From assembly GCA_963833575.1 (NCBI GenBank), contig CAWHXY010000004.1, positions 896,001-960,000 on the forward strand: a DNA stretch of 64,000 nucleotides, in the 5' to 3' direction. The translations under genes were made by a program, and so were the position numbers. Source of the DNA: Candidatus Bathyarchaeota archaeon. Lineage in GTDB: Archaea > Thermoproteota > Bathyarchaeia > Bathyarchaeales > Bathycorpusculaceae. Of this stretch, positions 1-64,000 are shown piece after piece. The notes under the pieces are model-generated. The model was not told where the DNA came from. It searched no databases and worked only from the letters and a program-made list of their open reading frames with translations. Every line of letters starts with the position of its first letter. Within the stretch, counting starts at the first letter, position 1.

Positions 1-612
1 TTAACGGCAGTAATGCTAGTCATTCTGGCGTTGCTCAACGACATTCCAATCATGACCATTGCTTATGATAATGTGAGGGTGCAAGAGAAACCCGTTCGCT
101 GGAACATGCGTGGGGTATTAATCGTAGCGTCTCTGCTTGGCACAACAGGTGTCATTTCAAGTTTTGGGCTATTCTTGATTGGCTTAACAATATTTCACCT
201 AAGCTTTAGTACACTGCAGACGCTGATTTTCTTAAAAATGGCCGTCGCAGGACACTTGACTATTTATTTGGCTCGAACTGGAGTGAACCACTTCTGGAAA
301 CGTCCGCTTCCGGCCAGTATTCTCTTTGTTGCCACAGAGGTCACTCAAGTTGTTGGAACGTTGTTTGCTGTCTATGGTGTATTTATGAATCCGATTGGGT
401 GGGGATTCGCCGCTTTCGTCTGGGGGTATGCATTGCTTGCTTTCTTGATAACCGACCAGTTAAAGATTCACTTCTTCAGGTTAATGGGGCATGAAGAAGC
501 GATTTCTAATAGAGAACAATCCATAATTTCAACCACATTTTCTCATGTCAAATTGTACTTTTTCAAAACTTTTAAAAATCGTCAAACCCTGAAAATGAAG
601 GAAGCGAAATAG
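1..612 (+). CDS. C-terminal part of plasma-membrane-type H+-transporting P-type ATPase (P3A), cut by window edge
   Basis: LALLNDIPIMTIAYDNV...P..W and LTIYLART motifs typical of P3A ATPase TM6-TM10. Confidence 0.85.
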   Translation, partial: LTAVMLVILALLNDIPIMTIAYDNVRVQEKPVRWNMRGVLIVASLLGTTGVISSFGLFLIGLTIFHLSFSTLQTLIFLKMAVAGHLTIYLARTGVNHFWKRPLPASILFVATEVTQVVGTLFAVYGVFMNPIGWGFAAFVWGYALLAFLITDQLKIHFFRLMGHEEAISNREQSIISTTFSHVKLYFFKTFKNRQTLKMKEAK

Positions 613-693
613 GTCAACTATAAAAAAGACAAGAAAACAATCTGGCGCCATTTACCCTTAGTAACTTTGCAGCTCATTTGCATGATTTTTTCG

Positions 694-2505
694 CTAAGTT
701 CTCTTTTCTTCTTCTCCATCGACGCTTCCTGAAAGTTTAACCTCGTCCAATTTTGATCTAATCTCAATGTTATAGACCCGCCAGATGTCTTCTCGTGTGA
801 TTATACCTATCAACTTTAGTTTACCTTCCTGTTCAATAACTGGTAAGCGTCCGACTTGGTTGCTTGTCATCTTGTCAAACGCTGTATAGAGGCTTTCATT
901 TGGGGTTGTTGTGACCAGCTCTTTCGCCATTACTGAGCTCACTTTGGTCTTAGCCCTCTGATCTGGATGGACTTGAAGAACATCGGTAAGTGTAACTATG
1001 CCAACAAGTTTGCTGTTGTTATCCAAGACTGGATTGCCTTTTATTCCGTTCTTTGACAATATCTCAGCGACTTCTGAAATCAATGAGTTAGGCGTAGTTG
1101 TGATGATCTTTTTGGTCATTGCATCTTTGACAAATAGCTTTTGAAGTAGAGGAATTGAGTATTCGCCTCTGTGTGCTGGAGACTCAGCCCTTGATTGAAC
1201 CTGGCTTCTATAGATCGTTATTTTTCCTGTGATTACATATGCAATAGTTGTAGCTATCATAGATGGAACAAGCAGAGTGAATCCTCCCGTCATTTCGCTA
1301 ACCATAAGTATTACTGCAACAGGCACTTTGCCTACCCCACCGAAAAACGCCATCATCCCAACAATTACAAACGCTGCAATAACTGGACTAAAGTTTGGAA
1401 AAACATTGCTTAGAAGTATCCAAAGTGATGCGCCTAGCAAGCCTCCTACAACCAAGGCCGGAGCGAAAACGCCTCCGCTTCCTCCGGAACCTACCGTAAG
1501 TGAAGTAGCTATTATTTTGACTACTATAATTACAGGAATCAAAATGATAGGGAACAAGACGAAGTTACCCGTCATTGCTATTTGAAGCCAACCGTAACCC
1601 ATGCCGAGCACTTGCGGGAGAAACATTCCGATAATACCCACAAGTAATCCGCCCAATGCTGGTTTCAAGAAACGCGATATTCCTAGACGCTGAAAATAAG
1701 CTCTCATGCCGTAAAATCCCTTGACGTAAACTATGCCTACTAAACCACAGAGTAAACCCAAGACAGCGTAAAATGGCAGATTAATTGGATCGTTGAAGGC
1801 ACCCAGATTCATGTACCCAAATATGGGTGTCCATCCAGTATAGGACGCGAATATGCTGTAGCCCACAGTGGAAGCAATGAAGGCTGGCAGCAACGTCTCA
1901 ACTTCAAAATCACCAATGTAGAGAATTTCAGTGCTTAATATAGCCCCTCCAAATGGTGCCTTGAAGATAGAGCCGATTCCTGCGCCTATGCCAACTGCAA
2001 CTGCAATTCTTCTGTCTTTTGAGCTAAGATGAAGTCTCCTACCTAAGAAAGAACCGAAACCTGCGCCTATCTGCGCTGTTGGGCCTTCTCTGCCAGCACT
2101 TCCTCCAGAGCCAATTGTTATCGCTGAGGCCACAAGCTTAACTAAAGGTATTCGGGATCTAATCTCGCCCTTTTTATTATGAAAGGCATCAATTGCTGCG
2201 TCAGTTCCGTGGCCCTCAGCTTCTGGTGCAAAGCCATATACAAGTATGCCACTCAAGAGTCCACCAACAGTAGTCACCAGCGGGATCAAGTAAAAACGGG
2301 AAGAAACTAACCCTAAGGTTCCGCCTTCTCCCGCCGGTGAAGGAGCAAAAAAACCAGCGACGCCCCCGAGTAAAACTTTACTTGCGAGTCTAATGGCTTC
2401 ATAGAAAACAATACTTCCTACTCCGCTGACCAGGCCAATCAAAATAGCGATAGGAACCCATTTTCTAAGATAACTGAACTCCTGAGAAGCACTTGGGGAT
2501 TTCAC
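694..2505 (-). CDS. CLC chloride channel/antiporter with two C-terminal CBS domains
   Basis: GSAGREGP and GSGGVFAP motifs, many TM helices, CBS pair. Confidence 0.93.
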   Translation of the reverse strand: MKSPSASQEFSYLRKWVPIAILIGLVSGVGSIVFYEAIRLASKVLLGGVAGFFAPSPAGEGGTLGLVSSRFYLIPLVTTVGGLLSGILVYGFAPEAEGHGTDAAIDAFHNKKGEIRSRIPLVKLVASAITIGSGGSAGREGPTAQIGAGFGSFLGRRLHLSSKDRRIAVAVGIGAGIGSIFKAPFGGAILSTEILYIGDFEVETLLPAFIASTVGYSIFASYTGWTPIFGYMNLGAFNDPINLPFYAVLGLLCGLVGIVYVKGFYGMRAYFQRLGISRFLKPALGGLLVGIIGMFLPQVLGMGYGWLQIAMTGNFVLFPIILIPVIIVVKIIATSLTVGSGGSGGVFAPALVVGGLLGASLWILLSNVFPNFSPVIAAFVIVGMMAFFGGVGKVPVAVILMVSEMTGGFTLLVPSMIATTIAYVITGKITIYRSQVQSRAESPAHRGEYSIPLLQKLFVKDAMTKKIITTTPNSLISEVAEILSKNGIKGNPVLDNNSKLVGIVTLTDVLQVHPDQRAKTKVSSVMAKELVTTTPNESLYTAFDKMTSNQVGRLPVIEQEGKLKLIGIITREDIWRVYNIEIRSKLDEVKLSGSVDGEEEKRT

Positions 2506-2766
2506 TTATTTTTTCCATCTCGAATATCCTTTGCACACATTAAAGTCAGATATAAATAGAATGCAAATAATATATCAAAATAGGATAAAAGGAATAGTGA
2601 AACCGGCTCTTTCTTTGGCTCCATATTTGAATTTTGGTTGTTCCTCGTGTTCCAGTATGTTCAAGGATTTTATTGGAATAATGATGTAAACACAGTCTTC
2701 AAACTTATAGAGTGCTTTTGTAGTTTCTTGAAGTTGGGCAATCAAGGACTTGTGGGAGTAGGATTA

Positions 2767-3006
2767 CTACCAGCGACCGCACATGCCCATGCCCATTCCA
2801 TGCCCATAAGGATATACAGATTGTCCTGACCCATAGGACCCTTGCTGTGGATACGGATAGTAACTGCCACTAGCCCCCTGTAAAATTTGGTTTGTAGAAT
2901 TGTTTCTTGTCTGCGCACCTGCAAATTGTGCAAACGCAATGCCAGCAACTACAGCGACCAGAACCGAAGCTACTACCAGGAGTATTATGGCTTTTGTCTT
3001 TTCCAT
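2767..3006 (-). CDS. Small secreted or membrane-anchored protein with Gly/Met-rich C-terminus
   Basis: GAGGTGA SD upstream, hydrophobic N-terminus, ends GHGMGMGMCGRW. Confidence 0.7.
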   Translation of the reverse strand: MEKTKAIILLVVASVLVAVVAGIAFAQFAGAQTRNNSTNQILQGASGSYYPYPQQGSYGSGQSVYPYGHGMGMGMCGRW

Positions 3007-3058
3007 TCTTTTTCACCTCAACATACTATTATGCTTGGAGTGGTAAGATAGTTCGCTG

Positions 3059-3126
3059 AAACAAAGTCAGTGATCTATGAAACAATATTGAAACAGTCTA
3101 AACAATCGGGCTATGGATAAAAAACA
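3059..3126. promoter_or_regulatory. Repeated AAACA boxes in divergent intergenic region (candidate operator)
   Basis: AAACA at 3059, 3080, 3091, 3100, 3122 between two divergent genes. Confidence 0.35.
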
Positions 3127-3174
3127 GACGGAAGCGCATAAACTTTAATTCATCGCTCAGACTTTCTCTGAGAT

Positions 3175-3879
3175 ATGCAAAGATTGCATATTTTCCTCAT
3201 TATTCTTATCACGACAATTGCGGTGCTGATATCCATAGCTACAGTCGCTTGGTATCTATCCGTTACAGATCCATCCTACTACGGGTCAAGCTGGATGAGC
3301 CAAATGTGGGGTAACCATCTAGGCGCCAGCGGAAACTATGGAGGAATGGGCGGCATGATGGGAACCGGCAATGGAAGCAATGGAACAAACACAACCTCTT
3401 ATTTGTGGATAGTACCTGTATTGTTGATTGTTGCTTCCGCAGTTGCCGTCATCGGAGTTGTTTTTTACTTGGTTTTTCCTGAGCTAAGGTACATTAAAAG
3501 CAAAGGTTCATTCAATCCTCAAATGCCAGAACTTACTCCCACCCAAACAACAAACACAAGTACAACTGCCAACGTTTCTCCTGCTTCTGTTCCGCCTGTT
3601 TCAAGTGTTTCAGCTGTTTCAAATAGCTGCGAAGTACTTTTGAAAACAATGACTCCTGAAGAGCAGAAAGTTCTAAACATTTTGATCAATCATCAGGGCA
3701 AATATTTGCAGAAATATGTTGTAAAAGAAGCTGGTCTTAGCAGACTTAAGACTCATAGGGTAGTAGCTCGTTTCGCCCAACGAGGCATCGTAACAGTTAA
3801 TGAATTCGGGAACACCAATGAAATAATTCTGTCGGATTGGGTCAAAGGTTACACTGTACAAAAAACATCTGGATCCTAA
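3175..3879 (+). CDS. Membrane-anchored winged-HTH transcriptional regulator
   Basis: Two TM segments around a GGMGGMMG loop; C-terminal wHTH (QKYVVKEAGLSRLKTHRVVARFAQRGIV). Confidence 0.8.
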   Translation: MQRLHIFLIILITTIAVLISIATVAWYLSVTDPSYYGSSWMSQMWGNHLGASGNYGGMGGMMGTGNGSNGTNTTSYLWIVPVLLIVASAVAVIGVVFYLVFPELRYIKSKGSFNPQMPELTPTQTTNTSTTANVSPASVPPVSSVSAVSNSCEVLLKTMTPEEQKVLNILINHQGKYLQKYVVKEAGLSRLKTHRVVARFAQRGIVTVNEFGNTNEIILSDWVKGYTVQKTSGS

Positions 3880-3977
3880 TTAGTTTCAGTGACGACATTT
3901 CTTCATGTCATCAACAAAATGTTAGTTTCCTTTTCCAAAATATTTGAAGAAGAATGTTAAGGCTAAACCTTAACCGC

Positions 3978-4166
3978 TTAGCAGTGGTCGCGACCGCAAC
4001 TGCAATTTTGACTCGATGACGTACCGCTGATGTATTTTTGGGGATTTGCTTCAAAGGATTTTTTGCAGCCTGGAGCGCAGAAATAGTAGTATTTGCCTTG
4101 ATAGATTGTTTTGTACTTTGCAGTTTTCTCATCGACTTCCATGTTGCATACTAAATCTTTAGCCAT
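3978..4166 (-). CDS. YHS-domain metal-binding protein
   Basis: DLVCNMEVD...YYFCAPGCKKSFEANP; GGAGGTGA SD. Confidence 0.9.
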   Translation of the reverse strand: MAKDLVCNMEVDEKTAKYKTIYQGKYYYFCAPGCKKSFEANPQKYISGTSSSQNCSCGRDHC

Positions 4167-4203
4167 ATTTTTTCACCTCCAAAACATTGCTTGATGTCTG
4201 TGA

Positions 4204-6624
4204 CTATATTTTTGGTTTAAATCTCCTGAGGAGTGAGGCGTTTGTGACTACAGTTACTGAACTGCTTGCCATGGCTGCTGCCGCATACACCGGGTTAAAG
4301 AGGACATGCAAGATAGGATAGAATGCGCCTGCCGCCAAGGGAACGAGGATGATGTTGTAGAAGAATGCCCAGAATAGATTCTGCCGAATTTTCTTCATCG
4401 TCGCTCGACTTAACTGGATTGCGACAACTACATCTCGCAAATCGTTCTTTATTAACACTATATCTCCCGTTTCAATAGCTACATCTGTTCCGCTGCCCAC
4501 AGCTATCCCAATGTTAGCCTGGGCTAATGCGGGTGCATCGTTTATTCCGTCTCCGACCATAGCGACAACTTTGCCTTCTGCTTGAAGCCTCTTTATCTCT
4601 GTTGCTTTTTCGCTTGGAAGAACCTCTGCAAAGACGCGGTTAACGCCTACCTGCGCTGCGATGGCTTTGGCTGTTCTCTGGTTGTCGCCCGTAATCATGA
4701 TGACTTCCAATCCCATCTGTTGAAGGGTCTTTACTGCATCGGCGGAGTGCTCCTTTAAGGTGTCAGCCACCGCTATCAAACCTGCAAACTGGTTGTCAAC
4801 GGCTAGGAGCATGGCGGTTTTGCCTTCTTCCTCAAACGCCGACATTTCCCCCTCAAGCGCTCTGATGTCCAAGTTGTTTGCTTCCATCAGTTTTCGGTTG
4901 CCCAACAATATTTTGGCGCCTCTATGTTCCACCTCTACTCCGTATCCGGGGATAGCGTTGAACAATTCCGGTTCATCAATTTGGATTCCCTTTTCTTTTG
5001 CTTTTTTCACTATGGCTGCTCCCAGGGGATGCTCGGAGTTTTTCTCTGCGATGGCGGCGAACTGAAGAAGTTGAGCTTCCCCGAACGGTTCAGATGGGGC
5101 GATGTCGGTTACTTCGGGTTCGCCCTTCGTTAGTGTTCCTGTTTTATCAAAGACAATTGCTTGAAGCTTGTATACCGCTTCCAATGCTTCGCCGCTTTTT
5201 ATCAGGATGCCGTTTTCTGCTCCTTTTCCGACACCCACCATTATCGCTGTAGGAGTAGCGAGTCCAAGAGCGCAAGGGCAAGCCACTATTAACACTGCGA
5301 TGAAAACTGTGAGTGAGAAGATAAATGATGCTCCGACAATAAAGTACCATGCCAACGCTGAAAGTGTCGCCGTAATTATGATGGCTGGAACAAAATATCC
5401 CGAAGCAATGTCGGCTAATCTTTGAATTGGCGCTTTGGAAGTTAACGCATCTTCAACCATGCTTATGATTTGTGCAAGAACTGTGTCTTTGCCGACTTTT
5501 GTGGCTTTGAACTTTAGCATACCTGTCTTGTTCATGGTGGCTCCTATGACTTGGTCGCTGATTCTCTTTTCGACTGGGATGCTTTCGCCCGTGATGACTT
5601 TTTCGTCCACTGCCGAGTATCCTTCGGTAACAGTGCCGTCGACGGGAATTTTTTCTCCTGGTCTAACTACGACGATGTCGCCTACTTGTACGTCTTCAAC
5701 TGGAATTTCCTGTTCTTCGCCGTTGCGGATTACTCGGGCTGTTTTGGCTTGGAGACCCATGATTTTTCGGATGGCTTCCGAGGTTCTGCCCTTAGCTACG
5801 GCATCTAAGAGTTTTCCCAGCAAGATGAAGCTCATAATCATGGTGGCGGTATCGAAGAACACTCCTGCACCTGGGAAAACGTTTGGGGCAAAGGTTACGA
5901 CGGTGCTGTAAATCCATGCGGTGGATGTGCCCATGGCAATTAAGGTGTCCATGTTAGTGGTCTTGTTTCGTAGCCCTTTGTAGGTGCCAACGTAGAAGGT
6001 CCAGCCCACGATGAACTGAACTGGCGTTGCAAGTAGGAACATGAAGATGTTGTTTTGCTCCATGGGCAGAGGTGAGAGCCACATCAAAACAAGGATCGGA
6101 ATAGTCAGAGCAACGCTTGTGGCTAAAAGGATTTTTAGGTGTCGAATGTGGCGTTTGCGTTCTTCTCCCGCTGTGTCCTCATGGGTTTTTTGTTGTTGTT
6201 CGATTACTTGGTATCCGCTGTCCTGGATGGTTTTTTTGATGCTTGGCAAGCTGATTTGCTGGGGGTTATATTCGACTGAGACGCTTTCAGCGACAAAGTT
6301 GACGACTGCGTTATAGACTCCTTCGCGGTTGCCCAAGGCTTTCTCGATGGTTTTGGCGCAGTTAACGCATGACATGCCGCCGATTTGGAGGACGATTTTT
6401 TCGTGGATTACATGATAGCCTGAGTCGGTGATGACGGTTTCGATGGTTTTTTGGGTGATGAGGTCGGGGTTGTAGTCAATTAGTGCTTGTTCAGCGGCGA
6501 GATTTACTGTAGCTTGGGTTACGCCTTTTAGTTTGGCGAGTTCCTTTTCGATGGTATGTGCGCAGTTTATGCAGCTCATGCCACCGATGTTGAGGGTGAT
6601 TCTCTTGTTTTTTTCTTGGCTCAT
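4204..6624 (-). CDS. copA: Cu(I)-exporting P1B-type ATPase
   Basis: Two GMSCxxC HMA domains, [34 protein letters not shown]/MxxSS. Confidence 0.95.
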
Positions 6625-6691
6625 ATTATCTTTGCCTTGAGTTGTGTCTTTTTTGCGTTTATCTTAGTCAAGTCCATTTTTGATAAATCTG

Positions 6692-7684
6692 TTATTCGAA
6701 CTGGTAACTATTTCCAACACTGTTGTAAGTAAAGGCATTTGGGAATGTTTGAGCTATCAAGATTAATGCTCGCCATCCAGTGCAATGAGAGGGTACGATT
6801 AATTCCGGGTTAATCTCTTTTAGCGCATCTATCGTAGGTTCAATTCTTTTCTCAAATTCTTTTCCAGCTAAATGAAAGCCGCCCAATATTGCGTAAACCT
6901 TTGTTAATCCTGTAATCTCTTGAGCATATCGAATGGTGTTTATAATGCCAGCGTGAGCACACCCAGAAATGATAACTAAACCTTTGCCTTTGACTTTAAT
7001 GACTATAGCACGGTCATCCAGGACTACTAGGTCGGGTTGCCAAGTGTTGTCATCATAAATTCTATTTTGCGTTAAGCCATGTTCAAAAGTCGCTTTTCTT
7101 GGAATTTCTCCAGTGATGCAGGCTAAATCATTTGCAATTAAATACGGCTTTTTTGTGTTAACGATTTTCGCTGGAATTAGCTGCTCTAAATCCGGGAAAA
7201 GTGGATACTCTCTTATATTTCCGCTAAGACTGGCGGTTCCTCTACGTTTAACCACGTCTTCGTGAGCTATTATTGGCAAGTCGATTTTGTTAACAACTTT
7301 AATTACTGCTTGTAATCCCCCAAAATGATCGTAATGGCCATGGGAAAGGACAACATAAGAAACTTCGTTTAGGTCGATTCCCATACGCTTTGAGTTCACA
7401 ATTACTCCGTTGGAACTAACGCCAGTATCAAAAAGAATGCTCCAACGCTCTTGATCTGTAAAAATGCGAACGAGTATAGAAAAACCATGCTCTGCAAACG
7501 GCAAGTCTTTATGCGCTGAAGCCCACTCCGCGCCATATTGATCTTTAGCCCAGTGCCAAAGCGATTTCACTTCTTTTCTAGTGTTGCTTGAAAGAAAATC
7601 TATATTGTTGTCCATTAAGGAAACGATTTCTATTTTTGATGCTTCTTTCAAGTCTATAGTTTCTGTGACCAAATACTGATCCAA
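6692..7684 (-). CDS. Metallo-beta-lactamase-fold hydrolase (DHPS-like MBL subgroup)
   Basis: AEHGFS, DTG, LSHGHYDHFGG, GCAHAG, GGFHL, PSHCTG; start approximate. Confidence 0.88.
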   Translation of the reverse strand: MDQYLVTETIDLKEASKIEIVSLMDNNIDFLSSNTRKEVKSLWHWAKDQYGAEWASAHKDLPFAEHGFSILVRIFTDQERWSILFDTGVSSNGVIVNSKRMGIDLNEVSYVVLSHGHYDHFGGLQAVIKVVNKIDLPIIAHEDVVKRRGTASLSGNIREYPLFPDLEQLIPAKIVNTKKPYLIANDLACITGEIPRKATFEHGLTQNRIYDDNTWQPDLVVLDDRAIVIKVKGKGLVIISGCAHAGIINTIRYAQEITGLTKVYAILGGFHLAGKEFEKRIEPTIDALKEINPELIVPSHCTGWRALILIAQTFPNAFTYNSVGNSYQFE

Positions 7685-8260
7685 CTATAAAATTCCTCGG
7701 TAATTTTCTGTGGTTGGGCAACCGACACACTTTTGGGTTTCATATCGGCTGCAGGGGTCGCATTCAATATTGCACGGTGCAACTTTTTTTTCTTTGTTTG
7801 CCAGGTTTTCTCTTATTTGAAGGAAAGGTGAAAAATAGGTGTCGCTTACAGGGTAGAATTCTGATCTTCGAATTCCTTTGCTGCATCTTAAGGAGCATTT
7901 CTCCATCGAGATGCTTTCTAAGGTTTCTCTCGTTTCTGCAACTATAAGTGCCATTAAATTGTAGCCGCCTATTGTTTTAAAAATCTGAACTATCCTGGGG
8001 CATTCTTCGAAACGGTCGAGGACGTTTTGCATCGCTTCTGCGCTCTCCATTTCCAGCATTACGATAGCCAGATGAAGCCCAAGTGCGCTTGGGTTGACCA
8101 GAGCGGATATTTTGATTACACCGTTATCAATAAGTTTTTCAAGTCTTTTCTTTGTTCCCATACTCGTGAAGCCTGTTAGTTTTGATAAATCCTCAAGAGA
8201 CGTCCTGCCATCTGCTTGAAGTTGAGCTATTATTTTCTTGTCAACCTCATCCATTGCCAT
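7685..8260 (-). CDS. Lrp/AsnC family regulator with C-terminal Cys cluster
   Basis: MDEVDKKIIAQLQADGR HTH; PCNIECDPC...CVGCP tail. Confidence 0.88.
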   Translation of the reverse strand: MAMDEVDKKIIAQLQADGRTSLEDLSKLTGFTSMGTKKRLEKLIDNGVIKISALVNPSALGLHLAIVMLEMESAEAMQNVLDRFEECPRIVQIFKTIGGYNLMALIVAETRETLESISMEKCSLRCSKGIRRSEFYPVSDTYFSPFLQIRENLANKEKKVAPCNIECDPCSRYETQKCVGCPTTENYRGIL

Positions 8261-8264
8261 ACCC

Positions 8265-8310
8265 GTTTACTTTCTAAACATAACCTATTAATATTGTTTA
8301 TCTATTAAAC
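8265..8310. promoter_or_regulatory. Two GTTTA-N5-TAAAC palindromes (candidate Lrp operators)
   Basis: Copies at 8265-8279 and 8296-8310, 31 bp apart, between the Lrp gene and its divergent operon. Confidence 0.65.
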
Positions 8311-8341
8311 TATGTTATAATTAAAATAAAAGGTTATCGAA

Positions 8342-8731
8342 ATGACAAAAAGAATAATGATGCCAGTTGAAGATGATGCAGGATTAGAAGCTCAATTAGC
8401 ACACCACTTCGGAAGAGCACCCTACTTCGCCATAGTAGAACTCGACGAAAACCAAAAAACCTCGAAAGTTAAAACTGAACCAAACAGAAGCGAACACATG
8501 GGAGGCGCCCCAGGGCACTCACATGAAAGCTTTCTAGCACTAAAACCAGACGTCGTCGTGGCCTACACAATGGGTCCTGGAGCACTGAGCACTTTCCAAA
8601 ATGCCGGCATCACAGTTTTAAAAGCAACTGAAAATACGGTGAAGGGCAACGTTGAATCTTTCAAAGAAGGCAAACTCGAAGAGCTAGTTGGCGGATGCGA
8701 ACACGCCCACCACCATGAACACGAACATTAA
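8342..8731 (+). CDS. NifB/NifX family cluster-binding protein
   Basis: HHFGRAPYFAIV, MGPGA, His-rich tail. Confidence 0.9.
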   Translation: MTKRIMMPVEDDAGLEAQLAHHFGRAPYFAIVELDENQKTSKVKTEPNRSEHMGGAPGHSHESFLALKPDVVVAYTMGPGALSTFQNAGITVLKATENTVKGNVESFKEGKLEELVGGCEHAHHHEHEH

Positions 8732-8762
8732 ATTAAACTAAAATCAATAGAGGTGAAGAAAA

Positions 8763-9179
8763 TTGCCGAAAATAAAAGCAAAAGCAACATGGGTTGAAAA
8801 TGTCCGCTCAAAGGTTGATAATCAAAGAAACCACAGCGTAGAATGTGACCTCTCCACGGCTGCGGGAGGAACAGATTGTGGTCCGACCGCACTTGAGCTT
8901 AGCTTGATGGCGTTAGCAGACTGCGGCGTGACAATCTTTGCCGAGGTTTGCAAGAAAAGCAACATTAAACTAAAGATGGTTGAAATTACCGCTGAAGCTG
9001 ACAAATCGCCAGATTCACCGATGATAAGTGGTGTTATTATGAAAGTTAATGCTTCCTCTGATGCAAGAAAAGAGCTGCTAGAGGCTGCTTGGCGAAGAAC
9101 CGAAGCAAATTGTCCTGTGTTGTTTGTCTTTAAAGAACCAACGCCAGTCAAGGTTGAATTTGAAGGAAAAACGGAATAG
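8763..9179 (+). CDS. OsmC-like protein
   Basis: GGTDCGPTALEL..ALADC and NCPV cysteine pair. Confidence 0.85.
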   Translation: MPKIKAKATWVENVRSKVDNQRNHSVECDLSTAAGGTDCGPTALELSLMALADCGVTIFAEVCKKSNIKLKMVEITAEADKSPDSPMISGVIMKVNASSDARKELLEAAWRRTEANCPVLFVFKEPTPVKVEFEGKTE

Positions 9180-9197
9180 ACGCCTAAGGACCTACAA

Positions 9198-9734
9198 ATG
9201 AAGACTGCTCTGATAATTTACTGGTCTAAGACAGGTAACACTGAAAAAGTGGCTAATGCAATCAAACAGGGCTTAGAAGACGCGAGCATTCAAGTAACAA
9301 TTAAGAAGCCTGAGGAAGCAGAAGCGCTTGATTACTTTGACTATGATTTAGTTTGCATAGGTTGTCCGTCGTACTCTTGGCATCCTCCTGAACCCGTGAC
9401 AAACTTTCTTAAGAAAAAATTCGCTGAATATCGACAAAATGGTAAAATCAAGCCTTCAGCTCCAAAAGTTCCAGGCAAAAACGCTATAGTCTTCGTAACT
9501 TACTCTGGACCACATACAGGAATTGACGAAGCAACTCCAGTTGGCAAAGATATACGACAATATTTTGAGCACATAGGTTTCAATGTTATCGATGAATGGT
9601 ACGTTTTAAGCGAATTTCACGGTTCACTTGAACATAGCACTTTGGGTAGATTAGGCGATGTTAGGGGAAAACCGACTTCTGAACAATTGCAAGTCGTAAA
9701 AGATGACTCAAGGCGCATAGGTAAGCTGCTCTAA
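9198..9734 (+). CDS. Flavodoxin-domain protein
   Basis: YWSKTGNTEKVA FMN loop, GCPSY. Confidence 0.88.
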   Translation: MKTALIIYWSKTGNTEKVANAIKQGLEDASIQVTIKKPEEAEALDYFDYDLVCIGCPSYSWHPPEPVTNFLKKKFAEYRQNGKIKPSAPKVPGKNAIVFVTYSGPHTGIDEATPVGKDIRQYFEHIGFNVIDEWYVLSEFHGSLEHSTLGRLGDVRGKPTSEQLQVVKDDSRRIGKLL

Positions 9735-9742
9735 TTCTGTTT

Positions 9743-10099
9743 GTGGTCAATTTGGATAACACTCAAAATAGTTGCAATGCAGAAGCGTCTCAGAAAATTC
9801 TGAGACCAGTTCCCTATGCTCAAGGCTTCCATTTTTTCATGCCAGATGGCCATTATACCGGTGAAATAGCATTATCCCTTTGCTCATTCTTAAAAGACAT
9901 GGGAAGCATTGATACACAATCGATCAAATTTCACTTTGACCGCGGTGACTTCCAGAAGTGGTTAAGAACTACAGTCGGCGATGAGAAACTCGCCCTAATA
10001 ATTGACAAATTAGACAAGAAAACTCCAGAAGAAAGCCTCCAAGAAAAGTTAGCGGACATAGTGCAAAAAAGAATTGCAGAATTGAAGTTATCACGTTAG
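9743..10099 (+). CDS. DUF5752-like hypothetical protein
   Basis: GFHF...TGEIA.SL..F...SIKFH..RGDFQKWL...GDEKLA pattern. Confidence 0.7.
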   Translation: MVNLDNTQNSCNAEASQKILRPVPYAQGFHFFMPDGHYTGEIALSLCSFLKDMGSIDTQSIKFHFDRGDFQKWLRTTVGDEKLALIIDKLDKKTPEESLQEKLADIVQKRIAELKLSR

Positions 10100-10155
10100 A
10101 TCATCTTGATTGCGACGGTTAGATAGTTGCGAGCCTTTTTCTAAGGGCTAAAATT

Positions 10156-10536
10156 TCAAACGCTTTTTGTTTCCCATTTCGTAAAGTAAATTTTGCCGTC
10201 TTCTCTAAAGGCTCGGAGTAGTTCGCAATGCCTAAAGAAAGCAAATTCTTGCTCTAACTGCTCTGGTTTGATGTTTAGGGTCTTGATCAAATCTTCTTTT
10301 GTAGTTTTACCGTATTTCTCTACGGTGTTGTAGATTTTTTGCTGTAACTCAGTTAAGCCTGAACTTCCTGATTGGCCTAATTGTTTTCGCACAGATAAGG
10401 CTGATGACACAGCCATGGGGTCACAAGCTTTTGGAGGGTTAGTTTCATACATGTAGCAATCTTCGCATAAAACTTGTCCGTTGAGGTCATAAGATTCTCT
10501 TTCATTAATAGATGATTTGCAGCGTTCACATTCCAT
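10156..10536 (-). CDS. Hypothetical protein with N-terminal CxxC..CxxC zinc finger and wHTH-like C-terminus
   Basis: CERC...LCEDCY...ACDPMAV; GGTGAG SD. Confidence 0.75.
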   Translation of the reverse strand: MECERCKSSINERESYDLNGQVLCEDCYMYETNPPKACDPMAVSSALSVRKQLGQSGSSGLTELQQKIYNTVEKYGKTTKEDLIKTLNIKPEQLEQEFAFFRHCELLRAFREDGKIYFTKWETKSV

Positions 10537-10579
10537 TTGCTCTCACCGTTATGTTCTTTCTTTATTTTCTTTTCTTGAC

Positions 10580-10972
10580 TTATGTTTTTTGCGCTTGTTT
10601 TAAGTGTTTTTGGAGATCTGATTCGAAGCTGTCTATAAGTGCTTCAAGGCTTTCAGTGATTTCTTTTACTCTCTCGAGTGAATGCTTCTTAATTGTTGCT
10701 GGGTCAAGCATAGCGTAAGTGTGGTAGTATCCGCCGCCTTTGAGGGATTTTGATTGCTTGTTTATTAGATTTATACTTACAAGTTTAGAAAGGCAGCGGT
10801 GTACTGAGCTTCGATCCTTCTGCACTATTTTTGCGATTTGGTCAAGCGTAGCGTTTTCATTTTTTGCCAGTGCAAGGAGGACTTCAAGGTCTGAGGGTTT
10901 TAGGTTGTATAGGCATGTTAGTAAGTCGGTGCAAGAAGCGCCCTTTTTTGTTAGTAGGTTTATGCTTTCCAT
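10580..10972 (-). CDS. TrmB/MarR-like HTH regulator (start revised to ATG at 10972)
   Basis: CTDLLTCLYNL, LDQIAKIVQKDRSSVHRCLSKL, GGYYHTY. Confidence 0.85.
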   Translation of the reverse strand: MESINLLTKKGASCTDLLTCLYNLKPSDLEVLLALAKNENATLDQIAKIVQKDRSSVHRCLSKLVSINLINKQSKSLKGGGYYHTYAMLDPATIKKHSLERVKEITESLEALIDSFESDLQKHLKQAQKT

Positions 10973-11225
10973 GAGTAAGAGATTATTGAATCTTGCATAT
11001 AAATGGTATTGTTTGGTATTGACAATACCGTAAGATATATTTGGAAGTGAGATGCAATGGTACAGCATAGGAAGTATAGCGATGCAGAAAAAAATTGAAT
11101 GTCCACGCGGTATTCCCGAAGAGCTATGTGACCACTCTCCAACCTGCAAGGTCTGGGTAGCAAGGTTAAACGCTCAAAAACAAGTTTAAAAGTTCCATTA
11201 AAAAGAAAATGAAGGTAGTTAAGGT

Positions 11226-11636
11226 ATGTATGAAGAAAATGAACCAGAACAAATAAGATTTAAAAAAGTTCAAGCTATGCGAGATGCTGCCAAAAAAGGT
11301 CAAGCACCGGTTGTAAGACAGCCAATAATTCTGACTGATAGCAACTTTTCAGGAGCAGTCTCAGCAAATGAATTATTGGTGGTAGATTTTTGGGCTCCTT
11401 GGTGTGGCCCATGCCGAATGGTAGGACCCATAATTGAGGCACTATCAGCTGAATATACCGGTAAAGCAGCGTTTGGAAAAATGAACGTTGACGAGAATCA
11501 AGTAGTGCCGAGCAGATTTGGAATAATGAGCATTCCAACTATAATCATCTTTAGTCATGGCAAAGAAGTTGAGAGGTTAGTTGGCGCTTACCCCAAAGCG
11601 CATATCGAAGCGATGATCAAACGGTATCTGGGATAG
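11226..11636 (+). CDS. trxA: Thioredoxin
   Basis: VDFWAPWCGPC, SIPT. Confidence 0.95.
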   Translation: MYEENEPEQIRFKKVQAMRDAAKKGQAPVVRQPIILTDSNFSGAVSANELLVVDFWAPWCGPCRMVGPIIEALSAEYTGKAAFGKMNVDENQVVPSRFGIMSIPTIIIFSHGKEVERLVGAYPKAHIEAMIKRYLG

Positions 11637-11801
11637 CAGCCACAGAGGATAGCACATGACGAATGTCGTAGAAAAAATAGACGCAGTAAAATCACGGTTT
11701 GCTGGCCGTTACCGCTTGGTTATCAGCTGGAACAGGTTATTGCACGCACGCGAATTTGTTGTTCTAAAAACTTATATTTCAATCGTTTGGAAGAGGTTGG
11801 C

Positions 11802-12281
11802 ATGACAGAACCAAAAAACGGTCGACCAATTTTCTTTCCAGAAAAACTGGTTCTCTTTGGTAACCTAGCGCTTTTTCTTTGGATTGTTCTTGATTCGGTG
11901 GCTTTTCTGCTATATGATTTCACAACCGGTATTGTGTTTTTTGTCCTAACTCTTATCTTGATTTATGGTGTACTGCATATTCTGGGTTGCCTACGTCCAT
12001 GCTACAATTGCATAAAATGCACTCATGGCATGGGGCGCTTGGCAGCCTTGTACTTTGGCAGACGTATCTTTAAAGACTACAAATACAACTACAAACTGCC
12101 CACTGCAATATTTTTCACACTATACATCGGAGGATTCCCCGCAGCATTCGCACTCTACTCAGCAATCGTAGATTTCACGGCCATCAAAGCAGCGGTGTTT
12201 GGGGCTCTCTTAGTGTTTACGATCTATAGCGCCTTAACATGGAGACCAAGAAAACCAAAAAACACAAAAGAGGTACTATAG
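11802..12281 (+). CDS. Four-TM membrane protein with CxxCxxCxxC motif
   Basis: Hydrophobic segments, GCLRPCYNCIKCTHG; GAGGT SD before ATG 11802. Confidence 0.7.
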   Translation: MTEPKNGRPIFFPEKLVLFGNLALFLWIVLDSVAFLLYDFTTGIVFFVLTLILIYGVLHILGCLRPCYNCIKCTHGMGRLAALYFGRRIFKDYKYNYKLPTAIFFTLYIGGFPAAFALYSAIVDFTAIKAAVFGALLVFTIYSALTWRPRKPKNTKEVL

Positions 12282-12313
12282 CCTCGCGGAGTTTACCTAT
12301 TGAGGAGTTAACT

Positions 12314-12898
12314 ATGGAAAATCATCTAGATCGTGCTAAGTTCTTAATGTCTGAAGAAAGAAAGCAATGGCATAATCCGGAAACAATCTTAAAATTTGCA
12401 GGCGCAACAGAAGGAATGACGATGGCGGACCTTGGCTCAGGACCTGGTTTCTTCACGATACAAATGGCTCATATTACCGGAAAAAAAGGTCTCGTGTATG
12501 CTGTTGATAGTGATCAGCATATGCTGGAAAGTTTGAAGGAAAACATTGCCAAGTCGGAAGTAAATCCAAAATTAATAAAAATTGTTAAAAGTGATGTGTG
12601 TCATACAGGAATTCCTGAAAAATCCATCGACTTTGTTCTTTTTGCGAATGTTCTTCATGAAGTGACTGACAAGAAAGCTTTCTTTCAAGAAGTGAACCGC
12701 ATATCTAAACTCACAGCATACATCGTTGATGTGGATTGGAAAAAGATTAAAACAGAACACGGACCGCCACTAAAAAGTCGTCTATCCGAAGTTGAATCTA
12801 AGCAAATCCTTTCAGAGAGTGGCTTCAACGTTGTAAAACAGACTGATGCAGGACCATACCATTATGAATTAATTTGCAAGCCAACAGTTCTACCTTAG
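12314..12898 (+). CDS. Class I SAM-dependent methyltransferase
   Basis: ADLGSGPGFFT, VYAVD, NVLHE; GAGGAG SD before ATG 12314. Confidence 0.9.
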   Translation: MENHLDRAKFLMSEERKQWHNPETILKFAGATEGMTMADLGSGPGFFTIQMAHITGKKGLVYAVDSDQHMLESLKENIAKSEVNPKLIKIVKSDVCHTGIPEKSIDFVLFANVLHEVTDKKAFFQEVNRISKLTAYIVDVDWKKIKTEHGPPLKSRLSEVESKQILSESGFNVVKQTDAGPYHYELICKPTVLP

Positions 12899-13046
12899 AA
12901 TATGCACTGATCACGAGTTCGTTTATCTTTCCTTTTACTGTGTAAACCGAAGAAATGGTCGCAAAAAAATTAGATGCCGAGCTACACTATCCGAAACTAA
13001 GCTGGACAAGCTAATGAGATTTAAGTTATGCTAACTATCGTGGATA

Positions 13047-14369
13047 TTAGCGTTTTCTGCCCCGAATTATTATAACAATGGCAACGATGGTGCTAGCTGC
13101 GATTACAACGGTTATTGATAACTCTAACTCTCCCAGAGAGAATATATTTGATGTGGGTGAGTTTGAAGACGATTGTTTAGGCGTTGTTTGTGGGTTGCCA
13201 AACGCGTAAATATTGTGGTCCCATGACCCAATGTATACTGTTCCTCCTGCAACTGCGGGAGAAGAACTTACGTGACCTTGGGTTGTGTATGTCCATTTGC
13301 TTGCTCCACTTGAGGCGTTTAGGCAGTAAACATTGTCATCCCAACCTCCCACGTAGACATATCCGCCTGCGACTGCTGGAGACGAATTTACTCCGTCTTT
13401 AGTTGTGTAATTCCATATTTTCTGGCCGCTTGAGGCGTTTAGGCAATAAACGTTTTTATCTGGGTTATCTGATACGCCTGACCCAATGTAAACATAGCCG
13501 TTGGCAACTGCGGGAGAAGAGTCAACCCACCCTTGCGTTGTGTAATTCCACAGTTTTGTTCCTGTTGAAGCATCTAGACAATAAATATTCATATCTTCAG
13601 ATCCTATGTAGACACGGTCGCCGACAACTGCAGGAGAAGACATTATCAGATTCCCAGTCGTGTAATTCCATATCTTACTGCCTGTTAAGGCATCAAAACA
13701 ATAAACGTTGCTATCTGCTGAACCAACATAAACATGGTCGTTGAGGATCGCTGGAGAAGACTCAACAAGGTTTCCGGTTGTGTAATTCCATATTCTAGTG
13801 CCGGTTAATGCGTCAAGGCAGTAAATGTTTCCGTCCCAAGAACCCACGTAAACGTAGCCGTTGGCAACTGAGGGGCAAGATTCCACGGTATTTCCAGTTG
13901 TGAAATTCCACACTTCATTACCTGTAGAAGCATTCAAACAGTACACATTACGGTCATAACTTCCAAAATAGACATAGCCTTCTGCAACAGCAATGGAGGA
14001 ACTTATTGCTGCTGGTCGACCCATAGGTGAGTAGGTCCATACTTGGGACCCATCTGCGGCATTAAGCTTATAGACGGTTCCATCATCGGAGGGTATGTAG
14101 ACGTAACCGTCAACTATTGCAGGCGAAGCCCCTATGGGGTTTTTGGTTGTGTAATTCCAAAGCAAATTGGCAGAAGTTGCGGGTGCTGTACTGGCTGAAT
14201 AGCCTGTGTGAGTTAAGTCGTGATGAAACATCGGCCAGTTATTTGAGGCAGCAGTAGCGAAGGCTTGCAATTCAATCGAAAACAAGAAAGCCATAAGAAG
14301 AATCAAATAGAGAATTTTTGTGATTATGCTTTTCAAAATTTTTGCCCCGCGCTTTGTAAACAAGTCCAT
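13047..14369 (-). CDS. PQQ-like/BamB beta-propeller repeat surface protein
   Basis: Signal peptide, WPMFHHD, about eight SSPAV.GGYVYVGS.D.NVYCL.A.TG..IWNY repeats, C-terminal TM plus basic tail. Confidence 0.92.
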   Translation of the reverse strand: MDLFTKRGAKILKSIITKILYLILLMAFLFSIELQAFATAASNNWPMFHHDLTHTGYSASTAPATSANLLWNYTTKNPIGASPAIVDGYVYIPSDDGTVYKLNAADGSQVWTYSPMGRPAAISSSIAVAEGYVYFGSYDRNVYCLNASTGNEVWNFTTGNTVESCPSVANGYVYVGSWDGNIYCLDALTGTRIWNYTTGNLVESSPAILNDHVYVGSADSNVYCFDALTGSKIWNYTTGNLIMSSPAVVGDRVYIGSEDMNIYCLDASTGTKLWNYTTQGWVDSSPAVANGYVYIGSGVSDNPDKNVYCLNASSGQKIWNYTTKDGVNSSPAVAGGYVYVGGWDDNVYCLNASSGASKWTYTTQGHVSSSPAVAGGTVYIGSWDHNIYAFGNPQTTPKQSSSNSPTSNIFSLGELELSITVVIAASTIVAIVIIIRGRKR

Positions 14370-14428
14370 GTCAACATTTAAATGTTGTTATGTTAGGAAA
14401 TAGTAAAGGCAACTTAAAACATGGCTGT

Positions 14429-14779
14429 CTAAGCGGTCCAAAAAGAAAAAACTTTTAGATTTTCGTTCTTGAACTCTTTTTCTAGAATCATTTTCACTTC
14501 ATCCTCATCCAAGTTATTAATTCCATTCTTGTCCCTGTGAAGTGGGATTCCAGTTTCTCTGAGTGCCTCGCCTTTCGGAAAATCAAGAAAAATGTAGTAA
14601 CGTCTGTCGTAGAGCATTATTAGTCTTAACGAGGTTAATTCCTTGTTTGGAGAAAAGCCATTTTGCTCAAGGACAAAAACGATTGAGCCAGGCTTTTTTT
14701 CTCTGACCAAACGTTTGAATTCATCCCATTTTCTAACCCTTACGTGACCCTCACTCATAACCTTGACATCAGTTTTCAT
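14429..14779 (-). CDS. Conserved-looking hypothetical protein
   Basis: Overlaps arsC stop, protein-like composition; start uncertain. Confidence 0.65.
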   Translation of the reverse strand: MKTDVKVMSEGHVRVRKWDEFKRLVREKKPGSIVFVLEQNGFSPNKELTSLRLIMLYDRRYYIFLDFPKGEALRETGIPLHRDKNGINNLDEDEVKMILEKEFKNENLKVFSFWTA

Positions 14780-15161
14780 TTATCAACTTATCAACTTGTT
14801 TCTCAATTTCATCTCTGATTTCCCGTACTTTTTCGATTGACTTTCCTTTTGGGTCCTCAAGTTTCCAATCGATTGTTGGTTTAAAAAATGGACCAGGGCA
14901 GATTCCCTGATCATTGCAGCCCATAGTAACAATTAGATCTACATCTTCCGCCATTTTGGCAGTGAGCAATTTTGGCTTGTTATTTGAAATTTCAATGCCT
15001 ATCTCCTTCATTGATTCAACAACTACTGGGTTAACTTCGTCAGCAGGTTTGTTGCCCGCACTGGACGCAACAAACTTATCTTTTCCAAACTTGTTGGTAA
15101 ATGCTTCTGCCATTTGGCTTCTACCGGCATTTTCAACGCACACAAACAAGACTTTCTTCAT
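14769..15161 (-). CDS. arsC: Arsenate reductase (LMW-PTP fold)
   Basis: FVCVENAGRSQMAE P-loop, TMGC, CPG, WKLEDPKG. Confidence 0.9.
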   Translation of the reverse strand: MKKVLFVCVENAGRSQMAEAFTNKFGKDKFVASSAGNKPADEVNPVVVESMKEIGIEISNNKPKLLTAKMAEDVDLIVTMGCNDQGICPGPFFKPTIDWKLEDPKGKSIEKVREIRDEIEKQVDKLINEN

Positions 15162-15165
15162 TTTT

Positions 15166-15495
15166 TCACGTTTCCATTTTGTTTTGCAAAGGATAGTTCT
15201 TTCTCAAGCCCTTGATTATTTCGCGCGTCTGTTTATTAGATTGGTGAGCGATTGCGTCAGAAGGGCATATAGAGTCACAACCCGTGCAGAGCACCACACA
15301 ATTATTTGGGTTCTTTACAACTGGCCTGTTCTTTCCGTCCCTTTCTTCAAACCCGTAAGTTCCAAGTTTGCAATAGTCTACACATTTTCCACAACTAACA
15401 CATTTTTCATAATCTATTGTGGGGTACCATTGTATCTTGCTTCGAGGAATTCCATACCAGTTTTCTTCAGACATATTTTTTCCCCTATATTGCAT
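15166..15495 (-). CDS. 2x[4Fe-4S] ferredoxin-family protein
   Basis: CVSCGKCVDYC and CVVLCTGCDSICP; real start probably the second Met (MSEENW). Confidence 0.88.
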   Translation of the reverse strand: MQYRGKNMSEENWYGIPRSKIQWYPTIDYEKCVSCGKCVDYCKLGTYGFEERDGKNRPVVKNPNNCVVLCTGCDSICPSDAIAHQSNKQTREIIKGLRKNYPLQNKMET

Positions 15496-15503
15496 GCTGT
15501 TTT

Positions 15504-15545
15504 ATATTCATATTAATAGCAACTTTTAAATATTGTTATGAATAT
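15504..15545. promoter_or_regulatory. Inverted repeat ATATTCATA...TATGAATAT, candidate ArsR operator
   Basis: 9-bp arms between divergent arsR and the ferredoxin-arsC operon. Confidence 0.45.
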
Positions 15546-15556
15546 TAAGTCAAACC

Positions 15557-15886
15557 ATGTCAGCGAAACTGGAAAATCAGAACCGGTTTGAATCAACAAT
15601 ATTCTACGCGCTTTCCGATCCAATCCGACTCGAAATAATAACATATTTGCGCGACGGAGAAAAATGTGTCTGCGAAATAGTTCCTCACTTAAACCTCATT
15701 CAACCACTCGTCTCACGTCACTTGAAAATCCTCAAAGATACCGGAATAGTTAGATGCCGAAAGGACGGAACAAAACGAATGTACTCAATTGTTGATGCCA
15801 GAATATACAATGTTGTTAACGCTTTAACCTCGGAACTCTTAAGCACTCTCGCAAAAGAAGCGTTTGAAAGTATTACCCGCAGCTAA
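15557..15886 (+). CDS. arsR: ArsR/SmtB family repressor
   Basis: ALSDPIRLEI, EKCVCEI, QPLVSRHLKIL. Confidence 0.9.
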   Translation: MSAKLENQNRFESTIFYALSDPIRLEIITYLRDGEKCVCEIVPHLNLIQPLVSRHLKILKDTGIVRCRKDGTKRMYSIVDARIYNVVNALTSELLSTLAKEAFESITRS

Positions 15887-16012
15887 CGCAATTGGTAAAA
15901 AATAGGCGAAAGGGTACTAAGCAGCGTATCTAAAGCCAAAACATTTGTTGACAAAAAGAGGATTTATTTCAAGGTACTGCCGATACCTCGAATTCGTTAT
16001 TATGTTTTGTTT

Positions 16013-16297
16013 CTATAGTTTTTTAGCTACCTCGCTCAAGGGTTGAACTGGCCTCACTTCAACTGCCATCTGACCGAAGAATTTCGAAACTGTCATCGGG
16101 CTATCTGCATCTATGGTGAAGAAGCCTTTGTGATCTGCTGTAGTGTCTGCCGGGCAGCTCATTTAAGCTGCGACTAAATTGATGCCTGATTTTTTGATGT
16201 TGTCAGAGCTGAAAAGTTGCTTAAGCATGGCTTTGCCTTCATTGCTTAGCAGGGGACATCGAGCAGCGGAATGAGTGTGGGTTGCTTCATATAACAA
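16013..16297 (-). pseudogene. Small gene (94 codons) interrupted by in-frame TAA at 16163-16165
   Basis: GGAGGTGA SD plus TTG start; reads LLYEATHTHSAARCP...NLVAA*MSCPADTTADHKGFFTIDADSP...VAKKL in one frame. Confidence 0.7.
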
Positions 16298-16459
16298 GTA
16301 TTTCACCTCCCATTTTTAGACTAAAAAAGCCTAGATTTTTGGTTAATGACCAAATGGTATTTTGCTTATCTGAAGATATAAAAATTTCCGTTAAGATTCA
16401 TATTCAATTATTCAATTTTAAGGAAACGTAAATTAATGTACGCTTAAATTTATTCAATA

Positions 16460-17248
16460 GTGAATTCTATGAAGGTAGCAGTTTCTGGTAAAGGCGGAGT
16501 CGGCAAAACCCTAATTGCTGGTGGTTTAGCCCATGGTTTTGCTGAACGCGGCTTAAAAACTATTGCGATTGATGCAGATTCCTCTCCAAATCTGGCTTTA
16601 ACGCTGGGTTTGTCGGCTGAGGAAACGCGTAAAATCGTGCCTATTTCCGAGAATAAGACTCTAGTCGAGTCCAAAACAAGCACTGAATACACAGGTGTTT
16701 ACAACTTAAATTTCACGGTTGACGACATTGTCAAGGAATATTCTGTTCCCACACCATTAGGTGTAAACTTGATTGTTATGGGTACCGTTCAGGCAATGGA
16801 GGCAGGATGCATGTGTGCTCCAAACGCTGTCATACGCGCTTTGCTTCGCCATCTAGTTGTGGAACGAGACGAAGCTGTTGTTTTGGACCTTGAAGCCGGT
16901 GTAGAGCATATAGGCAGGGGCACCGCCAGACAAGTAGACGCATTACTAATTATTGCTGACTCTAACCTGAAATCTCTGGAAATCGCTAAGCACATACATG
17001 ACATGGCGTCTGTCGCTGGCATGAAAAAACTTTACCTCATCGGCAACAGAGTCATGAACGATGCCCAAAAAGAGGCCATTCAGAACTTCGCAGACAAAAA
17101 TGGCTTAACGGTGCTTGCTTTTATACCGTGGGATCAAAAAGTCATAGATGCTGACATGCAAGGCGAAACCCCGCTTAAGAATAAGGAAATAGTTGCTGTT
17201 AAAACCATAGATAATATATGTGAGCTTTTGCTTAAGAAAGCAGCTTAG
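16460..17248 (+). CDS. cooC: CODH nickel-insertion ATPase CooC
   Basis: GKGGVGKT, DADSSPNL, GCMC, DLEAGVEHIGRG. Confidence 0.92.
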   Translation: MNSMKVAVSGKGGVGKTLIAGGLAHGFAERGLKTIAIDADSSPNLALTLGLSAEETRKIVPISENKTLVESKTSTEYTGVYNLNFTVDDIVKEYSVPTPLGVNLIVMGTVQAMEAGCMCAPNAVIRALLRHLVVERDEAVVLDLEAGVEHIGRGTARQVDALLIIADSNLKSLEIAKHIHDMASVAGMKKLYLIGNRVMNDAQKEAIQNFADKNGLTVLAFIPWDQKVIDADMQGETPLKNKEIVAVKTIDNICELLLKKAA

Positions 17249-17266
17249 ACTATGAGGTTTTATTAA

Positions 17267-18031
17267 ATGAAAACTCTTGTTACTATTGGGCGTGGTGGAA
17301 CAGGAAAATCCAGCTTCACGGCTTTAATGGCTAAAAGTTTCATAGAAACTTACCAATCACCTCTTTTGCTAGTTGATGCTGATCCAGACCAGAACCTAGG
17401 CGAAATGCTTGGAATTGACCTGAAAGAAGCAGGAAAATCAACCATAGCCGAGCTTCTTGTGAGCACATTCATCGAGCAAGGAGGCACTACAATCGGCGTT
17501 CCTCCGACCCAACGAATAGAAAGCCGCATCTGGGAAAAAGGGTTATACGAGAGCGAAAATTTCGATTTTCTCTCGGTTGGCACTAAATGGGTTGAAGGCT
17601 GCTATTGCATGCCGAATTCAGCTCTGAAAGGTGCACTAGAATCATTAACTAAAAATTACAAATATATACTCGTTGACTCTCCAGCTGGACTAGAAAACCT
17701 AAACAGACGAATTACTTCAAACGTAAACGACATTTTCGATATTCTCGATCACTCAAAGAAATCCCAAGACCATGTTAGACGAGCCGTCAAAATAGCTAAT
17801 GAAGTTGACATGAAATTTGAAAACTTTTACTTAGTGGGTGGCTACCGTTTTCCAGCAGAACTTGGAAAACAAGCTGAAGCTGACCTAAAATTCAAGTACT
17901 TGGGAAAAATTGAAGCTGATGAGACGTTAGATGAATATGTTTTGGGTGGAAAGTCGCTTCTTGAATTGCCAAAAGACAACAAAGCATACCTCTCAGTTAA
18001 GGAAATACTGAAAACTTTGGGCTATTTGTAG
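17267..18031 (+). CDS. cooC: Second CooC/AcsF-type nickel-insertion ATPase
   Basis: GRGGTGKS, DADPDQNL, EGCYC, DSPAGLE. Confidence 0.88.
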   Translation: MKTLVTIGRGGTGKSSFTALMAKSFIETYQSPLLLVDADPDQNLGEMLGIDLKEAGKSTIAELLVSTFIEQGGTTIGVPPTQRIESRIWEKGLYESENFDFLSVGTKWVEGCYCMPNSALKGALESLTKNYKYILVDSPAGLENLNRRITSNVNDIFDILDHSKKSQDHVRRAVKIANEVDMKFENFYLVGGYRFPAELGKQAEADLKFKYLGKIEADETLDEYVLGGKSLLELPKDNKAYLSVKEILKTLGYL

Positions 18032-18167
18032 TCCCATATTTTTTTACATAGTTTTTCAAAAACATTCCATATCTACAGCTGCAACATGACTTTTGCCTAA
18101 GAAATCTGGAAAGGTTTAAAAAGATTGTAATGTGACATACACGTAAACCTTTACAGAGGTTTCTCAT

Positions 18168-20516
18168 TTGACAAGTAAAAACGTCCAAATTAAAATCGAC
18201 GAAATGAAGACCAGTAATGGTCAAATTAAAAACTTTGAATTGTCCATTGGCAAAGTTATCAACGATAATTACACAGAACCGATGGGTCCTACCCCAATGC
18301 CATCCATGACTACCCTGCGAGATTGGGACATGAAACTCCTCAATAAGTACAAGCCATTTTACATGCCAGATTGTGATCTTTGCTGTCTGTGCACTTTTGG
18401 AAAATGCGATTTGACAGCTGGAAAACGCGGTGCATGCGGCATAGACATAGCAACCCAATCATCTCGAATTGTGATGTTAGCTTGTGCAATTGGCGCAGCA
18501 TGCCACTCAGCACACTCACGCCACTTAGTTCAACACTTAATTGAAAAATACGGTCGCAGATACCCATTAAACGTCGGCGGCCTAAACATTAAAGTTGAAG
18601 CGCCAGTTACACGCCTTGTTGTAGGAGTAAAACCCGAAACTCTCGGAGATCTTGAAGATGTTTTGTCTTATGTTGAAGAACAAATCACCCAAGTTCTTGC
18701 AGTTGGACACACAGGTCAAGAAGGTCACAATTTAGATTTTGAATCCAAAGCTTTCCACGTCGGCATGATTGACCACGTTGGTATGGAAGTCGGTGACATT
18801 GCACAGATTTCCACCTTAGGTTACCCAAAAGCTGAGGCTGACGCACCACTTGTGAAGCTTGGTATTGGTAGTGTTGATCGAGCAAAGCCCGTTGTTATGG
18901 TCATCGGACACAACGTGGTTCCATCGATTGGAATTATCGATTATGCAAAAGAAACCAAAGCTGACGACAAAATAGAAGTAGTCGGCTTATGCTGCACAGC
19001 ACACGACATAACTAGGTACTATAACAAAGCCAGAATCGTTGGACCAATCAGCTGGGAGTTAAGATACATACGTGCAGGTTTGGCAGACGTGGTCGTTCTT
19101 GACGAACAATGCATTCGAACAGACGTCTACGAAGAAGCAGCAAAAGTTAACGCTCCAGTAATCGCTGCATCAGAAAAGAACTGCATGGGCTTCAAGAACC
19201 GCACAAATGACCCAACAGACGAAATTGTCTCTGACCTAGTAAGCGGCAAAGTTCAAGGTGTGCTGATCCTTGACCCAGAAAAAGTTGGCGAAGTCGCAGT
19301 CCGTGTCGCTCAGAGTGTTGCTCCATTACGCAAACGAAAGAGCAGCCTTCCAACGTTAGAGGAAATTACCCAAATTGCTAAGACTTGCACACAATGCAAG
19401 AGTTGCCAACGTAACTGTCCACAAGACTACGCAATTCCAGCAGCAATCAAAGCAGCAGCAAAAGGTGACATAACCTTACTAACCGACTTGTATGAGACGT
19501 GCATCGGCTGCGGAAGGTGCGAAGAAGCATGCCCACAAAAAATCATGATCCACAGTCTCATCGTTAAAGCAGGCGAAAAAGCAATGCTTGCAGAAAACAA
19601 TCTTTGCAGGGTAGGCAGAGGCGCAGTTCAGGACGTTGAAATCCGCAATGTAGGCAGCCCAATCGTCCTTGGAGAAATCCCAGGTATCCTTGCAGTAGTT
19701 GGTTGCAGCAACTATCCAAAAGGCGGAAAAGACGTCTATGATATATGCAGAGAATTCGCACTGAGACGATACATCGTTGTCTTATCAGGATGCTCAGCCA
19801 TGTCAGCTGGCAGCTACAGAAACAGCGAAGGCCAAACAATATACGAAGAATTCCCAGGCGGATTCGAAGCTGGAGGAGTGCTCAACGTCGGCTCATGCGT
19901 AGCAAACAGCCACATCGCCGGTGCATGTATCAAAGTAGCAAACATATTCGCAAAACGCCCATTAAGAGGCAACTATGAAGAAATCGCAGATTACATCCAC
20001 AACCGCTTAGGTGCAGTTGGCTTAGCTTGGGGTGCATATTCACAGAAAGCCGCAGCAATTGGAGCGGGATTCTGGCGTTTAGGCGTACCAGTCCTCGTTG
20101 GACCACACGGTGTAAAGTACCGTCGTATGCTCCTTGGTAGAAAAGATCACCCAGAAGACTTTGAAGTTTACGATGCACGCACAGGCGACAAAGTAAGAGT
20201 CGGACCAGCACCAGAACACCTCTTTAACTCAGTAGAAACCAAAGAAGAATGTATGGTTGCCATCGCAAAGCTTTGCATTAGACCAAACGATACATGGAAA
20301 GGACGCAGCATAAAACTAAGCCACTATGTCGACTTAAGCAAACGATACTTAGGCGTTATGCCTGATGACTTGCACCTGTTCGTAAGAACAATGGCTGATG
20401 TCCCAATGACCATGAAAGACGAATTCACAAAGATACTTGAAGCACACGACTGGAAAGAAACAGTAATTCCGGACCCAACATTACTTCCAAGAATGGTCCG
20501 AAAAATGAAGGAGTAA
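18168..20516 (+). CDS. cdhA: ACDS complex alpha subunit (CO dehydrogenase)
   Basis: CDLCCLCTFGKC, GLCCTAHD, two ferredoxin motifs, GSCVANSH. Confidence 0.96.
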   Translation: MTSKNVQIKIDEMKTSNGQIKNFELSIGKVINDNYTEPMGPTPMPSMTTLRDWDMKLLNKYKPFYMPDCDLCCLCTFGKCDLTAGKRGACGIDIATQSSRIVMLACAIGAACHSAHSRHLVQHLIEKYGRRYPLNVGGLNIKVEAPVTRLVVGVKPETLGDLEDVLSYVEEQITQVLAVGHTGQEGHNLDFESKAFHVGMIDHVGMEVGDIAQISTLGYPKAEADAPLVKLGIGSVDRAKPVVMVIGHNVVPSIGIIDYAKETKADDKIEVVGLCCTAHDITRYYNKARIVGPISWELRYIRAGLADVVVLDEQCIRTDVYEEAAKVNAPVIAASEKNCMGFKNRTNDPTDEIVSDLVSGKVQGVLILDPEKVGEVAVRVAQSVAPLRKRKSSLPTLEEITQIAKTCTQCKSCQRNCPQDYAIPAAIKAAAKGDITLLTDLYETCIGCGRCEEACPQKIMIHSLIVKAGEKAMLAENNLCRVGRGAVQDVEIRNVGSPIVLGEIPGILAVVGCSNYPKGGKDVYDICREFALRRYIVVLSGCSAMSAGSYRNSEGQTIYEEFPGGFEAGGVLNVGSCVANSHIAGACIKVANIFAKRPLRGNYEEIADYIHNRLGAVGLAWGAYSQKAAAIGAGFWRLGVPVLVGPHGVKYRRMLLGRKDHPEDFEVYDARTGDKVRVGPAPEHLFNSVETKEECMVAIAKLCIRPNDTWKGRSIKLSHYVDLSKRYLGVMPDDLHLFVRTMADVPMTMKDEFTKILEAHDWKETVIPDPTLLPRMVRKMKE

Positions 20517-20532
20517 ATGGAGGAGAAAAAAC

Positions 20533-21075
20533 ATGTCCTGTGAACCATGGCAATGTGCAGAAATAGCCTCAACTAAAAAAGCAAACCCCATAACTAAACC
20601 CGAGATAGCAGTAGCAATGATCAAAAAAGCCCAACGTCCCCTTCTTATTGTGGGAAGCAATGCGACTGAAAGGTACATGGAAGGCAAACAATTAATCGAA
20701 TACATGATTGACTTTGCTAACGCCTCCAAAGTACCAGTGGTAGCAACTGCTCACATGGTGGGCGAATTCATAAAGCGTGGATACCAACCAGCGGCATTTA
20801 TGAATGCAATGGAGATTGGAAACCTAGTAGTTGATCCAACCTGGCAGGGGTTGGACGGCAAAGGACACCCAGACTTAGTTATGTTTGTCGGGTTGCCTTA
20901 CTATGTTGAATCGTTGATGCTCTCAGGGCTCAAACATTTTGCACCGGACCTAAAAACTATGACTCTCGACAACCTGTTTCATGTGCATGCGAGCTGGTCT
21001 TTCCCAAATGCAACCCTAGAAGAATGGGCTGCAAACCTCAAAGTAATGACCTCAAAATTTAATGGAGGAAATTAA
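20533..21075 (+). CDS. cdhB: ACDS complex epsilon subunit
   Basis: IKKAQRPLLIVG, WQGLDGKGHPDL, A.WSFPN; position after cdhA. Confidence 0.93.
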   Translation: MSCEPWQCAEIASTKKANPITKPEIAVAMIKKAQRPLLIVGSNATERYMEGKQLIEYMIDFANASKVPVVATAHMVGEFIKRGYQPAAFMNAMEIGNLVVDPTWQGLDGKGHPDLVMFVGLPYYVESLMLSGLKHFAPDLKTMTLDNLFHVHASWSFPNATLEEWAANLKVMTSKFNGGN

Positions 21076-21078
21076 AAA

Positions 21079-22491
21079 ATGTCTATGTTTAAAGATATAC
21101 CTGTTGAAGTTGGCGTAATATTCGAAGGCGAACGTATCCGAAGAAATGACATGCAAGTAGAACTCGGCGGACCCACTGTAAAACAAAAGTTTGAATTAGC
21201 TAAAGTAAAACCCATGGATGAAGTCGAAGATGGAAAAATTACCATCATCGGCCCAGACTTAAAAGACCTGAAAGAAGGCGGCGCATACCCCTTCGGTATT
21301 CTTGTCGAAGCTGCAGGCGCAAAACTTGACCAAGGCCTCGAAGGAGTTATTGAAAGGCGCATTCACGGCTATCTGAACTACATCGAAGGCTTCATGCACC
21401 TCAATCAGCGTTATGACATCTGGATACGCATTGGCAAAAAATCATTCCAAAAAGGTTTGAACAGTTTTGAACCAATCGGCAAAGTTCTCTTACGCTTATT
21501 CAAGAGTGAACTACCAATTATTGAGAAAGTGCAAATTACCTTCATAACAGACCCAGCAAAACTAGAAGAAATGACTCCTGAAGCAATGCAAGCATATGAA
21601 TCACGCGATGCAAAAGCCAGAGGCCTCAAAGACTCAGAAGTAGACACATTCTATGGTTGTGCGCTCTGCCAATCATTTGCACCAAGCCACGTCTGCATAA
21701 TTACACCTCAAAGGTACAGCAACTGCGGCGCAATCAGCTGGTTTGACGGCAAAGCCTCAGCAAGCATTGATCCGAAAGGTCCAGTATTCGCTATTCCAAG
21801 AGGAGAAATGATCAACGAAGAGAAAGGCGAGTTCTCAGGCGTCAACGAAGCCGCGAAAAAACGTACCATGGGCGAAGTTAACCAAGTTTGGCTCTACACA
21901 GCATTTGACCACCCACACACTTCATGCGGATGCTTCGAAGCAGTAACATTCTATATCCCTGAAGTCGACGGATTAGCAGTAGTAAACAGAGCCTTCAAAG
22001 GTGCAGCTGTAAACGGCTTACCCTTCAGCACTATCGCAGATTCAGCCGCAGGCGGAAGACAAATTGACGGGTTCCACGGAATGTCCATTGAATACATGAG
22101 AAGCAAAAAATTCTTCGCTGCAGACGGTGGATGGAACCGAATAGTTTGGGTACCTAAAGAAGTCAAAGAAAAAGTGAAAGACTTCATACCCCCAGAACTC
22201 GTTGATAAAATAGCGACTGAAGAAGACGCAAAGAACGTAGATGAACTCAAAGCTTTCCTTAAAGCTAAGAATCACCCAGTCGTCGCAAGATGGGAAAAAG
22301 AAGAAGCACCAGTAGCAGAAGCACCAACAATGCAAATTAATGAAGAAGCAGCAGGAACAATGATGCCAGTTGCAACAGCAGGCACACTCCCAATAATGGC
22401 CGGCGGATTCAAAATCATACTTAAAGACGCAAAAATCTATGCAAACAAAGTCATCATAACAACAGTCAAAGACGACAAAGACAAACGGTGA
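21079..22491 (+). CDS. cdhC: ACDS complex beta subunit (acetyl-CoA synthase)
   Basis: FYGCALCQSFAPSHVC, HTSCGCFE. Confidence 0.96.
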   Translation: MSMFKDIPVEVGVIFEGERIRRNDMQVELGGPTVKQKFELAKVKPMDEVEDGKITIIGPDLKDLKEGGAYPFGILVEAAGAKLDQGLEGVIERRIHGYLNYIEGFMHLNQRYDIWIRIGKKSFQKGLNSFEPIGKVLLRLFKSELPIIEKVQITFITDPAKLEEMTPEAMQAYESRDAKARGLKDSEVDTFYGCALCQSFAPSHVCIITPQRYSNCGAISWFDGKASASIDPKGPVFAIPRGEMINEEKGEFSGVNEAAKKRTMGEVNQVWLYTAFDHPHTSCGCFEAVTFYIPEVDGLAVVNRAFKGAAVNGLPFSTIADSAAGGRQIDGFHGMSIEYMRSKKFFAADGGWNRIVWVPKEVKEKVKDFIPPELVDKIATEEDAKNVDELKAFLKAKNHPVVARWEKEEAPVAEAPTMQINEEAAGTMMPVATAGTLPIMAGGFKIILKDAKIYANKVIITTVKDDKDKR

Positions 22492-23729
22492 TTTCTACGC
22501 CCCAAAACGACACAGACAAAGACAAAAAGAAAGACAATGAAGGATTAATACTAAGCGAAGAATTACTTAATGCGCTCGCAAAATTCCAGCAAATAGAGCT
22601 GCAAGACTTCCAAATGGACGTCAAGGACTTGGAAATAGTCTTTGAACCCGGCATGGCTGGACAAATAATGCCCAAACTAAAGCTTCCAGGCGCAGTAGCA
22701 GGCGGAAAACCAATTTCAATGCTACAGGTGCCTTTCCTGCCGCCAATCGAAACTTACCCAAACAAAATTACCGAAGTAACACTTGGGGCAACAAGAAAAG
22801 ACGGCGGCACACGCGGAAAATCATTCACTATAGGCGGAGAAGTCTCCCCTGCTTTCTACAGTTTTGAGAACCCAATGCCTCACAAACCAGTAATTACCCT
22901 TGACGTTTTCGACATGGAAGTTCCATTAAGCAAAGCCGTCAAAATGCACGTAAAAGACGTCGTTGGCGACCCAGCAGCATGGGCAAAACTAGCCGTAGAA
23001 AAATTTGGCGCGGACATGGTAACAGTCCACTTAATCAGCATAGATCCCTTACTGAAAGACGCTACACCAAAAGATGCAGTAAAAACCGTTGAAAAAGTTC
23101 TTCAAGCAGTTGACGTACCACTTGTTATCGGTGGATGCGGAGACCCAGTTAAAGATGCAGATGTTTTCGAAGCAATATGCGAAGCCTTCCCTGGAGAGCG
23201 GTTCCTAATCAGTTCAGTAACACGCGACATGGACGTCGAACGATGTGCAAAATACATAAAGAAAGCAGGTCACGCGGTCCTATCATTCACTCCAATGGAC
23301 CTTAACTTAGCACGAGAACTAAACAGACGACTATACGACTTCCTTGGAAGAGAAGACATAGTTATGGACTTAACAACTGCTGCATTAGGCTACGGTTTAG
23401 ACTACGCATTCACAAACATGGAACGCGCACGAATAGGCGGATTAATGGGCGATTCCGAGTTAGCTCATCCAATGTCCTCAGGCACAACCAACGCTTGGGC
23501 AGCCCGTGAAGCATGGCTAAAGATGTCAGCTGAATGGGAACCACGCGAACTTAGAGGTCCACTTTGGGAAGTAACCACGGCATTGACATTATTGCTTGCA
23601 GGCGTTGATCTATTCATGATGATGCACCCAGCAGCCGTAAAAACACTAAAAGACGTCACAAACTACATGACAAGCGGCAAAAAAGCCGACCCATCAAAAT
23701 ACGCAAGCTGGGTTACAGTAAAAGCTTAA
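22488..23729 (+). CDS. cdhD: ACDS complex delta subunit (CFeSP small)
   Basis: DPAAWAK..VEKFGAD, ALGYGLDY, NAWAAREAW, MMMHP. Confidence 0.95.
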   Translation: MISTPQNDTDKDKKKDNEGLILSEELLNALAKFQQIELQDFQMDVKDLEIVFEPGMAGQIMPKLKLPGAVAGGKPISMLQVPFLPPIETYPNKITEVTLGATRKDGGTRGKSFTIGGEVSPAFYSFENPMPHKPVITLDVFDMEVPLSKAVKMHVKDVVGDPAAWAKLAVEKFGADMVTVHLISIDPLLKDATPKDAVKTVEKVLQAVDVPLVIGGCGDPVKDADVFEAICEAFPGERFLISSVTRDMDVERCAKYIKKAGHAVLSFTPMDLNLARELNRRLYDFLGREDIVMDLTTAALGYGLDYAFTNMERARIGGLMGDSELAHPMSSGTTNAWAAREAWLKMSAEWEPRELRGPLWEVTTALTLLLAGVDLFMMMHPAAVKTLKDVTNYMTSGKKADPSKYASWVTVKA

Positions 23730-23735
23730 GGAGAT

Positions 23736-25169
23736 ATGACTGAAATGGCAGAAAAGAAAAAAGGCGGATTAAAAGAACTTAGCCCCATACTCATTTACAA
23801 GTCCTTGCCAAAAATTAACTGCAAAGAATGCGGCGTCGACAACTGCATGGCATTCGCCACCAAGATTGTCAACCGAGAAGTTGAACTAGACAGCTGCAAA
23901 CCACTCCTCAAACCAGAAAACGCCAAATCCTACGCCGTACTCAAAGAACTCCTAAAACCAGCAGTAAAAGAAGTTATTGTTGGCGTTGGCGACAAAGCAA
24001 AGAAAATCGGCGGAAAGCTTGTCATGTACCGCCATGAATTCACTTACAAAAACCCCACAGCCATCGCAATTGATGTAACTGACGAAATGCCCGAGAATGA
24101 AGTAGTTGCCCGTGTCCAAAAAACAGAAAACTTCACTTTCGAATACATCGGCAATACACTAAAACTAGACATGATAGCAATTAGATGCACCTCAGAAGAT
24201 GCAGACAAATTCAAAGCGATTGTCAAGAAAGTTTCAGAAACAACCAAACTACCCATGATACTTTGCACCCTAAACCCAACAATCGCAGAAGCAGGCTTAA
24301 TGGCTTCACCAAAAGCAAGACCACTACTCTACGCAGCAACCACAACCAACTGGAAAGACATGGCAGAACTCGCAATAATGTATGATTGTCCATTAGTGGC
24401 GTCGGCACCTAACGATATGACTGCACTCGTATCTCTTGCAAAGACATTGATGACGTACGGGGTAAAAGACATAGTTTTAGATCCAGGCACATTCATCAAC
24501 GAAGGATTACCCGACACAATTAACAATTTCACAATGCTCCGAAGAGCAGCAACCAAAGGCGGCGAGGAACTAGCAGGTTTACCATTACTTGGCGTGCCCA
24601 TGGTAGCTTGGGTAGACAAAGGAGACACAGCCGACGACCTAATCAAATGGCGAGAAGCATATGTAGCGTCAATGCTTATCGTCCGATACGCAGACGTACT
24701 CATAATGCACGGCGACAGCGGATGGTCACTTCTACCGACCGCAGTATTGCGCCAGAACATTTACACGGACCCACGCAAGCCAGTCGCAGTAGCTCCAGGA
24801 CTCAAAGTCTACGGCACACCCGACGAAAACTCACCAGTAATGTTCACAACAAACTTCGCATTAACCTACTACACAGTAGCCTCAGACATAGAAAGCAACA
24901 AACTCAACGCCTACCTAATCGTAGTCGAAACAGAAGGCTCAGCAATCGACAGCGGAGTCGCAGGACGCAAACTAACCGCAGAAAGAGTCGCAGACGCAAT
25001 CAAAGCATCAGGCATAGAAAGCAAAGTTAAACACCGAAAAATCATCATCCCAGGCAAAGCCTCACGCATAAGCGGCGAAATCGAAGAACTAAGCGGCTGG
25101 AAAGTACTGGTTGGACCACGCGACAGCAGCGAGATACCAAAGTATCTCATAGAAAAATGGCAACCATAA
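23736..25169 (+). CDS. cdhE: ACDS complex gamma subunit (CFeSP large)
   Basis: LPKINCKECGVDNCMAFA, YTDPRKP, TTNFALTY, GPRDSS. Confidence 0.96.
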   Translation: MTEMAEKKKGGLKELSPILIYKSLPKINCKECGVDNCMAFATKIVNREVELDSCKPLLKPENAKSYAVLKELLKPAVKEVIVGVGDKAKKIGGKLVMYRHEFTYKNPTAIAIDVTDEMPENEVVARVQKTENFTFEYIGNTLKLDMIAIRCTSEDADKFKAIVKKVSETTKLPMILCTLNPTIAEAGLMASPKARPLLYAATTTNWKDMAELAIMYDCPLVASAPNDMTALVSLAKTLMTYGVKDIVLDPGTFINEGLPDTINNFTMLRRAATKGGEELAGLPLLGVPMVAWVDKGDTADDLIKWREAYVASMLIVRYADVLIMHGDSGWSLLPTAVLRQNIYTDPRKPVAVAPGLKVYGTPDENSPVMFTTNFALTYYTVASDIESNKLNAYLIVVETEGSAIDSGVAGRKLTAERVADAIKASGIESKVKHRKIIIPGKASRISGEIEELSGWKVLVGPRDSSEIPKYLIEKWQP

Positions 25170-25529
25170 GCCATCCATTTTTTCCCTTTGTCTTTAATCT
25201 TTTTAAGAAACTTGGTTTTCCGTCTATGAATCCGACACTTTCACAATAGATTTAAGTGCAGATTCGACAAAACTTCATCATGCCACTGATTTCTAAATTC
25301 ATAAGATTTACGGTTTCGTGGGCCTCGTTTATGTACCATACCATAATGCCCCACATTGCAACTTTTGGGTGAAGGGTGAACAAGAGAAGGAGCTTGAGCG
25401 ATTGCTCGCCTAAGTTTGAGCGTAGAAGATATATCATCTTTCTTAAAAAACTATCTGTCAAACCTCAAGACTGGAAAAATCGTAAACCCTTGGAATTTCT
25501 ATTGCGATTTCTTTGCCGAAAAACCGAGA

Positions 25530-26543
25530 TCATGCCAAACTGAAATTGTTTTTGGAGTTCAAGAGTTCGTATGCTCTTCTTAGTTGTTCCTCAGCTTTCT
25601 TACGTTCAGTTGTGGAGATTGTCAACTCTAAAGCGGATACAACATTTCCTTTTTCATCTCTAATTGGGGTAACTATGATTTGTATCCAAAACACTTCTCC
25701 ATTGGAATCTATGTTGGTGTATTCGTGAGAGTCAAAAGTTGCTCCGTTTTTAAAAATCTTTTTTACTCCGCAATCTGGACAAACATCGTTCATTTTGTTG
25801 TAGGTCGAATAGCACAGTTTGTTCCGTTCTCCACCAAACTGCCTTAGAACCTTGTTTGCCCAGATAATTCGATAATTCTTTCCGATGATTGTTAACCCAG
25901 CACCAATATTCTCAGTAACACTTTCTATAATGGATAGTTTTTCCCTCAAATCCTGAGCCAATTTAGCCCGCTCCACAGAGAGTACTATTCCATGTGCCAG
26001 TTCACCGTAAACTGTTTCGGGGTCACCTATCTTGTTGAAGTATCCTATAGCTCCAAGATTTATTGCTTTTATGGCTACTTCTTCTCGACCCTTGCCCGTA
26101 AATATTATGAAGGGGATTTCATTTTTTGTTTCACGTAACTCTTTTAGAAATTGGAGACCGTTTTTCTGAGGCATCTCAAAATCAGAAATTATAATATCAT
26201 AGCTTCCACATGCCAATTTAGAGAACGCTTCTTCAACACTGCTGGCATCGTCAATCTCGAATCTGGCATCCCTATCCATCAATATTTGCTTGGAAACTCG
26301 TAAAATAGATGCATCATCATCAACATGCAAAATATGATAAGAAACCTTTTGAATTGAATCTTCTGTTAGAATATTTTTCTTTTCTTCGCTGAAAATCCTG
26401 CTTTCGGAAAAGGAAACGGGTTCTTCTTGTGAGTTTCTTTCTTTCGTTCGAAACCGCCTTAGCTGCGAAACATAAGCATCAGTGTACAATAAGTATTTAC
26501 TGCGTGACACAAAACAGTGTTTTTTGGATATTTTGTGGAACAT
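25530..26543 (-). CDS. Receiver (REC) plus PAS domain signalling protein; true start likely downstream of 26543
   Basis: ILHVDDD, IISDFEMP..NGL, FTGKG REC motifs followed by PAS/PAC with CPDC. Confidence 0.8.
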   Translation of the reverse strand: MFHKISKKHCFVSRSKYLLYTDAYVSQLRRFRTKERNSQEEPVSFSESRIFSEEKKNILTEDSIQKVSYHILHVDDDASILRVSKQILMDRDARFEIDDASSVEEAFSKLACGSYDIIISDFEMPQKNGLQFLKELRETKNEIPFIIFTGKGREEVAIKAINLGAIGYFNKIGDPETVYGELAHGIVLSVERAKLAQDLREKLSIIESVTENIGAGLTIIGKNYRIIWANKVLRQFGGERNKLCYSTYNKMNDVCPDCGVKKIFKNGATFDSHEYTNIDSNGEVFWIQIIVTPIRDEKGNVVSALELTISTTERKKAEEQLRRAYELLNSKNNFSLA

Positions 26544-26659
26544 CTGTCACCGAAAAATGCCCATTTCTGTAAGTTTTTCGATAGGTTAATCGAAACAAAG
26601 TGTGAGCAATATTTTTTAAGCAACTTATCAGAAATAATAACCAGGCATGAGGTATCGTT

Positions 26660-27112
26660 TTGTCAGTTGTTTTGGATGAATTGGACAAGAAAATCCTTCA
26701 TGAAATTTGCAGCGGAATTCATTCTTATGATGATTTGGCTAAAACACTAAATGTGACTAGAGGAACGGTCTATAGAAGAATAGAAAAGCTGGAAAAAACC
26801 AATGTCATCGAAAAGAAAATTATGGCAATACCAAACTTTGCAGTCCTCAATCTCTCCGCCATAATTTTGGGCATGGAGTTGGCTTACGATGACACTGAAG
26901 AAGTGACGGAAGCTCTCAAGCAACTGCCACATACTAAGCTTCTTTGGAAGTGCTATGGCGCTACTAATTTAGTTGCAGTTCTGAATTGCGAAAAAGGCTG
27001 TGAGGGAGAAACGATAACTAATCTGCGCCAGCTTCTCTCAAAGCTTAGAATTAGCGCAGTCCATGTATCTGTCGGCTTCGAGTGGGCGAAAATAGAAATT
27101 TCGCCATATTGA
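26660..27112 (+). CDS. Lrp/AsnC family regulator
   Basis: LDELDKKIL...LAKTLNVTRGTVYRRIEKLE. Confidence 0.85.
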   Translation: MSVVLDELDKKILHEICSGIHSYDDLAKTLNVTRGTVYRRIEKLEKTNVIEKKIMAIPNFAVLNLSAIILGMELAYDDTEEVTEALKQLPHTKLLWKCYGATNLVAVLNCEKGCEGETITNLRQLLSKLRISAVHVSVGFEWAKIEISPY

Positions 27113-27239
27113 AGAACTCTGGTTTTGGGCATGGTATTCCTAATTGAACATGTTTGCTGGAAAGTCGTAAATGAGCGCCAGAATTGTTAACTGAAACTTT
27201 TTAAGTGCCTGTAAATCAGAGTTTTTAGGGTGATAAAAA

Positions 27240-27398
27240 ATGTCTAGCGAAATGGATAAAATTAAGAAGAAGGTTGAAGAACTTGAAGCGACTGTTAAAA
27301 AGCATACCTCTGCAGCGAAACATACGGATAAGAAAAGGCTTGACGATTTAGACACCTGATTAAAGACGTAAGAGGAAAAAACCAAGAATAAACTATAA
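27240..27398 (+). pseudogene. Small coiled-coil ORF (39 aa to TGA at 27357), apparently continuing through two stops
   Basis: GGGTGA SD; MSSEMDKIKKKVEELEATVKKH...LDDLDT*LKT*EEKTKNKL*. Confidence 0.5.
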
Positions 27399-27662
27399 TT
27401 TTGTTGAAGCAATTTTTTTTCTATCAAGCCTTTTTTCTTGTATGAAAATTTAGTTCTTGAAGTGTCGTTCGCAAAGCTGTTTCCTAATTGTTCAAAAAAG
27501 GTTAAAATTCACCTTTTCCAAAAAGAATCTGAGAAGGAAATGCTTTTGCCAGTGTTTTTTACGGTTGATTGCTGATTTTTCATGTTAATGTTTTTGGCTC
27601 AATAAGCTAACCCATCTGCATTTATTAGTATATTCTTTATTTATCGCTTTAGCTGGTATCCA

Positions 27663-28385
27663 ATGATTGTTCCAATTGATATTGAACTGGTCGCAAAAAA
27701 CGCAAATAGAGTCACTAAAAGGGGAGACGTTATCATCACAATTGATGTTGTCAGAGCTACCACCAGCATCATTGCCTCATTAGCTAATGGAGCCAAAACG
27801 GTAATTCCGGTTCAAACCCTAAAAGAAGCAAAAAAAATACGCAAAGAAAACCCTAATTACCTGCTTGCTGGAGAACGGAAAGGTATCAAACCAGAAGGAT
27901 TTGATCTTGATAACTCACCTATGTCATTATCCAAAGAAAATGTGGAAAACAAAAATCTTATTATGACTACAACTAATGGAACACGAGCTTTAGTACAATC
28001 GAAGGGGTCAAAATGGGTTTTTGTTGGGGCTTTTGTGAATGCTACTGCGGTTGCTCAGAAGAGCATTGGGATAGCAAGCGAGCATGAGGTTGGTATTTCC
28101 TTTGTTCTCGCTGGTCAAGAAAACCATTTTGCGTTGGAGGATTTTATTTGTGCTGGTGGAATAATTAAGACGCTTGCAGAGAACACTGTTGAGTTTTCCG
28201 ACAAGGCATTAGGAGCACTCTTAGCTTTTAAAGGAGCCAAAAATAACCTGCATGAGAATATATGCAAAAGCAAACATGCTCAAGAACTGATGAAAATTGG
28301 GTTTGCCAAGGACATAGAGTTCGCTTGCCAATTAGACCTCTATAATATAGTACCCTTCTATCAAAATGGAGTTATACGGATTTGA
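27663..28385 (+). CDS. comB: 2-phosphosulfolactate phosphatase family protein
   Basis: IDVVRATTSI, AGERKG, FDLDNSP, TTTNGT, LEDFICAG. Confidence 0.9.
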   Translation: MIVPIDIELVAKNANRVTKRGDVIITIDVVRATTSIIASLANGAKTVIPVQTLKEAKKIRKENPNYLLAGERKGIKPEGFDLDNSPMSLSKENVENKNLIMTTTNGTRALVQSKGSKWVFVGAFVNATAVAQKSIGIASEHEVGISFVLAGQENHFALEDFICAGGIIKTLAENTVEFSDKALGALLAFKGAKNNLHENICKSKHAQELMKIGFAKDIEFACQLDLYNIVPFYQNGVIRI

Positions 28386-28489
28386 TCAGTAGTATTCGGT
28401 TAAATGCATTCAAATCATAATTAGCTAACAAATATTATAAAAAAACGTTTTTGCACAATTTAACGCCATGGCTTATTGTTAGTCGAAGT

Positions 28490-28840
28490 CTGCTCTTTTT
28501 AGAACAGAAATTTTCCTGCGAAGACAACCAGAAAACCTCTGTAATCATGCACGCTGTTGGCAAAGCTGCTATTCGGCTACAAGAACAAGTGCTAATGAAG
28601 CTGCCATCCCCGTATTTTTGTAAGTACTGGACAAAGTTGCTGAAACAGCCCTTTTTTGGTCTACTCCATTCTTAAGGATGATAAGGCGGAAGATAATGCC
28701 AACACCGAAAGTTCTAACGACAGCGAGAGCTACTATGATTGCTATGATGACTCCGGCTGAAAATATCATTTCTCTGTTTTCGCCTATCACGGCTATAACT
28801 AGAATGGCAAAGCAAGATGTTGATAAGCATATTGCGTATA
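28490..28840 (-). pseudogene. Fragment of bile acid:sodium symporter-like membrane protein
   Basis: Hydrophobic fragment with YKNTGMAASLAL, bounded by frameshift and stop; limits approximate. Confidence 0.5.
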
Positions 28841-29062
28841 TCGTTAGAAGTTAGAAAACGTTCCCTGCTAATGTACACTTGTCCCAACGACTATCTGATC
28901 AGTTATTAAGAAGCTACTTGGCATTACCTCGTTTAAATGCCAGGGACAAAGCGACGCGCGATTACTATTCGCAGTGGAGTACAATCTCTTTCTCCGCTAC
29001 TCGTCAGACGCCAGAAGCAACGCCGCGATCTCCTATCGCCAAGCATAACGCAGTTGCCGGTT

Positions 29063-29746
29063 TTAGCTTTTCGCTTGATCTTTTTCTAGCCGTCGCCTGT
29101 GCATTCTTGCCACCCAGACTAAAACCAAAGGAACCACCCAAATCAAGAATCGAATCGGGATTCCATTAATCTGGAGCACCCAAAATATTGGAATGGCTGA
29201 AACGAAGAAAAAGGCAGCGGAGAACAACCACACGTTTCTTTCTGATCTAAACGTCTCATTTAGGTCCATTGCAACTAGTTTTCTGTCTTTCGTTGCAATC
29301 TCGTTGCAGAAAAGCCCCAGCATTAGCATCATTCCGCCGACATCCAAAGCGAAAAGAGCGGATGCTGTGTCAAGAAAAGCGGAGGTTTCAACGCCTGCGA
29401 AAGGTCTTTGAAGCAAGTTGAACAGGAATGGCTCAATAGCCACGCAAAACAGGAGCAGAACATTCGCAAAAGTGGTTCTACGTCTTTCCAGCGGTAGCAC
29501 CGACATAATCCGAGTATAACGGAGCCAAATCGAAATGAGAATGTAGAAGCTAACTGCAAAAGTCCCAACGTCCTGATATATTGCCGGGCTCGTTTGTGGC
29601 GGGTTATCAACGAGAGTGATTGCCCCGATGGATAACGCGAGTCCAAACAATAGATCCGAAAGACCCTCAATCCTAGGTTTAGGCTTGGGCGGTTCAAGCT
29701 TCTCATTCTCAGACAGACTGACACCAAATAATCTGGGGACTCGCAC
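29063..29746 (-). CDS. TMEM175 family K+ channel
   Basis: RIEGLSDLLFGLALSI (RxxxFSD-like motif), SFYILISIW, six TM. Confidence 0.8.
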   Translation of the reverse strand: MRVPRLFGVSLSENEKLEPPKPKPRIEGLSDLLFGLALSIGAITLVDNPPQTSPAIYQDVGTFAVSFYILISIWLRYTRIMSVLPLERRRTTFANVLLLFCVAIEPFLFNLLQRPFAGVETSAFLDTASALFALDVGGMMLMLGLFCNEIATKDRKLVAMDLNETFRSERNVWLFSAAFFFVSAIPIFWVLQINGIPIRFLIWVVPLVLVWVARMHRRRLEKDQAKS

Positions 29747-29944
29747 TTATATCAAAATTGTGCCCGCCTGCATGGGTGACCGTTAAGGTCTTCCCAAAAA
29801 CAGGAAGGCCATATAAATACAAGCGGCTTGAAAATTATTTAAAATTTTTTCGTAATAGTTTTGAATGGAAATTAAGAGCAAGCTTGACTGCTCATATGGG
29901 AATAATTCCCCTTCTTCTTAACTATTTAGAAACAACCACATGCG

Positions 29945-30697
29945 TTATGTTGGGTTGCACGGTTTTCCTTTGTCCCAGTAGTAAAGGAAAAGTTCCCTTG
30001 CCCAGTTCACGAACATTTGGTCTTTGCCGTAGAATGCAGCGTAGTCCATTCTTCCTTCGGTTGAAGGCAGACATATTAAGGCTTCTTTTTCTGTGCAAAC
30101 TATTGTTATTGGGGCGTCGGTGAGAGTTCTTATTTCAATATGTGGGACTTCTCCAGAAACATGATTGAAGTTGGGAAGCCTGCTTTCGCAGCCCATGAAT
30201 CTGAATTTGACTCCTTTGGAGATTGGGCCCGTCATCGCTGGACCTAACGATTCTAGGAGTTTTTCGCCCATAGCCCACGCATACGTCTCGGCTTCGCTAA
30301 ACATGTCACCCGCTTTGTTCATGTTTTCAATTGCGTCCATACTCAGCGTGCTCCTTGATAGCTCGCCTATCCTGTTAACAAACTGGTATGGAAGTCGCCA
30401 AACGTCGTGATTTAAAAAGTACTCTTTGTGCTCGAAGGTAAATTCGAGTGATTGAAGAAGCTGCAGAGTTAATTTACCGTAGTTTGTAATTGCGTACGTT
30501 CCATCAGGGAGTCTCTGAACTATAAGTGTCTCGGTTAGGTGTTGTAGCTGTCTGAAAGCTTCAGTGGCTGTTAGATCCAGCTTTCCGGCTAACTCGTTGT
30601 TTTTGAGATTTCGATCTTTGAGTTCGCGTATTATGCTAAGCCTGCTTTCACTTGCAAGATCAAAAAACAGTTTTTCTATTCCTTCATTTTTTTCCAA
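29945..30697 (-). CDS. ArsR-like wHTH regulator with C-terminal archaeal DUF1724-type domain
   Basis: LFFDLASESRLSII HTH; WARELFLYYW C-terminus. Confidence 0.82.
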   Translation of the reverse strand: MEKNEGIEKLFFDLASESRLSIIRELKDRNLKNNELAGKLDLTATEAFRQLQHLTETLIVQRLPDGTYAITNYGKLTLQLLQSLEFTFEHKEYFLNHDVWRLPYQFVNRIGELSRSTLSMDAIENMNKAGDMFSEAETYAWAMGEKLLESLGPAMTGPISKGVKFRFMGCESRLPNFNHVSGEVPHIEIRTLTDAPITIVCTEKEALICLPSTEGRMDYAAFYGKDQMFVNWARELFLYYWDKGKPCNPT

Positions 30698-30816
30698 GCT
30701 GCCTCACCGATGTTAACGCGTATACACTGCTGTAAACGAGTACACATGCCCGTCAAATAAAACTAATGGGTATTGCGACCTATTTGTATTTTGAAGGAAG
30801 CAAAAATGGCGAATGA
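30665..30816. repeat. Duplicated divergent promoter block, copy 1
   Basis: Clear similarity to 33509-33661 (ACCGATGTTAACGCGTA...CGTCAAATAAAACTAATGGG...ATGGCGAATGA). Confidence 0.9.
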
Positions 30817-31822
30817 GTCGATAATCGAAGTTAAACACCTTACAAAAATGTTCAACAAGTTCACAGCTGTAGACGACATATCATTTGATGTAAAAAAAGG
30901 CGAAATCTTCGGGTTACTGGGACCTAACGGAGCAGGCAAAAGCACAACTCTGCGTATGCTCTCCACCTTAGCCAGACCCACAAAAGGAACGGCAACAATA
31001 GCAGGCTACGATATCGTTAAAGACGATACAAAAGTACGCCAGCTCATCGGCATTGTATCCGAAAAAATGATAATGTACAATCGCCTAACCGCCAGAGAAA
31101 ACCTCTGGTTCTTCGGTTGCCTCTTTGACATCCCCAAAGAAGTCTTAACCAAACGTATTGATGAACTTTTAGATATGGTACAACTGACGAAGTGGAAGAA
31201 TTCCCAAGTGGGTACGTTTTCGACTGGCATGCGCCAAAGAATGAATGTAATTCGTGCGCTACTTAACACGCCTCAGGTGCTCTATTTAGATGAACCCACA
31301 TTAGGCTTAGATCCTCAATCTTCCGTTGAAATTAGAGAATTTGTAAAAAAAATGAATCGGGAAAATGGCACAACTGTTGTTTTAACTACACACATGATGG
31401 TTGACGCTGATTTAATGTGTAACCGCATAGCCATCGTTGACCACGGAAAAGTCGTGGCGCTGGATACTTCAGCCAACTTGAAAAAAACAATCTCAGGAAC
31501 AGACACACCCATAGTGAAACTTGTCATACCAAACCTATCTTCAACTCTGGTAGAAAAACTTCAGGCGCTCAAATGCGCGGACGCTGTAACCCAAGAGAGT
31601 CAGATCGAACTTAAGTTTTTGGTTCATGGAGATGACGCGTTAGATAACATTATTGATGCCACAAGAGCAAACGGCGGAAAAATAAGCTCCATGGAAAATC
31701 TTCAACCAACCCTTGAGGATGTATTTCTCCACATTACAGGTCATCAGGTACGTGATAGTGCAGACCAGAAAATTCCAATGGCGAATAGTCGTTTTGGGGC
31801 GCCGCAAGGGAGAATCAGGTGA
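30806..31822 (+). CDS. ABC-2 exporter ATP-binding protein (DrrA-like), start revised to 30806
   Basis: GPNGAGKST, FSTGMRQR, LDEPT, PTLEDVF. Confidence 0.93.
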   Translation: MANESIIEVKHLTKMFNKFTAVDDISFDVKKGEIFGLLGPNGAGKSTTLRMLSTLARPTKGTATIAGYDIVKDDTKVRQLIGIVSEKMIMYNRLTARENLWFFGCLFDIPKEVLTKRIDELLDMVQLTKWKNSQVGTFSTGMRQRMNVIRALLNTPQVLYLDEPTLGLDPQSSVEIREFVKKMNRENGTTVVLTTHMMVDADLMCNRIAIVDHGKVVALDTSANLKKTISGTDTPIVKLVIPNLSSTLVEKLQALKCADAVTQESQIELKFLVHGDDALDNIIDATRANGGKISSMENLQPTLEDVFLHITGHQVRDSADQKIPMANSRFGAPQGRIR

Positions 31823-33009
31823 GCAACATGGCCGCAAAAGATCTTTCACACTCTCTCAGAATTGCTTGGAAAGACCTAACTGACCTGTTCAGAAATCACT
31901 TGGGCATGGTTCTGCTAATCTTGATGCCGCTGTTTATGATGGTTATGGTTAGTTTGATTTATCCATCCACAGGCACAGTGACTAACCTACAAGTTGGACT
32001 GGTTAATAATGATTCAGGCTTTAACAATTCAACCCTTATCAGTCAAACTTTCATAACTGGGCTTCAGCAGATTAACAGCCAAACTCACATTCTCGTACTT
32101 TCCAATGTTTCCAGCGTAACGGATATACGCGATATGATTAAAAAGGGGGAACTTGAAGGCGGAATCATTATTCCTAGTAATTTCTCTACAAGCTTGATGA
32201 CTGGACAGCAAGGGACCCTTATAATTATTAGTGATGAGTCTAACCCGCAAGTATCAGCAGCACTTCAGGGTGAATTGAAAACTGTGTTCGATGACATGGG
32301 TACCGCCTTGGCACAGCAAAGAGTTCTGCCTCTTAATGCAACAAACACTTTAGCAGTCGTTCAACCTTATAACGTTCAAACTCAAGGTGTCGTCCCAGGT
32401 AACCCAAGCTATTTTAGCTTTGTAGCTCCAGGAATAATGGCTCTGACTGTTACGATGAGTGTTATGACGGGGCTGCCGGTTGCTATCTCGGAGGAGAAAG
32501 AGCTTGGCACGATGGACGGCATATTGGTAGCGCCAGTCAAAAGGCTCTCCATAATCTTCGGTAAAGCACTTGGACAAACTGCAAGAGGAATGATTCAAGG
32601 AACCATTGTACTCCTATTGGCTGTGGGCTTGTTTGGAGTAACAATACAAGGAAACATACTCCTCGTATTTGCGCTGCTCATACTGGGAGTGTACGCCTTC
32701 GTCGGCTTAGGTATTGTGATAACCTCAATTGCAAAAGATCAACAAACCGCGTTGATGCTGCTGATGACAATAAGTTTTCCAATGATGTTCCTCAGCGGTG
32801 TCTTCTTCCCCATCCAGCAAATGCCATGGTACATGCAAGACATCTCAAAGGTACTCCCACTTACCTACGAGGCGCAAGCCCTCAGGCAAGTCATGGTGCT
32901 AGGAGCAGGAATATCCGACATAACCACTCAACTATTGGTACTAATAATTTTCGGAACAGTTATGATGGCTGTTGCAGTGCCAGTGTTTAGAAGACTGATG
33001 ACCAGATAA
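31819..33009 (+). CDS. ABC-2 exporter permease
   Basis: EKELGT, FLSGVFFP...MP, overlaps ATPase stop. Confidence 0.92.
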   Translation: MSNMAAKDLSHSLRIAWKDLTDLFRNHLGMVLLILMPLFMMVMVSLIYPSTGTVTNLQVGLVNNDSGFNNSTLISQTFITGLQQINSQTHILVLSNVSSVTDIRDMIKKGELEGGIIIPSNFSTSLMTGQQGTLIIISDESNPQVSAALQGELKTVFDDMGTALAQQRVLPLNATNTLAVVQPYNVQTQGVVPGNPSYFSFVAPGIMALTVTMSVMTGLPVAISEEKELGTMDGILVAPVKRLSIIFGKALGQTARGMIQGTIVLLLAVGLFGVTIQGNILLVFALLILGVYAFVGLGIVITSIAKDQQTALMLLMTISFPMMFLSGVFFPIQQMPWYMQDISKVLPLTYEAQALRQVMVLGAGISDITTQLLVLIIFGTVMMAVAVPVFRRLMTR

Positions 33010-33493
33010 CAGCAACTGAAGAGGAAAACTTTAGTGTGTGTCCGCGAGAAATGTTGATGAAGCAGAGGTATGTCAATAGTCAGGAAGCTTTTTTGCGGAA
33101 AGCGAACGACGATGGGCTATTCCACTTCATAAAATCACATGCTTAAGAATTAATCATCTTTTTCTTGCGGAATCCTTTTGAGTTTTACTCATGCTTTGGT
33201 CCTTAAGTAGTTTTGCTCTTTTTCTTACTCTTTGACAGTAACTGTTGTAGCATCTTTATTAGAGGGGTTCGCTAAAGTTTTGACTATATTCGACGGGCAT
33301 AAAAAATAAGAGTGTTAAGACGGCTTCGATCGCTGTCACTGCTAGGTTCTAGATCCACTTTTCTACGCCAGTGTGAATTGTAAAATCATTAACTGGTTCA
33401 AGCCCTTGTTTTGTCCCTTAAAACGCATTATCTTTTCATACACCAAACTGAAAACCTCAACATTATTTTAGAGAGCGACCGATTGATAATTTT

Positions 33494-33541
33494 TCAGGAT
33501 AAGACCAAATACAATTTTTCTATATCTTTGTTTTTTTCCAT
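33494..33541 (-). pseudogene. 15-codon remnant of a paralogue of the 29945-30697 regulator
   Basis: MEKNKDIEKLYLVLS* versus MEKNEGIEKLFFDLAS at the equivalent position of the duplicated block. Confidence 0.75.
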
Positions 33542-33661
33542 GCTTCGTTACCGATGTTAACGCGTACACACTATTGTATTCTAGTACACATACTCGTCAA
33601 ATAAAACTAATGGGGATTAGCGAGCTACTTGTATTCCGAAGGAAATAAATATGGCGAATGA
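33509..33661. repeat. Duplicated divergent promoter block, copy 2
   Basis: Aligns with 30665-30816; both rightward genes start MANE. Confidence 0.9.
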
Positions 33662-33905
33662 AAACAAACCAATAGAAAAAGAACGCTCATTCTCTGTCGA
33701 ACTAAAATCAAAAGCCAACCTCAAGAACATAACCTTAAACAATGACGCCCAGGAAAATGCCTTCATCGAAGGCACAATAGGCAAACTGGAACACGCCGAA
33801 TTCGTCGAAGACGCGGTTTTGGAAGTTCAAGGAATAAAGGGTGTTTTAAGAATTGACATCAGCGAAAACGAAATAAAAAGAAAAAAAGCGAATGCTCAAA
33901 GATAA
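33651..33905 (+). CDS. Small hypothetical protein
   Basis: Good start context; FSVELKSK...IEGTIG...GVLRID. Confidence 0.75.
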   Translation: MANENKPIEKERSFSVELKSKANLKNITLNNDAQENAFIEGTIGKLEHAEFVEDAVLEVQGIKGVLRIDISENEIKRKKANAQR

Positions 33906-33931
33906 TGCAGCAAAAAAGGAGGTGAATTAAC

Positions 33932-34720
33932 ATGGAAAGAATGTTGGTAGTAGTTTTTGAAAACGAGTTAAAAGCATATGATGGATCTAGAGCGTTATCA
34001 GACCTTGAATCCGAAGGCAGTATTTCAATTCATGCCAAAGCAGTAATAAAGAAAAATGATGACGGCACGTCTACAATAAAGCAGGAGGGTGATGATTTCC
34101 CGATTAAAACAATTGGTGGAACGGCAATCGGTGCTCTCATTGGACTCTTAGGCGGACCAATTGGCGTCGCCATTGGCGCTGTAGGCGGAACTTTTGTTGG
34201 AAGCGTTTGGGACATGAGTCGAGCAGGAGTAAACGCGGAGTTCCTAGACGACGTATCTGCTAAACTTACACCTGGCAAATGGGCAATAGTTTCAGATGTC
34301 AGCGAAGAATGGATCACCCCTGTCGATACACGAATGGAAGCACTAGGCGGCACTGTAATTCGCACTGCCAGAGAAAACGTTGAACACGAACAGTATGCAA
34401 AAGATGTTGCAGCTATCAAAGCAGACATTGCTCAATTAAAAGCAGAGCAAGCCAAATCCCGGGCAGAACACAAAGACAAGCTTCAAACAAAAATTGACAA
34501 CTTGAACAAGAAACTGTGTTCTAAATTAGAGAAGGCAAAGCAGAGGTCCGAGCAGCAAGAAGAAGAAGCCAAAGCCAAAGTGGAAGCTCTAGAAAAGAAG
34601 GCAGCAAAAGCAAAGGGTGAAGCAAAAGTGACCATTGAAGCGAGAATTGCTGAAATCAAAAAGAACGCAAAAGAATCCAAAGAAAGAACTAAACAACTAC
34701 TGGAGGTAGGACAGTTATGA
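33932..34720 (+). CDS. DUF1269-like membrane protein with coiled-coil tail
   Basis: GGAGGTGA SD, Gly-rich GALIGLLGGPIG hairpin, LTPG..A, LGGTVIRT. Confidence 0.8.
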   Translation: MERMLVVVFENELKAYDGSRALSDLESEGSISIHAKAVIKKNDDGTSTIKQEGDDFPIKTIGGTAIGALIGLLGGPIGVAIGAVGGTFVGSVWDMSRAGVNAEFLDDVSAKLTPGKWAIVSDVSEEWITPVDTRMEALGGTVIRTARENVEHEQYAKDVAAIKADIAQLKAEQAKSRAEHKDKLQTKIDNLNKKLCSKLEKAKQRSEQQEEEAKAKVEALEKKAAKAKGEAKVTIEARIAEIKKNAKESKERTKQLLEVGQL

Positions 34721-35301
34721 ATCTACTAAAGCAACCTAGTTGGCTCCGCGCCTTAGAAATATCAACTGGTTTATTGTCAATGCTTTTAGGCGTTCTAGTG
34801 CTTATCTTTCCTAACTGGGGCATTTCAACGCTTGTCATTCTACTGTCGTTCGGCATTTTCTTTTCTGCGATCAGGTCTATCTCTCTGGTAGGCTTTAGCG
34901 GCCTCTCTAAAGGGTTGAGGGCAATCAGCGTCATAGCAGGAATTATATCTTTGATATTTGCAGTGCTGGTCTTAATCTTTCCAGGTTTCGCCATTCTAAC
35001 TCTGCTGATCCTAGTTTCGACAGCTCTTCTAGTATATGGAGTTGGCAGAATATTCGTAGCCTACACGCTTAAGGCGACGGCTAGCTGGATCAAAGGTATG
35101 ATGGTAGCCGTAGGCATCGTCGATGTCATTCTATCGTTCGTCGTGTTCGTTCTCCCAGGTCTCGCGGTGCTAATGGTTGCTGTAATTCTCGCGTTGGCGT
35201 TGCTCGTTAGCGGAGCCGAGATGATAGTCTCCGGAGCGGTTGGTCGCACATGGCTTGGAGATATAGTAAAAGCCGCGAAAGACGAATTGGATGTGAAATA
35301 G
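34717..35301 (+). CDS. HdeD/DUF308 family membrane protein
   Basis: Repeated G..S...G.L.L..P hydrophobic units. Confidence 0.78.
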   Translation: MNLLKQPSWLRALEISTGLLSMLLGVLVLIFPNWGISTLVILLSFGIFFSAIRSISLVGFSGLSKGLRAISVIAGIISLIFAVLVLIFPGFAILTLLILVSTALLVYGVGRIFVAYTLKATASWIKGMMVAVGIVDVILSFVVFVLPGLAVLMVAVILALALLVSGAEMIVSGAVGRTWLGDIVKAAKDELDVK

Positions 35302-35368
35302 GTGCTAGTAGCGATGTCAAGAAAGACTGAAGCCCCAAGAAAACAAGCTTCTTGGGTCCACCTTTTCT

Positions 35369-36091
35369 TTGAAGTTAAACGTGATAAGATATCGAATTGG
35401 AGTGACCATTATGCGGACTCGAGTTTCAAACTTAACTGAAATAACCAATAACTATATTCAGAAAGTATATCTCTGGATGTTCATAGGTCTAATAATAACC
35501 AGCGTCACTGCCTTCTTTATTTCGCAGGATCCAGACCTATACAACGTGATATTGGGCAATGACATTGTCTTTTATGGCATATTAATTGCACAGTTTTTAG
35601 CTGCCATTAGCATAGTTGCTTTTATAAAGAGAATACCGGATAATCTTGCAGAAATAACATTTGGAGTGTACTGCTTTCTCACTGGGCTTACCCTTTCAGC
35701 AATCTTTCTGGAGTTTTCGATAAGCTCAATTGCTTATGTAGTCATGATTACGGCGGCTATGTTCGGCTTTATGAGCCTTTACGGTTACGTAACAAAGACA
35801 GACCTAACTTCGCTGGGCAACATCGCGTTAATGGCCTTATTCGGTATTATTCTAGCATTAATCGTGAACTTATTTATTGGAAATTCGGTTCTTGACACAA
35901 TTCTTAGTATTTTTGGTGTTATCGTTTTTTCGGCTCTTACAGCTTATGACACGCAAAACATTAAGAACACTATATATGATGATGGCGATCTTATAAAGAA
36001 AGAAATACTAGGTGCCCTCAATCTCTACTTGGATTTCGTGAATATCTTCTTGGACTTGATCAAATTGTTAGGAAAAAGGAGAGACGACTAA
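35369..36091 (+). CDS. Bax inhibitor-1/YccA family membrane protein
   Basis: KVYLWM..GL, YGYVTKTDL, AYDTQ, GALNLYLDFVNIFL; start may be 35411. Confidence 0.92.
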   Translation: MKLNVIRYRIGVTIMRTRVSNLTEITNNYIQKVYLWMFIGLIITSVTAFFISQDPDLYNVILGNDIVFYGILIAQFLAAISIVAFIKRIPDNLAEITFGVYCFLTGLTLSAIFLEFSISSIAYVVMITAAMFGFMSLYGYVTKTDLTSLGNIALMALFGIILALIVNLFIGNSVLDTILSIFGVIVFSALTAYDTQNIKNTIYDDGDLIKKEILGALNLYLDFVNIFLDLIKLLGKRRDD

Positions 36092-36348
36092 AAATATTGT
36101 TGGAAAAAAAACAGTTTGCTTAAGACTGGCTTCCAAATGCTTCGTAATAAGCTCGCGAGTGGAATCCTAGCACCAATTTGCTGACAAAATGATGCTTCGG
36201 ATCAGTATCTGGTCGATCGAACCACTTTTGGTGCTTAGTCGGCACAATTAGCCTTGGAGCTAGAATCATGCTCTTTAGAAGGAAAGTTTCCTAAAAAGAC
36301 CTCCAACCACCATTTTTAGGGTTTTTTGAACCCATTCATCTGTTATGC

Positions 36349-36636
36349 GTGCTTCAACTTAAGAACAGTGATAATGCAACGATTACCGATGTCTCAAAAG
36401 CCATTGTTGATCATTTCAGCAACCAAGTCTCCGTAACATCTTCTACTGCAGTATTCAGCACGATAAATAGTATCTTTAGTTTATTGCAATTGTTTTTAGT
36501 CGACATAGCCGCCATCTCGCTGCTTGTCGCAGGCATCGGAATTATGAACATAATGATAGTCTCATTGATTGAACGTACACGTGAAATTGGTATCCTCAAA
36601 GCTAAGCTTGGATGTTACCTCAAAAGTAACATATGA
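36349..36636 (+). pseudogene. Fragment of FtsX/MacB-type ABC permease
   Basis: [33 protein letters not shown], lacking both N- and C-terminal parts. Confidence 0.85.
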
Positions 36637-36687
36637 TTTAAGAGGGATAAGTTAACTTCAAAACAATAGTTTATGGAGCATTCCGAC

Positions 36688-36771
36688 ATGAAAAAGAGCG
36701 AGATTTTGGATTTCATCAATAGGAATCCTGTGGCATACATGGGAACTGTGGACGGCAACAAACCGCATGTG
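36688..36771 (+). pseudogene. N-terminal fragment of pyridoxamine-5'-phosphate oxidase-like protein
   Basis: MKKSEILDFINRNPVAYMGTVDGNKPHV, then similarity ends at a T run. Confidence 0.6.
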
Positions 36772-36778
36772 ATTTTTT

Positions 36779-37177
36779 TTGGATCATACAATTGTGCATT
36801 TTGAAATCCCAGCCAACGACGCAGAAAAGCTAAAAGAATTCTATGGTGAGTTGTTTGGCTGGACAATAGAAAAATACCCTGGACCAACCGAATATTATTT
36901 GTTAGGAACAGTTCCTGTCGATGAAAGAACGATGATGCCGATTCGTCTTGGAGTTAATGGCGGGCTATATTTGAGAAAGGATTCCGCGGTGCCTGATATG
37001 GCTAAGCCAACAAACTACATTTCGGTTGAATCAGTCGAAGAATACAGCAAAAAGATTGGAGCTTTAGGTGGCAAAATTGTTGTGCCTAAAATGGAGATTC
37101 CGGGTTTAGGCTGGTGGGCACTGGCGCTAGACCTCGAAGGCAACCGCTTCGGCATACTTGAATACAAGCAAAAATAA
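36779..37177 (+). CDS. VOC/glyoxalase family protein
   Basis: IVHFEIPA.D...KEFY..LFGW, GGKIVVPK, DLEGNRFGI. Confidence 0.9.
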   Translation: MDHTIVHFEIPANDAEKLKEFYGELFGWTIEKYPGPTEYYLLGTVPVDERTMMPIRLGVNGGLYLRKDSAVPDMAKPTNYISVESVEEYSKKIGALGGKIVVPKMEIPGLGWWALALDLEGNRFGILEYKQK

Positions 37178-37245
37178 CGCCAAATCTTTCTTTTTAAGAA
37201 AAAGAGCTACAAAAACATTGAACCACAAATAGCCTAAGCCCTTAG

Positions 37246-37305
37246 AAACGCAAGACAACGGCAATCAACGCGGAATAACGCAGAAACACGCGAAAACACG
37301 CAACC
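37246..37305 (+). repeat. Six-unit 10-bp-period ACG(C) array
   Basis: ACG at 37248, 37258, 37268, 37278, 37288, 37298. Confidence 0.75.
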
Positions 37306-37520
37306 TGCAAACAAAACAAACCCCGAATCAAAAAAACAATCTAAAACACAAAGAACAAGATCTACTCTAATTCCCCCCGATATTTTTGACCATAGGTCTG
37401 TTTCTTCTTGACCAAAAGCTCAACTTGAATATGCGTGAAGTTTGGGGTGCATTATGTCAAAAATCCCATGGTTTTATCTAAAATTTGTACATAAAGCTGA
37501 TAAACCCCTTCTGCAAGTAC

Positions 37521-39029
37521 ATGGATTATCACGCGGGAAGGGACCAAATGGGCTGTGGTATCTTTGGCGCTATAAACTATGAAAATCAACCTGTGTTTCC
37601 ATATGTTTACTGGGGGTTACGCGCTCAAAATCATCGAGGGCATCAATCGCACGGGTTTCTTACTTTTAGTGATAAAGAATTTTTTACGTATAAAAATTTA
37701 GATTTAGTTCCTAAAGTGAAAAATGATGCCATAAAAGAATGGTTTGGTCGTCTTCCAGGATCAATAGGTATTGGCAACGTACGATATACAACGTCAGGCA
37801 AATGTGATGACGTCTCCATAATTGAGGGTACACAGCCAGTTGTGGCTTCGGTAAATGGCATAAAACTTGCTCTTTCATTTAACGGCAACATTGTTAACAC
37901 TTTGCCGCTGAGAAAAGAAATGTTTGCAAATTTCCCAGACTTTACCTACAGCTGCGATTCAGACATCGTATGCAACAAAATGCTACTAGCCCTAAAACAA
38001 GGCAAAGACCTGCCGTCTGCAGCTAAAATTGTTATGGAAAGTCTAGATGGGGCATTTAGCGTAACAGGTATAACTGGAGAAGGCGACTTTTTCGCTTTCA
38101 AAGATCCACACGGAATAAAACCCTTGTGTGCAGGTCATGACCCAGCAGGCAAAACCTACGCTTTCTCCTCTGAAACCGTAAGTTTAGACATGAACAGTTT
38201 TGTAAGAGACTTTGAATTAAAACCAGGCGAACTAGTAACCGTTTCACAAGACGGATTCAAACGCACCCAACTTATAGAAAACCCGCGCCCAGCATTTTGC
38301 GCCTTCGAATATGCCTATTTTGCGAGACCTGACTCAAGATTTAACGGAAAATACGTTTATGAAATCCGAGAAGACTTCGGAAGAAACATAGTAAAAGAAA
38401 ACCCTCAAATTGTAAAAGAAAGCGACATCATTCTTTCAGTGCCTGAAACCGGCGATGACTCAGCAATGGGCGTCCACGAAGCGTCTGGTTTAAGATGGGA
38501 ACGCGCGTCAAGACGGCACCGCTATGTTACTGAAAGAGCTTTCATACTTCTAAACGTCGAACGCTTTTCCACCATTGATAAGAAAATTAATATTTTAGGC
38601 TCAAAAGTAGATGGAAAACGAGTTATCATCACCGAAGACAGCATAGTCAGAGGAGACACAACCAAAGTAATCATTGATAAACTTCGCAAAGCAGGAGCCA
38701 AAAGTGTTTACGTATTCGTTACTTTCCCACGCATCATTGGCCCATGCTTCTACGGCATCGACATGTCAACCTACGGTCAACTTGTCGGCTCACGGCATGA
38801 TGCAGAAGGAATCGCAAAAATCATAGGTGCAGACGGCGTATGCTACCAATCCATTGAAGCATTAATAGGAGCCACGGGTCAAACAAAAGATCAACTCTGC
38901 CTAGCCTGCATAAACGGAGAATACCCAACGCCATGTGCACAAAAAATGGCGGACGTAATGAAACAAAGATTTGTGAATGGGTATCAAGAAACAACAAGAA
39001 TTTATGAGTCTGAAGAAGTGCAGCCATAA
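37521..39029 (+). CDS. purF: Amidophosphoribosyltransferase (start 37521 or 37548)
   Basis: CGIFG, HRG, RYTT, NGNI, CAFEYAYFARPDS, EDSIVRG, CFYGIDM, CLAC. Confidence 0.95.
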   Translation: MDYHAGRDQMGCGIFGAINYENQPVFPYVYWGLRAQNHRGHQSHGFLTFSDKEFFTYKNLDLVPKVKNDAIKEWFGRLPGSIGIGNVRYTTSGKCDDVSIIEGTQPVVASVNGIKLALSFNGNIVNTLPLRKEMFANFPDFTYSCDSDIVCNKMLLALKQGKDLPSAAKIVMESLDGAFSVTGITGEGDFFAFKDPHGIKPLCAGHDPAGKTYAFSSETVSLDMNSFVRDFELKPGELVTVSQDGFKRTQLIENPRPAFCAFEYAYFARPDSRFNGKYVYEIREDFGRNIVKENPQIVKESDIILSVPETGDDSAMGVHEASGLRWERASRRHRYVTERAFILLNVERFSTIDKKINILGSKVDGKRVIITEDSIVRGDTTKVIIDKLRKAGAKSVYVFVTFPRIIGPCFYGIDMSTYGQLVGSRHDAEGIAKIIGADGVCYQSIEALIGATGQTKDQLCLACINGEYPTPCAQKMADVMKQRFVNGYQETTRIYESEEVQP

Positions 39030-39093
39030 CTGCGGTCGCAAAGCAAATTAAGTGACCCCTTCTATTTTGTCTTAGCGGAAAGGTGTATCTTTA

Positions 39094-40509
39094 ATGGAAA
39101 AAATTGGTGTGCTGGTTGTTTCTTATGGTGCAAGAGAAGTCGCTATGGTTGACGCACTTCTACAAAGCAAAAAATATCAAGTGGAACTCTACATCGCCGA
39201 CAAACAACGAAATCCTTTCAACGCTGAAAAAGCCACCAAACACGTTGTCATTCCAAATCTAGATGTTGAAGAAATCTGCAAATTCGCGCAGGCAAACAGG
39301 GACAAAATAAGTTTTGCGTTAGTCGGATCAGAAAAACCCATTATTGAAGGTATCCGCGACCAAGTAGAAAAACGCACTGGCATACCTGTTATTTGTCCAA
39401 AGCAACAATACGCTATCGAAGTCAGCAAGGTAGAGCAGCGAGTGCTTTTTGACGAAATCGCGCCAGAAGCTAATCCACGCTTCAAAGTTTTCAATCCATC
39501 CGATTACAAAGATGGTTCAGACGTTAAAACAGACGTTTACCATTGGCTAGATGAACTAGATAACCAAGCTGCAGTCAAGCCCGATAAGCCTGCATTGGGT
39601 AAAGGTGTCGGTGTCTGGGGAGATCACTTTGCCAATAGGGAACAACTTTTTGAGCATTTCATGTCTAACTTTCATTATGGCTCAGTTATCATAGAAGAAA
39701 AAATTGATGGCGAAGAATCAAGTTTCATGGCTTTCTGCGACGGTAAACACTTTTCGCCACTTCCAGATACACGTGACTACAAGCGCGCCTTGGACGATGA
39801 CAAAGGACCAAATACTGGCGGAATGGGCTCTTACAAAGATTCTGGCGACAAATTACCATTTTTAACCGCGATGGAACGCGAACAAGAGCTTTTGTTGGCT
39901 AACAAGATTTTCACGGGTTGGAGCTACAAAATCGAAGATGACTCAGCTCTCAGAGGCGTGCCGCTTTATCTTGCTTTTATGCATACTGGTAAAGGAATTA
40001 AAGTTCTTGAGAACAATAGTCGTCCTGGTGACCCAGAAATAATTAATCTTCTTGCTTTAATCAAAGGTGACTTTGTTGATTTATGTTTCAGGATGATTGA
40101 AGGAAGCTTGGGGATTGTTGAGTTGGAAAAGGCTTCTTCTGTTTTAACTTACAAAGTTCCGCCTGATTACGGTGGCTACGCAGACGTATTTCCAAACCAA
40201 GTGGATCAAGCATCTCTTAACTCGCCAGTTGACCTTTCAAAAGCTTATGCATTAACCAAAAAATATGGCAATAAAATCCGAGTTTACCCTGGCTCAATGG
40301 AAGTTAGATACGGCAAAAACTATGCTTTAAAATCCCGTGCAGTTGGAATTTTAGGCATTGGCGACAGCATTGAGGAAGCACGACAAATCAGCCAAGAAGG
40401 TGCTACGGCAATCACGGGCGGCGGCCTATGGAATCGAACAGATATTGCTACAAAGCAGCATATTGCCAAAGCAGTTAGTCACATGGAAAATTTGAGGTGT
40501 AGAGCATGA
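39094..40509 (+). CDS. purD: Phosphoribosylamine-glycine ligase
   Basis: GKGV, IEEKIDGEE, DYKRA.DDDKGPNTGGMGSY, RPGDPE. Confidence 0.92.
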   Translation: MEKIGVLVVSYGAREVAMVDALLQSKKYQVELYIADKQRNPFNAEKATKHVVIPNLDVEEICKFAQANRDKISFALVGSEKPIIEGIRDQVEKRTGIPVICPKQQYAIEVSKVEQRVLFDEIAPEANPRFKVFNPSDYKDGSDVKTDVYHWLDELDNQAAVKPDKPALGKGVGVWGDHFANREQLFEHFMSNFHYGSVIIEEKIDGEESSFMAFCDGKHFSPLPDTRDYKRALDDDKGPNTGGMGSYKDSGDKLPFLTAMEREQELLLANKIFTGWSYKIEDDSALRGVPLYLAFMHTGKGIKVLENNSRPGDPEIINLLALIKGDFVDLCFRMIEGSLGIVELEKASSVLTYKVPPDYGGYADVFPNQVDQASLNSPVDLSKAYALTKKYGNKIRVYPGSMEVRYGKNYALKSRAVGILGIGDSIEEARQISQEGATAITGGGLWNRTDIATKQHIAKAVSHMENLRCRA

Positions 40510-41552
40510 AACGTGTTTTTATATCTGATTGTGAAGGGCCAATCTCAAAAAATGATAATGCTTTCGAGTTAGCGTCACATTTTATTCCAAACGGAGACAA
40601 ACTTTTCGCTAACATAAGCAAGTACGACGATGTGCTGGCGGATGTTCTGCAGAAACCAGATTACTCAGCGGGCAGCACATTGAAGCTAATTTTGCCATTC
40701 TTCAAAGCATACGATATCACGGACAAACAGATGGAAGACTTTTCAGAAAAAAACATTGTTTTAGTTGCTAACAGCAAAAACACTCTACGCCATTTACAAG
40801 CTATAGCTAATGCTTTCATCATTAGCACCAGCTATGAACATTACATCAAAGCTTTATGTAAAACACTCAATTTTCCATACAAAAACACGTATTGCACCAA
40901 AATATGCCTAGACAAATACGCTATTACATCAAGAGAAAAGGAACGCCTAAAACAAATTGCGCATGAAATCTCCAAGATGCGCTTAATCGATATACCTCAA
41001 GGAGCAAAATCAGTAAATGCCTTTTCAAACAGCGAACAAGCGATAATTCAGCGTTTAGACGAAATTTTCTGGAATGAAATACCCAAAATGACCGTTGGCA
41101 AAGTAATGACCGATGTGGTTACCGTAGGGGGGAAACAAAAAGCCGAAGCAATTCGTGATGCAGTTAAACGCGTAGGTGCAAGCTTAGAGGATGTAATGTA
41201 TGTGGGAGATAGCATAACCGACGTCGAAGCCTTCAAGCTGGTTCGAACCAACGGCGGCTTAACAGTCTCTTTCAATGGTAACAGTTATGCCGTTAAGAAT
41301 GCTGAAGTAGCGATCTTATCTGAAAACAATGTTGTTACTGGCGTGATTGCTGATTTGTTCTGCAGGTTTGGAAAAGAAAAAACAATCAACACCCTCCGAT
41401 CTTGGGGATTTGAGGCGCTTGAAAACAGCGGCGCAATTGATGTTTCGCCTAAAGCAAAATTAGTAACACCCCAAAATATGGAAATGTTGGTAAAAGAAAG
41501 TAGCGAATTTAGAAAAAATGTGCGCGGCGTAGCCATCGGGAGACTCGGATAA
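40506..41552 (+). CDS. HAD-superfamily protein of the EhaR-like family
   Basis: SDCEGPISKNDNA motif I, ISTSY, GG..K, YVGDSITD. Confidence 0.82.
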   Translation: MKRVFISDCEGPISKNDNAFELASHFIPNGDKLFANISKYDDVLADVLQKPDYSAGSTLKLILPFFKAYDITDKQMEDFSEKNIVLVANSKNTLRHLQAIANAFIISTSYEHYIKALCKTLNFPYKNTYCTKICLDKYAITSREKERLKQIAHEISKMRLIDIPQGAKSVNAFSNSEQAIIQRLDEIFWNEIPKMTVGKVMTDVVTVGGKQKAEAIRDAVKRVGASLEDVMYVGDSITDVEAFKLVRTNGGLTVSFNGNSYAVKNAEVAILSENNVVTGVIADLFCRFGKEKTINTLRSWGFEALENSGAIDVSPKAKLVTPQNMEMLVKESSEFRKNVRGVAIGRLG

Positions 41553-42461
41553 GTGGCAAAAGCAGAGATAGAGGACACTTACGCTGAAGCCTTTACCGGA
41601 ATATTTTGTCGAATAATAGTAACTGCAGATGATGAGGAAATCTTGCGTAAGGCGGCTGAAGATTCAACAGCAACACCATCCGTTGTAATTGGCAGAACAG
41701 AAGGCGGAGTTGAAAAATACCTCACTCCCAAAGAAACTCCAGACAAACGTTACGGTGCATTATTGCAGTTCTGGGGAGAAATAAACCCTAAAAAAACTTT
41801 TGCTGAGTCACTCAAAAAGTTTGAAACCGAACTTTCTTACCGTATCAGACAAGACATCCTAGTCAAGCCCTTCACTGCCGTATTTGATTCTCTACCCACT
41901 GCTGAAGGTAAAATTGATATGATGGAAACTGTTGGGCACTGCGGCGACGGCTTTGAATGGGTTGAAAAGCGCGATGGAAGAGAAGTTATCGTCGTGCCTT
42001 TGATGGTTCCTGACTTTGTCATCGAGCATTACTTAGGCTACAGTCGCGGTGTTATGGGTGGGAACTTTTGGATAATTTGCAAAACAAAACAAGCCCTAAA
42101 ACAAGCAGGAAAAAAAGCCTTAGCCGCAATCCACACAGTTGAAGGCGTGGTTACGCCGTTTGATGTGTGTTCCGCGGGCTCCAAACCAGAAACCCATTTT
42201 CCCAAAATTGGTCCAACAACCAACCATCTCTATTGCCCATCGCTAAAGGAACGTTTAGGTAAAGACTCGCTTGTTCCCGAAGGCGTAGGATATATAGCCG
42301 AAATAGTTTACGACGGCATCTCCTTACAAGCCATTAAGCAAGCAACAAAAGCAGGAATAGAAGCCGTTTTGAATATTAATGGTGTTGTGAAAGTTTCCGC
42401 TGGCAACTACGGCGGCAAACTAGGCGAATACAAAATCCCGTTACTGGAGTTGTTTTCATGA
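41553..42461 (+). CDS. ftr: Formylmethanofuran:H4MPT formyltransferase-like protein
   Basis: IEDTYAEAF, GVMGGNF, SAGSK, TTNH.YCP, EIVYDG, SAGNYGGKLG. Confidence 0.88.
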   Translation: MAKAEIEDTYAEAFTGIFCRIIVTADDEEILRKAAEDSTATPSVVIGRTEGGVEKYLTPKETPDKRYGALLQFWGEINPKKTFAESLKKFETELSYRIRQDILVKPFTAVFDSLPTAEGKIDMMETVGHCGDGFEWVEKRDGREVIVVPLMVPDFVIEHYLGYSRGVMGGNFWIICKTKQALKQAGKKALAAIHTVEGVVTPFDVCSAGSKPETHFPKIGPTTNHLYCPSLKERLGKDSLVPEGVGYIAEIVYDGISLQAIKQATKAGIEAVLNINGVVKVSAGNYGGKLGEYKIPLLELFS

Positions 42462-43372
42462 CTAAATTTGATGTCGTTGGTTTTGGCGCACTTAATGTTG
42501 ATGTTATTTTTAAAGTTGATAGACTCGCAAAAGCAGAAGAGGAAAGCTTCGTCGAAGATTACACTGAAGCCTGCGGTGGCTCAGCTGCAAATACAGTAGT
42601 CGCCTTGGCCAGGCTTGGCTGCAAGACAGGGTTCATAGGAAAAGTAGCTGATGATCGAGAAGGTAAACTTCAAATTAACTGTTTTGACAATGAAGGTGTT
42701 GACACCAGCGGAATCATTCAGGCAAAAAAGGGCAAAAGCGGTTCAGTAATGGGGTTCGTGGACAAGAAAGGCGCAAGAACCCTCTACATCAACTCTGGCG
42801 TCAACGACACAATCGAGCCGCGCGAAATAGATTATGGTTATGTTTCTCAAACAAAATTTATACATTACTCGTCTTTTGTTGGGGAAAAATCTCTTCGTGC
42901 CCAGAAAAAGCTCCTAGCTGCTTTGCCTAACACTATAAAAATAAGTTTTGACCCTGGATCGGTCTATGCACAGAAGGGTTTTACAGCCATAGAACCAATT
43001 ATTCGAAGTACTCATGTTTTAATGCCTAATGTCCTTGAACTCGAACTTTTAACTGGGGAAACGGATTACCGTAAAGGCGCCGATTTAATGATTGATGCGG
43101 GCGTAAAAATTGTGGCAGTTAAGCTTGGCGAAAAAGGTAGCTACGTTACTGACGGTCAAGACCAGCTTACAATAGAACCTTTCAAAGTTAAAGCGGTCGA
43201 CACAACTGGTGCTGGCGATGCTTTCTGTGCAGGCTTCCTTTACGGTTTAATTAACAAGAAAAGCCTCTTTGAATGTGGGCAGATTGGGAATTTTGTAGCT
43301 TCCAGAAGCGTGATGGCGTTGGGTGCCCGTGCAGGCTTGCCCTATGTTAAGGATTTAGCATTTCTTTACTAG
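42458..43372 (+). CDS. PfkB/ribokinase family kinase
   Basis: GGSAANT..ALARLG, DTTGAGDAFCAG. Confidence 0.93.
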   Translation: MTKFDVVGFGALNVDVIFKVDRLAKAEEESFVEDYTEACGGSAANTVVALARLGCKTGFIGKVADDREGKLQINCFDNEGVDTSGIIQAKKGKSGSVMGFVDKKGARTLYINSGVNDTIEPREIDYGYVSQTKFIHYSSFVGEKSLRAQKKLLAALPNTIKISFDPGSVYAQKGFTAIEPIIRSTHVLMPNVLELELLTGETDYRKGADLMIDAGVKIVAVKLGEKGSYVTDGQDQLTIEPFKVKAVDTTGAGDAFCAGFLYGLINKKSLFECGQIGNFVASRSVMALGARAGLPYVKDLAFLY

Positions 43373-44173
43373 ATTATCAATTATGCTTTGGAAGATTAGT
43401 TTTCCGTCGCCATACTGTAGCATCTGATGTTCGCGAGTCCAGTTGGGTTGTTGCCACCAGTACATTGATCTCTCTGGGTGAGGCATTAAACCAAAAATGT
43501 TTCCTTCCCTGTTACATATTCCAGCAATATCATAAGTGGAGCCGTTTGGATTAATTGGATAACTGCCGTTTGCAATGTTGCCGTTTTTGTCGCAGTATCG
43601 AAAAACAACCATATCGTTATCGATTAATTTTGCCAGCATCTCTTCTTCTTTTTCCTTAGGAAACAATAACCTGCCTTCTCCATGGGCAATAGGCATCCCT
43701 AACACTTTGCCAACTGGAATTTTATTCGTAAAAATGCTTTTTCCTTTATTTTCATGCTTAAGATAAACCCATTGGCACTTGAAGCCCGATGGCTCATTTG
43801 TAGTCAATGTTACTTCTGGATAGGTGCTTACTCCTTCCAAACCTGGAAGTAAACCGTATTCAACAAGGATTTGGAAGCCGTTGCAAATGCCCAGAATTGG
43901 TCTGCCTTCATCGATGAAAGTTTCCATTTCTTTTCCTAATTTGACTGAGAGGTGTCTTGCAAAAATCACGCCGGAACGCACATAATCGCCGAACGAGAAG
44001 CCGCCTGGAAAAACCAGCACTTGATAGTCCAGCAGGTTTTTGCGTTTCATTAACTCGTTAACATGTAAAGTTTCTGCTTTAACACCTATTTCTTGAAATG
44101 CCCGTTGGGTTTCGGCGTCACAGTTGGTACCGCCGACACGCATAACGCAGACTTTGATTTCTTCTTGGTTCAT
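43355..44173 (-). CDS. purQ: FGAM synthase glutaminase subunit
   Basis: GTNCD, PGGFSFGD, LGICNGFQ, AHGEG, MPHPER. Confidence 0.95.
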   Translation of the reverse strand: MNQEEIKVCVMRVGGTNCDAETQRAFQEIGVKAETLHVNELMKRKNLLDYQVLVFPGGFSFGDYVRSGVIFARHLSVKLGKEMETFIDEGRPILGICNGFQILVEYGLLPGLEGVSTYPEVTLTTNEPSGFKCQWVYLKHENKGKSIFTNKIPVGKVLGMPIAHGEGRLLFPKEKEEEMLAKLIDNDMVVFRYCDKNGNIANGSYPINPNGSTYDIAGICNREGNIFGLMPHPERSMYWWQQPNWTREHQMLQYGDGKLIFQSIIDNLVKKC

Positions 44174-46554
44174 TAGGATTCCCCGCTTAACGTTTTCTTC
44201 CAAGCATGCCGCAACTCGACAAGTGAAGCATCGACCACCGTTTTCTGATTTAATCCGTGAATGGCCAGTTTCTCATTTTTGGTTACTTTCCCAATTTGGG
44301 CACACATTTTACCCTTCATCAAAGCTTCAAATTCTTTTCTGTCTTGTTCCGCCACTTCCATAAGGAAACGGCTATTTGACTCCGAAAATAAGATAAAGTC
44401 ATTCCGTTCTAGTGGTTTGCCAGGCACTTTTGATAAATCCAGTTCTAACCCATAGCCGCCTGCAAATGCCATCTCCGCTGCAGCTACTGCTAATCCTCCT
44501 TCTGAGAGGTCGTGGCATGATTTGACTAAACCAGAATCGATGGCTTTGGTTACGGCTTTGAATGTGCGTTTGGCTTTTGCTCCTTTGACTTTGGGTACGT
44601 TTGCGCCTAAGTAGCCTTTGAGTTTGTAGTATTCTGAGCCGCCAAGTTCGTTGAAGGTTTCTCCGATAATGTAGAGTAGGTTGCCTGGTGCTTTCAAATC
44701 CATGGATGTGGTGTATTGAAGATTTGGAATCACGCCAACTGCTGTAATAAGAAGAGTCGGTGTGATTGGACCTAGAGGAGACTCGTTATAGAGACTGTCT
44801 TTTCCAGAGATGAATGGCGTCCTAAACGCTGTTGCAAAATCGTAGCAGGCTTCACAAGCTTTAACCAGTGAACCCAATCGCTCTGGTTTCTCAGGATTTC
44901 CCCATGTAAAATTATCTAGCAGAGCAATTCTTCTACCGCCAACAGCAATGTTATTTCTCACTGCCTCGTCAATTGCTGAAGCCGCCATCCAATAAGCATC
45001 AATCTTACCGTAATTCGGGTTCATGCCGCAAGAAATCGTTAAACCTTTCCATGAATCATCAAGGGGTTTTAGAACAGCTGCATCGTTTGGCCCTGCATAT
45101 TCTCCCTGAAGAGGCTTGAGTGTGGTGTTTCCTTTTACTTCGTGGTCGTATGTTCGGATGACGCTTTCTTTGCTGGCAATGTTTGGCGAAGAAAGAAGCT
45201 GCATTAAGCTTTCAGTTAGGTTCTGCGGTTCAGGGAACTCTGGTTCAATGAAACTTTGTTTTTCAATGGTTGCGATTTTCATGCTTTTGCATGGATTGAA
45301 CAGAAATGCCATTTCCATGTCTGCAACCTTTTCGCCGTTAAAACTGAGTTGCAAACGGCGTTCGATTGTCAGTTTGCCAATTGCAGTGGCTTGAACATCT
45401 TCCTTCTCAAAAACTGCCATAACTTGCTCGAGATTTTCCGGTGGAACTGTTATAAGCATTCTCTCTTGTGATTCAGAAATGTAAATTTCCCATGGAGCCA
45501 AGCCCTGATGCTTCAAAGGCACCTTGCCAAGGTCAATTGCAACTCCGCAGTCAAATCTCTCGCCAGTTTCTCCGACTGCTGAAGATAAGCCTCCTCCGCC
45601 AAGGTCAGTTGTCGCCGACGCCAATTGTAAATCGCGGATTTCTATTATTGCCCGCTTCACTTTCTCTTCTTCGATTGGGTCGGCGATTTGTACGGCAGGA
45701 CGGGATATTTCTTCTGATTTCTCAGTTAATTCGGCTGAGGCAAATGTTACGCCGTGGATTCCGTCACGACCAGTTTTTCCTCCTGCTACGACGATTATGT
45801 GTTCTGGTTTAGCATTTTTTGTGAATTTGCTTAATGGTAAAATCCCGATGCATCCGCAATGTACAGTGACGTTGCCTGTGTAGCTTTCGTCAAAATATAT
45901 TGCTCCGTTAACAGTTGGGATGCCCATGTTATTTCCATACGCGCTAATTCCCGCGGTGACGCCCATGTAAACGTATTTTGGATGTTTGACTCCTGCGGGA
46001 AGCTTGTTATAATCATAGTCTAATGGTCCGAAGCCTAAAACATCCGTGCAGGCGATTGGATCAGCCCATACACCAAGGATATCTCGGATGACGCCTCCGA
46101 CCCCTGTAGCTGCCCCACCGAAAGGCTCAACTGCAGACGGATGATTGTGAGTTTCAACTTTGGCTGCTATTCCATAGCCTTTGTCAAATTTTACGATCCC
46201 TGCGTTATCTTCAAAAACGCTAAAGCACCAAGGGGCTTTGATTTCTTTGGTGGCTTTTTGAATGTAGGTTTTGAATAGGCTGTCGATTTCTTTGCCGTCA
46301 ATTTGGATTTTTCCTTTGAATGTTTTGTGGTAGCAGTGTTCGGACCACGTTTGACTAATGGTTTGCAGTTCCAAGTCTGTTGGGTTTCTGCCTTCAGATT
46401 TGAAGTAGGTTTGAATGCTTTTCATTTCTTCTAAGCTTAAGCCCAAAGCTAGTTCATTGCTGATTTCAATTAGCTGTTGGTCAGTTGCTGTGGTCAGTGC
46501 AGCTTCGTAAAGTGAGTAGTTTGCTTCTCGTTGGATGTAGAGGTTAGCGTTCAT
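44173..46554 (-). CDS. purL: FGAM synthase subunit PurL
   Basis: WSEHCYHK, ETHNHPS, DLGGGG, SESQERM, HDLSEGG. Confidence 0.96.
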   Translation of the reverse strand: MNANLYIQREANYSLYEAALTTATDQQLIEISNELALGLSLEEMKSIQTYFKSEGRNPTDLELQTISQTWSEHCYHKTFKGKIQIDGKEIDSLFKTYIQKATKEIKAPWCFSVFEDNAGIVKFDKGYGIAAKVETHNHPSAVEPFGGAATGVGGVIRDILGVWADPIACTDVLGFGPLDYDYNKLPAGVKHPKYVYMGVTAGISAYGNNMGIPTVNGAIYFDESYTGNVTVHCGCIGILPLSKFTKNAKPEHIIVVAGGKTGRDGIHGVTFASAELTEKSEEISRPAVQIADPIEEEKVKRAIIEIRDLQLASATTDLGGGGLSSAVGETGERFDCGVAIDLGKVPLKHQGLAPWEIYISESQERMLITVPPENLEQVMAVFEKEDVQATAIGKLTIERRLQLSFNGEKVADMEMAFLFNPCKSMKIATIEKQSFIEPEFPEPQNLTESLMQLLSSPNIASKESVIRTYDHEVKGNTTLKPLQGEYAGPNDAAVLKPLDDSWKGLTISCGMNPNYGKIDAYWMAASAIDEAVRNNIAVGGRRIALLDNFTWGNPEKPERLGSLVKACEACYDFATAFRTPFISGKDSLYNESPLGPITPTLLITAVGVIPNLQYTTSMDLKAPGNLLYIIGETFNELGGSEYYKLKGYLGANVPKVKGAKAKRTFKAVTKAIDSGLVKSCHDLSEGGLAVAAAEMAFAGGYGLELDLSKVPGKPLERNDFILFSESNSRFLMEVAEQDRKEFEALMKGKMCAQIGKVTKNEKLAIHGLNQKTVVDASLVELRHAWKKTLSGES

Positions 46555-46802
46555 TTATGCTCCTCAACATTTATTGTGTAATTATCTTTGGTTGGGTTTG
46601 CCAAAAGGCGCTTGCTCATGTCTTCCGCTTTTGCTTTGGCTTCGGCAATTGTTGAGGCATCAAGAGTGACTGTGTAAACTTTGCTAACGTCTACGCTTTC
46701 GACTTTGTATCCGAGTTCTTTGAGTAAATGGGATGTTGTTTCTCCTTCAGGATTGCTGTGGCCTGGCTTTAAGCTGACCTCTATTTTCGCTAGGTATTTC
46801 AT
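46551..46802 (-). CDS. purS: FGAM synthase subunit PurS
   Basis: LKPG..NPEGET, LLANP. Confidence 0.92.
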   Translation of the reverse strand: MKYLAKIEVSLKPGHSNPEGETTSHLLKELGYKVESVDVSKVYTVTLDASTIAEAKAKAEDMSKRLLANPTKDNYTINVEEHK

Positions 46803-46860
46803 AAAGCCTTTAAATCGAGGTTTAGGATTTAAAGACTTTCGCCATAAAGAATGCAAAACT

Positions 46861-47940
46861 TTACGTTAAAACCAATTTTTTGTTTTGGAACTTTATTTCA
46901 ACCGTTTGTTTGTCTGTTACTTTTCCTATTATCTCAGGCTTTAAGTCGCCTTGCTCAAGCGTATTAATTGCTTTGTCGGTCTCTTTTTTGTCTACGATTA
47001 TGCCAAAACCCCAACCCATATTGAATGTTTTGAACATTTCTTCATCTGTGATTGTAAAGCCGAGTTCAGCTGCTGTTTTTTGGATCAAGCCAAAAATCGG
47101 TTGTGGCTTAAAATTGTTGAATTCGAAGCCTATTCCAGGCGAGACACTAACAAGGTTATTGAATTTCATGTAAGCGTCGCCTGTTATGTGTACAGCTCCT
47201 TTGACTTTCACTTCACTGGCTAGTTTGAGTAAGGGTTTAACATAGATTTTAGTGGGTTCTAATGCTTCCAAAACGATTTCTCTATCCAATCCTTTGGGGA
47301 TATCGTTGAGTTCGTATTTTCCTCCCCATTCTTTAAAGAGGATTTTTCTTGCCATTGTTATGCCGTTGCTATGCAATCCGCTGCTCGCTAAACCTATAAT
47401 TGGGTCACCTGGTTTGATGTTTTCTCCAGTTATGATTCTTTGTTTTTCAACTTGACCGACTGAGGCGACGACCATGTCAAACCCAACCTTTTCGGTTACC
47501 CCTTTAATTATTTCAGCTACGTCGCCTGTTTCTCCATTAGTAACTGGACATTCAGATTCAGCTGCGCCTTGAATAATTCCTTTCAGCCACTCTTTTACAA
47601 GCAGTGGGTTACTTTCTTGTGCATGTATATTGTCTGCGATTGCAAGTGGCTTAGCTCCTGATCGAATTACATCATTAACGACCATAGCAACTGCATCAAT
47701 GCCGATTGTGTCATATTTCCTGGCTAATTGTGCTAAGAGAACTTTGGTGCCTACTCCTTCAATTTCAAGATCCAAAAACAAATTTTCTGCAATTGGAAAA
47801 ATATTGCCATAAGGTAAATGCATGATGCCGCCATAAAGGCTGTGCTTGTATGTTTCTTTCAGGTTCTGCAGCGCCTTTTTTGATTCAACACGTTGTTTTC
47901 GGTTAACGCCTGCATCAGTATAAGTAAAGTTTTTGGGCAT
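46861..47940 (-). CDS. purM: AIR synthetase
   Basis: Y.DAGV, EGVGTK, GET, SSGLHSNG, HITG, TFNMG. Confidence 0.94.
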   Translation of the reverse strand: MPKNFTYTDAGVNRKQRVESKKALQNLKETYKHSLYGGIMHLPYGNIFPIAENLFLDLEIEGVGTKVLLAQLARKYDTIGIDAVAMVVNDVIRSGAKPLAIADNIHAQESNPLLVKEWLKGIIQGAAESECPVTNGETGDVAEIIKGVTEKVGFDMVVASVGQVEKQRIITGENIKPGDPIIGLASSGLHSNGITMARKILFKEWGGKYELNDIPKGLDREIVLEALEPTKIYVKPLLKLASEVKVKGAVHITGDAYMKFNNLVSVSPGIGFEFNNFKPQPIFGLIQKTAAELGFTITDEEMFKTFNMGWGFGIIVDKKETDKAINTLEQGDLKPEIIGKVTDKQTVEIKFQNKKLVLT

Positions 47941-48080
47941 AGACAGGTTTCTCCTTGCACGCTAATGATTAAGTTACTGTCTCATAACGATTTTGTTTCT
48001 CTAAAATCCTGACCGGTTTCTTTTGTAACTTTTAGTGGGCAACGTTTTTGTGTTCCGAGCGTTGATTACAACTGATTAGT

Positions 48081-48917
48081 TTGCCCAATCCCAAATATCA
48101 TATCTACTTAGAATATTCTGAGCTAGATAAGTCTGGAGTGCGCTTCAATATTTCTCAAGAGGAACTTAATCGAACCTTCGCCACACCCTTCAATGCCAAC
48201 CAACCCTTTTGGTTCGCTGGTAGACTTCTCAACCCCATCAAAGCCTCTAAAGTTGTACTCTTCTGGTCGTATGAAACAGCCGATAAACTAAAGCTGCCTA
48301 ACCAAGAAAGCATTGTAGCTGTCAAAGACAAAAAATATCTAATCGAAAGCATTATCAAAGGCAAAGTCAAAGGGGCGTACCTTTGCACAGAAAAATTCTT
48401 AGAGACACCAGAGAGAGCTACTGTACCCACTCAATCGGTAGAGGCTTCTTTGGGAAATACCCGGCGCAGAATTTTCGTTGTTTCTGGCACTGACGATGTA
48501 ATGAAACAAGCTCTTACTGGGTCTTTGACCAAACTTTTGCTATCGCCGGTTATAATTCATGAAGAGCCTGGTTTAGGCAGAAAAATAATAGAACATTTCA
48601 CAGACTACAATGACGTGAAATTTGCCCTAGTTTTGCTCTCCCCAGATGATCATGTTTACTCTAGGGCTGATCCATTCACAAAAAGCAAGCTAAAGCCTCG
48701 TCAAGATGTTATTTTCCTACTTGGCTTCCTGATAGGCGCGCTCGGCAAAGGCAACGTACTTGTATTCTTCAGAGAACACGAAAACTTTGAAATCCCTCTT
48801 GATTTTGAAGGAATAAAATTCACAGCATTCGACGACCGTGACAGTTGGAAACTTGCACTAATACGGGAACTAACTAAAAGCGGGTACACAGTCGACGGAA
48901 AAAGAATTCTAAAATAA
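48081..48917 (+). CDS. Protein with C-terminal Cap12/Pycsar-type TIR-like domain
   Basis: IFVVSG.D, IIEHF, FALVLLSPDD, PRQDVIFLLG...GALG, EIP.DF.GI. Confidence 0.8.
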   Translation: MPNPKYHIYLEYSELDKSGVRFNISQEELNRTFATPFNANQPFWFAGRLLNPIKASKVVLFWSYETADKLKLPNQESIVAVKDKKYLIESIIKGKVKGAYLCTEKFLETPERATVPTQSVEASLGNTRRRIFVVSGTDDVMKQALTGSLTKLLLSPVIIHEEPGLGRKIIEHFTDYNDVKFALVLLSPDDHVYSRADPFTKSKLKPRQDVIFLLGFLIGALGKGNVLVFFREHENFEIPLDFEGIKFTAFDDRDSWKLALIRELTKSGYTVDGKRILK

Positions 48918-49011
48918 ACTCTTTCCAGTCACTTGATTTTTAGATCGCAAAGTTTCTATATCAAATGAACCAATCCTATGCAATAGCCACTGTACATAAC
49001 AAACAATATTT

Positions 49012-49084
49012 GCGGTCGTAGTCTAGTTCGGTAGGACATCAGCTTCCCAAGCTGACGACCCGGGTTCAAATCCCGGTGACCGCA
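49012..49084 (+). tRNA. tRNA-Gly (CCC), no intron, CCA not encoded
   Basis: GCGGTCG/TGACCGC acceptor, TCAGC-TTCCCAA-GCTGA anticodon arm, CCGGG-TTCAAAT-CCCGG T arm. Confidence 0.97.
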
Positions 49085-49364
49085 CCTTAATTCACTAAAA
49101 GAAGCTGGCTTTGAGCTTATAGCGTCTTATTGAAATCCCTAAGAAACTTAGCCTTTGTATTAAAATTATTCAAGAAACCTGCATAACTGAGAATCACGCC
49201 TTGGTAAATCTTGGCTTTCTTCTGATTTGATCTTTCAATAAATATTTGTAATTTTAATCAAAGCTATCCTGATAACGCAAATATTCAATCTCTTTTTGGC
49301 TAAGGAACTTAATTTCAGGCGCAGTTGGTAGATGCAACGGTGAGTACCCTTTTTTCATGTGATC

Positions 49365-50165
49365 TTATGCCAATGCTGAATTACTTTTATTGGACTTGGA
49401 TTGTTTGATCGCAGGTAACGCTTCGCTATCGCACTTTTTTTGAGCTTTATTCCAGAGGTCTTCAAAGTGGGTCTCCGCCAGTTTTATAACATGGGGGCTA
49501 TTTGTCCATAAGCTGGGTATCGCCTTTTCGGATATGGCTAGGGTCACTTGTTGTTTATCAAATATATGCATTCCAAAGGGAATTGATTTCCGGGGTAAGT
49601 ACCTGAGTTCAAATAAGGGATTTTTCGATAAAGTTTTTGGGGTTTTGGAAATTGTTTCTTCATCAACTTTTTCTGCAATAGCTCGAATTTTTACGCCTCT
49701 TCTTATCGCCCGCGTGATGTAATTGCAATATTGGAATAATATTTTCTCATTCAATGGAAAAACAAAATCAATATCTTTTTTGGTCATGTCGGCCAAATTA
49801 GTATGCATTTTTGCAAGAAGAGCCCTTTCAGAAGTAATGGTGAACTGAATATTTTCATTCAAAATTTGTTGGTCGTAATTGTCATTAAAATTGTTAAACA
49901 TCGAGTTTACTTGCTTTTTTGTTTTAATGTAATCTTCTTTTTTGTGTTGCAGTAGGCTACAAAGACCTTCTTTGATTGGGGTGGCTTTATACATCGTTGT
50001 TTTGGCTATGATTTTTTCTGCAAGCCCCAACTTTTGTAGTGAAGGCATTATTCTGTAGATGTCTTGTCGAGCCGTGTTTGAAGTTTTTGCTAGTGTTTTT
50101 ACGTCTGTTTTTCCGAGTTTTGCGAGATTCAAGTATGTTTTTGACTGTAGATAGCTTAGTCCCAA
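49365..50165 (-). CDS. TrmB family transcriptional regulator
   Basis: LGLS..QSKTYL.L, ARQDIYRI...L...GL, IFDK, LWTN; frame stays open and protein-like up to an ATA at 50201. Confidence 0.87.
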   Translation of the reverse strand: MGLSYLQSKTYLNLAKLGKTDVKTLAKTSNTARQDIYRIMPSLQKLGLAEKIIAKTTMYKATPIKEGLCSLLQHKKEDYIKTKKQVNSMFNNFNDNYDQQILNENIQFTITSERALLAKMHTNLADMTKKDIDFVFPLNEKILFQYCNYITRAIRRGVKIRAIAEKVDEETISKTPKTLSKNPLFELRYLPRKSIPFGMHIFDKQQVTLAISEKAIPSLWTNSPHVIKLAETHFEDLWNKAQKKCDSEALPAIKQSKSNKSNSALA

Positions 50166-50263
50166 GCTTATCAGTGTCTGAATTTGTTCTTCCTGAATTA
50201 TGTTGAAGCCCTTCCTTAAGGCATTTATCAGTCAGGAGACTCACATAAGCTTTTTTACTAATT

Positions 50264-50284
50264 GTCACAAGTCGAACTTGTTAC
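50264..50284. promoter_or_regulatory. Palindrome GTCACAAGT-CGA-ACTTGTTAC just upstream of TTTAAA box
   Basis: 8/9 symmetric arms; related site at 53508-53528. Confidence 0.7.
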
Positions 50285-50345
50285 TAGTCTTTAAAGGCTC
50301 TTTTTGAATATCGTTGAAGCCACAGAATAAAGGAAAGGAAAAGAA

Positions 50346-52979
50346 ATGGAAAAAACAAGAAATAGAATTGTAACTATTGTGATTGCGATATTTTTAATGA
50401 TTTCAATGTCAGCTTCGATAATGCTAGTGTCGAATGCTAGTGCTCATACTCCTGCTTGGCAGATTCCAACATACGCATATGTGCAGGCTGTGCCTAACCC
50501 TGTGGGTGTAGGCCAGCAAGCGATCATATATATGTGGGTTGACAAGATACCCGATGGAGCAGAACTAGGCAACAGCATTCGATTCCAGAACTACCAACTT
50601 ACCATTACTGCACCTGACAAAACAGTAACAACAAAGACTTTTGCAACTGTCCAAGATCCCACGTCAAATCAGCACTATTATTTCACTCCAACTCAAACCG
50701 GCACATACACCCTTAACTTTACATTCCCAGGATACGCATACACATATACAGGGCTCCTCGCAGGCTTCTTCGGTCCTCCCGCGCCAAGCGATTACGTAAA
50801 TGATACCTATTTGGCCAGTTCAGCATCTACAACGTTTACTGTCCAGAACTCAGCTATACCTACAATTCCAGCCAATCCGCTTCCATCAGCTTATTGGACA
50901 CGCCCAATTTATGGAGAGAACCCTAACTGGTACTCAATTTCATCAAACTGGCTAGGCATCAATGCACCAGGATATACTTCAGGTTACCCTGGTGATGCTG
51001 TGGGTCCTCAAACGGGCCATGTTATGTGGACTAGGTCGGTTCAAAGCGGTGGAGTGGTCGGCGGTAACAACTTTGAAATTCAAGGCGCCACTTACTTCGA
51101 GGGTTCTGCCTACGCTCAAAGATTTGAAGAACCAATAATACTTGATGGAAAACTCTACTATGCAGAACCAATATCGTTCGGGGGCAACAACTACGGGCCA
51201 ACGGACTGCGTTGATCTGCGCACTGGACAGCTTATTTGGTCTCGCACTGATGTACCGCAGCCATCCTTCGGTCTCATATTTGACGTTCAGGAACCCAACC
51301 AACACGGAACTTACCCACCAATACTAATTGATGCTGTTGGGCAAAGCTTCTTTTCGACTGCGTCTGTCTGGAGAGCTTTTGATGCAGACACAGGAGATCC
51401 GATGTTCAACGTAACTAACATTCCTTCAGGCGTAACGGCTATGGGCGCAAATGGGGAATACTTGATATATGTCTTGACAAATGATGGCACTGTTGCACAT
51501 CCTCAGTATTATTTAGCTCAATGGAACTCGTCTAACCTGTGGTCCGGTCAATACAACGGCGCATCAACAACACCATCCGTAGTTCCACCTATAACTGACG
51601 GGAGCAACCCCCTTATGTACGACTGGAACATTTCGATACCCTCACTAAACACCCTGACCTCAACATCTTCTATAGTTGCAGCGTTCACCAACAATATGCT
51701 GATTGGCATGAGCGGCTCCTACCCTGGAGCTCCTAGTTTGTTCAGTGTAGCAAGCTGGTCTCCCTACACATACTTCGGTGTAAACCTTAACGCTACTAAA
51801 GGTGCAGTCGGTTCGATACTGTGGACAAATACTGTTCAACCGCCAGCGGGCAATATTAGTGTCTCATATGCCGGGGCTGATCCAACGGTCGGTGTCTTCG
51901 CTGAAACATATAAGGAAACGATGCAGCGAGTAGGCTTCAGTATGGCGACAGGCAAGCAAATTTGGGGTCCAGTTGGCGATCAAGTGGCCTTCCAATACTA
52001 CAGCACTACTGGATACTACAGCGGCGGAATAGGCGGATGCGTACTTGCTTACGGTAAACTCTACAGCGCTGGATATGGCGGAATAGTCTACTGTTATGAT
52101 CTGAACAATGGGAACCTACTTTGGACTTATGGTAATGGTGGCGAGGGCAACAGTACTAGTATGGATTATGGTGTACGTGGTAACTATCCAACTAGCATAT
52201 ATGCGGTTGGCAACGGCGTGGTGTACACGATTACTACGGAGCATACTGTTCAAACACCAATTTACAAGGGTGCAGAGACACGCGGCATTAACGCTACAGA
52301 CGGAACGGAAATCTATACTCTCGATGATTACTGTGGCTCGTTTGCTACTGCAACAGCTGCTATCGCAGACGGCTTTGCAACAGTTTTCAATGGCTATGAT
52401 AACCAAATTTATAGCATAGGCAGAGGACCTAGCGCCTTAACAGTAGAAGCGCCAAAGACATCAAACGAACTGGGCAAATCGTTGGTAATTGACGGTTCAG
52501 TACTGGATATTTCTGCAGGTACAAAACAGGCACAGCAGGCAGCTGATTTCCCTAACGGTGTTCCAGTGGCATCTGACGCGAGCATGAAGGATTGGATGGG
52601 CTATGTTTACCAACAGAAACCCTTGCCCAGTAACTTTACTGGTGTTCAGGTGACGATCGACGTTTTAGACTCTAATGGCAACTACCGAAACATTGGCACT
52701 GTTAATACTGATGCAACCGGCATGTACAGTTTGTCTTGGAAACCTAACATTTCAGGCAACTACACTGTCGTCGCTACTTTCCACGGCACCAACGCTTATT
52801 GGCCATCGTATTCAGAAACCACTTTCGTAGTAGATCCGGCAGCAGCTACACCAGCTCCAACGACAGCGCCAGTAGCTTCAAACACTGACACATACATTCT
52901 GGCTTCAGCTATCGCAATCATAGTCGTGCTAATCATCGTGGGCGCAATCCTGATGATGATGGTACGCAAACGACCATAA
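50346..52979 (+). CDS. Large secreted PQQ-like beta-propeller surface protein, paralogue 1
   Basis: Signal peptide, PLP..YWTRPIY, propeller repeats, C-terminal Ig-like region, TM, RKRP tail. Confidence 0.9.
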   Translation: MEKTRNRIVTIVIAIFLMISMSASIMLVSNASAHTPAWQIPTYAYVQAVPNPVGVGQQAIIYMWVDKIPDGAELGNSIRFQNYQLTITAPDKTVTTKTFATVQDPTSNQHYYFTPTQTGTYTLNFTFPGYAYTYTGLLAGFFGPPAPSDYVNDTYLASSASTTFTVQNSAIPTIPANPLPSAYWTRPIYGENPNWYSISSNWLGINAPGYTSGYPGDAVGPQTGHVMWTRSVQSGGVVGGNNFEIQGATYFEGSAYAQRFEEPIILDGKLYYAEPISFGGNNYGPTDCVDLRTGQLIWSRTDVPQPSFGLIFDVQEPNQHGTYPPILIDAVGQSFFSTASVWRAFDADTGDPMFNVTNIPSGVTAMGANGEYLIYVLTNDGTVAHPQYYLAQWNSSNLWSGQYNGASTTPSVVPPITDGSNPLMYDWNISIPSLNTLTSTSSIVAAFTNNMLIGMSGSYPGAPSLFSVASWSPYTYFGVNLNATKGAVGSILWTNTVQPPAGNISVSYAGADPTVGVFAETYKETMQRVGFSMATGKQIWGPVGDQVAFQYYSTTGYYSGGIGGCVLAYGKLYSAGYGGIVYCYDLNNGNLLWTYGNGGEGNSTSMDYGVRGNYPTSIYAVGNGVVYTITTEHTVQTPIYKGAETRGINATDGTEIYTLDDYCGSFATATAAIADGFATVFNGYDNQIYSIGRGPSALTVEAPKTSNELGKSLVIDGSVLDISAGTKQAQQAADFPNGVPVASDASMKDWMGYVYQQKPLPSNFTGVQVTIDVLDSNGNYRNIGTVNTDATGMYSLSWKPNISGNYTVVATFHGTNAYWPSYSETTFVVDPAAATPAPTTAPVASNTDTYILASAIAIIVVLIIVGAILMMMVRKRP

Positions 52980-53035
52980 AAAAAGGAAAACAAAAACAAA
53001 AACAACATTTCCCCTTTTTTAGTCTTAAAACAAAT

Positions 53036-53173
53036 GGAGAACAAATTCGGGCTGAGTAGGTTCTGGTTAAACTCACGATACGTGACATAGGATCGTTGAG
53101 AATTTTGCATTTTTTCTTTTTCTCCTAAAAGAAAATTTTTCTGTCCAGAACCTCAGCAAACCCTAAATTCTCC
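53036..53173 (+). ncRNA. Structured repeat element, copy A
   Basis: GGGCTGAGTAGGTTCTGG (53049-53066) pairs with CCAGAACCTCAGCAAACCC (53145-53163); outer GGAGAA/TTCTCC; inner CTCACGAT/ATCGTTGAG hairpin. Confidence 0.65.
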
Positions 53174-53348
53174 AATTTAAATTTAGAATCGGCACCATTT
53201 TGGTTTCAAATTCCACGGACCTGCCGTAAAGAAAATAGATCAGCTTTTCTCCAACTCAGCAAAAATTGTCAGAAATGACACTGGTTGCCAACTTTTAAAA
53301 AGCTGTTTGAAGCAATTAAAACAGTGAAGGAAAAAGCTTAAAATAAGC

Positions 53349-53445
53349 GCTGAATAGGTTTTGGTTTGATCATTATGGTGCAATCGTGATAGTTGACTCG
53401 TATTTGGTTTGTTTTCTCTTAAAGTTTCCAGAGCCTCAGCAAACC
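53349..53445 (+). ncRNA. Structured repeat element, copy B (more diverged)
   Basis: GCTGAATAGGTTTTGG pairs with CCAGAGCCTCAGCAAACC using two U-G wobbles; inner ATCAT/GTGAT hairpin. Confidence 0.55.
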
Positions 53446-53507
53446 TTTGAGGTTACTATTTTTTGGAAACAAAACAAGATTTTTTCTAAACTTTGCGAAG
53501 GCGGTTT

Positions 53508-53528
53508 GGAAGAAGTGGAACTTGTTAC
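53508..53528. promoter_or_regulatory. Second copy of the propeller-gene operator (GGAAGAAGT-GGA-ACTTGTTAC)
   Basis: Same right arm and similar spacing to a TATA-like box as at 50264-50284. Confidence 0.6.
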
Positions 53529-53592
53529 AAAGGCTTAAGCGCACTTTTGGTGTCTAGCATTTTCTAGCTCAATAAAAAATGAAGGAAAAAAA

Positions 53593-56175
53593 ATGAAAAA
53601 CAGAAAAATGAAAAACAGAAAATTTATGCTATCTCTAATTCTCATGATAGTGCTAAGTATGTCAATGATGATGCAAATTCCTCATACTGTACATGCGGCA
53701 TCTACGCTTAATGTGACAGACTATTTGTATGTCAGCGCTGGGCCTAGTCCTGTAGGCGTTGGACAAACCATATACCTTAACCTCTTCTTCACTAAGCCTA
53801 TACCCACAGTCAGCGGTTTCGTTTCTACATTGTACACTGGTATGTCAATCAATGTTATCAAGCCAGATGGAACTAATGAAACTCTCGGACCTTACACGGC
53901 TGATACTACGGGCGGTGTTGGAGGACTTTCATTCGCACCTGCTACAGTTGGAAACTATACTTTCCAAGGAATATTTCCGGGGCAAAATATAGGGACCGAT
54001 GCTACGGGCACGACCTATATTATGGATGCTTCCAATAGCCCTCCTGTTTCAGTTGTCGTTCAACAAGGGCAAATATCGTATAATTCTGGCTCTCCGCTCC
54101 CAACAAACTACTGGACACGCCCAATATACGCATCGAACTTTTACTGGCAAACTATTGGTGGAAACTGGTACGGTTTAGGAAGACCCGCCTTCGACAACAC
54201 TGGTGGATACGATGGAACTGGAAACAACTTCCAACAATACAGCACTGCGCCAACTACTGCTCACATACTTTGGACTAAGGCAACAACAACCGGAGGTCAA
54301 CCTGGCGGCGAAACTATCGCTAATGAAGAGAATGCTTACTCAACAGCATCCCCGCTCTACCACCTATTTGAACCAATAATTCTCAATGGAGTACTTTATG
54401 AAAACTTGTGGGCAGCTCAAACCGATAACGCAGGCATTATTGCAATAGACCTCCGCACAGGACAAACATTGTGGGATCAGAACACTTCTGACGTCTTAAT
54501 TTATGGTCAAGTTGTAAATTTCCACAACAATGAAGAATTTGGCTCTCAAGCATTTCTATGGACATCGCATTTAGCCGGCTATGACGGCATGGGTATGTTT
54601 GGCCCAAATGCAGTCTACGATTATAATATATTGGATCCAGTGACTGGAAATCAGATGGCTACCGTAACCGATGTTCCCAGCAGCATAGCTAATCTCTTCG
54701 GAACATCACCAAGTGCACTTATAGATTCCAATGAAACCAATACCTCAGGAGCAATTCTAATCTACTATTTAGGCGACAGCAATAATCTAATAATGTGGAA
54801 CTCAAGCCAATGTCTTAGTCCTTCCGGCGGATTCGGATCACCCACAGGCTCTTACAAGCCATCAGGATCCTACAACTTTACAGCAGGCATACAATGGTCA
54901 ATCACGCTTCCTAACGCAAACCCAGCATTTGGCATCGCTGAGATGAATAATCAAGCAATACTTTTGAGTTCACATCCACCGACACTTTCTACGTTTGCCG
55001 ACCAATTTGGCGCTGATTTTGCAACTGATGTGGCCTATGATCCCGCTACTGGCGCTAAGCTTTGGGGACCAACTAACCAGACGACAACGAACTTTGATGA
55101 CGTTGGAATAGTTGCTGTAGGAGATGGTGCATACGTCAGACATGACAAAGACACAAATCAACTCTATGGCTACTCACTGACAACTGGCCAACTGCTCTGG
55201 GGACCAACACAACTCGTAGGAAACGCTTTGACCCATCTTTTCGCTTCTGCTGCTATAGCTTACGGTAGAGTTTACATTTGGGACTTCGGCGGCTACGTAA
55301 ATGCTGTTGATCTCAAAACTGGAAAACTCGACTGGACCTACACTCGCGGATCAGCAGGTTATGACACACCCTACGGCATATATCCAATCTGGGTCTACGG
55401 AACACAAACCATTGCTAACGGAATGCTGTTCCTCTCTGAAGGTCGACTATATGATCCACCGCTGTTTCCAGGCGGAGAAAAACTCGCGATAAACTGCACT
55501 GATGGTTCACTTGTCTGGGCAATAAGCGGAGCATTCATGAGATCGCCAAGCCCTGTTGCTGATGGAGAACTGCTTGGATTTAACGGCTACGACAGTCAAA
55601 TATACGCTTTCGGCACTGGACCAACAAGAGTTGCGGTCAATGCACCTGATCCTGTTACGTCTGTAGGTTCGCCTATGATCTTACGCGGCACAGTCACTGA
55701 CATCTCCAGCGGCTCACAACAAGAAGCAGTTGCAGCAAACTTCCCTAACGGGTTACCATGCGTTTCTGACGCTAGTATGACTTCATTTATGGAAGCCGTT
55801 TACGAACAGCAGCCAATGCCAACCAACATTACAGGTGTTCCTGTTACGGTAAGTGTTACTGACTCGAATGGAAACTGCTACAGCATAGGCACTACTTCAA
55901 CTGATCCAAGCGGCATGTTCACGCTAACTTGGGCACCTACAATCTCAGGTAACTATACCGTAACCGCATCGTTTGCAGGCACGCAATCGTATTATTCATC
56001 TTCCGCGGAAACATCCTTCTATGCTACTGCTGCTCACCCAGACACTGCTGCTCCAACAGCTACACCTGTCTCAATTGCTGACCAATACTTCATCCCGCTG
56101 TCAATCGCAATGATTCTCGTAATAATCATAATTGGCGCCATACTTGCAGTACTGTTGCTAAGAAAACGACCATAA
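53593..56175 (+). CDS. Large secreted PQQ-like beta-propeller surface protein, paralogue 2
   Basis: Same architecture as 50346-52979 (YWTRPIY, A.FPNG.P..SDASM, RKRP). Confidence 0.9.
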   Translation: MKNRKMKNRKFMLSLILMIVLSMSMMMQIPHTVHAASTLNVTDYLYVSAGPSPVGVGQTIYLNLFFTKPIPTVSGFVSTLYTGMSINVIKPDGTNETLGPYTADTTGGVGGLSFAPATVGNYTFQGIFPGQNIGTDATGTTYIMDASNSPPVSVVVQQGQISYNSGSPLPTNYWTRPIYASNFYWQTIGGNWYGLGRPAFDNTGGYDGTGNNFQQYSTAPTTAHILWTKATTTGGQPGGETIANEENAYSTASPLYHLFEPIILNGVLYENLWAAQTDNAGIIAIDLRTGQTLWDQNTSDVLIYGQVVNFHNNEEFGSQAFLWTSHLAGYDGMGMFGPNAVYDYNILDPVTGNQMATVTDVPSSIANLFGTSPSALIDSNETNTSGAILIYYLGDSNNLIMWNSSQCLSPSGGFGSPTGSYKPSGSYNFTAGIQWSITLPNANPAFGIAEMNNQAILLSSHPPTLSTFADQFGADFATDVAYDPATGAKLWGPTNQTTTNFDDVGIVAVGDGAYVRHDKDTNQLYGYSLTTGQLLWGPTQLVGNALTHLFASAAIAYGRVYIWDFGGYVNAVDLKTGKLDWTYTRGSAGYDTPYGIYPIWVYGTQTIANGMLFLSEGRLYDPPLFPGGEKLAINCTDGSLVWAISGAFMRSPSPVADGELLGFNGYDSQIYAFGTGPTRVAVNAPDPVTSVGSPMILRGTVTDISSGSQQEAVAANFPNGLPCVSDASMTSFMEAVYEQQPMPTNITGVPVTVSVTDSNGNCYSIGTTSTDPSGMFTLTWAPTISGNYTVTASFAGTQSYYSSSAETSFYATAAHPDTAAPTATPVSIADQYFIPLSIAMILVIIIIGAILAVLLLRKRP

Positions 56176-56237
56176 AAACACCAGACAAAAACAAAAAAAA
56201 AAATCACATCCCTTTTTTTTAGTTTTGAAAAAGCAAT

Positions 56238-56368
56238 GGAGAAAAAATTGGGCTGAGTAGGCTCTGGCTAAGATTCACGAGATAGCAATAGTTCGTGATA
56301 GTGCAGTTGCATTTGTGTTTTTATCCTTTATTTTCTGCGCCAGAGCCTCAGCAAACCCTGAATTCTCC
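56238..56368 (+). ncRNA. Structured repeat element, copy C
   Basis: GGGCTGAGTAGGCTCTGGC (56250-56268) pairs with GCCAGAGCCTCAGCAAACCC (56339-56358); outer GGAGAA/TTCTCC; inner TCACGA/TCGTGA. Confidence 0.65.
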
Positions 56369-56561
56369 AATTGAAATTCAAGACTCGAATCCTTTTGGTT
56401 CAAATTCCATCACAATCGCCGTAAGGGAAAAAAACTTGTTTCTGAAATAGTGTCGTCAATGACGTGGGACTTGAACCGTTCAGATTTAACTCTCTTTGAT
56501 TACATCAATTTCCCAAAAAAACGGGTTTCATATTTAGAAGTGATTTTTCGATCTTTGTATT

Positions 56562-56790
56562 CTACAGAGGAATTATTTCGGCGTCTGCGCAACCGCTGAC
56601 TATTTTGGTGATTCTTACTTTTACGTGTTCGTTAGCTTTTGCATTGCCGATGAAGACTGGAAAACCTTTGATTTTGGCTATGCCTTCTCCGTTTGGGCTC
56701 ATATCGACGACGTCCACTTCATATTCGTCTCCAATTTCAAAGGGGTAATCAATTCCTCTGCCTCTATTTTTGGCATTTCTTGGGGCTCGT
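56562..56790 (-). CDS. Stand-alone TRAM-domain protein; no canonical in-frame start found upstream of the domain
   Basis: Manual translation PFEIGDEYEVDVVDMSPNGEGIAKIKGFPVFIGNAKANEHVKVRITKIVSGCADAEII; absent from ORF track. Confidence 0.7.
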
Positions 56791-57002
56791 TTTTTTGGGC
56801 TAAAAGTGCATCTTCCTCGCTTTAAACATAATTAACATTTAGTATTATACATCAAACGCATAAGTGTTTTGTCTGCCTTCTTAAAGAAAAAGCTGGAAGA
56901 CAACAAATTATCTATGTTTTAAGATAAACCGACATGAAAAAAGAAAAAAGCAGGATGTGACACTATACAATTTGGTGTTGAAGAATTCTTTCAGCTTTTA
57001 TT

Positions 57003-57248
57003 ATGCTACCTACTCCAAGTTACACCCAATACATTTATTGTCCAAATTGCAGATCACAAGTGCCTGCTTTCTCAAACTACTGCAATATATGCGGGACAAA
57101 AATACGTCTACCCATGCTGCTGAAAATTTGTCCGAAATGCCAAACCCGAATACTAGCTACCGCGAAATTTTGCCCAGAATGCGGGCAAAAACAAAAATTC
57201 AACAATGAAGAAAAATCTAATGTACCGCAGGCGGCAAACCCCTGCTAG
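57003..57248 (+). CDS. Double zinc-ribbon protein
   Basis: CPNC, CNICG, CPKC, FCPECG. Confidence 0.8.
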   Translation: MLPTPSYTQYIYCPNCRSQVPAFSNYCNICGTKIRLPMLLKICPKCQTRILATAKFCPECGQKQKFNNEEKSNVPQAANPC

Positions 57249-57440
57249 CTTTATCCGAAGTCCTTCAAGCCAAACTTGATACATCTGATCCACACGGCGA
57301 ACTTGAAAATTTGCTGGTTCGCAACGAGCAAGCCAAAAAAATATGATTTGAATAAGTCAACACGAAAACCCAAATAACTACTTACTGATTCTGAGCTGAA
57401 AAACCAACAGAAACCAATGCAAGATTACTTTTTCGTTCAA

Positions 57441-57502
57441 AACACGCAAGAACACGTAAGAAATGCGCAAAAAGACGTTAAAACCGCGCAGAAAGACGTC
57501 AA
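57441..57502 (+). repeat. Six-unit ~10.5-bp-period RCGY/A-tract array
   Basis: CG at 57445, 57455, 57466, 57476, 57487, 57497. Confidence 0.7.
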
Positions 57503-57743
57503 ATCTCTTCATAACTTCAAAAGCAAAACGTCGCAAGCTCCAAGCTTTCGCCAATCTAAGCTTATTCCAAGCCTCTCTCAAAACGAATCATCGCAAAAAT
57601 TGAAGGAAAAGCTTCAAAATCAAATTTCATCTTGCTTAACCATATTCATTTTCGTTGAGAACGCATTCCTGATCTGATAATCTCTCTTTTTAAAATCAAC
57701 AACAACGGTTCAATTAACGCGTCCAAATAATGTACTCTATTTC

Positions 57744-58838
57744 TTAGTTCTTTAGTTTTGTAGGTAAGTATTCGTCAACTATGTATGTTAATCCGTATCT
57801 GCTGAAAGCTTCCTGTTCGGCTTTTCTTTTTATTTTTAGGAATAGTTTGATTTCTTTTTGCCAGATGGGGTCATTTTGGTATCTTGGGTCTCTTTGCAAT
57901 TCGTATAGTCGTTTGATGTCTACTTCGTCTAGGGGGTCGGTTGGGAGTTTGTATTCAATTATGTCGCTTGCCCACACTCCGCTCCAAACAGCGTCTGGCG
58001 TGTTTAGTTCTCGCAGGTGTGCTGCGTTGGCTGAGCCTGAAATGATGACTTGTGCAATGTGCATTCCCCACGGATCACCATCAGTCAAAATGTAAACTGG
58101 CAAATTCAACTCGTCATGTAGGCGTCGGATGAAACTGCGGGTTTGCCTGGGGGCTTGTCCACCGCATGAAATTAGCAAAGCGTGATGTTTGTTATGCACG
58201 TTTTCTTCGATGAATCTTGTAAAGAGGGCGCCTTTCTCTATCGCGATGACTTTGTCTGCTCTTGTTTTAATAAGCTCTGATGAGGTCAAAGCTGGACCAA
58301 TCAAAACGCCGTCTGGGTGACTGGTTAGATTCAACGTTTTTCCTTCATAACCGGGAACAGTGTAGCCGATGTCTAAGTCGCCGAAAATTGCGCTGCGTTC
58401 TTCTGGAAAAATGTGAAAGTCTTCTCGAGCAAAACCCGTCAGAGTTTCTAGATCGGTGATAATGTTGTTGGATTCCTGCTGGTCAGTGAAAGTCATCTCG
58501 TAGGCTTGCGCGGAATAGTAAACGTCTCTTAATGTGCTGGTTTTGCGTTGAGTTGTTAGTTCATTGCTAAACATCGCTGCCCACGCAAGTTGAGTGAAAG
58601 GCTTAATGTGGCGGATGTTTCTAGCGCTTCGGCTAACGTTTCTTTCGCCTAAAATATACTGTCGTAAGGTTGGGTCGTAAGCAATGTTGTCTGTGCCGCG
58701 GCTTGGCATTTCAATCGTTGGAAAAACGCCTTGATCTAGCTGATTGTAGATTTTGCTGCCGAATTCATGAAGACCTTTGATTACTTCATTTTGACGTTCA
58801 AGTATCTTAGCTTTCTTCTGCGCCATACTTCTGTACAC
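57744..58838 (-). CDS. top6A: DNA topoisomerase VI subunit A
   Basis: TLRDVYY catalytic Tyr, IEK, TDGDPWG, KAEQEA. Confidence 0.96.
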   Translation of the reverse strand: MYRSMAQKKAKILERQNEVIKGLHEFGSKIYNQLDQGVFPTIEMPSRGTDNIAYDPTLRQYILGERNVSRSARNIRHIKPFTQLAWAAMFSNELTTQRKTSTLRDVYYSAQAYEMTFTDQQESNNIITDLETLTGFAREDFHIFPEERSAIFGDLDIGYTVPGYEGKTLNLTSHPDGVLIGPALTSSELIKTRADKVIAIEKGALFTRFIEENVHNKHHALLISCGGQAPRQTRSFIRRLHDELNLPVYILTDGDPWGMHIAQVIISGSANAAHLRELNTPDAVWSGVWASDIIEYKLPTDPLDEVDIKRLYELQRDPRYQNDPIWQKEIKLFLKIKRKAEQEAFSRYGLTYIVDEYLPTKLKN

Positions 58839-60348
58839 TCTTCAAAAGTTTGTCAATATCTGGAATACGTTTTTCCCCAGCCAATGTTGCCGAGAACTGA
58901 GCAATTTTTGGAAGATACTTGCTGAAAATTCCCAAACGCTTCTTTTCCATATGCACGTGTTCTTGACGTGACAGAAAATGCTGAAGTTGACGCGCTACCT
59001 CACGCAATGCGTTTGCTTCTTCACGGCGTACTTCGGGGCGATCAGCAATGAATTCTTTTCCAACCGTTTTGTAAGGCACTTTTGTGCTGCAAATGTGAAC
59101 CACGATAGCGATTGGCATGTCAGGTGCTACTTTGTAACGCCTCCAATTCATAGCTGAGATCACTCGATAAGAAACATCGCTTGCTTCATCATACAACAAG
59201 GGGATTTTGTTAGCAAACCTGTAAATTACAAAAGTGCCTCGTTTAGGCACTCCTCCTCCATAGGCGATTGCCATTTCAATAGTGAAAGGATGACCCGCAT
59301 ATGTTGATGGTTTGCGTTGATGAACAACAAGGTACTCAGGATTCAACTCTTTCATAACACCTGCCCTGAGCAAGTCCTCGCCTAAAGGTGAGAGGCAACT
59401 TGCGTCTGGCGGCAAGAAATCCTTGTATTTCTTTAAATTCTGCATCAAACGCACAATTTCTTCATGGGAGAGCTTCTTTGGATTCTTGCTGGGGCTTAGC
59501 TGACTGAACTCCAAGAATTTTTGTGCAGTGATTTCGCCAACTCGATGAAAATGACCCTTAAGAAAATCCGACATATTATTGTAAGTTGTAATTTGAATGA
59601 GCCGTTGGAGAAGTTCTACGTCTACGCCGTATGGATGGGGAGATATTTCTGTTGGCGGCTCAGGCATTTCTGTTGTAGCACGAGTAAACTTATAGAGCCT
59701 GCCTTTGGGGTCAACAAACGTCAAATTCGCATACGGATTGACCATTGCGGTTTGCTTAAAATACTCTAAAATCTTGGGCATTGCTCTAAGGTAGTCGCCT
59801 TCAAGAGTAAACTCAACGATGGTTCCTCGCCAATTTTCCTTATTGATCAAGACTTTGCGATCAAGAATTATTGGCCGATTCCTTTGGATGTCAATCATTA
59901 ATTTAAAACTATAAATTTTTTCTTGTCCCGTAGACGAGGTAACGTATACTGGCTGGTGAGTGGTGACTTGCCCGTAGAGGACAGCCATTTTTCCTCCTAA
60001 ACCGAAGGTTCCTCTCGTTTGTTTGAGCTTGTATTTGCTGCCATAAAGAACTTGACCGAAAGCAGATGGAATAAATCTCGGTTGAATCCCGCTTCCATTA
60101 TCTTCTACACGAAGTTTGTAGATTTGGGTTTCTTTTGTCGCTTCTCCTTCATAAGATAACCGAACGTAAATTTCTGGCGGAATCCTTTGACTCTCCGCTG
60201 CATCTAACGAGTTTTCAACGATTTCTCGTATTGCAACAAAGATAGCGCGTGAAGGATTTGTTAAGCCTGCAATGTCTCGGTTTCGATAGAAAAAGTCTGA
60301 TGCGCTAATTTCTTCAAAGGTTGCTTGAGCCACTTGTTGCCTACCCAC
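58807..60348 (-). CDS. top6B: DNA topoisomerase VI subunit B
   Basis: EIVENSLDA, VEDNGSG, GSKY, RGTFGLG, RFANKIPLLY. Confidence 0.96.
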   Translation of the reverse strand: MGRQQVAQATFEEISASDFFYRNRDIAGLTNPSRAIFVAIREIVENSLDAAESQRIPPEIYVRLSYEGEATKETQIYKLRVEDNGSGIQPRFIPSAFGQVLYGSKYKLKQTRGTFGLGGKMAVLYGQVTTHQPVYVTSSTGQEKIYSFKLMIDIQRNRPIILDRKVLINKENWRGTIVEFTLEGDYLRAMPKILEYFKQTAMVNPYANLTFVDPKGRLYKFTRATTEMPEPPTEISPHPYGVDVELLQRLIQITTYNNMSDFLKGHFHRVGEITAQKFLEFSQLSPSKNPKKLSHEEIVRLMQNLKKYKDFLPPDASCLSPLGEDLLRAGVMKELNPEYLVVHQRKPSTYAGHPFTIEMAIAYGGGVPKRGTFVIYRFANKIPLLYDEASDVSYRVISAMNWRRYKVAPDMPIAIVVHICSTKVPYKTVGKEFIADRPEVRREEANALREVARQLQHFLSRQEHVHMEKKRLGIFSKYLPKIAQFSATLAGEKRIPDIDKLLKSVQKYGAEES

Positions 60349-60521
60349 TTATTTCGATTTTATTTTTCAGTTTGCTTAGTATATTTGTTGCTTGTTCTTT
60401 AAGTTAACTGCACTTCATACTGAAAACCGTTATTATCGAAAGTGCGGAATTGCTTGGGAAATGGTAACTTTTGCCACAAATGTGTATAATTATTAAGGTT
60501 AAGCAGTAAAATATACATGCA

Positions 60522-62342
60522 TTATTTTTTGGCTGCTTGTTTTTTTTCGTCTTTCTCTGTTTTATTGGTTTTAGTATAGTAGTATTCGCCGATTCCTTTC
60601 TGGAACATATCCATTTGTGATGCTTCTTTGTTTACTCTGGGTCGCATAGTCGCTGGGTCTCTGCGGAAGGTAATGTTCATTTCTTTGAGGAAGATGTTCA
60701 TGCCTTTTCTTAAACTCGTTGGCGGATTAGCTACGCCACTTACACCTGGTTCACCATTGAAAACCATTAATCGGTCAGCAATGAAATCTTGAGTTACCAC
60801 ATCATGTTCAACTACGAACGCTGGAATGCCATGTGCTTCAACTACTCGCCGGAGTGTTTTAGCCATGTTGAGACGTTCTTCAACATCCAAGTACGCGCTT
60901 GGCTCGTCAAGAAGCAACAGATCAGTTTTTCGACTAAGGCAGGCGGCTATGGCAACTTTTTGCAGTTCTCCGCCGCTTAGCTCCATCACATTTCTATCCA
61001 TTAGAACCTGAAGTCGCAAAGGTTGAGCAATCTCGGTTTTGTACCAACTAGACGTAAAGTTTTCTTTAGCTACACTCATTAGAAGTTCTGCTACTGTGCC
61101 AGCGTAGTCTGGTGCAATGTACTGGGGTTTATAGCTGACAGTTAACTCACCGAGTTTTTGTTTATCATCAGTCTCTTCAATTCCTGCAAGAATTTTTACA
61201 AATGTCGTTTTTCCGATGCCGTTAGGTCCAAGAATACCGATGATTTCGCCACGTAAAATCTCACCTGGCTCTACGGATAATTCGAATCCTTTGAACGTTT
61301 TCTTCATTTTACCCCATTTGAGTAGTGCATCGCCTAGGTTGGTGCCTGCAGTAGGTGGTTTCTCATGAAAAACGATGGATTCTTTACGGAACATGATGTT
61401 CTCGTCTGGAATGTAGCCTTGCAGGTAAATGTTAATGCCTGTTCTGACACCATGTACATGTGATACGACACCGTACACGCCTGGTTCCCCATAGAAGAGG
61501 CAGATTTGATCTGACAAATAATCAATGATGGCTAAGTCATGTTCCGCAACAATTATGGTTTTTTGCTGTTCTTTGAGACCGCGAATTGTTTTTGCAACCA
61601 CAAGCCTCTGTTTCACATCCAAATAGCTTGACGGTTCATCAAAAAGGTAAACATCCGCATCACGACTAAGCGCCGCCGCAACCGCTACACGCTGAAGTTC
61701 TCCACCACTCAAAACATCTAAAGGTCTATCCCAAATCTTTTTCAGTTCAAACTCTTCAGCAAGAGCATCAAGCTGTTTTCTTTCATCAACCTTTTCAAGT
61801 AAATCACCGACTTTCCCAGTGATCGCTTTCGGAATTTTATCAACGTACTGGGGCTTGCTGCTGACCTTGAGTTTCTTCTCACTCATCTTTTGGAAGTAAT
61901 CTTGAAGGCTAGAACCACGATAATACTGAATTATCGCTGGCCAATCTGGCGGGTCATCATATTTGCCAAGGTTTGGTTTTATTTCGCCTGAAAACACCTT
62001 AAGCGTGGTTGTTTTGCCAATACCGTTTTGGCCAAGCAAACCCAAAACTGTGCCGGGAGAGGGCATAGGTAAACGGAAAAGTTTGAAGCTGTTTGCACTG
62101 AAACGGTGGCTACAATCCTTTTCTAATTCGTCTGGAAGGTTAACGATGCTAATCGCCTTGAAGGGGCACTTTTTCACACAGATGCCACAGCCACTGCACA
62201 GCGTTTCAGCAATGACTGCTTTGTTTCCTTCTACTTTGATGGCTTCGACTCGGCTTCTTACCATAGGGCAGAAGCTAACACAAAGTGAATTGCACTTTTT
62301 GACTTTGCATTTATCTTCGTTAAGTACAGCGATTCGAGTCAT
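60522..62342 (-). CDS. rli: ABCE1/Rli1 ribosome recycling ATPase
   Basis: N-terminal 2x[4Fe-4S] domain, two NBDs (GxNGIGKTT, LSGGELQ, DEPS). Confidence 0.96.
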   Translation of the reverse strand: MTRIAVLNEDKCKVKKCNSLCVSFCPMVRSRVEAIKVEGNKAVIAETLCSGCGICVKKCPFKAISIVNLPDELEKDCSHRFSANSFKLFRLPMPSPGTVLGLLGQNGIGKTTTLKVFSGEIKPNLGKYDDPPDWPAIIQYYRGSSLQDYFQKMSEKKLKVSSKPQYVDKIPKAITGKVGDLLEKVDERKQLDALAEEFELKKIWDRPLDVLSGGELQRVAVAAALSRDADVYLFDEPSSYLDVKQRLVVAKTIRGLKEQQKTIIVAEHDLAIIDYLSDQICLFYGEPGVYGVVSHVHGVRTGINIYLQGYIPDENIMFRKESIVFHEKPPTAGTNLGDALLKWGKMKKTFKGFELSVEPGEILRGEIIGILGPNGIGKTTFVKILAGIEETDDKQKLGELTVSYKPQYIAPDYAGTVAELLMSVAKENFTSSWYKTEIAQPLRLQVLMDRNVMELSGGELQKVAIAACLSRKTDLLLLDEPSAYLDVEERLNMAKTLRRVVEAHGIPAFVVEHDVVTQDFIADRLMVFNGEPGVSGVANPPTSLRKGMNIFLKEMNITFRRDPATMRPRVNKEASQMDMFQKGIGEYYYTKTNKTEKDEKKQAAKK

Positions 62343-62528
62343 GGTTAAACGTCCTAAAGATGCTAACAAGTGAGTTATAAATGTAAACCAGAAATTGAAA
62401 ATGAATTTTCGTTTTATTACTATTTTCGCGCCGGTGTTACATCAAATATCTTTAATTGTGCAAATTTAGCTTTCAGGTGAAGTGATGCCTTTCGTAGGTT
62501 TTTGTGTTACTGGTTTTCAACATAGGTC

Positions 62529-62643
62529 AACATGGTTTCATGTATCTGGGGGCCTCTGGGCTTGTTTGGGAAACCTGAGAAATCACATTTTTTGCTCTAA
62601 ATAGGGTATATAAATGCTAACATAGTTCCATGAACCGGGGGGC
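62529..62643 (+). repeat. Pair of 25-bp direct repeats ending in G-strings, 90 bp apart
   Basis: AACATGGTTTCATGTATCTGGGGGC (62529) versus AACATAGTTCCATGAACCGGGGGGC (62619), 20/25 identical. Confidence 0.6.
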
Positions 62644-62792
62644 ACATGAAAAATAAACTGATTATCCACTTGTCAACAATAAATTTTTAGCAAAATATTT
62701 CTTTTCATCGGTTTTTAAAAAATTAAGCCTCAACCGCTCAGGTAGATTTCTATCTTAAAAGAAAAATTAAAAAAACTCTTTTAGGATTTAGT

Positions 62793-62861
62793 TTACCATT
62801 CTTCTTCTTCCCACTCTTCGTCTTCGCCTTCTTCCCATTCATCTTCTTCTTCGAATATCAT
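62793..62861 (-). CDS. 22-aa acidic Trp-containing microprotein
   Basis: MIFEEEDEWEEGEDEEWEEEEW*, GAGGTGA SD and upstream TTTAAA box. Confidence 0.65.
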   Translation of the reverse strand: MIFEEEDEWEEGEDEEWEEEEW

Positions 62862-63102
62862 GTCTCTTTTTCACCTCGCATTAAAACGCTTTATGCAACG
62901 TATCGCTACGGCAGTTTAAAACATTTAGATTCGTCAACTGTCGTTAATAATGAAGAAAATTCTTGCAAAAAACATGTGACACGCACCGATTTTTCTACTT
63001 ATTTTTTCAAGTCTTCATTCGATCATTAAGGTTTTCGCTGTAAGATAGTTTTTTATGTAAACCCGAACAATAGTGCCATCCAACAAAAGATGGGAGTAAA
63101 AA

Positions 63103-63669
63103 ATGAGAAAAATATTCAAAATAATTCTAGTAGTATTAGCTGTAATAATAATTGTAATCGTTGCTTTTGCTGCTATAATATTTTTAGATTTAGCTGCCTA
63201 TACGGCAACAGGATCACAAACTCTTAACCCAACCGGAACCTCAGTTGGAAAAGCTCTAGTTGTCTACGATCCTGGATTGTCAGGAACCGCAAAAGGCGTT
63301 GCGGACAAAGTCGCCAGCGACCTACAAGCCCAAAGCTATACTGTTACGTTGGCTGGCATAAAAAGTTCAGCCGCAGCTAAAACTTCAGGTTACATCATCC
63401 TTGTCGTTGGAGGACCAATCTATGCAGGCTCACCCACCGCCTCAGTCAAAGACTGCTTAAACAACTTGAAGCCTGATTCTGGAACAAAGATTGGTGTATT
63501 TGGAAGCGGTCAAGGAGCGACCTCTCAAAGTGACATAGACACGATAAAAAGCTCAGTACCAGCACTCTCAAGCACGGGTTCTTTATCAAATGCTATAATT
63601 GTTAAAATCGGCGAAAAAGAAGACCTCAACACTCGAGCAGTAGACTTCGTGAACCAGCTAGTAAAGTAG
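63103..63669 (+). CDS. Membrane-anchored flavodoxin-like protein
   Basis: N-terminal TM, ALVVYDPGLSGTAKGVA, VVGGPIYAG. Confidence 0.8.
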   Translation: MRKIFKIILVVLAVIIIVIVAFAAIIFLDLAAYTATGSQTLNPTGTSVGKALVVYDPGLSGTAKGVADKVASDLQAQSYTVTLAGIKSSAAAKTSGYIILVVGGPIYAGSPTASVKDCLNNLKPDSGTKIGVFGSGQGATSQSDIDTIKSSVPALSSTGSLSNAIIVKIGEKEDLNTRAVDFVNQLVK

Positions 63670-63783
63670 AGAGTAAAAAAACAACCCAACATACTTTTTT
63701 TGTGAAAAAATCTGAATACTAAACACTAAAGTTCTACGAAAAGTCATCACAATAGATAAATTTCCCAAAAACGTTTTCTCATC

Positions 63784-63850
63784 TTGGGATGATGTGAGGC
63801 GACGGCTTCGAGCCTAAGCTGTGAGAAATCGTCAAATAACGCTGACCCAA
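63784..63850 (+). ncRNA. Candidate box C/D guide sRNA
   Basis: TTGGG/CCCAA terminal stem, C-like ATGATGT, internal CTAA...GTGAGAA, terminal D box CTGA. Confidence 0.5.
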
Positions 63851-64000
63851 ATACAAGAAATTGATTTTTTGCGCAATTTCGAGGTAAACGCAAAATAACC
63901 TGCATGCATTTTTCTTTCTGAGAGAACTATCTATGATTAATGACTTTAACCTTGTAGCAACAACTTCGCGGGGAAACGAGCGTCCTATGTGCAACGAACT

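What the first reader, a model, noticed from the sequence alone, without database searches (positions are those of the whole stretch)
40506..43372. HAD + Ftr-like + PfkB trio fills the missing GAR-formylation slot of the purine operon
Seen: the cluster encodes purine steps 1, 2, 4 and 5 (purF, purD, purQLS, purM) but no purN or purT. Directly after purD, with overlapping or abutting stop/start codons, lie a HAD protein, an Ftr-like formyltransferase and a PfkB kinase. Known: Ftr reversibly moves a formyl group between N5 of H4MPT and the aminomethyl group of methanofuran, GAR also presents an aminomethyl group, and some archaea lack recognisable PurN/PurT. From memory (needs checking), a similar trio ends the Methanothermobacter eha operon (ehaR/S/T) with no assigned function. 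Inference: this is an H4MPT- or methanofuran-dependent GAR transformylase route, possibly dephosphorylation, formylation, then rephosphorylation. It would link the Wood-Ljungdahl C1 pool (ACDS is in this window) to purine synthesis.
Basis: partly seen in the sequence, partly recalled or inferred. Interest (0 to 1): 0.88.

Follow-up and report, generated by a model that had tools for sequence, protein, structure and literature searches.

The report
Candidate for missing purine formylation enzyme
Three tightly coupled genes (a phosphatase-like protein, a second copy of a methanogen-type formyl-transferring enzyme and a sugar kinase) sit exactly where the purine pathway of this archaeon lacks its known formylating enzyme, and the same partnership recurs in many other microbes that lack that enzyme, so it probably fills a gap in purine synthesis that has been open for over a decade.

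Summary
purF-purD-HAD-Ftr-like-PfkB form one translationally coupled + strand row (37485-43372), facing purQ-purL-purS-purM. The 94%-complete genome has no PurN, no PurT, a separate canonical Ftr, FwdA, Mch, and PurP for the second formylation. The HAD is the 'EhaR' family (PDB 1Y8A, AF1437); the Ftr-like protein belongs to a distinct Ftr2/EhaS clade; the kinase is EhaT-like.

New here: EhaR and this kinase are constant partners, while the formyltransferase is exchangeable. It is Ftr2 in Bathyarchaeia and Methanobacteria, and a divergent PurN-like enzyme ('PurN2') in Thermodesulfobacteriota, Methanomassiliicoccus, Aerophobetes and Bipolaricaulota. Natural PurN2-EhaR fusions exist, and so do fusions of an ATP-grasp domain (weakly PurT-like) with EhaR.

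EhaR never co-occurred with canonical PurN or PurT: 0 of 42 locus-derived genomes, 0 of 17 in the own phylum sample, 0 of 45 in a bacterial phylum sample. PurD was found in most of these genomes.

Best reading (about 0.72): a third kind of GAR-formylation system. The donor (N5-formyl-H4MPT or formyl-methanofuran) and the roles of phosphatase and kinase (a dephosphorylate-formylate-rephosphorylate cycle, about 0.3) are inferred, not shown. One literature exception: ANME-2a/2b are reported with both PurN and Ftr2. I found no paper assigning this function.

The parts
37485..39029 (+). purF (amidophosphoribosyltransferase), first gene of the + strand row
   Evidence: TIGR01134 scores 312 bits, below its cut-off of 350. 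GATase_7 and GATase_6 domains are present. The gene is conserved upstream of purD in 44 of 53 Bathyarchaeia-type loci.
39094..40509 (+). purD (GAR synthetase), which makes the substrate of the missing step
   Evidence: GARS_N, GARS_A and GARS_C domains are present. TIGR00877 scores 221 bits, below its cut-off of 288. Its stop overlaps the HAD start as ATGA.
40506..41552 (+). EhaR-family HAD-fold protein (P0001), a predicted Mg-dependent phosphoryl-transfer enzyme
   Evidence: Pfam finds PF08282 and PF00702. Relatives are named EhaR by JGI. PDB 1Y8A (AF1437) matches at 112 bits. The AF2 model has pLDDT 95.2 and a TM-score of 0.84/0.94 to 1y8a; the next structural matches are SerB-type phosphatases. 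In 58 diverse family members K212 and D239 are invariant, and D8, E10, S107 and D235 are kept in at least 90%.
41553..42461 (+). Ftr2/EhaS-type formyltransferase (P0002), the proposed GAR (or GAR-riboside) formyltransferase
   Evidence: FTR and FTR_C domains are present. It is 37% identical to the genome's own Ftr1. It falls in the clade of EhaR-adjacent Ftr copies, separated with 100% SH-aLRT. The catalytic Glu (E250) is invariant. There are 19 clade-specific substitutions and an insertion of about 9 residues relative to Ftr1.
42458..43372 (+). EhaT-type PfkB kinase (P0003), a predicted riboside or ribose 5-OH kinase
   Evidence: PF00294 scores 181.9 bits. The best NCBIfam hit is ribokinase at 176.8, below its cut-off. 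The nearest PDB entries are ribokinases. The kinases of the bacterial trios hit this gene best in the genome, at 148-210 bits (93 for Desulfomonile L083) against 51-68 where the other PfkB paralog was hit.
43355..44203 (-). purQ, convergent with the trio
   Evidence: NF002252 scores 321.7 bits, above its cut-off.
44173..46554 (-). purL (FGAR amidotransferase), the consumer of the product FGAR
   Evidence: TIGR01736 scores 697 bits, above its cut-off.
46551..46856 (-). purS
   Evidence: PF02700 scores 72 bits.
46861..47940 (-). purM
   Evidence: TIGR00878 scores 257.9 bits, above its cut-off.
16460..25169 (+). Context only: ACDS/CODH genes (two CooC-like ATPases, cdhA, cdhB, cdhC, cdhD, cdhE). 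They show a Wood-Ljungdahl C1 pool.
   Evidence: Pfam finds Prismane, CO_dh, CdhC with ACS_CODH_B_C, CdhD twice, and CbiA/NifH-like domains.

Best explanation
The three genes encode a GAR-to-FGAR formylation module. It replaces PurN/PurT in this Bathyarchaeon and in many other anaerobes.

The catalytic formyltransferase is the Ftr paralog (Ftr2/EhaS). I propose that it runs the Ftr reaction in the FhcD direction. N5-formyl-H4MPT, from the organism's Fwd-Ftr1-Mch branch, donates the formyl group. The aminomethyl group of the glycinamide moiety takes the place of the aminomethylfuran of methanofuran.

The EhaR-type HAD enzyme and the EhaT-type PfkB kinase are obligate partners tied to the acceptor or product, not to the formyl donor. 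The most likely way they work is a phosphate cycle:
1. EhaR removes the 5'-phosphate of GAR.
2. Ftr2 formylates the riboside.
3. The kinase re-phosphorylates formylglycinamide riboside with ATP.
The kinase step makes a near-isoenergetic formyl transfer irreversible and returns standard FGAR to PurL.

Shown: gene identities, operon structure, conserved synteny, the separate Ftr2 clade, exchangeable formyltransferases with constant HAD and kinase, fusions, and complementary distribution with PurN/PurT.
Inferred: GAR as acceptor, the donor, the order of steps, and that HAD and kinase act on the pathway intermediate.

Odds: module performs GAR formylation about 0.72; Ftr2 is the transferase about 0.7; the phosphate cycle as described about 0.3.
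For: 1. Position. The trio lies between purD and purQLSM with overlapping or abutting stop and start codons.

2. The need exists.
- No PurN or PurT in a 94%-complete genome.
- PurD, PurL, PurQ, PurS and PurM are present.
- The second formylation is covered by two PurP copies; PurH is absent.
- FwdA, Mch and a canonical Ftr1 supply formyl-MFR and formyl-H4MPT.

3. Synteny. Of 53 Bathyarchaeia-type loci, purD is upstream in 52, Ftr2 is present in 49, PfkB in 47, and all three in 46. Four of the 7 exceptions are cut by contig ends.

4. Ftr2 is a separate clade holding all 20 EhaR-adjacent copies plus L118. By its coordinates, L118 is the EhaR-adjacent copy of L007's genome. The catalytic Glu is kept and 19 clade-specific changes exist. 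The role of this Glu is stated in PMC6926001 (passages).

5. Non-orthologous displacement. PfkB, a PurN-like gene and EhaR lie in one locus in Methanomassiliicoccus L050, Thermodesulfobacteriota L054/L056/L059/L061, Aerophobetes L077 (with purF and purM upstream) and Bipolaricaulota L074; in L066 the PurN-like gene sits next to EhaR at the contig edge. The bacterial kinases hit this window's kinase far better than the genome's other PfkB paralog.

6. Fusions. P0195 (599 aa, 2 cluster members) is PurN-like plus EhaR. P0201 and P0216 (899 and 961 aa; 1 and 3 cluster members) are an ATP-grasp plus EhaR; the only hits of that ATP-grasp in NCBIfam and PDB, all weak, are PurT or PurK.

7. Phyletic complementarity.
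- 0 of 42 EhaR-bearing genomes have PurN over its cut-off or PurT at E<=1e-20. Controls: PurN in 11 of 14, PurT in 6 of 14.
- Own phylum sample of 151: EhaR in 17 (all in the own class, 17 of 20), PurN in 55, PurT-like in 35, overlap with EhaR 0 of 17.
- Of the 3 class members without EhaR, two have a PurT-like gene, PurD and only one Ftr. The third has no PurD.
- Bacterial phylum sample of 201: EhaR in 45, PurN in 104, PurT in 2, overlap with EhaR 0 of 45.
- PurN2 occurs in 49 of those 201, including 42 of the 45 with EhaR, and never with canonical PurN over its cut-off.
- PurD is over its cut-off in 25 of 27 non-Bathyarchaeal EhaR genomes. PurH is present in 5 of 5 EhaR bacteria tested, so only the GAR step is open.

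8. Literature.
- Archaeoglobi, Methanobacteria and M. kandleri lack PurN/PurT although they make purines (Brown 2011, passages).
- The same groups and ANME-1 carry an uncharacterised Ftr2 (Chadwick 2022, passages).
- A. fulgidus has an EhaR homologue, AF1437.

9. EhaR keeps the HAD catalytic residues and folds confidently as a SerB-like HAD. The kinase has the ribokinase-type motifs NxD and GAGD, read.
Against: - There is no biochemical or genetic test of any of the three proteins, here or in the papers I could search.
- Chadwick 2022 reports Ftr2 in ANME-2a/2b, which also have PurN. I could not test whether EhaR and the kinase are present there.
- The coupling is not perfect. Seven of 49 PurN2 genomes lack EhaR and 3 of 45 EhaR genomes lack PurN2, in genomes at least 80% complete. 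Three Bathyarchaeal loci (L024, L027, L042) have purD-EhaR without an adjacent Ftr2 or PfkB.
- Related genomes are not independent, so the zero-overlap counts overstate the number of independent events.
- Why formylation should need a phosphatase and a kinase is unexplained. It costs an ATP. The pulling argument does not fit bacteria with the strong donor N10-formyl-H4F, nor a PurT-like ATP-dependent partner.
- Brown 2011 relays the view that formyl-H4MPT is not a purine formyl donor, and notes inconsistent labelling data. White 1997, on formate incorporation, was not held.
- In Methanothermobacter the genes are co-transcribed with a hydrogenase, and Kaster 2011 treats them as its subunits.
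- The E at position D+2 of HAD motif I is unusual for a plain phosphatase.
Confidence: 0.72

Rival explanations
1. The formyltransferase (Ftr2 here, PurN2 in bacteria) is the GAR transformylase on its own. EhaR and the kinase do an adjacent but separate job: for example ribose or riboside salvage feeding PRPP, a kinase-plus-phosphatase pair that moves a phosphate on a pentose (as HldE/GmhB do for heptose, recalled), or repair or salvage of leaked glycinamide riboside.
For: The kinase is most like ribokinase. Seven of 49 PurN2 genomes lack EhaR. In some bacteria EhaR is at a different locus from PurN2 and the kinase. PurN2 keeps the PurN catalytic Asn, His and Asp.
Against: EhaR is physically fused to formyltransferase-type domains. 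Forty-two of 45 EhaR genomes have PurN2, and 15 of 15 EhaR archaea tested have a second Ftr. The start and stop codons are translationally coupled. Two bacterial and several archaeal phyla keep the same three-way partnership, although the formyltransferase fold was exchanged.
Confidence: 0.15
2. The trio belongs to C1 cofactor metabolism or to the Eha hydrogenase system. It would be a subunit set or a step in making or repairing methanofuran or H4MPT, and its position in the pur cluster would be incidental.
For: The genes are co-transcribed with eha in Methanothermobacter and were interpreted as subunits (Kaster 2011). In Methanobacteria loci they follow the polyferredoxin genes. Ftr2 scores above the NF002554 Ftr cut-off. 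ANME-2a/2b have Ftr2 together with PurN.
Against: No eha genes are near the trio in the window. The same HAD and kinase occur with a PurN-family enzyme in bacteria. A PIRSF analysis already noted that these downstream genes are 'not tightly linked' to the hydrogenase (passages). The distribution is strictly complementary with PurN/PurT.
Confidence: 0.06
3. The trio formylates a different amine, such as AICAR or its riboside, phosphoribosylamine, or a non-purine metabolite. GAR formylation would then be done by something still unknown.
For: No substrate has been tested. Forty-seven of 201 genomes in the bacterial sample have none of EhaR, PurN, PurT or PurN2. The 5 of those that I tested do have PurD. 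So at least one further unknown solution exists.
Against: The AICAR step is already covered: PurP twice here and PurH in 5 of 5 EhaR bacteria tested. The anti-correlation is with the GAR enzymes specifically. The gene position is directly after purD.
Confidence: 0.07

Closest known systems
Formylmethanofuran:H4MPT formyltransferase (Ftr/FhcD; PDB 1FTR, 2FHJ, 1M5H, 6S6Y)
   Same: It has the same two-lobe fold family (PF01913 and PF02741; 184 bits to 1M5H). The catalytic Glu is conserved, along with 46 positions shared with Ftr1. The chemistry is probably the same: an amine attacks an N-formyl carbon.
   Different: It forms a separate clade from every canonical Ftr sampled. It is 37% identical to the genome's own Ftr1 and scores below the TIGR03119 equivalog cut-off. 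It has 19 clade-specific substitutions and an insertion. It is always paired with a HAD and a kinase, and it is found only where PurN/PurT are not (except as reported for ANME-2a/2b). The proposed acceptor is the glycinamide amine, not methanofuran.
EhaR/EhaS/EhaT, the last genes of the Methanothermobacter eha operon
   Same: These are orthologous proteins in the same order, HAD-Ftr2-PfkB. Methanobacterial EhaS nests inside the Bathyarchaeal Ftr2 clade.
   Different: Here no hydrogenase genes are adjacent; the neighbours are purine genes. No function has been assigned to them in the literature I could search.
PurN (folate-dependent GAR transformylase)
   Same: The proposed net reaction is the same. 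A divergent PurN-family enzyme (PurN2) takes the place of Ftr2 in the bacterial version of the trio and keeps the Asn, His and Asp catalytic residues.
   Different: Ftr2 has an unrelated fold and a different presumed donor. PurN works alone on GAR, without a phosphatase or kinase.
PurT (formate- and ATP-dependent GAR transformylase)
   Same: The net reaction is the same, and if the phosphate cycle holds the cost is also one ATP per formylation. An ATP-grasp domain, weakly PurT-like, occurs fused to EhaR.
   Different: No ATP-grasp protein is in the trio here. PurT uses free formate through formyl phosphate.
AF1437 of Archaeoglobus fulgidus (PDB 1Y8A, structural-genomics 'hypothetical protein')
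   Same: It belongs to the same family as the HAD here (112 bits; TM-score 0.84/0.94), with the same D-x-E-G-P form of HAD motif I.
   Different: The entry gives no function. I did not examine its genomic neighbours.
Dephosphorylate-transform-rephosphorylate logic of riboflavin synthesis (a HAD phosphatase acting on the ribitylamino-pyrimidine phosphate, later a flavokinase). Recalled, not from a call.
   Same: A HAD phosphatase removes a 5'-phosphate in mid-pathway and a kinase restores it after the chemistry is done.
   Different: This is a resemblance only. The substrates differ, and nothing was tested here.

Membership tests
Ftr (formylmethanofuran:H4MPT N-formyltransferase) | FTR N-terminal lobe plus FTR_C proximal lobe, about 300 aa | tested here: met
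   PF01913 scores 148.5 bits and PF02741 scores 179.7 bits. NF002554 scores 335.5, above its cut-off of 297.
Ftr (formylmethanofuran:H4MPT N-formyltransferase) | Score above the equivalog model TIGR03119 (fhcD/ftr) | tested here: not met
   It scores 239.3 bits against a cut-off of 292.6.
Ftr (formylmethanofuran:H4MPT N-formyltransferase) | Catalytic glutamate that stabilises the oxyanion (Glu252 in FhcD, per PMC6926001) | tested here: met
   E250 is invariant in 29 Ftr2 sequences and shared with Ftr1. It aligns with the Glu of 1M5H.
Ftr (formylmethanofuran:H4MPT N-formyltransferase) | Orthology with the biochemically characterised Ftr1 clade | tested here: not met
   It lies in a separate clade with 100% SH-aLRT support. 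The genome's own Ftr1 sits in the other clade.
Ftr (formylmethanofuran:H4MPT N-formyltransferase) | Transfers formyl between methanofuran and H4MPT | not testable with these tools
   This needs an enzyme assay.
HAD-superfamily phosphatase (type IB, SerB-like) | Rossmann-like HAD fold with a cap domain | tested here: met
   The AF2 model has pLDDT 95.2. Foldseek matches 1y8a first, then SerB phosphoserine phosphatases and ThrH.
HAD-superfamily phosphatase (type IB, SerB-like) | Motif I DxD (nucleophile Asp plus acid/base Asp at +2) | tested here: inconclusive
   The nucleophile D8 is kept in at least 90% of 58 family members, but position +2 is Glu (E10, also at least 90%). From recall, enolase-phosphatase E1 also has DxE.
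HAD-superfamily phosphatase (type IB, SerB-like) | Motif II Ser/Thr, motif III Lys, motif IV acidic pair | tested here: met
   K212 and D239 are invariant; S107 and D235 are kept in at least 90%.
EhaR as a subunit of the Eha hydrogenase | Encoded with, and dependent on, eha hydrogenase genes | tested here: not met
   No hydrogenase genes flank it here. The family is also present in bacteria.
PfkB / ribokinase family | PfkB domain with the NxD and GAGD motifs | tested here: met
   PF00294 scores 181.9 bits. The motifs were read from the translation.
Ribokinase proper (TIGR02152) | Score above the equivalog cut-off | tested here: not met
   It scores 176.8 bits against a cut-off of 299.65.
GAR transformylase (functional class, alongside PurN and PurT) | Encoded in the purine cluster, in genomes that have PurD and PurL but no other GAR transformylase | tested here: met
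GAR transformylase (functional class, alongside PurN and PurT) | Complementary phyletic distribution with PurN/PurT | tested here: met
   Overlap is 0 of 42, 0 of 17 and 0 of 45. The one exception comes from the literature: ANME-2a/2b.
GAR transformylase (functional class, alongside PurN and PurT) | Converts GAR to FGAR | not testable with these tools
   This needs an assay or genetics.

The most novel reading that the evidence does not exclude
A third, widespread class of GAR-formylation system exists. It is built on a constant HAD phosphatase (EhaR) and riboside kinase (EhaT), and it works on dephosphorylated GAR in an ATP-coupled cycle. Its catalytic formyltransferase can be any of three unrelated folds: Ftr-type using H4MPT-bound formyl, a PurN2-type, or a PurT-like ATP-grasp.

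This would close the gap in purine synthesis in Methanobacteria, Methanopyrus, Archaeoglobi, ANME-1 and Bathyarchaeia, and in about a fifth of the sampled genomes of a Thermodesulfobacteriota-type bacterial phylum. It would show that 'EhaR/S/T' are not hydrogenase subunits. It would also tie purine C8 directly to the Wood-Ljungdahl formyl pool.
Probability: 0.3. Interest if true: 0.92.

Novelty: new variant of a known kind. Interest (0 to 1): 0.86.

Why it matters
GAR formylation is the one step of de novo purine synthesis with no known enzyme in Methanobacteria, Methanopyrus, Archaeoglobi and ANME-1. This has been stated explicitly since at least 2011 (Brown et al.) and again in 2022 (Chadwick et al.).

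This finding gives a concrete three-gene candidate that can be tested directly. It extends the problem and its likely solution to Bathyarchaeia and to a large share of sulfate-reducing and syntrophic bacteria. It also reassigns three long-unexplained 'hydrogenase' genes.

The bacterial PurN2 version should be testable by simple complementation in E. coli, because it presumably uses formyl-tetrahydrofolate.

If the Ftr2 version uses H4MPT-bound formyl, purine carbon 8 comes straight from the CO2-reduction pathway without free formate or ATP-dependent activation. That matters for models of methanogen anabolism (the anaplerotic role of Eha) and for ideas on early C1 metabolism. A mid-pathway phosphate cycle would also be a new feature of a textbook pathway.

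Tried and rejected
- The first attempt to fetch related loci with a 58-sequence EhaR alignment failed, because no stretch was conserved enough. A 16-sequence alignment worked.
- A 682-aa 'long EhaR' (P0273) looked like a fusion. Its C-terminal half is low-complexity read-through with no domain, so I dropped it as an artefact.
- The neighbours of the ATP-grasp-EhaR fusions (L122, L123: class II aminoacyl-tRNA synthetase, UvrD-type helicase, DNA methylase) carry no purine signal and gave no lead. The same holds for the neighbours of the bacterial EhaR genes (MVD-like, GDSL, PEMT/rhodanese, Cache histidine kinase, macro domain, AI-2E transporter).
- The three EhaR-positive, PurN2-negative bacteria (G199, G240, G275) showed no formyltransferase near EhaR. 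One had the kinase next to it.
- The sigma-70 promoter and terminator scan was no better than shuffles, and does not apply to an archaeon.
- RNA: one wetland metatranscriptome run held contigs 90-95% alike over parts of purF, purD, Ftr2 and PfkB, and none over most of the HAD. These are relatives, stored as contigs only, so this shows neither expression nor its absence in this organism.
- Complex prediction (EhaR with Ftr2) was not available, so no binding test was made.
- White 1997 (PMC179124) is not held.
They may list gene presence that bears on the ANME-2a/2b exception and on the species counts: Brown 2011 Additional File 1 and Chadwick 2022 S2 Data.
- Literature searches for an existing functional assignment found none. 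Subscription journals are mostly not covered.
- I could not test the Halobacteriota (Archaeoglobi, ANME) or the Methanococci myself. The sample from the phylum of G026 had no variation (EhaR in 150 of 151), and PurN/PurT were not searched in it.
- I considered EhaR as the missing archaeal phosphoserine phosphatase because of its SerB-like fold. I set this aside because of the fusions and the PurN/PurT complementarity.

Full report
**What is in the window**

The + strand carries five genes in one row:
- purF, 37485-39029
- purD, 39094-40509
- a HAD-fold protein, 40506-41552
- an Ftr-like protein, 41553-42461
- a PfkB kinase, 42458-43372

The junctions show translational coupling. The purD stop and HAD start overlap as ATGA. 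The HAD stop TAA is followed directly by the GTG start of the Ftr-like gene. The Ftr-like stop and PfkB start again overlap as ATGA.

Convergent on the - strand are purQ, purL, purS and purM. The acetyl-CoA decarbonylase/synthase genes lie at 16460-25169.

**The genome**

The window is C4:896001-960000 of a 2.75-Mb assembly in 8 contigs, 94.3% complete. Names on close homologues place it in the Bathyarchaeia.

- No Formyl_trans_N domain is found anywhere in it.
- The best PurT-model match is 47 bits, inside a 1092-aa carB-like frame.
- There is a second Ftr, 338 aa and only 37% identical to the one in the window.
- FwdA (801 bits) and Mch (387 bits) are present.
- The second purine formylation is covered by two tandem PurP genes; the PurH transformylase domain is absent.

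So GAR is made and FGAR is consumed, but no known enzyme connects them. Formyl-methanofuran and formyl-H4MPT should both be available.

**The three proteins**

The HAD belongs to the family that JGI labels 'energy-converting hydrogenase A subunit R'.
- Its only solved relative is AF1437 of Archaeoglobus fulgidus (1Y8A, function unknown).
- An AlphaFold model built on 58 family members is confident (pLDDT 95.2). It matches 1Y8A first, then SerB-type phosphoserine phosphatases and ThrH.
- The HAD catalytic residues are conserved, but the residue two positions after the nucleophile is Glu, not Asp.

The Ftr-like protein has both Ftr lobes and the catalytic Glu. It misses the equivalog cut-off.

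The kinase is ribokinase-like but scores below every equivalog cut-off.

**Synteny**

An EhaR alignment retrieved 80 loci from species-representative genomes. I located the neighbours with tblastn, using the window's proteins as queries.

In the 53 Bathyarchaeia-type loci:
- purD precedes EhaR in 52.
- Ftr2 is present in 49 and the kinase in 47.
- All three are present in 46.
- purQ or purL is nearby in 35.
- Of the 7 exceptions, 4 are cut by contig ends. The other 3 (L024, L027, L042) have purD-EhaR without an adjacent Ftr2 or kinase.

Kaster et al. 2011 describe EhaS as Ftr-like and EhaT as ribokinase-like (passages).

**A distinct Ftr clade**

A tree of 40 Ftr sequences splits, with 100% SH-aLRT support on both sides.
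- One clade holds the canonical Ftr1 copies, including this genome's own.
- The other holds all 20 EhaR-adjacent copies plus L118. By its coordinates, L118 is the EhaR-adjacent copy of L007's genome.

Methanobacterial EhaS nests within the Bathyarchaeal Ftr2, which suggests transfer between the two groups.

All 15 EhaR-bearing archaeal genomes tested have at least two Ftr genes. The two Bathyarchaeia without EhaR have one.

Ftr2 shares 46 conserved positions with Ftr1. It differs at 19 clade-specific positions and has an insertion of about 9 residues.

**The unexpected part: an exchangeable formyltransferase**

EhaR is not restricted to archaea with H4MPT.

In one of two Methanomassiliicoccus loci, in several Thermodesulfobacteriota, and in an Aerophobetes and a Bipolaricaulota genome, EhaR sits in one locus with the same type of kinase and a divergent PurN-family protein, which I call PurN2; in most the order is kinase-PurN2-EhaR. 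A further unclassified 'bacterium' locus (L066), at a contig edge, shows PurN2 next to EhaR. PurN2 keeps the PurN catalytic Asn, His and Asp.

The bacterial kinases find the window's kinase as their best match in this genome: 148-210 bits (93 for the Desulfomonile copy L083), against 51-68 where the genome's other PfkB paralog was hit at all.

Where EhaR is not next to PurN2, PurN2 lies elsewhere in the genome. That was so in 5 of 5 such genomes, once beside the kinase.

Natural fusions exist among the 50%-identity representatives:
- P0195 is PurN2 plus EhaR.
- P0201 and P0216 are an ATP-grasp domain plus EhaR. The only hits of that ATP-grasp in NCBIfam and PDB, all weak, are PurT or PurK.

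So the HAD and the kinase stay constant while the formyl-transferring partner is swapped between unrelated folds. This ties the HAD and the kinase to the acceptor or product, not to the donor.

**Phyletic profile**

*Forty-two EhaR-bearing genomes* (19 bacterial, 2 Methanomassiliicoccus, 1 Aenigmatarchaeota, 5 Methanobacteria, 15 Bathyarchaeia):
- PurN over its cut-off in 0 of 42, and PurT at E<=1e-20 in 0 of 42. Controls gave 11 of 14 and 6 of 14.
- PurD is over its cut-off in 25 of the 27 non-Bathyarchaeal genomes.

*An even sample of 151 genomes of the own phylum*:
- EhaR in 17, all within the own class (17 of 20).
- PurN in 55 and a PurT-like gene in 35.
- No overlap with EhaR.

Of the three class members without EhaR, two have a full-length PurT-like gene and PurD. 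The third has no PurD at all.

*A sample of 201 genomes of the bacterial phylum of L054*:
- EhaR in 45.
- PurN in 104 (92 over its cut-off).
- PurT in 2.
- Overlap with EhaR 0 of 45.

In the same sample, PurN2 is in 49 genomes:
- 42 of the 45 EhaR genomes have it.
- 7 genomes have PurN2 without EhaR.
- None of the 49 has canonical PurN over its cut-off.

Five of 5 EhaR bacteria tested have the PurH transformylase domain, so only the GAR step is open in them.

Forty-seven genomes of that sample have none of the four markers. The five of these that I tested have PurD. At least one further solution therefore exists.

Related genomes are not independent, so these zeros overstate the number of independent events. 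Still, the pattern repeats in separate phyla of two domains.

**Literature**

- Brown et al. 2011 (passages) could find no GAR transformylase in two Archaeoglobi, four Methanobacteria (called Methanomicrobiales in the text) and M. kandleri.
- Chadwick et al. 2022 (passages) describe an uncharacterised Ftr2 clade in Archaeoglobales, M. kandleri, Methanothermobacter, ANME-1 and ANME-2a/2b. Separately, they restate the missing enzyme. They do not connect the two.
- In their data ANME-1 (no PurN, no PurT, Ftr2 present) and ANME-2c (PurT, no Ftr2) fit the model. ANME-2a/2b, with both PurN and Ftr2, do not.
- A PIRSF paper noted that the last eha genes are not tightly linked to the hydrogenase.
- Seven full-text searches found no paper that assigns a function to EhaR/S/T or links Ftr2 to purines.

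**Mechanism**

The best-supported reading is that the trio converts GAR to FGAR.

For Ftr2 I commit to the Ftr/FhcD chemistry in the direction from formyl-H4MPT to amine. The glycinamide amine would sit where the aminomethylfuran of methanofuran sits. The oxyanion-stabilising Glu described for FhcD and Ftr is conserved.

PurD is canonical in the bacteria and PurL is canonical here. The net reaction must therefore start from GAR and end at FGAR, so the phosphatase and the kinase must cancel out.

1. EhaR dephosphorylates GAR.
2. The transferase formylates the riboside.
3. The kinase restores the phosphate.

A near-isoenergetic transfer from formyl-H4MPT would then be pulled by ATP, at the same ATP price as PurT. 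Riboflavin synthesis offers a precedent for such a mid-pathway phosphate cycle (recalled).

This scheme is inference. It does not explain why bacteria with formyl-tetrahydrofolate, or a PurT-like partner, keep the HAD. I give it about 0.3, against about 0.72 for the module's overall role.

**Limits**

- No assay or genetics exists for any of these proteins.
- Halobacteriota and Methanococci could not be sampled.
- The RNA data were contigs of relatives only.

Noticed in passing
L050, L054, L056, L059, L061, L066, L074, L077; L087-L091: A divergent PurN-family protein ('PurN2', about 270-300 aa, with a conserved C-terminal extension and the catalytic Asn, His and Asp kept) replaces canonical PurN in 49 of 201 sampled genomes of a Thermodesulfobacteriota-type phylum. 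It is never found together with PurN over its cut-off.
   Followed up: yes
G193, G197, G201, G204, G207 (bacterial phylum sample): Forty-seven of the 201 sampled genomes have none of PurN, PurT, EhaR or PurN2. These five were tested: all have PurD but only weak PurN-family hits of 41-76 bits. Yet another unknown GAR-formylation solution may exist.
   Followed up: partly
L064:707-1039, L068:300-632, L069:9633-9965, L070:107-475, L071:9660-9986: A conserved Cys-rich protein of about 110 aa, with no Pfam match, lies directly upstream of EhaR in Desulfobacterales-type genomes, in the place where other bacteria have the kinase and PurN2.
   Followed up: partly
window 48081-48917 (+): A 278-aa protein with a CAP12/Pycsar-effector TIR domain (PF10137, 80 bits) sits just beyond purM. 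It may be a defence gene.
   Followed up: no
G000:C1:32639-34278: Two tandem PurP (DUF1297) paralogs, 228 and 251 bits. PurH is absent. So the AICAR formylation here uses formate and ATP, while the GAR step does not use PurT.
   Followed up: partly
Ftr tree: L073, L075, L076, L079 against L026: The EhaS genes of Methanobacteria nest inside the Bathyarchaeal Ftr2 clade (97% and 99% SH-aLRT), whereas the Ftr1 copies of the two groups form separate clades. This suggests lateral transfer of the trio between the two lineages.
   Followed up: partly
L076 and L079, about 5 kb downstream of the kinase: In two Methanobacterium-type loci a purF-like gene (488-499 aa) lies a few genes after EhaR-EhaS-EhaT. 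This is a weak purine link even in the eha context.
   Followed up: no
window 37485-40509: The window's PurF (312 bits, cut-off 350) and PurD (221 bits, cut-off 288; 471 aa) both score below their NCBIfam equivalog cut-offs. PurD of the EhaR-bearing bacteria scores 390-590 bits. The Bathyarchaeal enzymes are divergent.
   Followed up: no
L122:10001-12895, L123:10001-12913: These are proteins of 961-970 aa that join an N-terminal ATP-grasp of about 590 aa (its only hits, all weak, are to PurT/PurK) to a C-terminal EhaR domain. They come from metagenome contigs of unknown lineage, and their neighbours are unrelated to purines.
   Followed up: partly
window 50346-52979 and 53593-56175 (+): Two large paralogous proteins (877 and 860 aa) with PQQ_2 beta-propeller and bacterial Ig-like domains, probably surface proteins.
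   Followed up: no

Follow-up and report, generated by a model that had tools for sequence, protein, structure and literature searches.

Archaeal circular RNAs were reportedly surveyed by Danan et al. in 2012 using circRNA-seq, and both bacteria and archaea possess trans-acting antisense sRNAs that derive from 3' UTRs and block ribosome-binding sites. Outside tRNA and rRNA, the only known mRNA sites of the splicing endonuclease EndA given in the available part of a Haloferax study are cbf5 and one Haloferax 5' UTR, that of HVO_1309, a gene whose mRNA level drops on EndA repression (PMC7714728). The circRNA survey of Haloferax in the same available text lists seven circles flanked by bulge-helix-bulge (BHB) motifs, one of them outside tRNA and rRNA (PMC7714728). 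A second source, likewise available in part, describes a C/D box sRNA held in the tRNA-Trp intron and released as a BHB circle, as well as circular omega-RNAs of IS200/IS605 that form without a BHB (PMC12558985). In the archaeal circRNA literature that we searched, as far as its text was available, we found no conserved multi-copy, mRNA-linked BHB family described.

A conserved structured RNA family

Three repeats in a window of 64,000 nucleotides (window coordinates are the genome's C4 coordinates minus 896000) are members of a conserved multi-copy structured RNA family in Bathyarchaeia. A sequence-only reading of the window had placed them beside two surface-protein genes, and a covariance model (CM) matched copies A, B and C at those places (Table 1). 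That reading counted three copies of the element; the 2.75-Mb genome proved to hold 27, found by nhmmer at E<1e-5 and by the CM at E<=3e-10 (next match, E=0.16), and spread over 4 contigs. Matches to the CM were obtained in 21 of 24 other genomes of the window's genus and in all six sampled genomes of a second genus that belongs to another family, where tandem pairs of elements are also present. The 35 genomes sampled from 19 further genera of the latter family gave none, and within the window's own family 9 of 60 genera had matches. When the exact 3' 18-mer was used as a query, 80 of the first 100 loci among the matches listed were CM-positive, and of the 10 labelled as bacterial none was. 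Together, the related genomes hold hundreds of copies. The copies in the window's genome are 69–83% alike to copy C and mostly differ by compensatory changes, and there are subtypes common to different species. The contig of one copy is filed as viral, and the copy's context there is an ordinary gene 3' end. The proposal of an unrecognised ncRNA family was supported by strong covariation in 90 copies and by comparison with Rfam 15, where tRNA alone reached the gathering threshold across the whole window and the element had no family match; an E-value scan of 52900–56700 gave best matches of E 6.4–8.3, far below threshold.

Covariation supports every helix of the element, and its closing stem is a canonical archaeal BHB. 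For this analysis we aligned 90 copies from three sets of genomes, the alignment being fitted to the model. Double changes were seen in 24 of 26 pairs (240 such cells), and 90.1% of cells were paired, vs 79.4% in shuffles and 34–48% in slid registers; none of 500 shuffles reached the observed value on any of five measures. The conserved ends first described (GCTGA-RTA-GGYTYTGG ... CCAGARCC-TCAGC-AAA-CC), the inner hairpin and the U-rich tract are all visible in the alignment, and the compensatory stem change GGTTCTGG/CCAGAACC vs GGCTCTGG/CCAGAGCC is present. By summing the per-pair table, we count about 136 G-U cells among the 2138 that are paired, and these would be A-C on the opposite strand; this strand-specific count agrees with the early preference for a plus-strand RNA, as do the two U-G wobbles that copy B needs.

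From the outside inwards, the stem has an outer helix, a central helix of 4 bp and an inner helix of 9 bp, whose nine pairs all show double changes; each 3-nt bulge lies 3' of a central-helix strand. GCUG/CAGC forms the central helix of 79 among the 90 copies, and GUUG/CAAC and GCCG/CGGC occur as compensatory variants. The 5' bulge follows A-R-W (AGU 29, AGA 27, AAA 25, AAU 5, others 4) and the 3' bulge is AAA in 87 of 90. We also made an ungapped anchor count that is independent of the model-fitted alignment, for which 90 of 92 copies could be anchored. Here covariation links the base that follows the 5' bulge to the one that precedes CAGC (A-U 66, G-U 12, G-C 9, unpaired 3), which rules out the 5-bp register GCUGA/UCAGC; the A that this register would pair is invariant across the anchored copies. 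The two 3-nt bulges on opposite strands, each 3' of a short helix, were correctly recognised from the start, but their register is GCUG/CAGC with A-R-W and AAA, not CUGA/UCAG with a CAA bulge or the 5-bp form. In the window's genome the outer helix has few pairs, at least two in 24 of 27 copies (exactly two in 7, including A and C, and three in 12) and fewer than two in the other 3, among them B with none. It switches to GAAUG/CAUUC in one subtype, and it extends to 7–11 pairs in 10 of 34 second-genus copies; in that genus the flank duplex has -7.58 kcal/mol vs -4.17 for shuffled flanks. The part between the bulges carries two covarying hairpins. As a whole the motif is compact: its fixed ends take up ~20 nt and enclose ~90 nt of cargo.

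Table 1. Features of the locus in window coordinates
Feature	Position	Strand	Remarks
Surface-protein paralogue 1, 877 aa	50346..52979	+	ORF list, Pfam; element A in its 3' UTR
TTTCCCCTTTTTTAGTC tract	53008..53024	+	between paralogue 1 stop and element A
Element A, full CM match	53044..53167	+	103.7 bits, E 1e-19
A, outer pairs	G53049-G53050 with C53161-C53162	+	
A, central helix	53051-53054 / 53154-53157	+	
A, bulges	53055-53057; 53158-53160	+	5' AGU; 3' AAA
A, inner helix	53058-53066 / 53145-53153	+	
A, predicted excised circular RNA, 103 nt	53057..53159	+	predicted cuts between 53056 and 53057 and between 53159 and 53160
A, antisense box TTTGCATTTTTTCTTTTTCTCCTAA	53104..53128	+	reverse complement of Shine-Dalgarno - spacer - ATG CAA initiation region
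Element B, weaker copy	53342..53450	+	CM 71.4 bits
B, central helix	53349-53352 / 53437-53440	+	
B, bulges	53353-53355; 53441-53443	+	AAU; AAA
B, inner helix	53356-53364 / 53428-53436	+	two U-G pairs
B, predicted excised part, 88 nt	53355-53442	+	
B, antisense box, degenerate	53400-53424	+	ATA for ATG; minus strand without SD..ATG
Paralogue 2 translation initiation region	53563..53598	+	..AATGAAGGAAAAAAA ATG AAA..; putative antisense-box target class, by class-level complementarity
Surface-protein paralogue 2, 860 aa	53593..56175	+	architecture as paralogue 1; element C in its 3' UTR
CATCCCTTTTTTTTAGTT tract	56207..56224	+	between paralogue 2 stop and element C
Element C	56245..56362	+	CM 109.5 bits, E 5e-21
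C, outer pairs	G56250-G56251 with C56356-C56357	+	
C, central helix	56252-56255 / 56349-56352	+	
C, bulges	56256-56258; 56353-56355	+	AGU; AAA
C, inner helix	56259-56267 / 56340-56348	+	
C, predicted excised circular RNA, 97 nt	56258..56354	+	predicted as for copy A; circular fold computed
C, antisense box GTTGCATTTGTGTTTTTATCCTTT	56306-56329	+	

The suspected linkage to propeller paralogues held for most copies. Eighteen of the 27 copies sit on the same strand as, and 55–70 nt past the stop of, surface genes of 825–1074 aa, and the remaining nine have no adjoining surface gene. A gene-then-element arrangement is found also in the second genus, although the coding tails and T-run regions have diverged. 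Copies A and C, which had been put at about 60 nt past their paralogues' stops, lie 64 nt and 69 nt past them, and the similarity between A and C does run on beyond the element as reported, only as a tandem duplication of gene plus flank. By Pfam and inspection of the tail, paralogue 1 has a PQQ-type beta-propeller, an Ig-like domain and a C-terminal membrane helix that ends in RKRP. The TTTCCCCTTTTTTAGTC tract is common to paralogues with or without a following element. The surface-protein family has ~30 large members, and its host genes are dispersed and 2.5–3.2 kb long. A 99% identical copy of paralogue 2 exists elsewhere in the genome; it is confined to coding sequence and its boundary is not at the element, indicating that surface genes do recombine.

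Predicted processing at the bulges

The genome offers its own BHB substrates for comparison. Its 16S processing stem (CUCC-AAA / GGAG-CAA) and its tRNA-Arg(CCG) intron, which is cut after the second bulge nucleotide, share the element's BHB topology, and the handedness of the element matches both, the reverse complement having the opposite handedness. As for enzymes, the genome has two EndA-type ORFs, each ~200 aa long, with PF01974 scores of 96 and 70.5 bits, and one RtcB ORF with 588 bits. Two EndA subunits would suggest the broad-specificity heterotetramer. The cuts predicted in copy A follow from the cut rule of the tRNA-Arg intron together with the joins found in relatives.

These joins came from a search of metagenome loci in the predicted junction register only, which gave 32 loci with the junction pattern, three of them family members by CM (L229, L243 and L245). 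In all three the order is surface-gene 3' end, T-run, 5' BHB half, an interior of ~105 nt, CAGCAA and then (U/A)AGGCUC, after which the interior repeats until the contig ends. The joins coincide with the predicted cut sites, their position being unambiguous in two of the three. Among 25 second-genus genomes, genomic matches to these contigs stop by query position 312–314, at the join, and none spans it. The three contigs are of the second genus's type and are public records for which an RNA and a DNA library are both possible; judged by their order of sequence, they are the signature of a ~105-nt circular RNA in relatives.

A stricter junction pattern, that of the window's own type, gave no match. 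In four peat/permafrost metatranscriptomes the contigs, mostly 90–95% alike to the window, covered the genes and had no skip or back-join at the predicted sites, though contigs cannot show RNA ends. Two hints bear on whether the RNA accumulates: the assembler took the back-joined path in the three relatives' contigs, and in run X1 the highest depth, 1189, fell in the bin that holds the gene end and the first part of C. Joins of the kind anticipated at the bulges are present in three relatives' contigs and absent from those of the four metatranscriptomes for the window's copies. Likewise, of the suggestion that ~85–100-nt circular RNAs are released, the back-joined form was recovered in relatives, and for the window's own copies we infer processing by homology. 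None of the outcomes that had been named as contrary to the sequence-only reading (an Rfam match, a MITE end, no significant covariation, no transcription or processing at the bulges) occurred.

The antisense box and the likely role of the element

The predicted excised part holds a box whose reverse complement is the region from Shine-Dalgarno sequence to start codon in the surface-gene family, with up to 25 nt of perfect match. When exact antisense matches elsewhere in the genome, away from the elements, are ordered by length, the top four (25, 24, 19 and 19 nt) each fall on the initiation region of a surface paralogue. A 22-nt probe gave a median of -16.1 kcal/mol at 32 surface initiation regions vs -6.7 at 1806 others (Mann-Whitney p 2.5e-9), and 2.3% of the other genes reached -16.1; with whole-interior probes the margin was small, -19.3 vs -17.0 kcal/mol for other genes. 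A-rich leaders that bear a Shine-Dalgarno sequence are common. Box and target each have another sequence in the second genus, yet they still match each other: the 22-mer GAAGGTGAAAAAATGAAAAAAC has 13 places with <=3 mismatches and its reversed control has 0. By coordinate comparison, 7 of these 13 are in known elements, in antisense orientation, and 3 are at surface-gene starts, one with 0 mismatches; the remaining 3 were assigned to neither group. Read on the minus strand, 23 of the 27 copies in the window's genome show GGAG, an A-rich spacer and ATG. The box is partly paired inside the element's hairpin, its anti-Shine-Dalgarno part being predicted unpaired. The match of an element to the initiation region of its own gene is no better than to those of other paralogues, the own gene ranking anywhere from 1 to 12 of 12. 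This antisense match to ribosome-binding sites suggests a new kind of gene control. The match between the excised part and the family's own initiation regions is new here; it does not figure in the sequence-only reading.

We consider it probable, on the sequence evidence, that the elements form a family of BHB-excised circular RNAs, with antisense translational control as their most likely job. In the mechanism we propose, elements located mostly in the 3' UTRs of large, C-terminally anchored surface-protein genes would be cut by EndA two nucleotides into each 3-nt bulge, with the ends then joined by RtcB to give a rod-like circular RNA of ~90–105 nt and a re-sealed mRNA. The box of the circle would then pair with the region of Shine-Dalgarno sequence, spacer, start codon and second codon across the surface-gene family, controlling translation initiation of the paralogues either in trans, via the stable circle, or in cis before excision. 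More tentatively, and with rather less than even confidence, we envisage a network in which every active surface gene sheds a stable antisense circle that blocks the ribosome-binding sites of the family. If so, making one surface protein would set up feedback on that protein and hold down or exclude the others, as a form of RNA-based dosage control or surface variation.

Other readings share part of this evidence. The circle might be a by-product of a cis-acting 3'-UTR intron whose box pairs with the gene's own 5' initiation region or marks the mRNA for decay, so that removal by EndA switches translation or stability. Such an intron would be co-linear with its gene, as the element is, and the relatives' contigs do read from gene into element; the box complementarity serves this reading as well as ours, and the other non-tRNA, non-rRNA EndA substrates in the available text are mRNA introns, cbf5 and the HVO_1309 5' UTR (PMC7714728). 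We nevertheless hold it to be unlikely, given that own genes are matched no better than other paralogues, that a surface gene is lacking upstream of 9 of the 27 copies, that tandem element pairs occur in the second genus, and that conservation and covariation of the interior exceed the needs of a removable spacer. The copies without an adjoining surface gene and the tandem pairs would fit a mobile or formerly mobile repeat, either MITE-like or a BHB intron spread by reverse splicing and reverse transcription, with the gene-adjacent position reflecting target preference or co-duplication. Dispersal of many copies on 4 contigs, the patchy taxonomic spread and the copy on the viral-filed contig point the same way, and tRNA introns are proposed to transpose in Thermoproteales. 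We think this very unlikely: the 27-copy alignment with flanks, inspected by eye, shows neither target-site duplications nor any terminal inverted repeats other than the RNA stem itself, and the near-identical copies of a MITE are missing from it. Most copies are 70–83% alike with compensatory changes, which argues against a recent burst; subtypes are common to several species, and the linkage to gene family and strand is kept in two genera despite diverged tails and T-runs.

The element could also act as DNA, either as a single strand folded like attC or as an inverted repeat at which surface genes recombine or invert. It follows ORFs and is an imperfect palindrome with extrahelical bases, box and initiation region form inverted repeats that flank each gene, and the coding-only copy of paralogue 2 shows that such genes recombine. 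The attC-like alternative, raised in the sequence-only reading, fared poorly all the same: the G-U cells are strand-specific, and the relatives' join lies inside the bulges, where one would expect the cut of an RNA endonuclease, not of a recombinase. The 99% copy has its boundary away from the element, and no strand-changing joints were reported there in the contigs of the four metatranscriptomes. By eye we saw no R''/R' core sites of an integron attC, and the host genes are large and dispersed. A DNA-level site is accordingly highly improbable in our view. Hardly credible, finally, is a small peptide or decoy start site encoded on the minus strand, for which the GGAG, spacer and ATG of 23 copies might speak. 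The frames run for 8–80 codons and stop at different places, the peptides agree only where RNA stems are conserved, hairpin indels are not multiples of three, and the G-U pairs and BHB handedness fit the plus strand only.

If circular RNAs with antisense control of translation are indeed what the elements yield, this would be the first case in archaea of a conserved family of circular RNAs with a regulatory function, and the list of EndA substrates outside tRNA and rRNA, so far a few isolated examples, would lengthen to dozens of sites in each genome. Here an uncultured soil/peat lineage has dozens of canonical EndA sites per genome in one RNA family tied to one gene family, and its relatives show sequence traces of a circular product. 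An excised RNA that mirrors the ribosome-binding sites of its hosts offers a concrete, testable hypothesis for the function of archaeal circular RNAs, which circRNA surveys have left open, and bears on how the abundant uncultured Bathyarchaeia manage ~30 large surface proteins.

Comparison with known systems

Short palindromic repeats downstream of genes are a feature that the element shares with MITEs, REP sequences and attC sites, from which it differs in its G-U covariation, a mark of RNA, and in a join at RNA-endonuclease positions. Its predicted product resembles the small circular RNAs of archaea, some of which are BHB-dependent according to the available part of one source (PMC12558985). 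As with the tRNA-Trp intron C/D sRNA described in that part (PMC12558985), a small RNA would be delivered by BHB excision from a host transcript, but here the host is an mRNA 3' UTR, and what the RNA complements are initiation regions of mRNAs rather than modification sites in rRNA or tRNA. A C/D box sRNA was considered and set aside: we saw no RUGAUGA/CUGA K-turn pair, the Rfam scan of 52900–56700 returned no C/D family, and the sole CUGA, on inspection by eye, forms Watson-Crick pairs within the central helix and would stay behind with the 5' exon.

With antisense sRNAs the element shares an origin at the mRNA 3' end and a predicted exposed pyrimidine-rich seed against the region of Shine-Dalgarno sequence and start codon. 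Unlike them, it would be released by the splicing endonuclease, not by RNase E or termination, as a circular product; its putative targets are the host gene's own paralogues, and there are many paralogous copies per genome. The closest likeness is to EndA/RtcB introns and rRNA stems, in the two 3-nt bulges, the 4-bp helix, the flanking helices, of which the outer is short in the window's genome, and the handedness, in the relatives' join after the second bulge nucleotide and in a predicted circular excised piece. The known EndA substrates are tRNA introns, 16S/23S stems, the cbf5 intron of Crenarchaeota and HVO_1309, whereas the element lies in 3' UTRs and intergenic DNA. It also stands apart from the BHB circles in the available Haloferax text by its 27 copies per genome (PMC7714728), and from known EndA substrates by bulge and central-helix sequences that are nearly invariant and by an excised part that is conserved, structured and antisense to a gene family.

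An element family and its host genes

All three copies of the RNA-like element described in the sequence-only reading (A, B and C) are real, but they are not the whole family, as the 2.75-Mb genome holds 27 copies, a number on which BLAST, nhmmer and the covariance model R1, derived from our element alignment A2, agree. R1 gave 27 matches at E<=3e-10 in this genome, with the next one at 0.16, and the search of Bathyarchaeia genomes that had been proposed also returned copies in relatives. Of 24 further genomes from the window's genus, 21 have 1 to 23 copies each; all six sampled genomes of a second genus, from a different family, have them; and in the window's own family, where each of 60 genera was represented by one genome, 9 genera do. 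There were no R1 matches in 35 sampled genomes from 19 other genera of the second genus's family; R1 was trained on one genome and genera and families were sampled, so that "not found" in a taxon does not equal absence. An exact 18-mer from the element's 3' strand occurs at at least 120 loci in the species-genome collection. Among the first 100, 80 were R1-positive, nearly all in MAGs titled Bathyarchaeota or Bathyarchaeia, and none of the ten bacteria-labelled loci was. We noted the exact 3' 18-mer twice in a MAG titled "Candidatus Acidoferrum sp." (L158, DATIXS010000127.1, a strong R1 match; L167, DATIXS010000099.1, beyond the 100 loci scored); this public title looks wrong. Rfam, in gathering and E-value modes, returned no family for the elements, the best match in 52900-56700 being at E 6-8, and the element stands as an unrecognised family.

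Features of the window and back-joined contigs of relatives
Feature	Contig	Position	Strand	Length	Remark
Element A	CAWHXY010000004.1 (window)	53044-53167	+		R1 match
Element B	CAWHXY010000004.1 (window)	53342-53450	+		R1 match
Element C	CAWHXY010000004.1 (window)	56245-56362	+		R1 match
Surface-protein paralogue 1	CAWHXY010000004.1 (window)	50346-52979	+	~870 aa
Surface-protein paralogue 2	CAWHXY010000004.1 (window)	53593-56175	+	~870 aa
tRNA-Gly	CAWHXY010000004.1 (window)	49012-49086			sole Rfam match above threshold in whole window
L229	Ga0265604_100698			3240 nt	back-joined, R1-positive
L243	Ga0257136_1003727			2955 nt	back-joined, R1-positive
L245	Ga0257144_1002231			3017 nt	back-joined, R1-positive

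The two surface paralogues are in tandem. The protein encoded by each combines a PQQ-type beta-propeller with an Ig-like domain and has a membrane helix at its C terminus, with RKRP as the last residues. Elements A and C begin 64 and 69 nt past their stop codons, as first estimated (about 60 nt), and element B sits between A and paralogue 2. The suspected linkage to propeller paralogues extends to 18 of the 27 copies, each on the strand of a surface paralogue of 825-1074 aa and 55-70 nt beyond its stop, and to the second genus, where the arrangement is kept despite diverged protein tails (..LKRK-stop) and a diverged T-run tract. Seventeen of 32 tail-recognised paralogues of at least 800 aa have an element and 15 do not; an A-rich spacer and T-run are present in all. 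After the spacer all of them read TTTCCCCTTTTTTAG (in the window at 53008-53024 and 56207-56224), and the second-genus equivalent (e.g. L188, L193) has the T-run as the loop of a CCCTCCC - T-run - GGGAG hairpin. Since relatives' contigs read through the tract, it would be at most a leaky terminator. We also observed a 99% identical copy of paralogue 2 on another contig of this genome (C7:124157-126736), with identity from near the gene start and initiation region to ~15 nt past the stop codon, unrelated flanks and no element downstream. The copy suggests a recent gene conversion or duplication event confined to the coding sequence and, as homology ends ~15 nt past the stop, is uninformative on element mobility.

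Because indels make MAFFT misalign the hairpins, RNAalifold resolved the closing stem incompletely on the MAFFT alignment, so the structure was set by hand and refitted with the covariance model. In the resulting 27-copy alignment 90.4% of cells were paired versus 85.7% in shuffles, with double changes in 14 pairs; four of five measures were reached by 0 of 500 shuffles and the fifth by one. The covariation proposed from three copies was strong in a larger set of 90 copies (the window's genome, 22 genus relatives and six genomes of the second genus): 90.1% of cells were paired versus 79.4% when shuffled, 24 of 26 pairs had double changes (240 cells), no measure of the five was reached by any of 500 shuffles, and slid registers were 34-48% paired. 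This alignment had been fitted to R1, and pairs were therefore also counted ungapped, outward and inward from fixed anchors (90 of 92 copies anchorable). G-U pairs make up about 136 of its 2138 paired cells, which fixes plus, the strand that is sense for the gene upstream, as the one that folds. Together with the handedness of the bulge-helix-bulge (BHB) described below, this bears out the plus-strand RNA first suggested. Folding energies did not separate the strands (z-scores -2.9, -2.8 and -0.3 for plus versus -2.9, -4.2 and +0.8 for minus) and the strand call does not rest on them. We regard the family as firmly established, along with its fold and strand. A candidate pairing of an upstream GGAG leader with internal UUUUCUCC was ruled out by eye, as leader variants (GGCG) are uncompensated.

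Bulge-helix-bulge geometry and processing enzymes

The closing stem reads GGG (outer), GCUG (central), A-R-W (bulge) and RGGCUCUGG (inner) on its 5' strand, and CCAGAGCCY (inner), CAGC (central), AAA (bulge) and CCC (outer) on its 3' strand, each 3-nt bulge lying 3' of its central-helix strand. The ungapped count of 90 copies gave A-U at the first inner pair in 66, G-U in 12, G-C in 9 and no pair in 3, and the A needed by a 5-bp central helix is invariant and would face C in ten copies. These two observations set the central helix at exactly 4 bp and the bulges at exactly 3 nt; the BHB-like geometry first read from three copies holds for its two bulges, but covariation excludes both the 5-bp option and the CUGA/UCAG register. 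Apart from the outer helix, treated below, we regard the geometry of a canonical BHB as firm; the reverse complement would have the opposite handedness.

Two substrates of EndA, the tRNA-splicing endonuclease, in this genome (G000) share the layout. The order in its 16S processing stem is outer, CUCC, AAA, inner / inner, GGAG, CAA, outer, and its tRNA-Arg(CCG) intron reads ucggc-cucc-gg^A-CGCUUC...GAAGCG-GGAG-UU^a-gccga, with the cut (^) past the second nucleotide of each bulge. The genome also encodes two ~200-aa EndA-domain proteins (regions C7:351219-351458 and C6:37209-37463) and one RtcB, and the presence of these enzymes is firm. Two separate EndA-domain genes presumably fit an enzyme of broad specificity. 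ARAGORN predicts that 8 of the 44 tRNA genes are interrupted by introns (up to 81 nt), several of them non-canonical in position. The 16S rRNA itself lies outside the window (C4:51208-52702 of the same contig, minus strand), and given the BHB of its long processing stem the host should pass through a circular pre-16S stage; a recent paper describes such a stage in only some Bathyarchaeia.

The weak point of the BHB in the window's genus is the outer helix. Among the 27 copies it has 2 pairs in 7, A and C included; 12 copies form 3 pairs, 5 form more than 3, and the other 3 form fewer than 2, with none in B. Seven to 11 contiguous pairs are present in 10 of 34 second-genus copies; flank duplexes in that genus average -7.58 kcal/mol versus -4.17 for shuffled flanks, and one subtype has GAAUG/CAUUC instead of GGG/CCC. 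A second element of different subtype often follows ~30 nt past the first in that genus. We observed such tandems of two or three differing subtypes, ~30-150 nt apart and resembling a small polycistronic array, at L187, L189, L192, L194, L195, L206 and L209 (second genus) and at L045 and L059 (window's genus); the downstream subtype carries its own GAAUG/CAUUC outer helix and has C for U before CAGC, paired with G.

Back-joined contigs and complementarity to initiation regions

By the cut rule, an excised RNA is predicted to begin (U/A)RGGCUC and end ...CAGCAA. In the window this would join 53159 to 53057 in A, 53442 to 53355 in B and 56354 to 56258 in C, and the resealed transcript (...GCUGAR^ACCC...) would join 53056 to 53160 in A and 56257 to 56355 in C. 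The strict junction pattern of the window's type had no match in JGI metagenome contigs. A relaxed pattern, GAGCCTCAGCAAWRGGCTC, searched in the predicted register alone, had 32 loci there, 3 of them R1-positive (L229, L243 and L245); the other 29, and both loci in the viral collection, were unrelated chance matches. The three are of the second genus's type, are about one gene plus flanks in length and carry the back-join at the contig end. Each runs from a surface-gene end (...RKRK-stop or ...KKQK-stop) through a CCCTCCC-T-run-GGGAG tract, the 5' BHB half, a ~105-nt interior and CAGCAA directly into (T/A)AGGCTC and the same interior again to the contig stop, with a repeat period of 105-106. 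The AGT 5' bulge of L243 and L245 (junction CAGCAA^TAGGCTC) fixes the join to the nucleotide, past the second bulge base on both sides; both bulges are A-runs in L229, so that only the total is fixed. No repeat common to both sides of the join might mislead an assembler, and all matches to L229 and L245 among 25 second-genus species genomes end by query position 312-314, the join, with none crossing it. These contigs, whose libraries may be RNA or DNA, resemble transcripts whose back-joined path has outweighed the linear continuation. The back-spliced junctions anticipated at the bulges were seen in these three contigs only, which supports excision and circularisation at the predicted sites in relatives.

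Ten metatranscriptomes (X1-X10) each had only 5-7% of the sampled words; contigs in four of them, mostly from relatives, cover the genes with no join at a predicted site, which bears neither way. Apparent joints at 53138>56332, 56280>53099 and 53135>53425 are other copies partly aligned to A, B and C. In X1, from permafrost, summed contig depth reached 1189 in bin 56084-56317 (from the 3' end of paralogue 2 over the T-run into the first third of element C) versus at most 355 in other bins; the contig behind this peak is absent among the pieces listed.

Within the element lies an antisense box. It consists of a hairpin loop that is conserved (UUUGCAUUU), the 3' arm of this hairpin and, directly after it, the single-stranded UUUUCUCCU. 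Its reverse complement is AGGAGAAAA(G)AAAA-AUG-CAAA, which is how surface paralogues typically start: Shine-Dalgarno, spacer, start codon, second codon. Among the 32 paralogues the majority have (U)AGGAGAAAAGAAAAAUG, then CAA or AAA. When element interiors were compared in antisense with the whole genome outside the elements, the four longest exact matches (25, 24, 19 and 19 nt) each fell on the initiation region of a surface paralogue. With a 22-nt probe taken from copy A, median pairing was -16.1 kcal/mol on the 32 surface initiation regions versus -6.7 on 1806 other ORF starts, 2.3% of which reached -16.1 (Mann-Whitney p 2.5e-9), and surface genes were 18 of the best 45. With whole interiors the margin was smaller (-19.3 versus -17.0), which places the specificity in the box; A-rich leaders generally pair somewhat. 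Both partners have changed in the second genus, where elements carry GGUUUUUUCAUUUUUUCACCUUC and surface genes start GAAGGUGAAAAAAUGAAAAAAC, and the match is kept. Its 22-mer, at up to 3 mismatches, occurs at 13 places in one complete genome (G040) versus 0 for a reversed control: by coordinates 7 are antisense within known elements, 3 are at surface-gene starts (one perfect) and 3 are unassigned. The complementarity is firm.

Candidate function and comparison with known systems

In our best-supported reading, the BHB-bounded 3'-UTR element would be converted by EndA and RtcB into a small circular RNA carrying an antisense copy of the ribosome-binding site of its host surface-gene family, and pairing of the box would regulate translation, in trans or in cis. 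We infer that A and C are processed like the relatives' elements; B is less likely to be, because its outer helix is missing and its box degenerate.

Element-target duplexes average about -20 kcal/mol versus -12.1 for shuffled targets, with no preference of elements for their own gene's initiation region. In the predicted circular folds, which are rods, the inner helix closes the molecule and the join lies in a 7-nt loop. The predicted folds of C, circular and linear alike, leave the anti-Shine-Dalgarno tract unpaired, as do the circles of B and L245; in A the tract makes up a hairpin's loop and arm, and in L229 and L243 it pairs within a GGAGG/CCUCC stem. A minus-strand peptide, a very unlikely rival, is suggested by the mirror-image Shine-Dalgarno and ATG, but the frames that these open are of 8-80 codons and unconserved. 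The 104-codon minus-strand ORF at 52796-53110, which starts at the ATG mirroring the element A hairpin loop and enters the end of paralogue 1, is most likely spurious, since equivalent frames at other copies have those lengths.

A less likely rival to our reading is that the element is a cis-acting intron and the circle inert; a mobile repeat and a DNA recombination site are less likely still. In a search for an empty orthologous site (52500-53900 in 30 genus genomes) only paralogous gene tails and elements matched. One sequence filed as viral (L297, IMGVR_UViG_3300033977_000275, 1632-2047), in which the element (R1 58.7 bits) follows a T-run and the ordinary 3' end of a surface gene, is probably a fragment of a cellular genome or the flank of a provirus and not evidence of mobility.

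A limited literature search found no published description of such an element family. The EndA substrates named in a Haloferax circRNA survey are tRNA introns, rRNA, cbf5 mRNA and one Haloferax 5' UTR, and seven BHB circles are given there (PMC7714728). EndA, RtcB and BHB-dependent circular rRNA are reported in Bathyarchaeia (PMC12918454). Other known systems described are circular omega-RNAs, which lack a BHB, and the tRNA-Trp intron, which is a C/D box RNA (PMC12558985).

Follow-up and report, generated by a model that had tools for sequence, protein, structure and literature searches.

A family of structured elements of about 110 nt (roughly 95-125 nt) lies behind genes for secreted beta-propeller surface proteins in this Bathyarchaeia genome, and the interior of the element is antisense to the Shine-Dalgarno (SD) sequence and start codon of that same gene family. 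We propose, with about an even chance of being right, that the element acts as an RNA module on the sense strand and masks start sites throughout the surface-protein family. The element suggests an undescribed control of the amount of cell-surface protein in the Bathyarchaeia, a class of archaea that are abundant in soils, peat and sediments and have not been cultured. To our knowledge, almost nothing is known about gene regulation in this class, and a literature search on Bathyarchaeota and non-coding RNA returned nothing relevant by title.

A lineage-specific structured element

A covariance model search found 27 copies of the element in this genome, scattered over four contigs and with a mean column identity of about 70%. 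Matches were present in 27 of the 36 other species of the genus and in both genomes of a second genus. A class-wide draw yielded 10 of 151 genomes with the element, all within two families of one order, and the element is known from five genera in these two families. When the window (the whole stretch of 64,000 nt that was analyzed) was compared to Rfam 15, tRNA alone reached the gathering score and the element matched no family. A permissive Rfam scan of positions 52900-56700 gave three chance-level matches (E 6-8, 16-20 bits compared to cut-offs of 37-55). By-eye comparison with consensus motifs, together with Rfam, showed no fit to a K-turn or a hammerhead. We propose that this is an undescribed, lineage-specific structured RNA element.

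In the predicted fold, the closing stem would have the conserved sequence GGGCUGAG(W)AGGCUCUGG ... CCAGAGCCUCAGCAAACCC and would enclose two hairpins, the second exposing UUUGCAUU in its loop, with an unpaired UUUUCUCCU located 3' of the second hairpin. For copy C (56250..56358, plus strand; 104.5 bits with covariance model R1), which lies 74 nt past the stop codon of the gene that we call paralogue 2, the plus-strand fold has an MFE of -37.2 kcal/mol (z -3.0). Its predicted parts, all on the plus strand, are P1a (56252-56256 with 56348-56352), a bulge (56257-56259), P1b (56260-56267 with 56340-56347), P2 (56276-56280 with 56293-56297), P3 (56301-56305 with 56314-56318, loop 56306-56313) and the conserved single-stranded pyrimidine motif UUUUAUCCU (56319-56327), with the 3' tail AAACCC at 56353-56358. 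CUCCU has a mean predicted unpaired probability of 0.82 and GCAU one of 0.62, compared to 0.41 for the whole element; the prediction leaves the pyrimidine motif accessible.

The element family is real, and its helices covary. In an alignment of 34 sequences from 30 genomes, which was fitted to the covariance model, 93.6% of cells were paired, compared to 34-42% in slid controls. Sixteen of the 21 pairs showed changes on both sides in this alignment, and none of 500 shuffles did as well. Near-invariant sequence is found in P1a, both bulges and the GGG and AAACCC ends, and the covarying helices are P1b, P2 and P3.

Association with a surface-protein gene family

The element is linked by position and strand to a gene family. 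This genome has about 31 large genes for secreted beta-propeller surface proteins of one family, and the element is present behind over half of these. Eighteen of the 27 copies are found 59-74 nt past the stop codon, on the same strand, of a gene for an 825-1008-aa protein with a signal peptide, a beta-propeller and a TM anchor, and the proteins upstream of these 18 copies end in RK(R/K/H)(P/A/Q). The remaining nine copies are solo and do not follow a large family gene. In genus g16, 14 of 16 copies lie 41-59 nt past such a gene, and the spacing is similar in genera g23, g26 and g27. Gene-linked copies have the orientation of the gene in 18 of 18 cases in this genome (G000) and 14 of 14 in G052, as do all 27 element matches in a set of 71 family loci. 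A T-run is conserved between the stop codon and the element, both among the copies of this genome and in other species, and UUUUCUCCU is located 59-74 nt plus about 70 nt past the stop codon.

The window carries two members of the family, with all features on the plus strand. The product of paralogue 1 (50346..52979; family member g57) is a surface protein of 877 aa. It has a signal peptide, a beta-propeller (Pfam PQQ_2, E 8.2e-08) and an Ig-like domain, followed by a TM anchor at the C-terminus, and it ends in ...VRKRP. Between the stop codon of paralogue 1 and element copy A (53049..53163; 100.2 bits with model R1), which lies 69 nt past that stop, is the block TTTCCCCTTTTTTAGTC (53008..53024). 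This block is conserved in the genome's own copies and across species, and may represent an oligo-T terminator or belong to a promoter. A solo, more diverged copy B (53347..53446; 69.9 bits with model R1), whose fold is weak (z -0.71), lies between the two paralogues. Paralogue 2 (53593..56175) encodes a second surface protein of this family, 860 aa long and ending in LLLRKRP, and it is followed by a conserved C-rich/T-run block, TCCCTTTTTTTTAGTT (56209..56224), and by the purine-rich, pseudo-SD-like block AATGGAGAAAA (56235..56245). The latter is immediately 5' of copy C and recurs before many copies.

One interpretation of a dispersed, multi-copy element is that it is a DNA-level repeat (MITE-like, or a recombination or inversion site), in which P1 would represent terminal inverted repeats and the interior an old inverted family 5' end, with no function as RNA. 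We consider this improbable. The borders of the element are sharp, its downstream flanks are unrelated, its arms form an 18-nt imperfect inverted repeat, and a third of the copies are solo; as double-stranded DNA, moreover, the element interior is the start-region motif inverted. A repeat of this kind would not account for compensatory changes in the internal helices, for an excess of G-U over A-C pairs, or for a constant strand and distance to the upstream gene. The copies share about 70% identity, unlike the near-identical products of recent transposition; by-eye inspection of the flanks revealed no consistent target-site duplication; and a gene's own start and its own element motif are too diverged to serve as recombination cores. 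The flanks, the identity and the compensatory changes do not fit a MITE, despite the inverted arms. Integron attC sites belong to gene-cassette arrays, in which each cassette has an imperfect palindrome behind it, beside an integrase. The copies described here are dispersed behind paralogues of one family rather than arranged in cassette arrays, and by eye they did not fit attC.

Complementarity to the start regions of the family

The interior UUUGCAUU loop and the single-stranded UUUUCUCCU together form the reverse complement of the family consensus start, AGGAGAAAAAGAAAAAAUGCAAAUU, with UUUUCUCCU complementary to AGGAGAAAA of the family starts. Copy A, for example, carries the anti-start segment UUUUGCAUUUUUUCUUUUUCUCCUAA (53103..53128, plus strand), which reverse-complements the SD-spacer-AUG consensus of the family, and the best of 2226 start sites for this segment is that of family gene g39, at -32.1 kcal/mol. 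The longest perfect complement, in which class-I interiors match 25 nt at the start of family gene C4:397533, takes in the spacer, the AUG and two codons.

This complementarity is enriched for the surface-protein family. With start codons assigned by rule (the best ATG within the first 40 codons) rather than by annotation, the mean duplex energy was -15.81 kcal/mol for family starts (n=31), compared to -9.51 kcal/mol for 2195 other ORFs. The Mann-Whitney p for family against other start sites is 5e-13, a value that, like the other p-values given here, overstates independence because the paralogues and the element copies are related by descent. Family genes occupy ranks 1, 2, 3, 4, 7, 9 and 11, and the best start site among 2226 ORFs is that of a family gene for 18 of 26 elements. 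Control energies were -9.36 +/- 0.23 kcal/mol for shuffled element segments and -9.23 kcal/mol for reversed segments. The sequence-only reading of this DNA had taken element loops to be antisense to a paralogue's SD and start codon, and had proposed a test for enrichment of propeller-family starts over shuffled controls. The element interior is antisense to the SD and AUG of the propeller family, and the enrichment test is positive.

Comparison among genera indicates, at the level of sequence, that element and start region have changed together. In genus g16, elements read UUUUUUCAUUUUUUCACCUUC and family starts GAAGGUGAAAAAAUGAAAAAAC; in genus g23, an element reading UCUUCUCUUCUCCU is matched with a family start of AGGAGAAUAGAAGAAUG. 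Own-lineage interaction terms are negative in all five lineages (-1.1, -4.0, -1.7, -2.3 and -0.3), of which the smallest is that of genus g27, with the g26 and g27 sets consisting of only 2-6 sequences. The complementarity could have started with a single ancient inverted copy of a 5' end.

A rather unlikely alternative is a structured RNA with another job, such as a protein scaffold, a stability or 3'-end-formation module, or a terminator or insulator serving strongly expressed genes of this kind, in which the C/U motif binds a protein and the likeness to an anti-start sequence is incidental or secondary. The combination of invariant P1a, bulges and ends with covarying P1b, P2 and P3 is typical of a protein-recognition site, and a fixed position just past a conserved T-run would suit such a role, as would the lack of preferential matching between a copy and its own gene (see below). 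It would leave unexplained the 25-nt perfect complement across spacer, AUG and two codons, the lineage-specific changes common to spacer and SD, and the wide gap to the shuffled and reversed controls.

Specificity of the predicted pairing

The sequence-only reading was built on a single pair of sites, the stretch CATTTGTGTTTTTATCCTTTATT of copy C (56310..56332, plus strand) and its proposed target AATAAAGGAAAGGAAAAGAAATG in the start region of paralogue 1 (50326..50348, plus strand), which contains an SD-like AAGGA and terminates in the ATG of ORF 50346-52979. The pairing is exactly as it was described: a script recounted 18 Watson-Crick and 2 G-U pairs in 23 ungapped positions. The copy A stretch that it cited (53107-53126) likewise reads GCATTTTTTCTTTTTCTCCT. 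In the predicted fold, 56310-56332 runs from CAUU, at the 3' side of the P3 loop, through UGUGU, which forms the 3' strand of P3, and the pyrimidine motif to 5 nt beyond it.

The match between copy C and paralogue 1 is better than chance by both genome-wide and ATG-anchored counts. In a scan of both genome strands (5,500,322 positions), at least 20 pairs with at least 18 of them Watson-Crick were found at three, namely the antisense of the stretch itself, the paralogue 1 start and one other, each with an ATG at its end; at least 20 pairs of any kind were found at 91 positions. When the pairing was anchored on the ATG, at least 20 pairs were reached by 5 of 2228 ORFs, one of them a family gene, and at least 18 pairs by 65 of 2228, including 9 of the 31 family genes. 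The pair is not privileged within the family, since paralogue 1 ranks 15th of 31 family targets of copy C by energy (RNAduplex, 26-mer). The signal beyond chance is complementarity to the whole family rather than to one pair.

The broader proposal of the sequence-only reading was that a constant scaffold presents a variable anti-start loop that silences sister paralogues, giving mutually exclusive expression of surface proteins. Its anti-start complementarity stands; the variable guide and the copy-specific targeting do not, and we consider the model as a whole very improbable. The loop is conserved rather than variable, with the same anti-start sequence in nearly all copies and species. Columns T63-T65, T70-T72 and TCTCCT are invariant or at least 90% conserved among the copies of this genome and likewise over the 30 genomes, and the CAU and UCCU positions recur in further copies. 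The copy C loop and the paralogue 1 start region form the genome's best non-self ungapped match by Watson-Crick count, as the model would have it, but the energy ranking given above does not single out this target, and the best targets of 26 elements converge on just five genes (g39, g28, g51, g75 and g44). Averaged over the 26 elements, the paralogue 1 start region has a duplex energy of -13.6 kcal/mol and ranks 229th of 2226 start sites, and the other paralogue in the window ranks 709th. Specificity for neighboring paralogues was rejected, as neighbors range from 5th to 31st of the 31 family targets.

Own genes rank low as targets of their elements, a point that would also suit the silencing of sister genes. 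In three sets, own and non-own pairing energies were -12.9 and -14.4, -15.2 and -15.0, and -12.4 and -12.9 kcal/mol (permutation p 0.99, 0.42 and 0.75). A gene's own start is thus no better a target than those of other family genes, and we rejected own-gene (cis) specificity; this result speaks against cis control adjusted to individual genes. The sole hint of mutually exclusive expression comes from this genome, in which the 14 family genes without an element are better targets than the 18 with one (-17.2 compared to -14.4 kcal/mol; two-sided p 0.032). The start ATGCAA occurs in 6 of these 14 element-less genes and in 1 of the 18 element-bearing genes. This difference between genes with and without the element was not reproduced in 47 genes of other genomes (-14.6 compared to -15.7 kcal/mol, p 0.31).

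Strand and transcription

The element is probably transcribed in the sense direction. G-U pairs outnumber A-C pairs on the plus strand in each of three alignments (24:9, 34:15 and 29:14), and the element always points the same way as the upstream gene. Alternatively, the opposite strand could be functional, with the element carrying a genuine SD and AUG as a decoy start or a tiny-peptide gene. On the minus strand, AGGAG-N10-11-ATG is indeed present in every copy, and copy C folds about as well there as on the plus strand (-34.0 kcal/mol, z -3.9). Both the pair counts and the constant orientation speak against this alternative, as do indels in P2 that are not multiples of three, and we consider it highly improbable. 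A minus-strand small ORF was rejected, as the ORFs from that ATG range from 13 to 104 codons and have unrelated sequences.

Relatives at 90-95% identity were found in four peat metatranscriptomes, available as contigs only. Their coding regions have depths of 10-100 and the element appears in few contigs at depths of 2-12; such contigs carry neither transcript ends nor strand, so that expression cannot be ranked from them and absence of the element is not implied. Upstream, an A/T-rich block at -27..-19 of the element resembles the TATA boxes before the tRNA genes of this genome. T-runs follow the element in 21 of 56 cases, which is no enrichment; control windows gave 20 of 56 and 15 of 56.

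A proposed family-wide mask for translation starts

In our proposed mechanism, the element, which lies immediately 3' of genes for secreted, membrane-anchored beta-propeller proteins and on their sense strand, would present an antisense segment that runs from the hairpin loop through the pyrimidine motif. This segment would be directed against the SD AGGAG, the A-rich spacer, the AUG and the first two codons of family mRNAs, and by pairing with them the element RNA would mask SD and AUG. We infer that such pairing takes place in cells and that its outcome would be repression, so that translation of the whole surface-protein family would be lowered or coordinated. The element could act either in trans, with every family member as a potential target, or in cis on the mRNA that carries it, and the RNA could arise by read-through of the T-run, from its own promoter or by processing. 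The conserved T-run between stop codon and element could terminate the mRNA, which counts against the mechanism.

If the element masks family starts, it would be the first regulatory RNA family described for the class Bathyarchaeia and a rare case of archaeal control of translation initiation from gene 3' ends, in which a gene family bears an antisense regulator of the entire family. With the covariance model and the motif predicted as the target, the proposal can be tested directly in metatranscriptomes and in vitro.

Several known systems share parts of this arrangement. In Staphylococcus aureus, a C/U-rich anti-SD located 3' of the icaR coding region reportedly controls translation by pairing with the Shine-Dalgarno region. 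Base pairing between the 3'-UTR and the 5'-UTR has been described for icaR mRNA (PMC3868564). Similarly, the element has a pyrimidine-rich motif complementary to the SD and located 3' of the stop codon. In icaR, one bacterial gene acts on the mRNA that it encodes, whereas the element is a module of ~110 nt behind about 18 archaeal paralogues per genome. Unlike icaR, its complement extends across the spacer, the AUG and two codons, it shows no own-gene preference, and a T-run separates it from the coding region.

LhrC is a bacterial multi-copy sRNA family with pyrimidine-rich loops. Among archaea, sRNA162 of Methanosarcina mazei has been described as a trans-acting sRNA that masks ribosome-binding sites (PMC3510493). 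The element resembles such trans-acting sRNAs in its pyrimidine-rich seed, predicted to be exposed and complementary to SD and start regions, in being a multi-copy family and in its proposed surface-protein targets. Unlike these sRNAs, the elements are attached to the 3' ends of the very gene family that they match, show no T-run enrichment behind them, and have no Rfam model. sRNAs of the NarS and CpxQ type use Hfq and originate either through RNase E or from an internal promoter. Both are described as bacterial sRNAs from mRNA 3' ends (PMC9438474, PMC7038943). As in those cases, a regulator encoded at a 3' end would let one mRNA influence others; the proposed targets of the element differ in being paralogues of the host gene itself.

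Possible processing of the closing stem

A more elaborate version of the masking mechanism, which we regard as distinctly improbable, is that the closing stem is a relaxed bulge-helix-bulge (BHB) site cut by the two-subunit splicing endonuclease. Cleavage would release a stable RNA of ~100 nt, possibly circular, that masks family SD and AUG in trans, and paralogues bearing the cassette would silence those without it. If true, this would amount to a hierarchical or exclusive choice of surface coat in Bathyarchaeia, an RNA-based counterpart, in archaea, of antigenic variation.

One RNA contig, X8 (depth 5.28), joins position 53442 to 56259 with one extra C and has the two bulges in permuted order. 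In element context, this permuted junction was not found at the DNA level in 61 genomes from the genus, including that of the window itself; a search of the other 60 gave 4 chance matches, and none of the 117 metagenome loci in the matches listed contains it. Archaeal BHB sites outside tRNA and rRNA are exemplified by the BHB intron described in the 5' UTR of Haloferax HVO_1309, and the canonical BHB is given in the same source as a 4-bp helix with two 3-nt bulges on opposite strands (PMC7714728). The core of the closing stem departs from this form, with 5 bp and bulges of 3+3 nt or 4 bp and bulges of 3+4 nt, and the outer GGG/CCC helix is not predicted by folding and shows no covariation. The genome encodes two EndA-family genes, at C7:351219-351458 and C6:37209-37463, and, as in BHB substrates, the two bulges of the closing stem are on opposite strands with a short helix between them, in the BHB strand order seen in the genome's own tRNA-Ser(GGA) intron.

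Complementarity to family start sites

The segment at 56310-56332 (CATTTGTGTTTTTATCCTTTATT) in copy C of the structured element (56250-56358, + strand) had been read from sequence as the possible variable anti-start loop of a guide-like RNA that would silence sister paralogues, with 18 Watson-Crick and 2 G-U pairs in 23 ungapped positions to the start region of paralogue 1. A scripted count confirmed this pairing with 50326-50348 (AATAAAGGAAAGGAAAAGAAATG), the 3' end of which is the ATG of an 877-codon ORF. Across 5,500,322 genome positions on both strands, 91 reached at least 20 pairs of any kind, and 3 did so with at least 18 Watson-Crick pairs: the loop's own antisense, the paralogue 1 start region and one other. 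Because so few positions are as good, the complementarity is real and exceeds chance. The sequence of copy A at 53107-53126 also agrees with the earlier reading.

The surface-protein family comprises 31 members among 2228 crude ORFs in the window's own genome (BLASTP). The start regions of its members are conserved too (for example, ttAGGAGAAAAGAAAAATGAAAAT and aaAGGAGAAAAAGAAAAAATGCAAATT), and their reverse complement makes up the element interior, or anti-start segment. An approximate-match scan with AGGAGAAAAAGAAAAAATG, allowing up to 3 errors, returned 63 sites, approximately 17 of which start ORFs of 855-1008 codons and approximately 20 of which are elements read backwards; the others are miscellaneous. 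The gene start at C4:397533 and class-I elements have 25 perfect nucleotides in common. We calculated duplex energies for 26-mers from 26 elements, each paired with the start region of every one of 2226 ORFs, taken at the best ATG in the first 40 codons. The mean was -15.81 kcal/mol for the family (n=31) compared to -9.51 kcal/mol for the others (Mann-Whitney p 5e-13). Family genes held target ranks 1, 2, 3, 4, 7, 9 and 11 among the 2226 ORFs, provided the best start region of all ORFs for 18 of the 26 elements, and appeared in the top three for 23 of 26. Composition is not the explanation, since 40 segment shuffles gave -9.36 ± 0.23 and reversed segments gave -9.23.

The variable and paralogue-specific parts of the proposal fared differently. 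In the alignment, the supposed variable loop ranks among the most conserved parts of the element. Elements paired no better with their own genes than with other family members (permutation p 0.99, 0.42, 0.75), the window paralogues ranked 229 and 709 as targets, and paralogue 1 was, by energy, 15th of 31 family targets for copy C; we thus see no sign of variable guides or of silencing aimed at particular paralogues. What stands of the sequence-only reading is an interior antisense to family starts and enriched for them. Mutually exclusive expression, which it also proposed, is not shown. One hint toward that model came from the window's genome, where the starts of 14 family genes without an element match better (-17.2) than those of 18 genes with one (mean -14.4), and ATGCAA starts occur in 6 of 14 compared to 1 of 18, the latter being mostly ATGAAA (two-sided p 0.032). 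The element-less genes with ATGCAA and the best-matching starts are g28, g62, g22, g51, g35 and g46, on contigs C4, C5 and C7. The difference was not reproduced in 47 genes of other MAGs.

Comparison between genera suggests that interior and start regions may co-vary. In g16, the interior is UUUUUUCAUUUUUUCACCUUC or ...CAUUCCUUC and family starts are GAAGGUGAAAAAAUGAAAAAAC or GAAGGAAUGAAUAAAUG; in g23, UCUUCUCUUCUCCU lies opposite AGGAGAAUAGAAGAAUG. Elements of g1, the window's genus, had mean energies of -14.3 on g1 starts and -9.8 on g16 starts, and g16 elements had -15.0 on g16 starts and -12.2 on g1 starts. In a 5x5 lineage matrix, all five own-lineage interaction terms were negative (-1.1, -4.0, -1.7, -2.3, -0.3), with few lineages and small sets (4 elements and 2 starts for g26). 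This pattern supports co-variation without proving it.

Structure of the element

In the window, three occurrences of the element's 5' motif (53049, 53347, 56250), compared to 0.02 expected, mark copies A (53049-53163), B (53347-53446) and C. A regex screen of the 2.75-Mb assembly yielded 27 candidates, and 25 were retained after removal of C2_45954 and C6_271226, which are without an element-like interior. A covariance model trained on these 25 finds 27 copies in the assembly. Rfam contains no family matching the element.

The closing stem P1a (GCUGA/UCAGC) is followed by a 3-nt bulge, GWA, inward of which lies P1b (GGCUCUGG/CCAGAGCC). The stem encloses hairpin P2 (CACGA...UCGUG), hairpin P3 and a single-stranded pyrimidine tract, and the 3' tail is AAACCC. 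P3 has the loop UUUGCAUU and a covarying stem (for example, GAGCA/UGCUC, ACGCA/UGCGU or AAAGAAA/UUUCUUU), which in copy C is GUGCA/UGUGU, including three G-U pairs. On its 3' side is the near-invariant UUUUCUCCU, represented by UUUUAUCCU in copy C. An alignment of 34 sequences drawn from 30 genomes, fitted to the model and so favouring structure, had 93.6% of its cells paired, compared to 34-42% with slid partners; at 16 of its 21 pairs both sides had changed, and none of 500 shuffles matched the observed values. The CUCCU motif has a predicted unpaired probability of 0.82, compared to 0.41 for the whole element. G-U pairs were commoner than A-C mismatches in three element alignments (24:9, 34:15, 29:14), and all gene-following copies share the gene's orientation. 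The G-U excess and co-orientation favour an RNA read from the + strand.

Genomic setting and distribution

In the window's genome, 18 of the 27 copies lie 59-74 nt past the stop of an ORF of 825-1008 aa whose N-terminus resembles a signal peptide and whose C-terminus has a hydrophobic stretch ending in RK(R/K/H)(P/A/Q). Another two lie 109 and 226 nt behind different ORFs, and seven have no such ORF nearby. Both window paralogues (50346-52979 and 53593-56175, + strand) encode PQQ_2 beta-propeller and Ig-like domains. The g16 genome G052 has 14 of its 16 copies at 41-59 nt behind genes of 831-858 aa, and the element is likewise placed behind family genes in g23, g26 and g27. Among 71 family loci of other MAGs, 24 have the element in the 400 nt that follow the gene match, and all 27 element matches in these loci are on the gene's strand. 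The spacer between stop and element consists of an A-rich stretch, a conserved TTTCCCCTTTTTTAGTC and a TCTTAAAAAGCAATGGAGAA-like sequence, both in the genome's own copies and across species.

Both paralogues have a conserved 43-nt block (50262-50304 and 53506-53548, 72% identity) approximately 45-85 nt ahead of the start codon; it holds a TATA-like CTTTAAAGG or GCTTAAGCG and is probably the family promoter. Similarity between copies A and C continues on the 3' side for approximately 70 nt past the element (53166-53235 and 56361-56430). It takes in a hairpin that carries a compensatory change (CTAAATT...AAATTTAG versus CTGAATT...AATTCAAG) and probably results from tandem duplication of a 3.2-kb unit.

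The neighbouring topoisomerase VI, ABCE1 and TrmB genes are archaeal, and relatives of the surface-protein genes come from MAGs titled Candidatus Bathyarchaeota or Bathyarchaeia. Searches with the covariance model were positive for 27 of the genus's 36 other species and for both g16 genomes, and negative for all 22 further genomes of the same order. In a class-wide draw, 10 of 151 genomes carried it, all in families f1 (g1, g23, g26, g27) and f7 (g16), and none of approximately 130 genomes from 29 other families did.

Expression and possible processing

Nine public runs contain part of the window, and four peat metatranscriptomes were compared as contigs. These represent relatives at 90-95% identity and cover the paralogue coding regions at word depths of 10-100. 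The element is covered only by one 135-nt contig at depth 2.1 in run X4 and by two pieces at depth 5-12 in run X8, in contigs that carry no information on ends, strand or level. T-runs are not enriched 3' of the element. At -27 to -19 of the element is an A/T-rich block resembling the TATA boxes of tRNA genes in this genome.

In the closing stem, a short helix is flanked by one bulge on each strand, in the strand order of a bulge-helix-bulge and of the intron of this genome's tRNA-Ser(GGA). The genome has predicted introns in 8 of 44 tRNA genes and two EndA-family (tRNA_int_endo) genes, C7:351219-351458 (203 aa) and C6:37209-37463 (198 aa), which as separate genes fit a two-subunit splicing endonuclease. 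However, a bulge-helix-bulge is described as a 4-bp helix between two 3-nt bulges (PMC7714728), whereas the element has a 5-bp helix, or 4 bp with a 4-nt bulge, and its outer helix is just GGG/CCC, neither predicted by folding nor covarying. We consider it unlikely that the stem is such a processing site. One X8 contig (depth 5.28) joins 53442, in the 3' AAA bulge, through one extra C to 56259, where the 5' GWA bulge ends, in the permuted order expected of a circular product. At the DNA level, no such join turned up in an element context in the window's genome and 60 other genomes of the genus, nor among the 117 metagenome loci listed, and the contig may represent a circular or spliced RNA.

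Comparison with known RNAs

The LhrC family is among the nearest mechanisms that mask ribosome-binding sites. Other near mechanisms are anti-SD pairing by the 3'-UTR of Staphylococcus aureus icaR (PMC3868564), sRNAs of archaea and bacteria acting by occlusion of the ribosome-binding site (PMC3510493), and bacterial sRNAs derived from 3' ends (PMC9438474). None of these is known to join a structured multi-copy module on a paralogous family to an antisense of that family's start region. Titles in the literature on Bathyarchaeota non-coding RNA, supplements aside, name no such element. The best explanation, to which we give roughly an even chance, is a putative new RNA element, specific to this lineage, that would mask start sites across the entire surface-protein family.

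Other loci in the window

Downstream of copy C, the only sizeable + strand ORF (57003-57248, 81 aa) has repeated CxxC motifs and is zinc-ribbon-like. A 278-aa ORF at 48081-48917 (+), adjoined by tRNA-Gly(CCC) at 49012-49086, encodes a TIR effector domain of the CAP12/Pycsar type (Pfam PF10137, E 1.6e-22) and counts as a defence-gene candidate. At 13206-13957, six units repeated in tandem (120-135 nt, 61-81% identity) presumably form a repeat domain within a coding region. Two blocks of approximately 150 nt at 30663-30816 and 33507-33661, 2.84 kb apart with 80-83% identity and the 3' end ...AAAATGGCGAATGA, resemble the duplicated starts of a further pair of paralogous genes.
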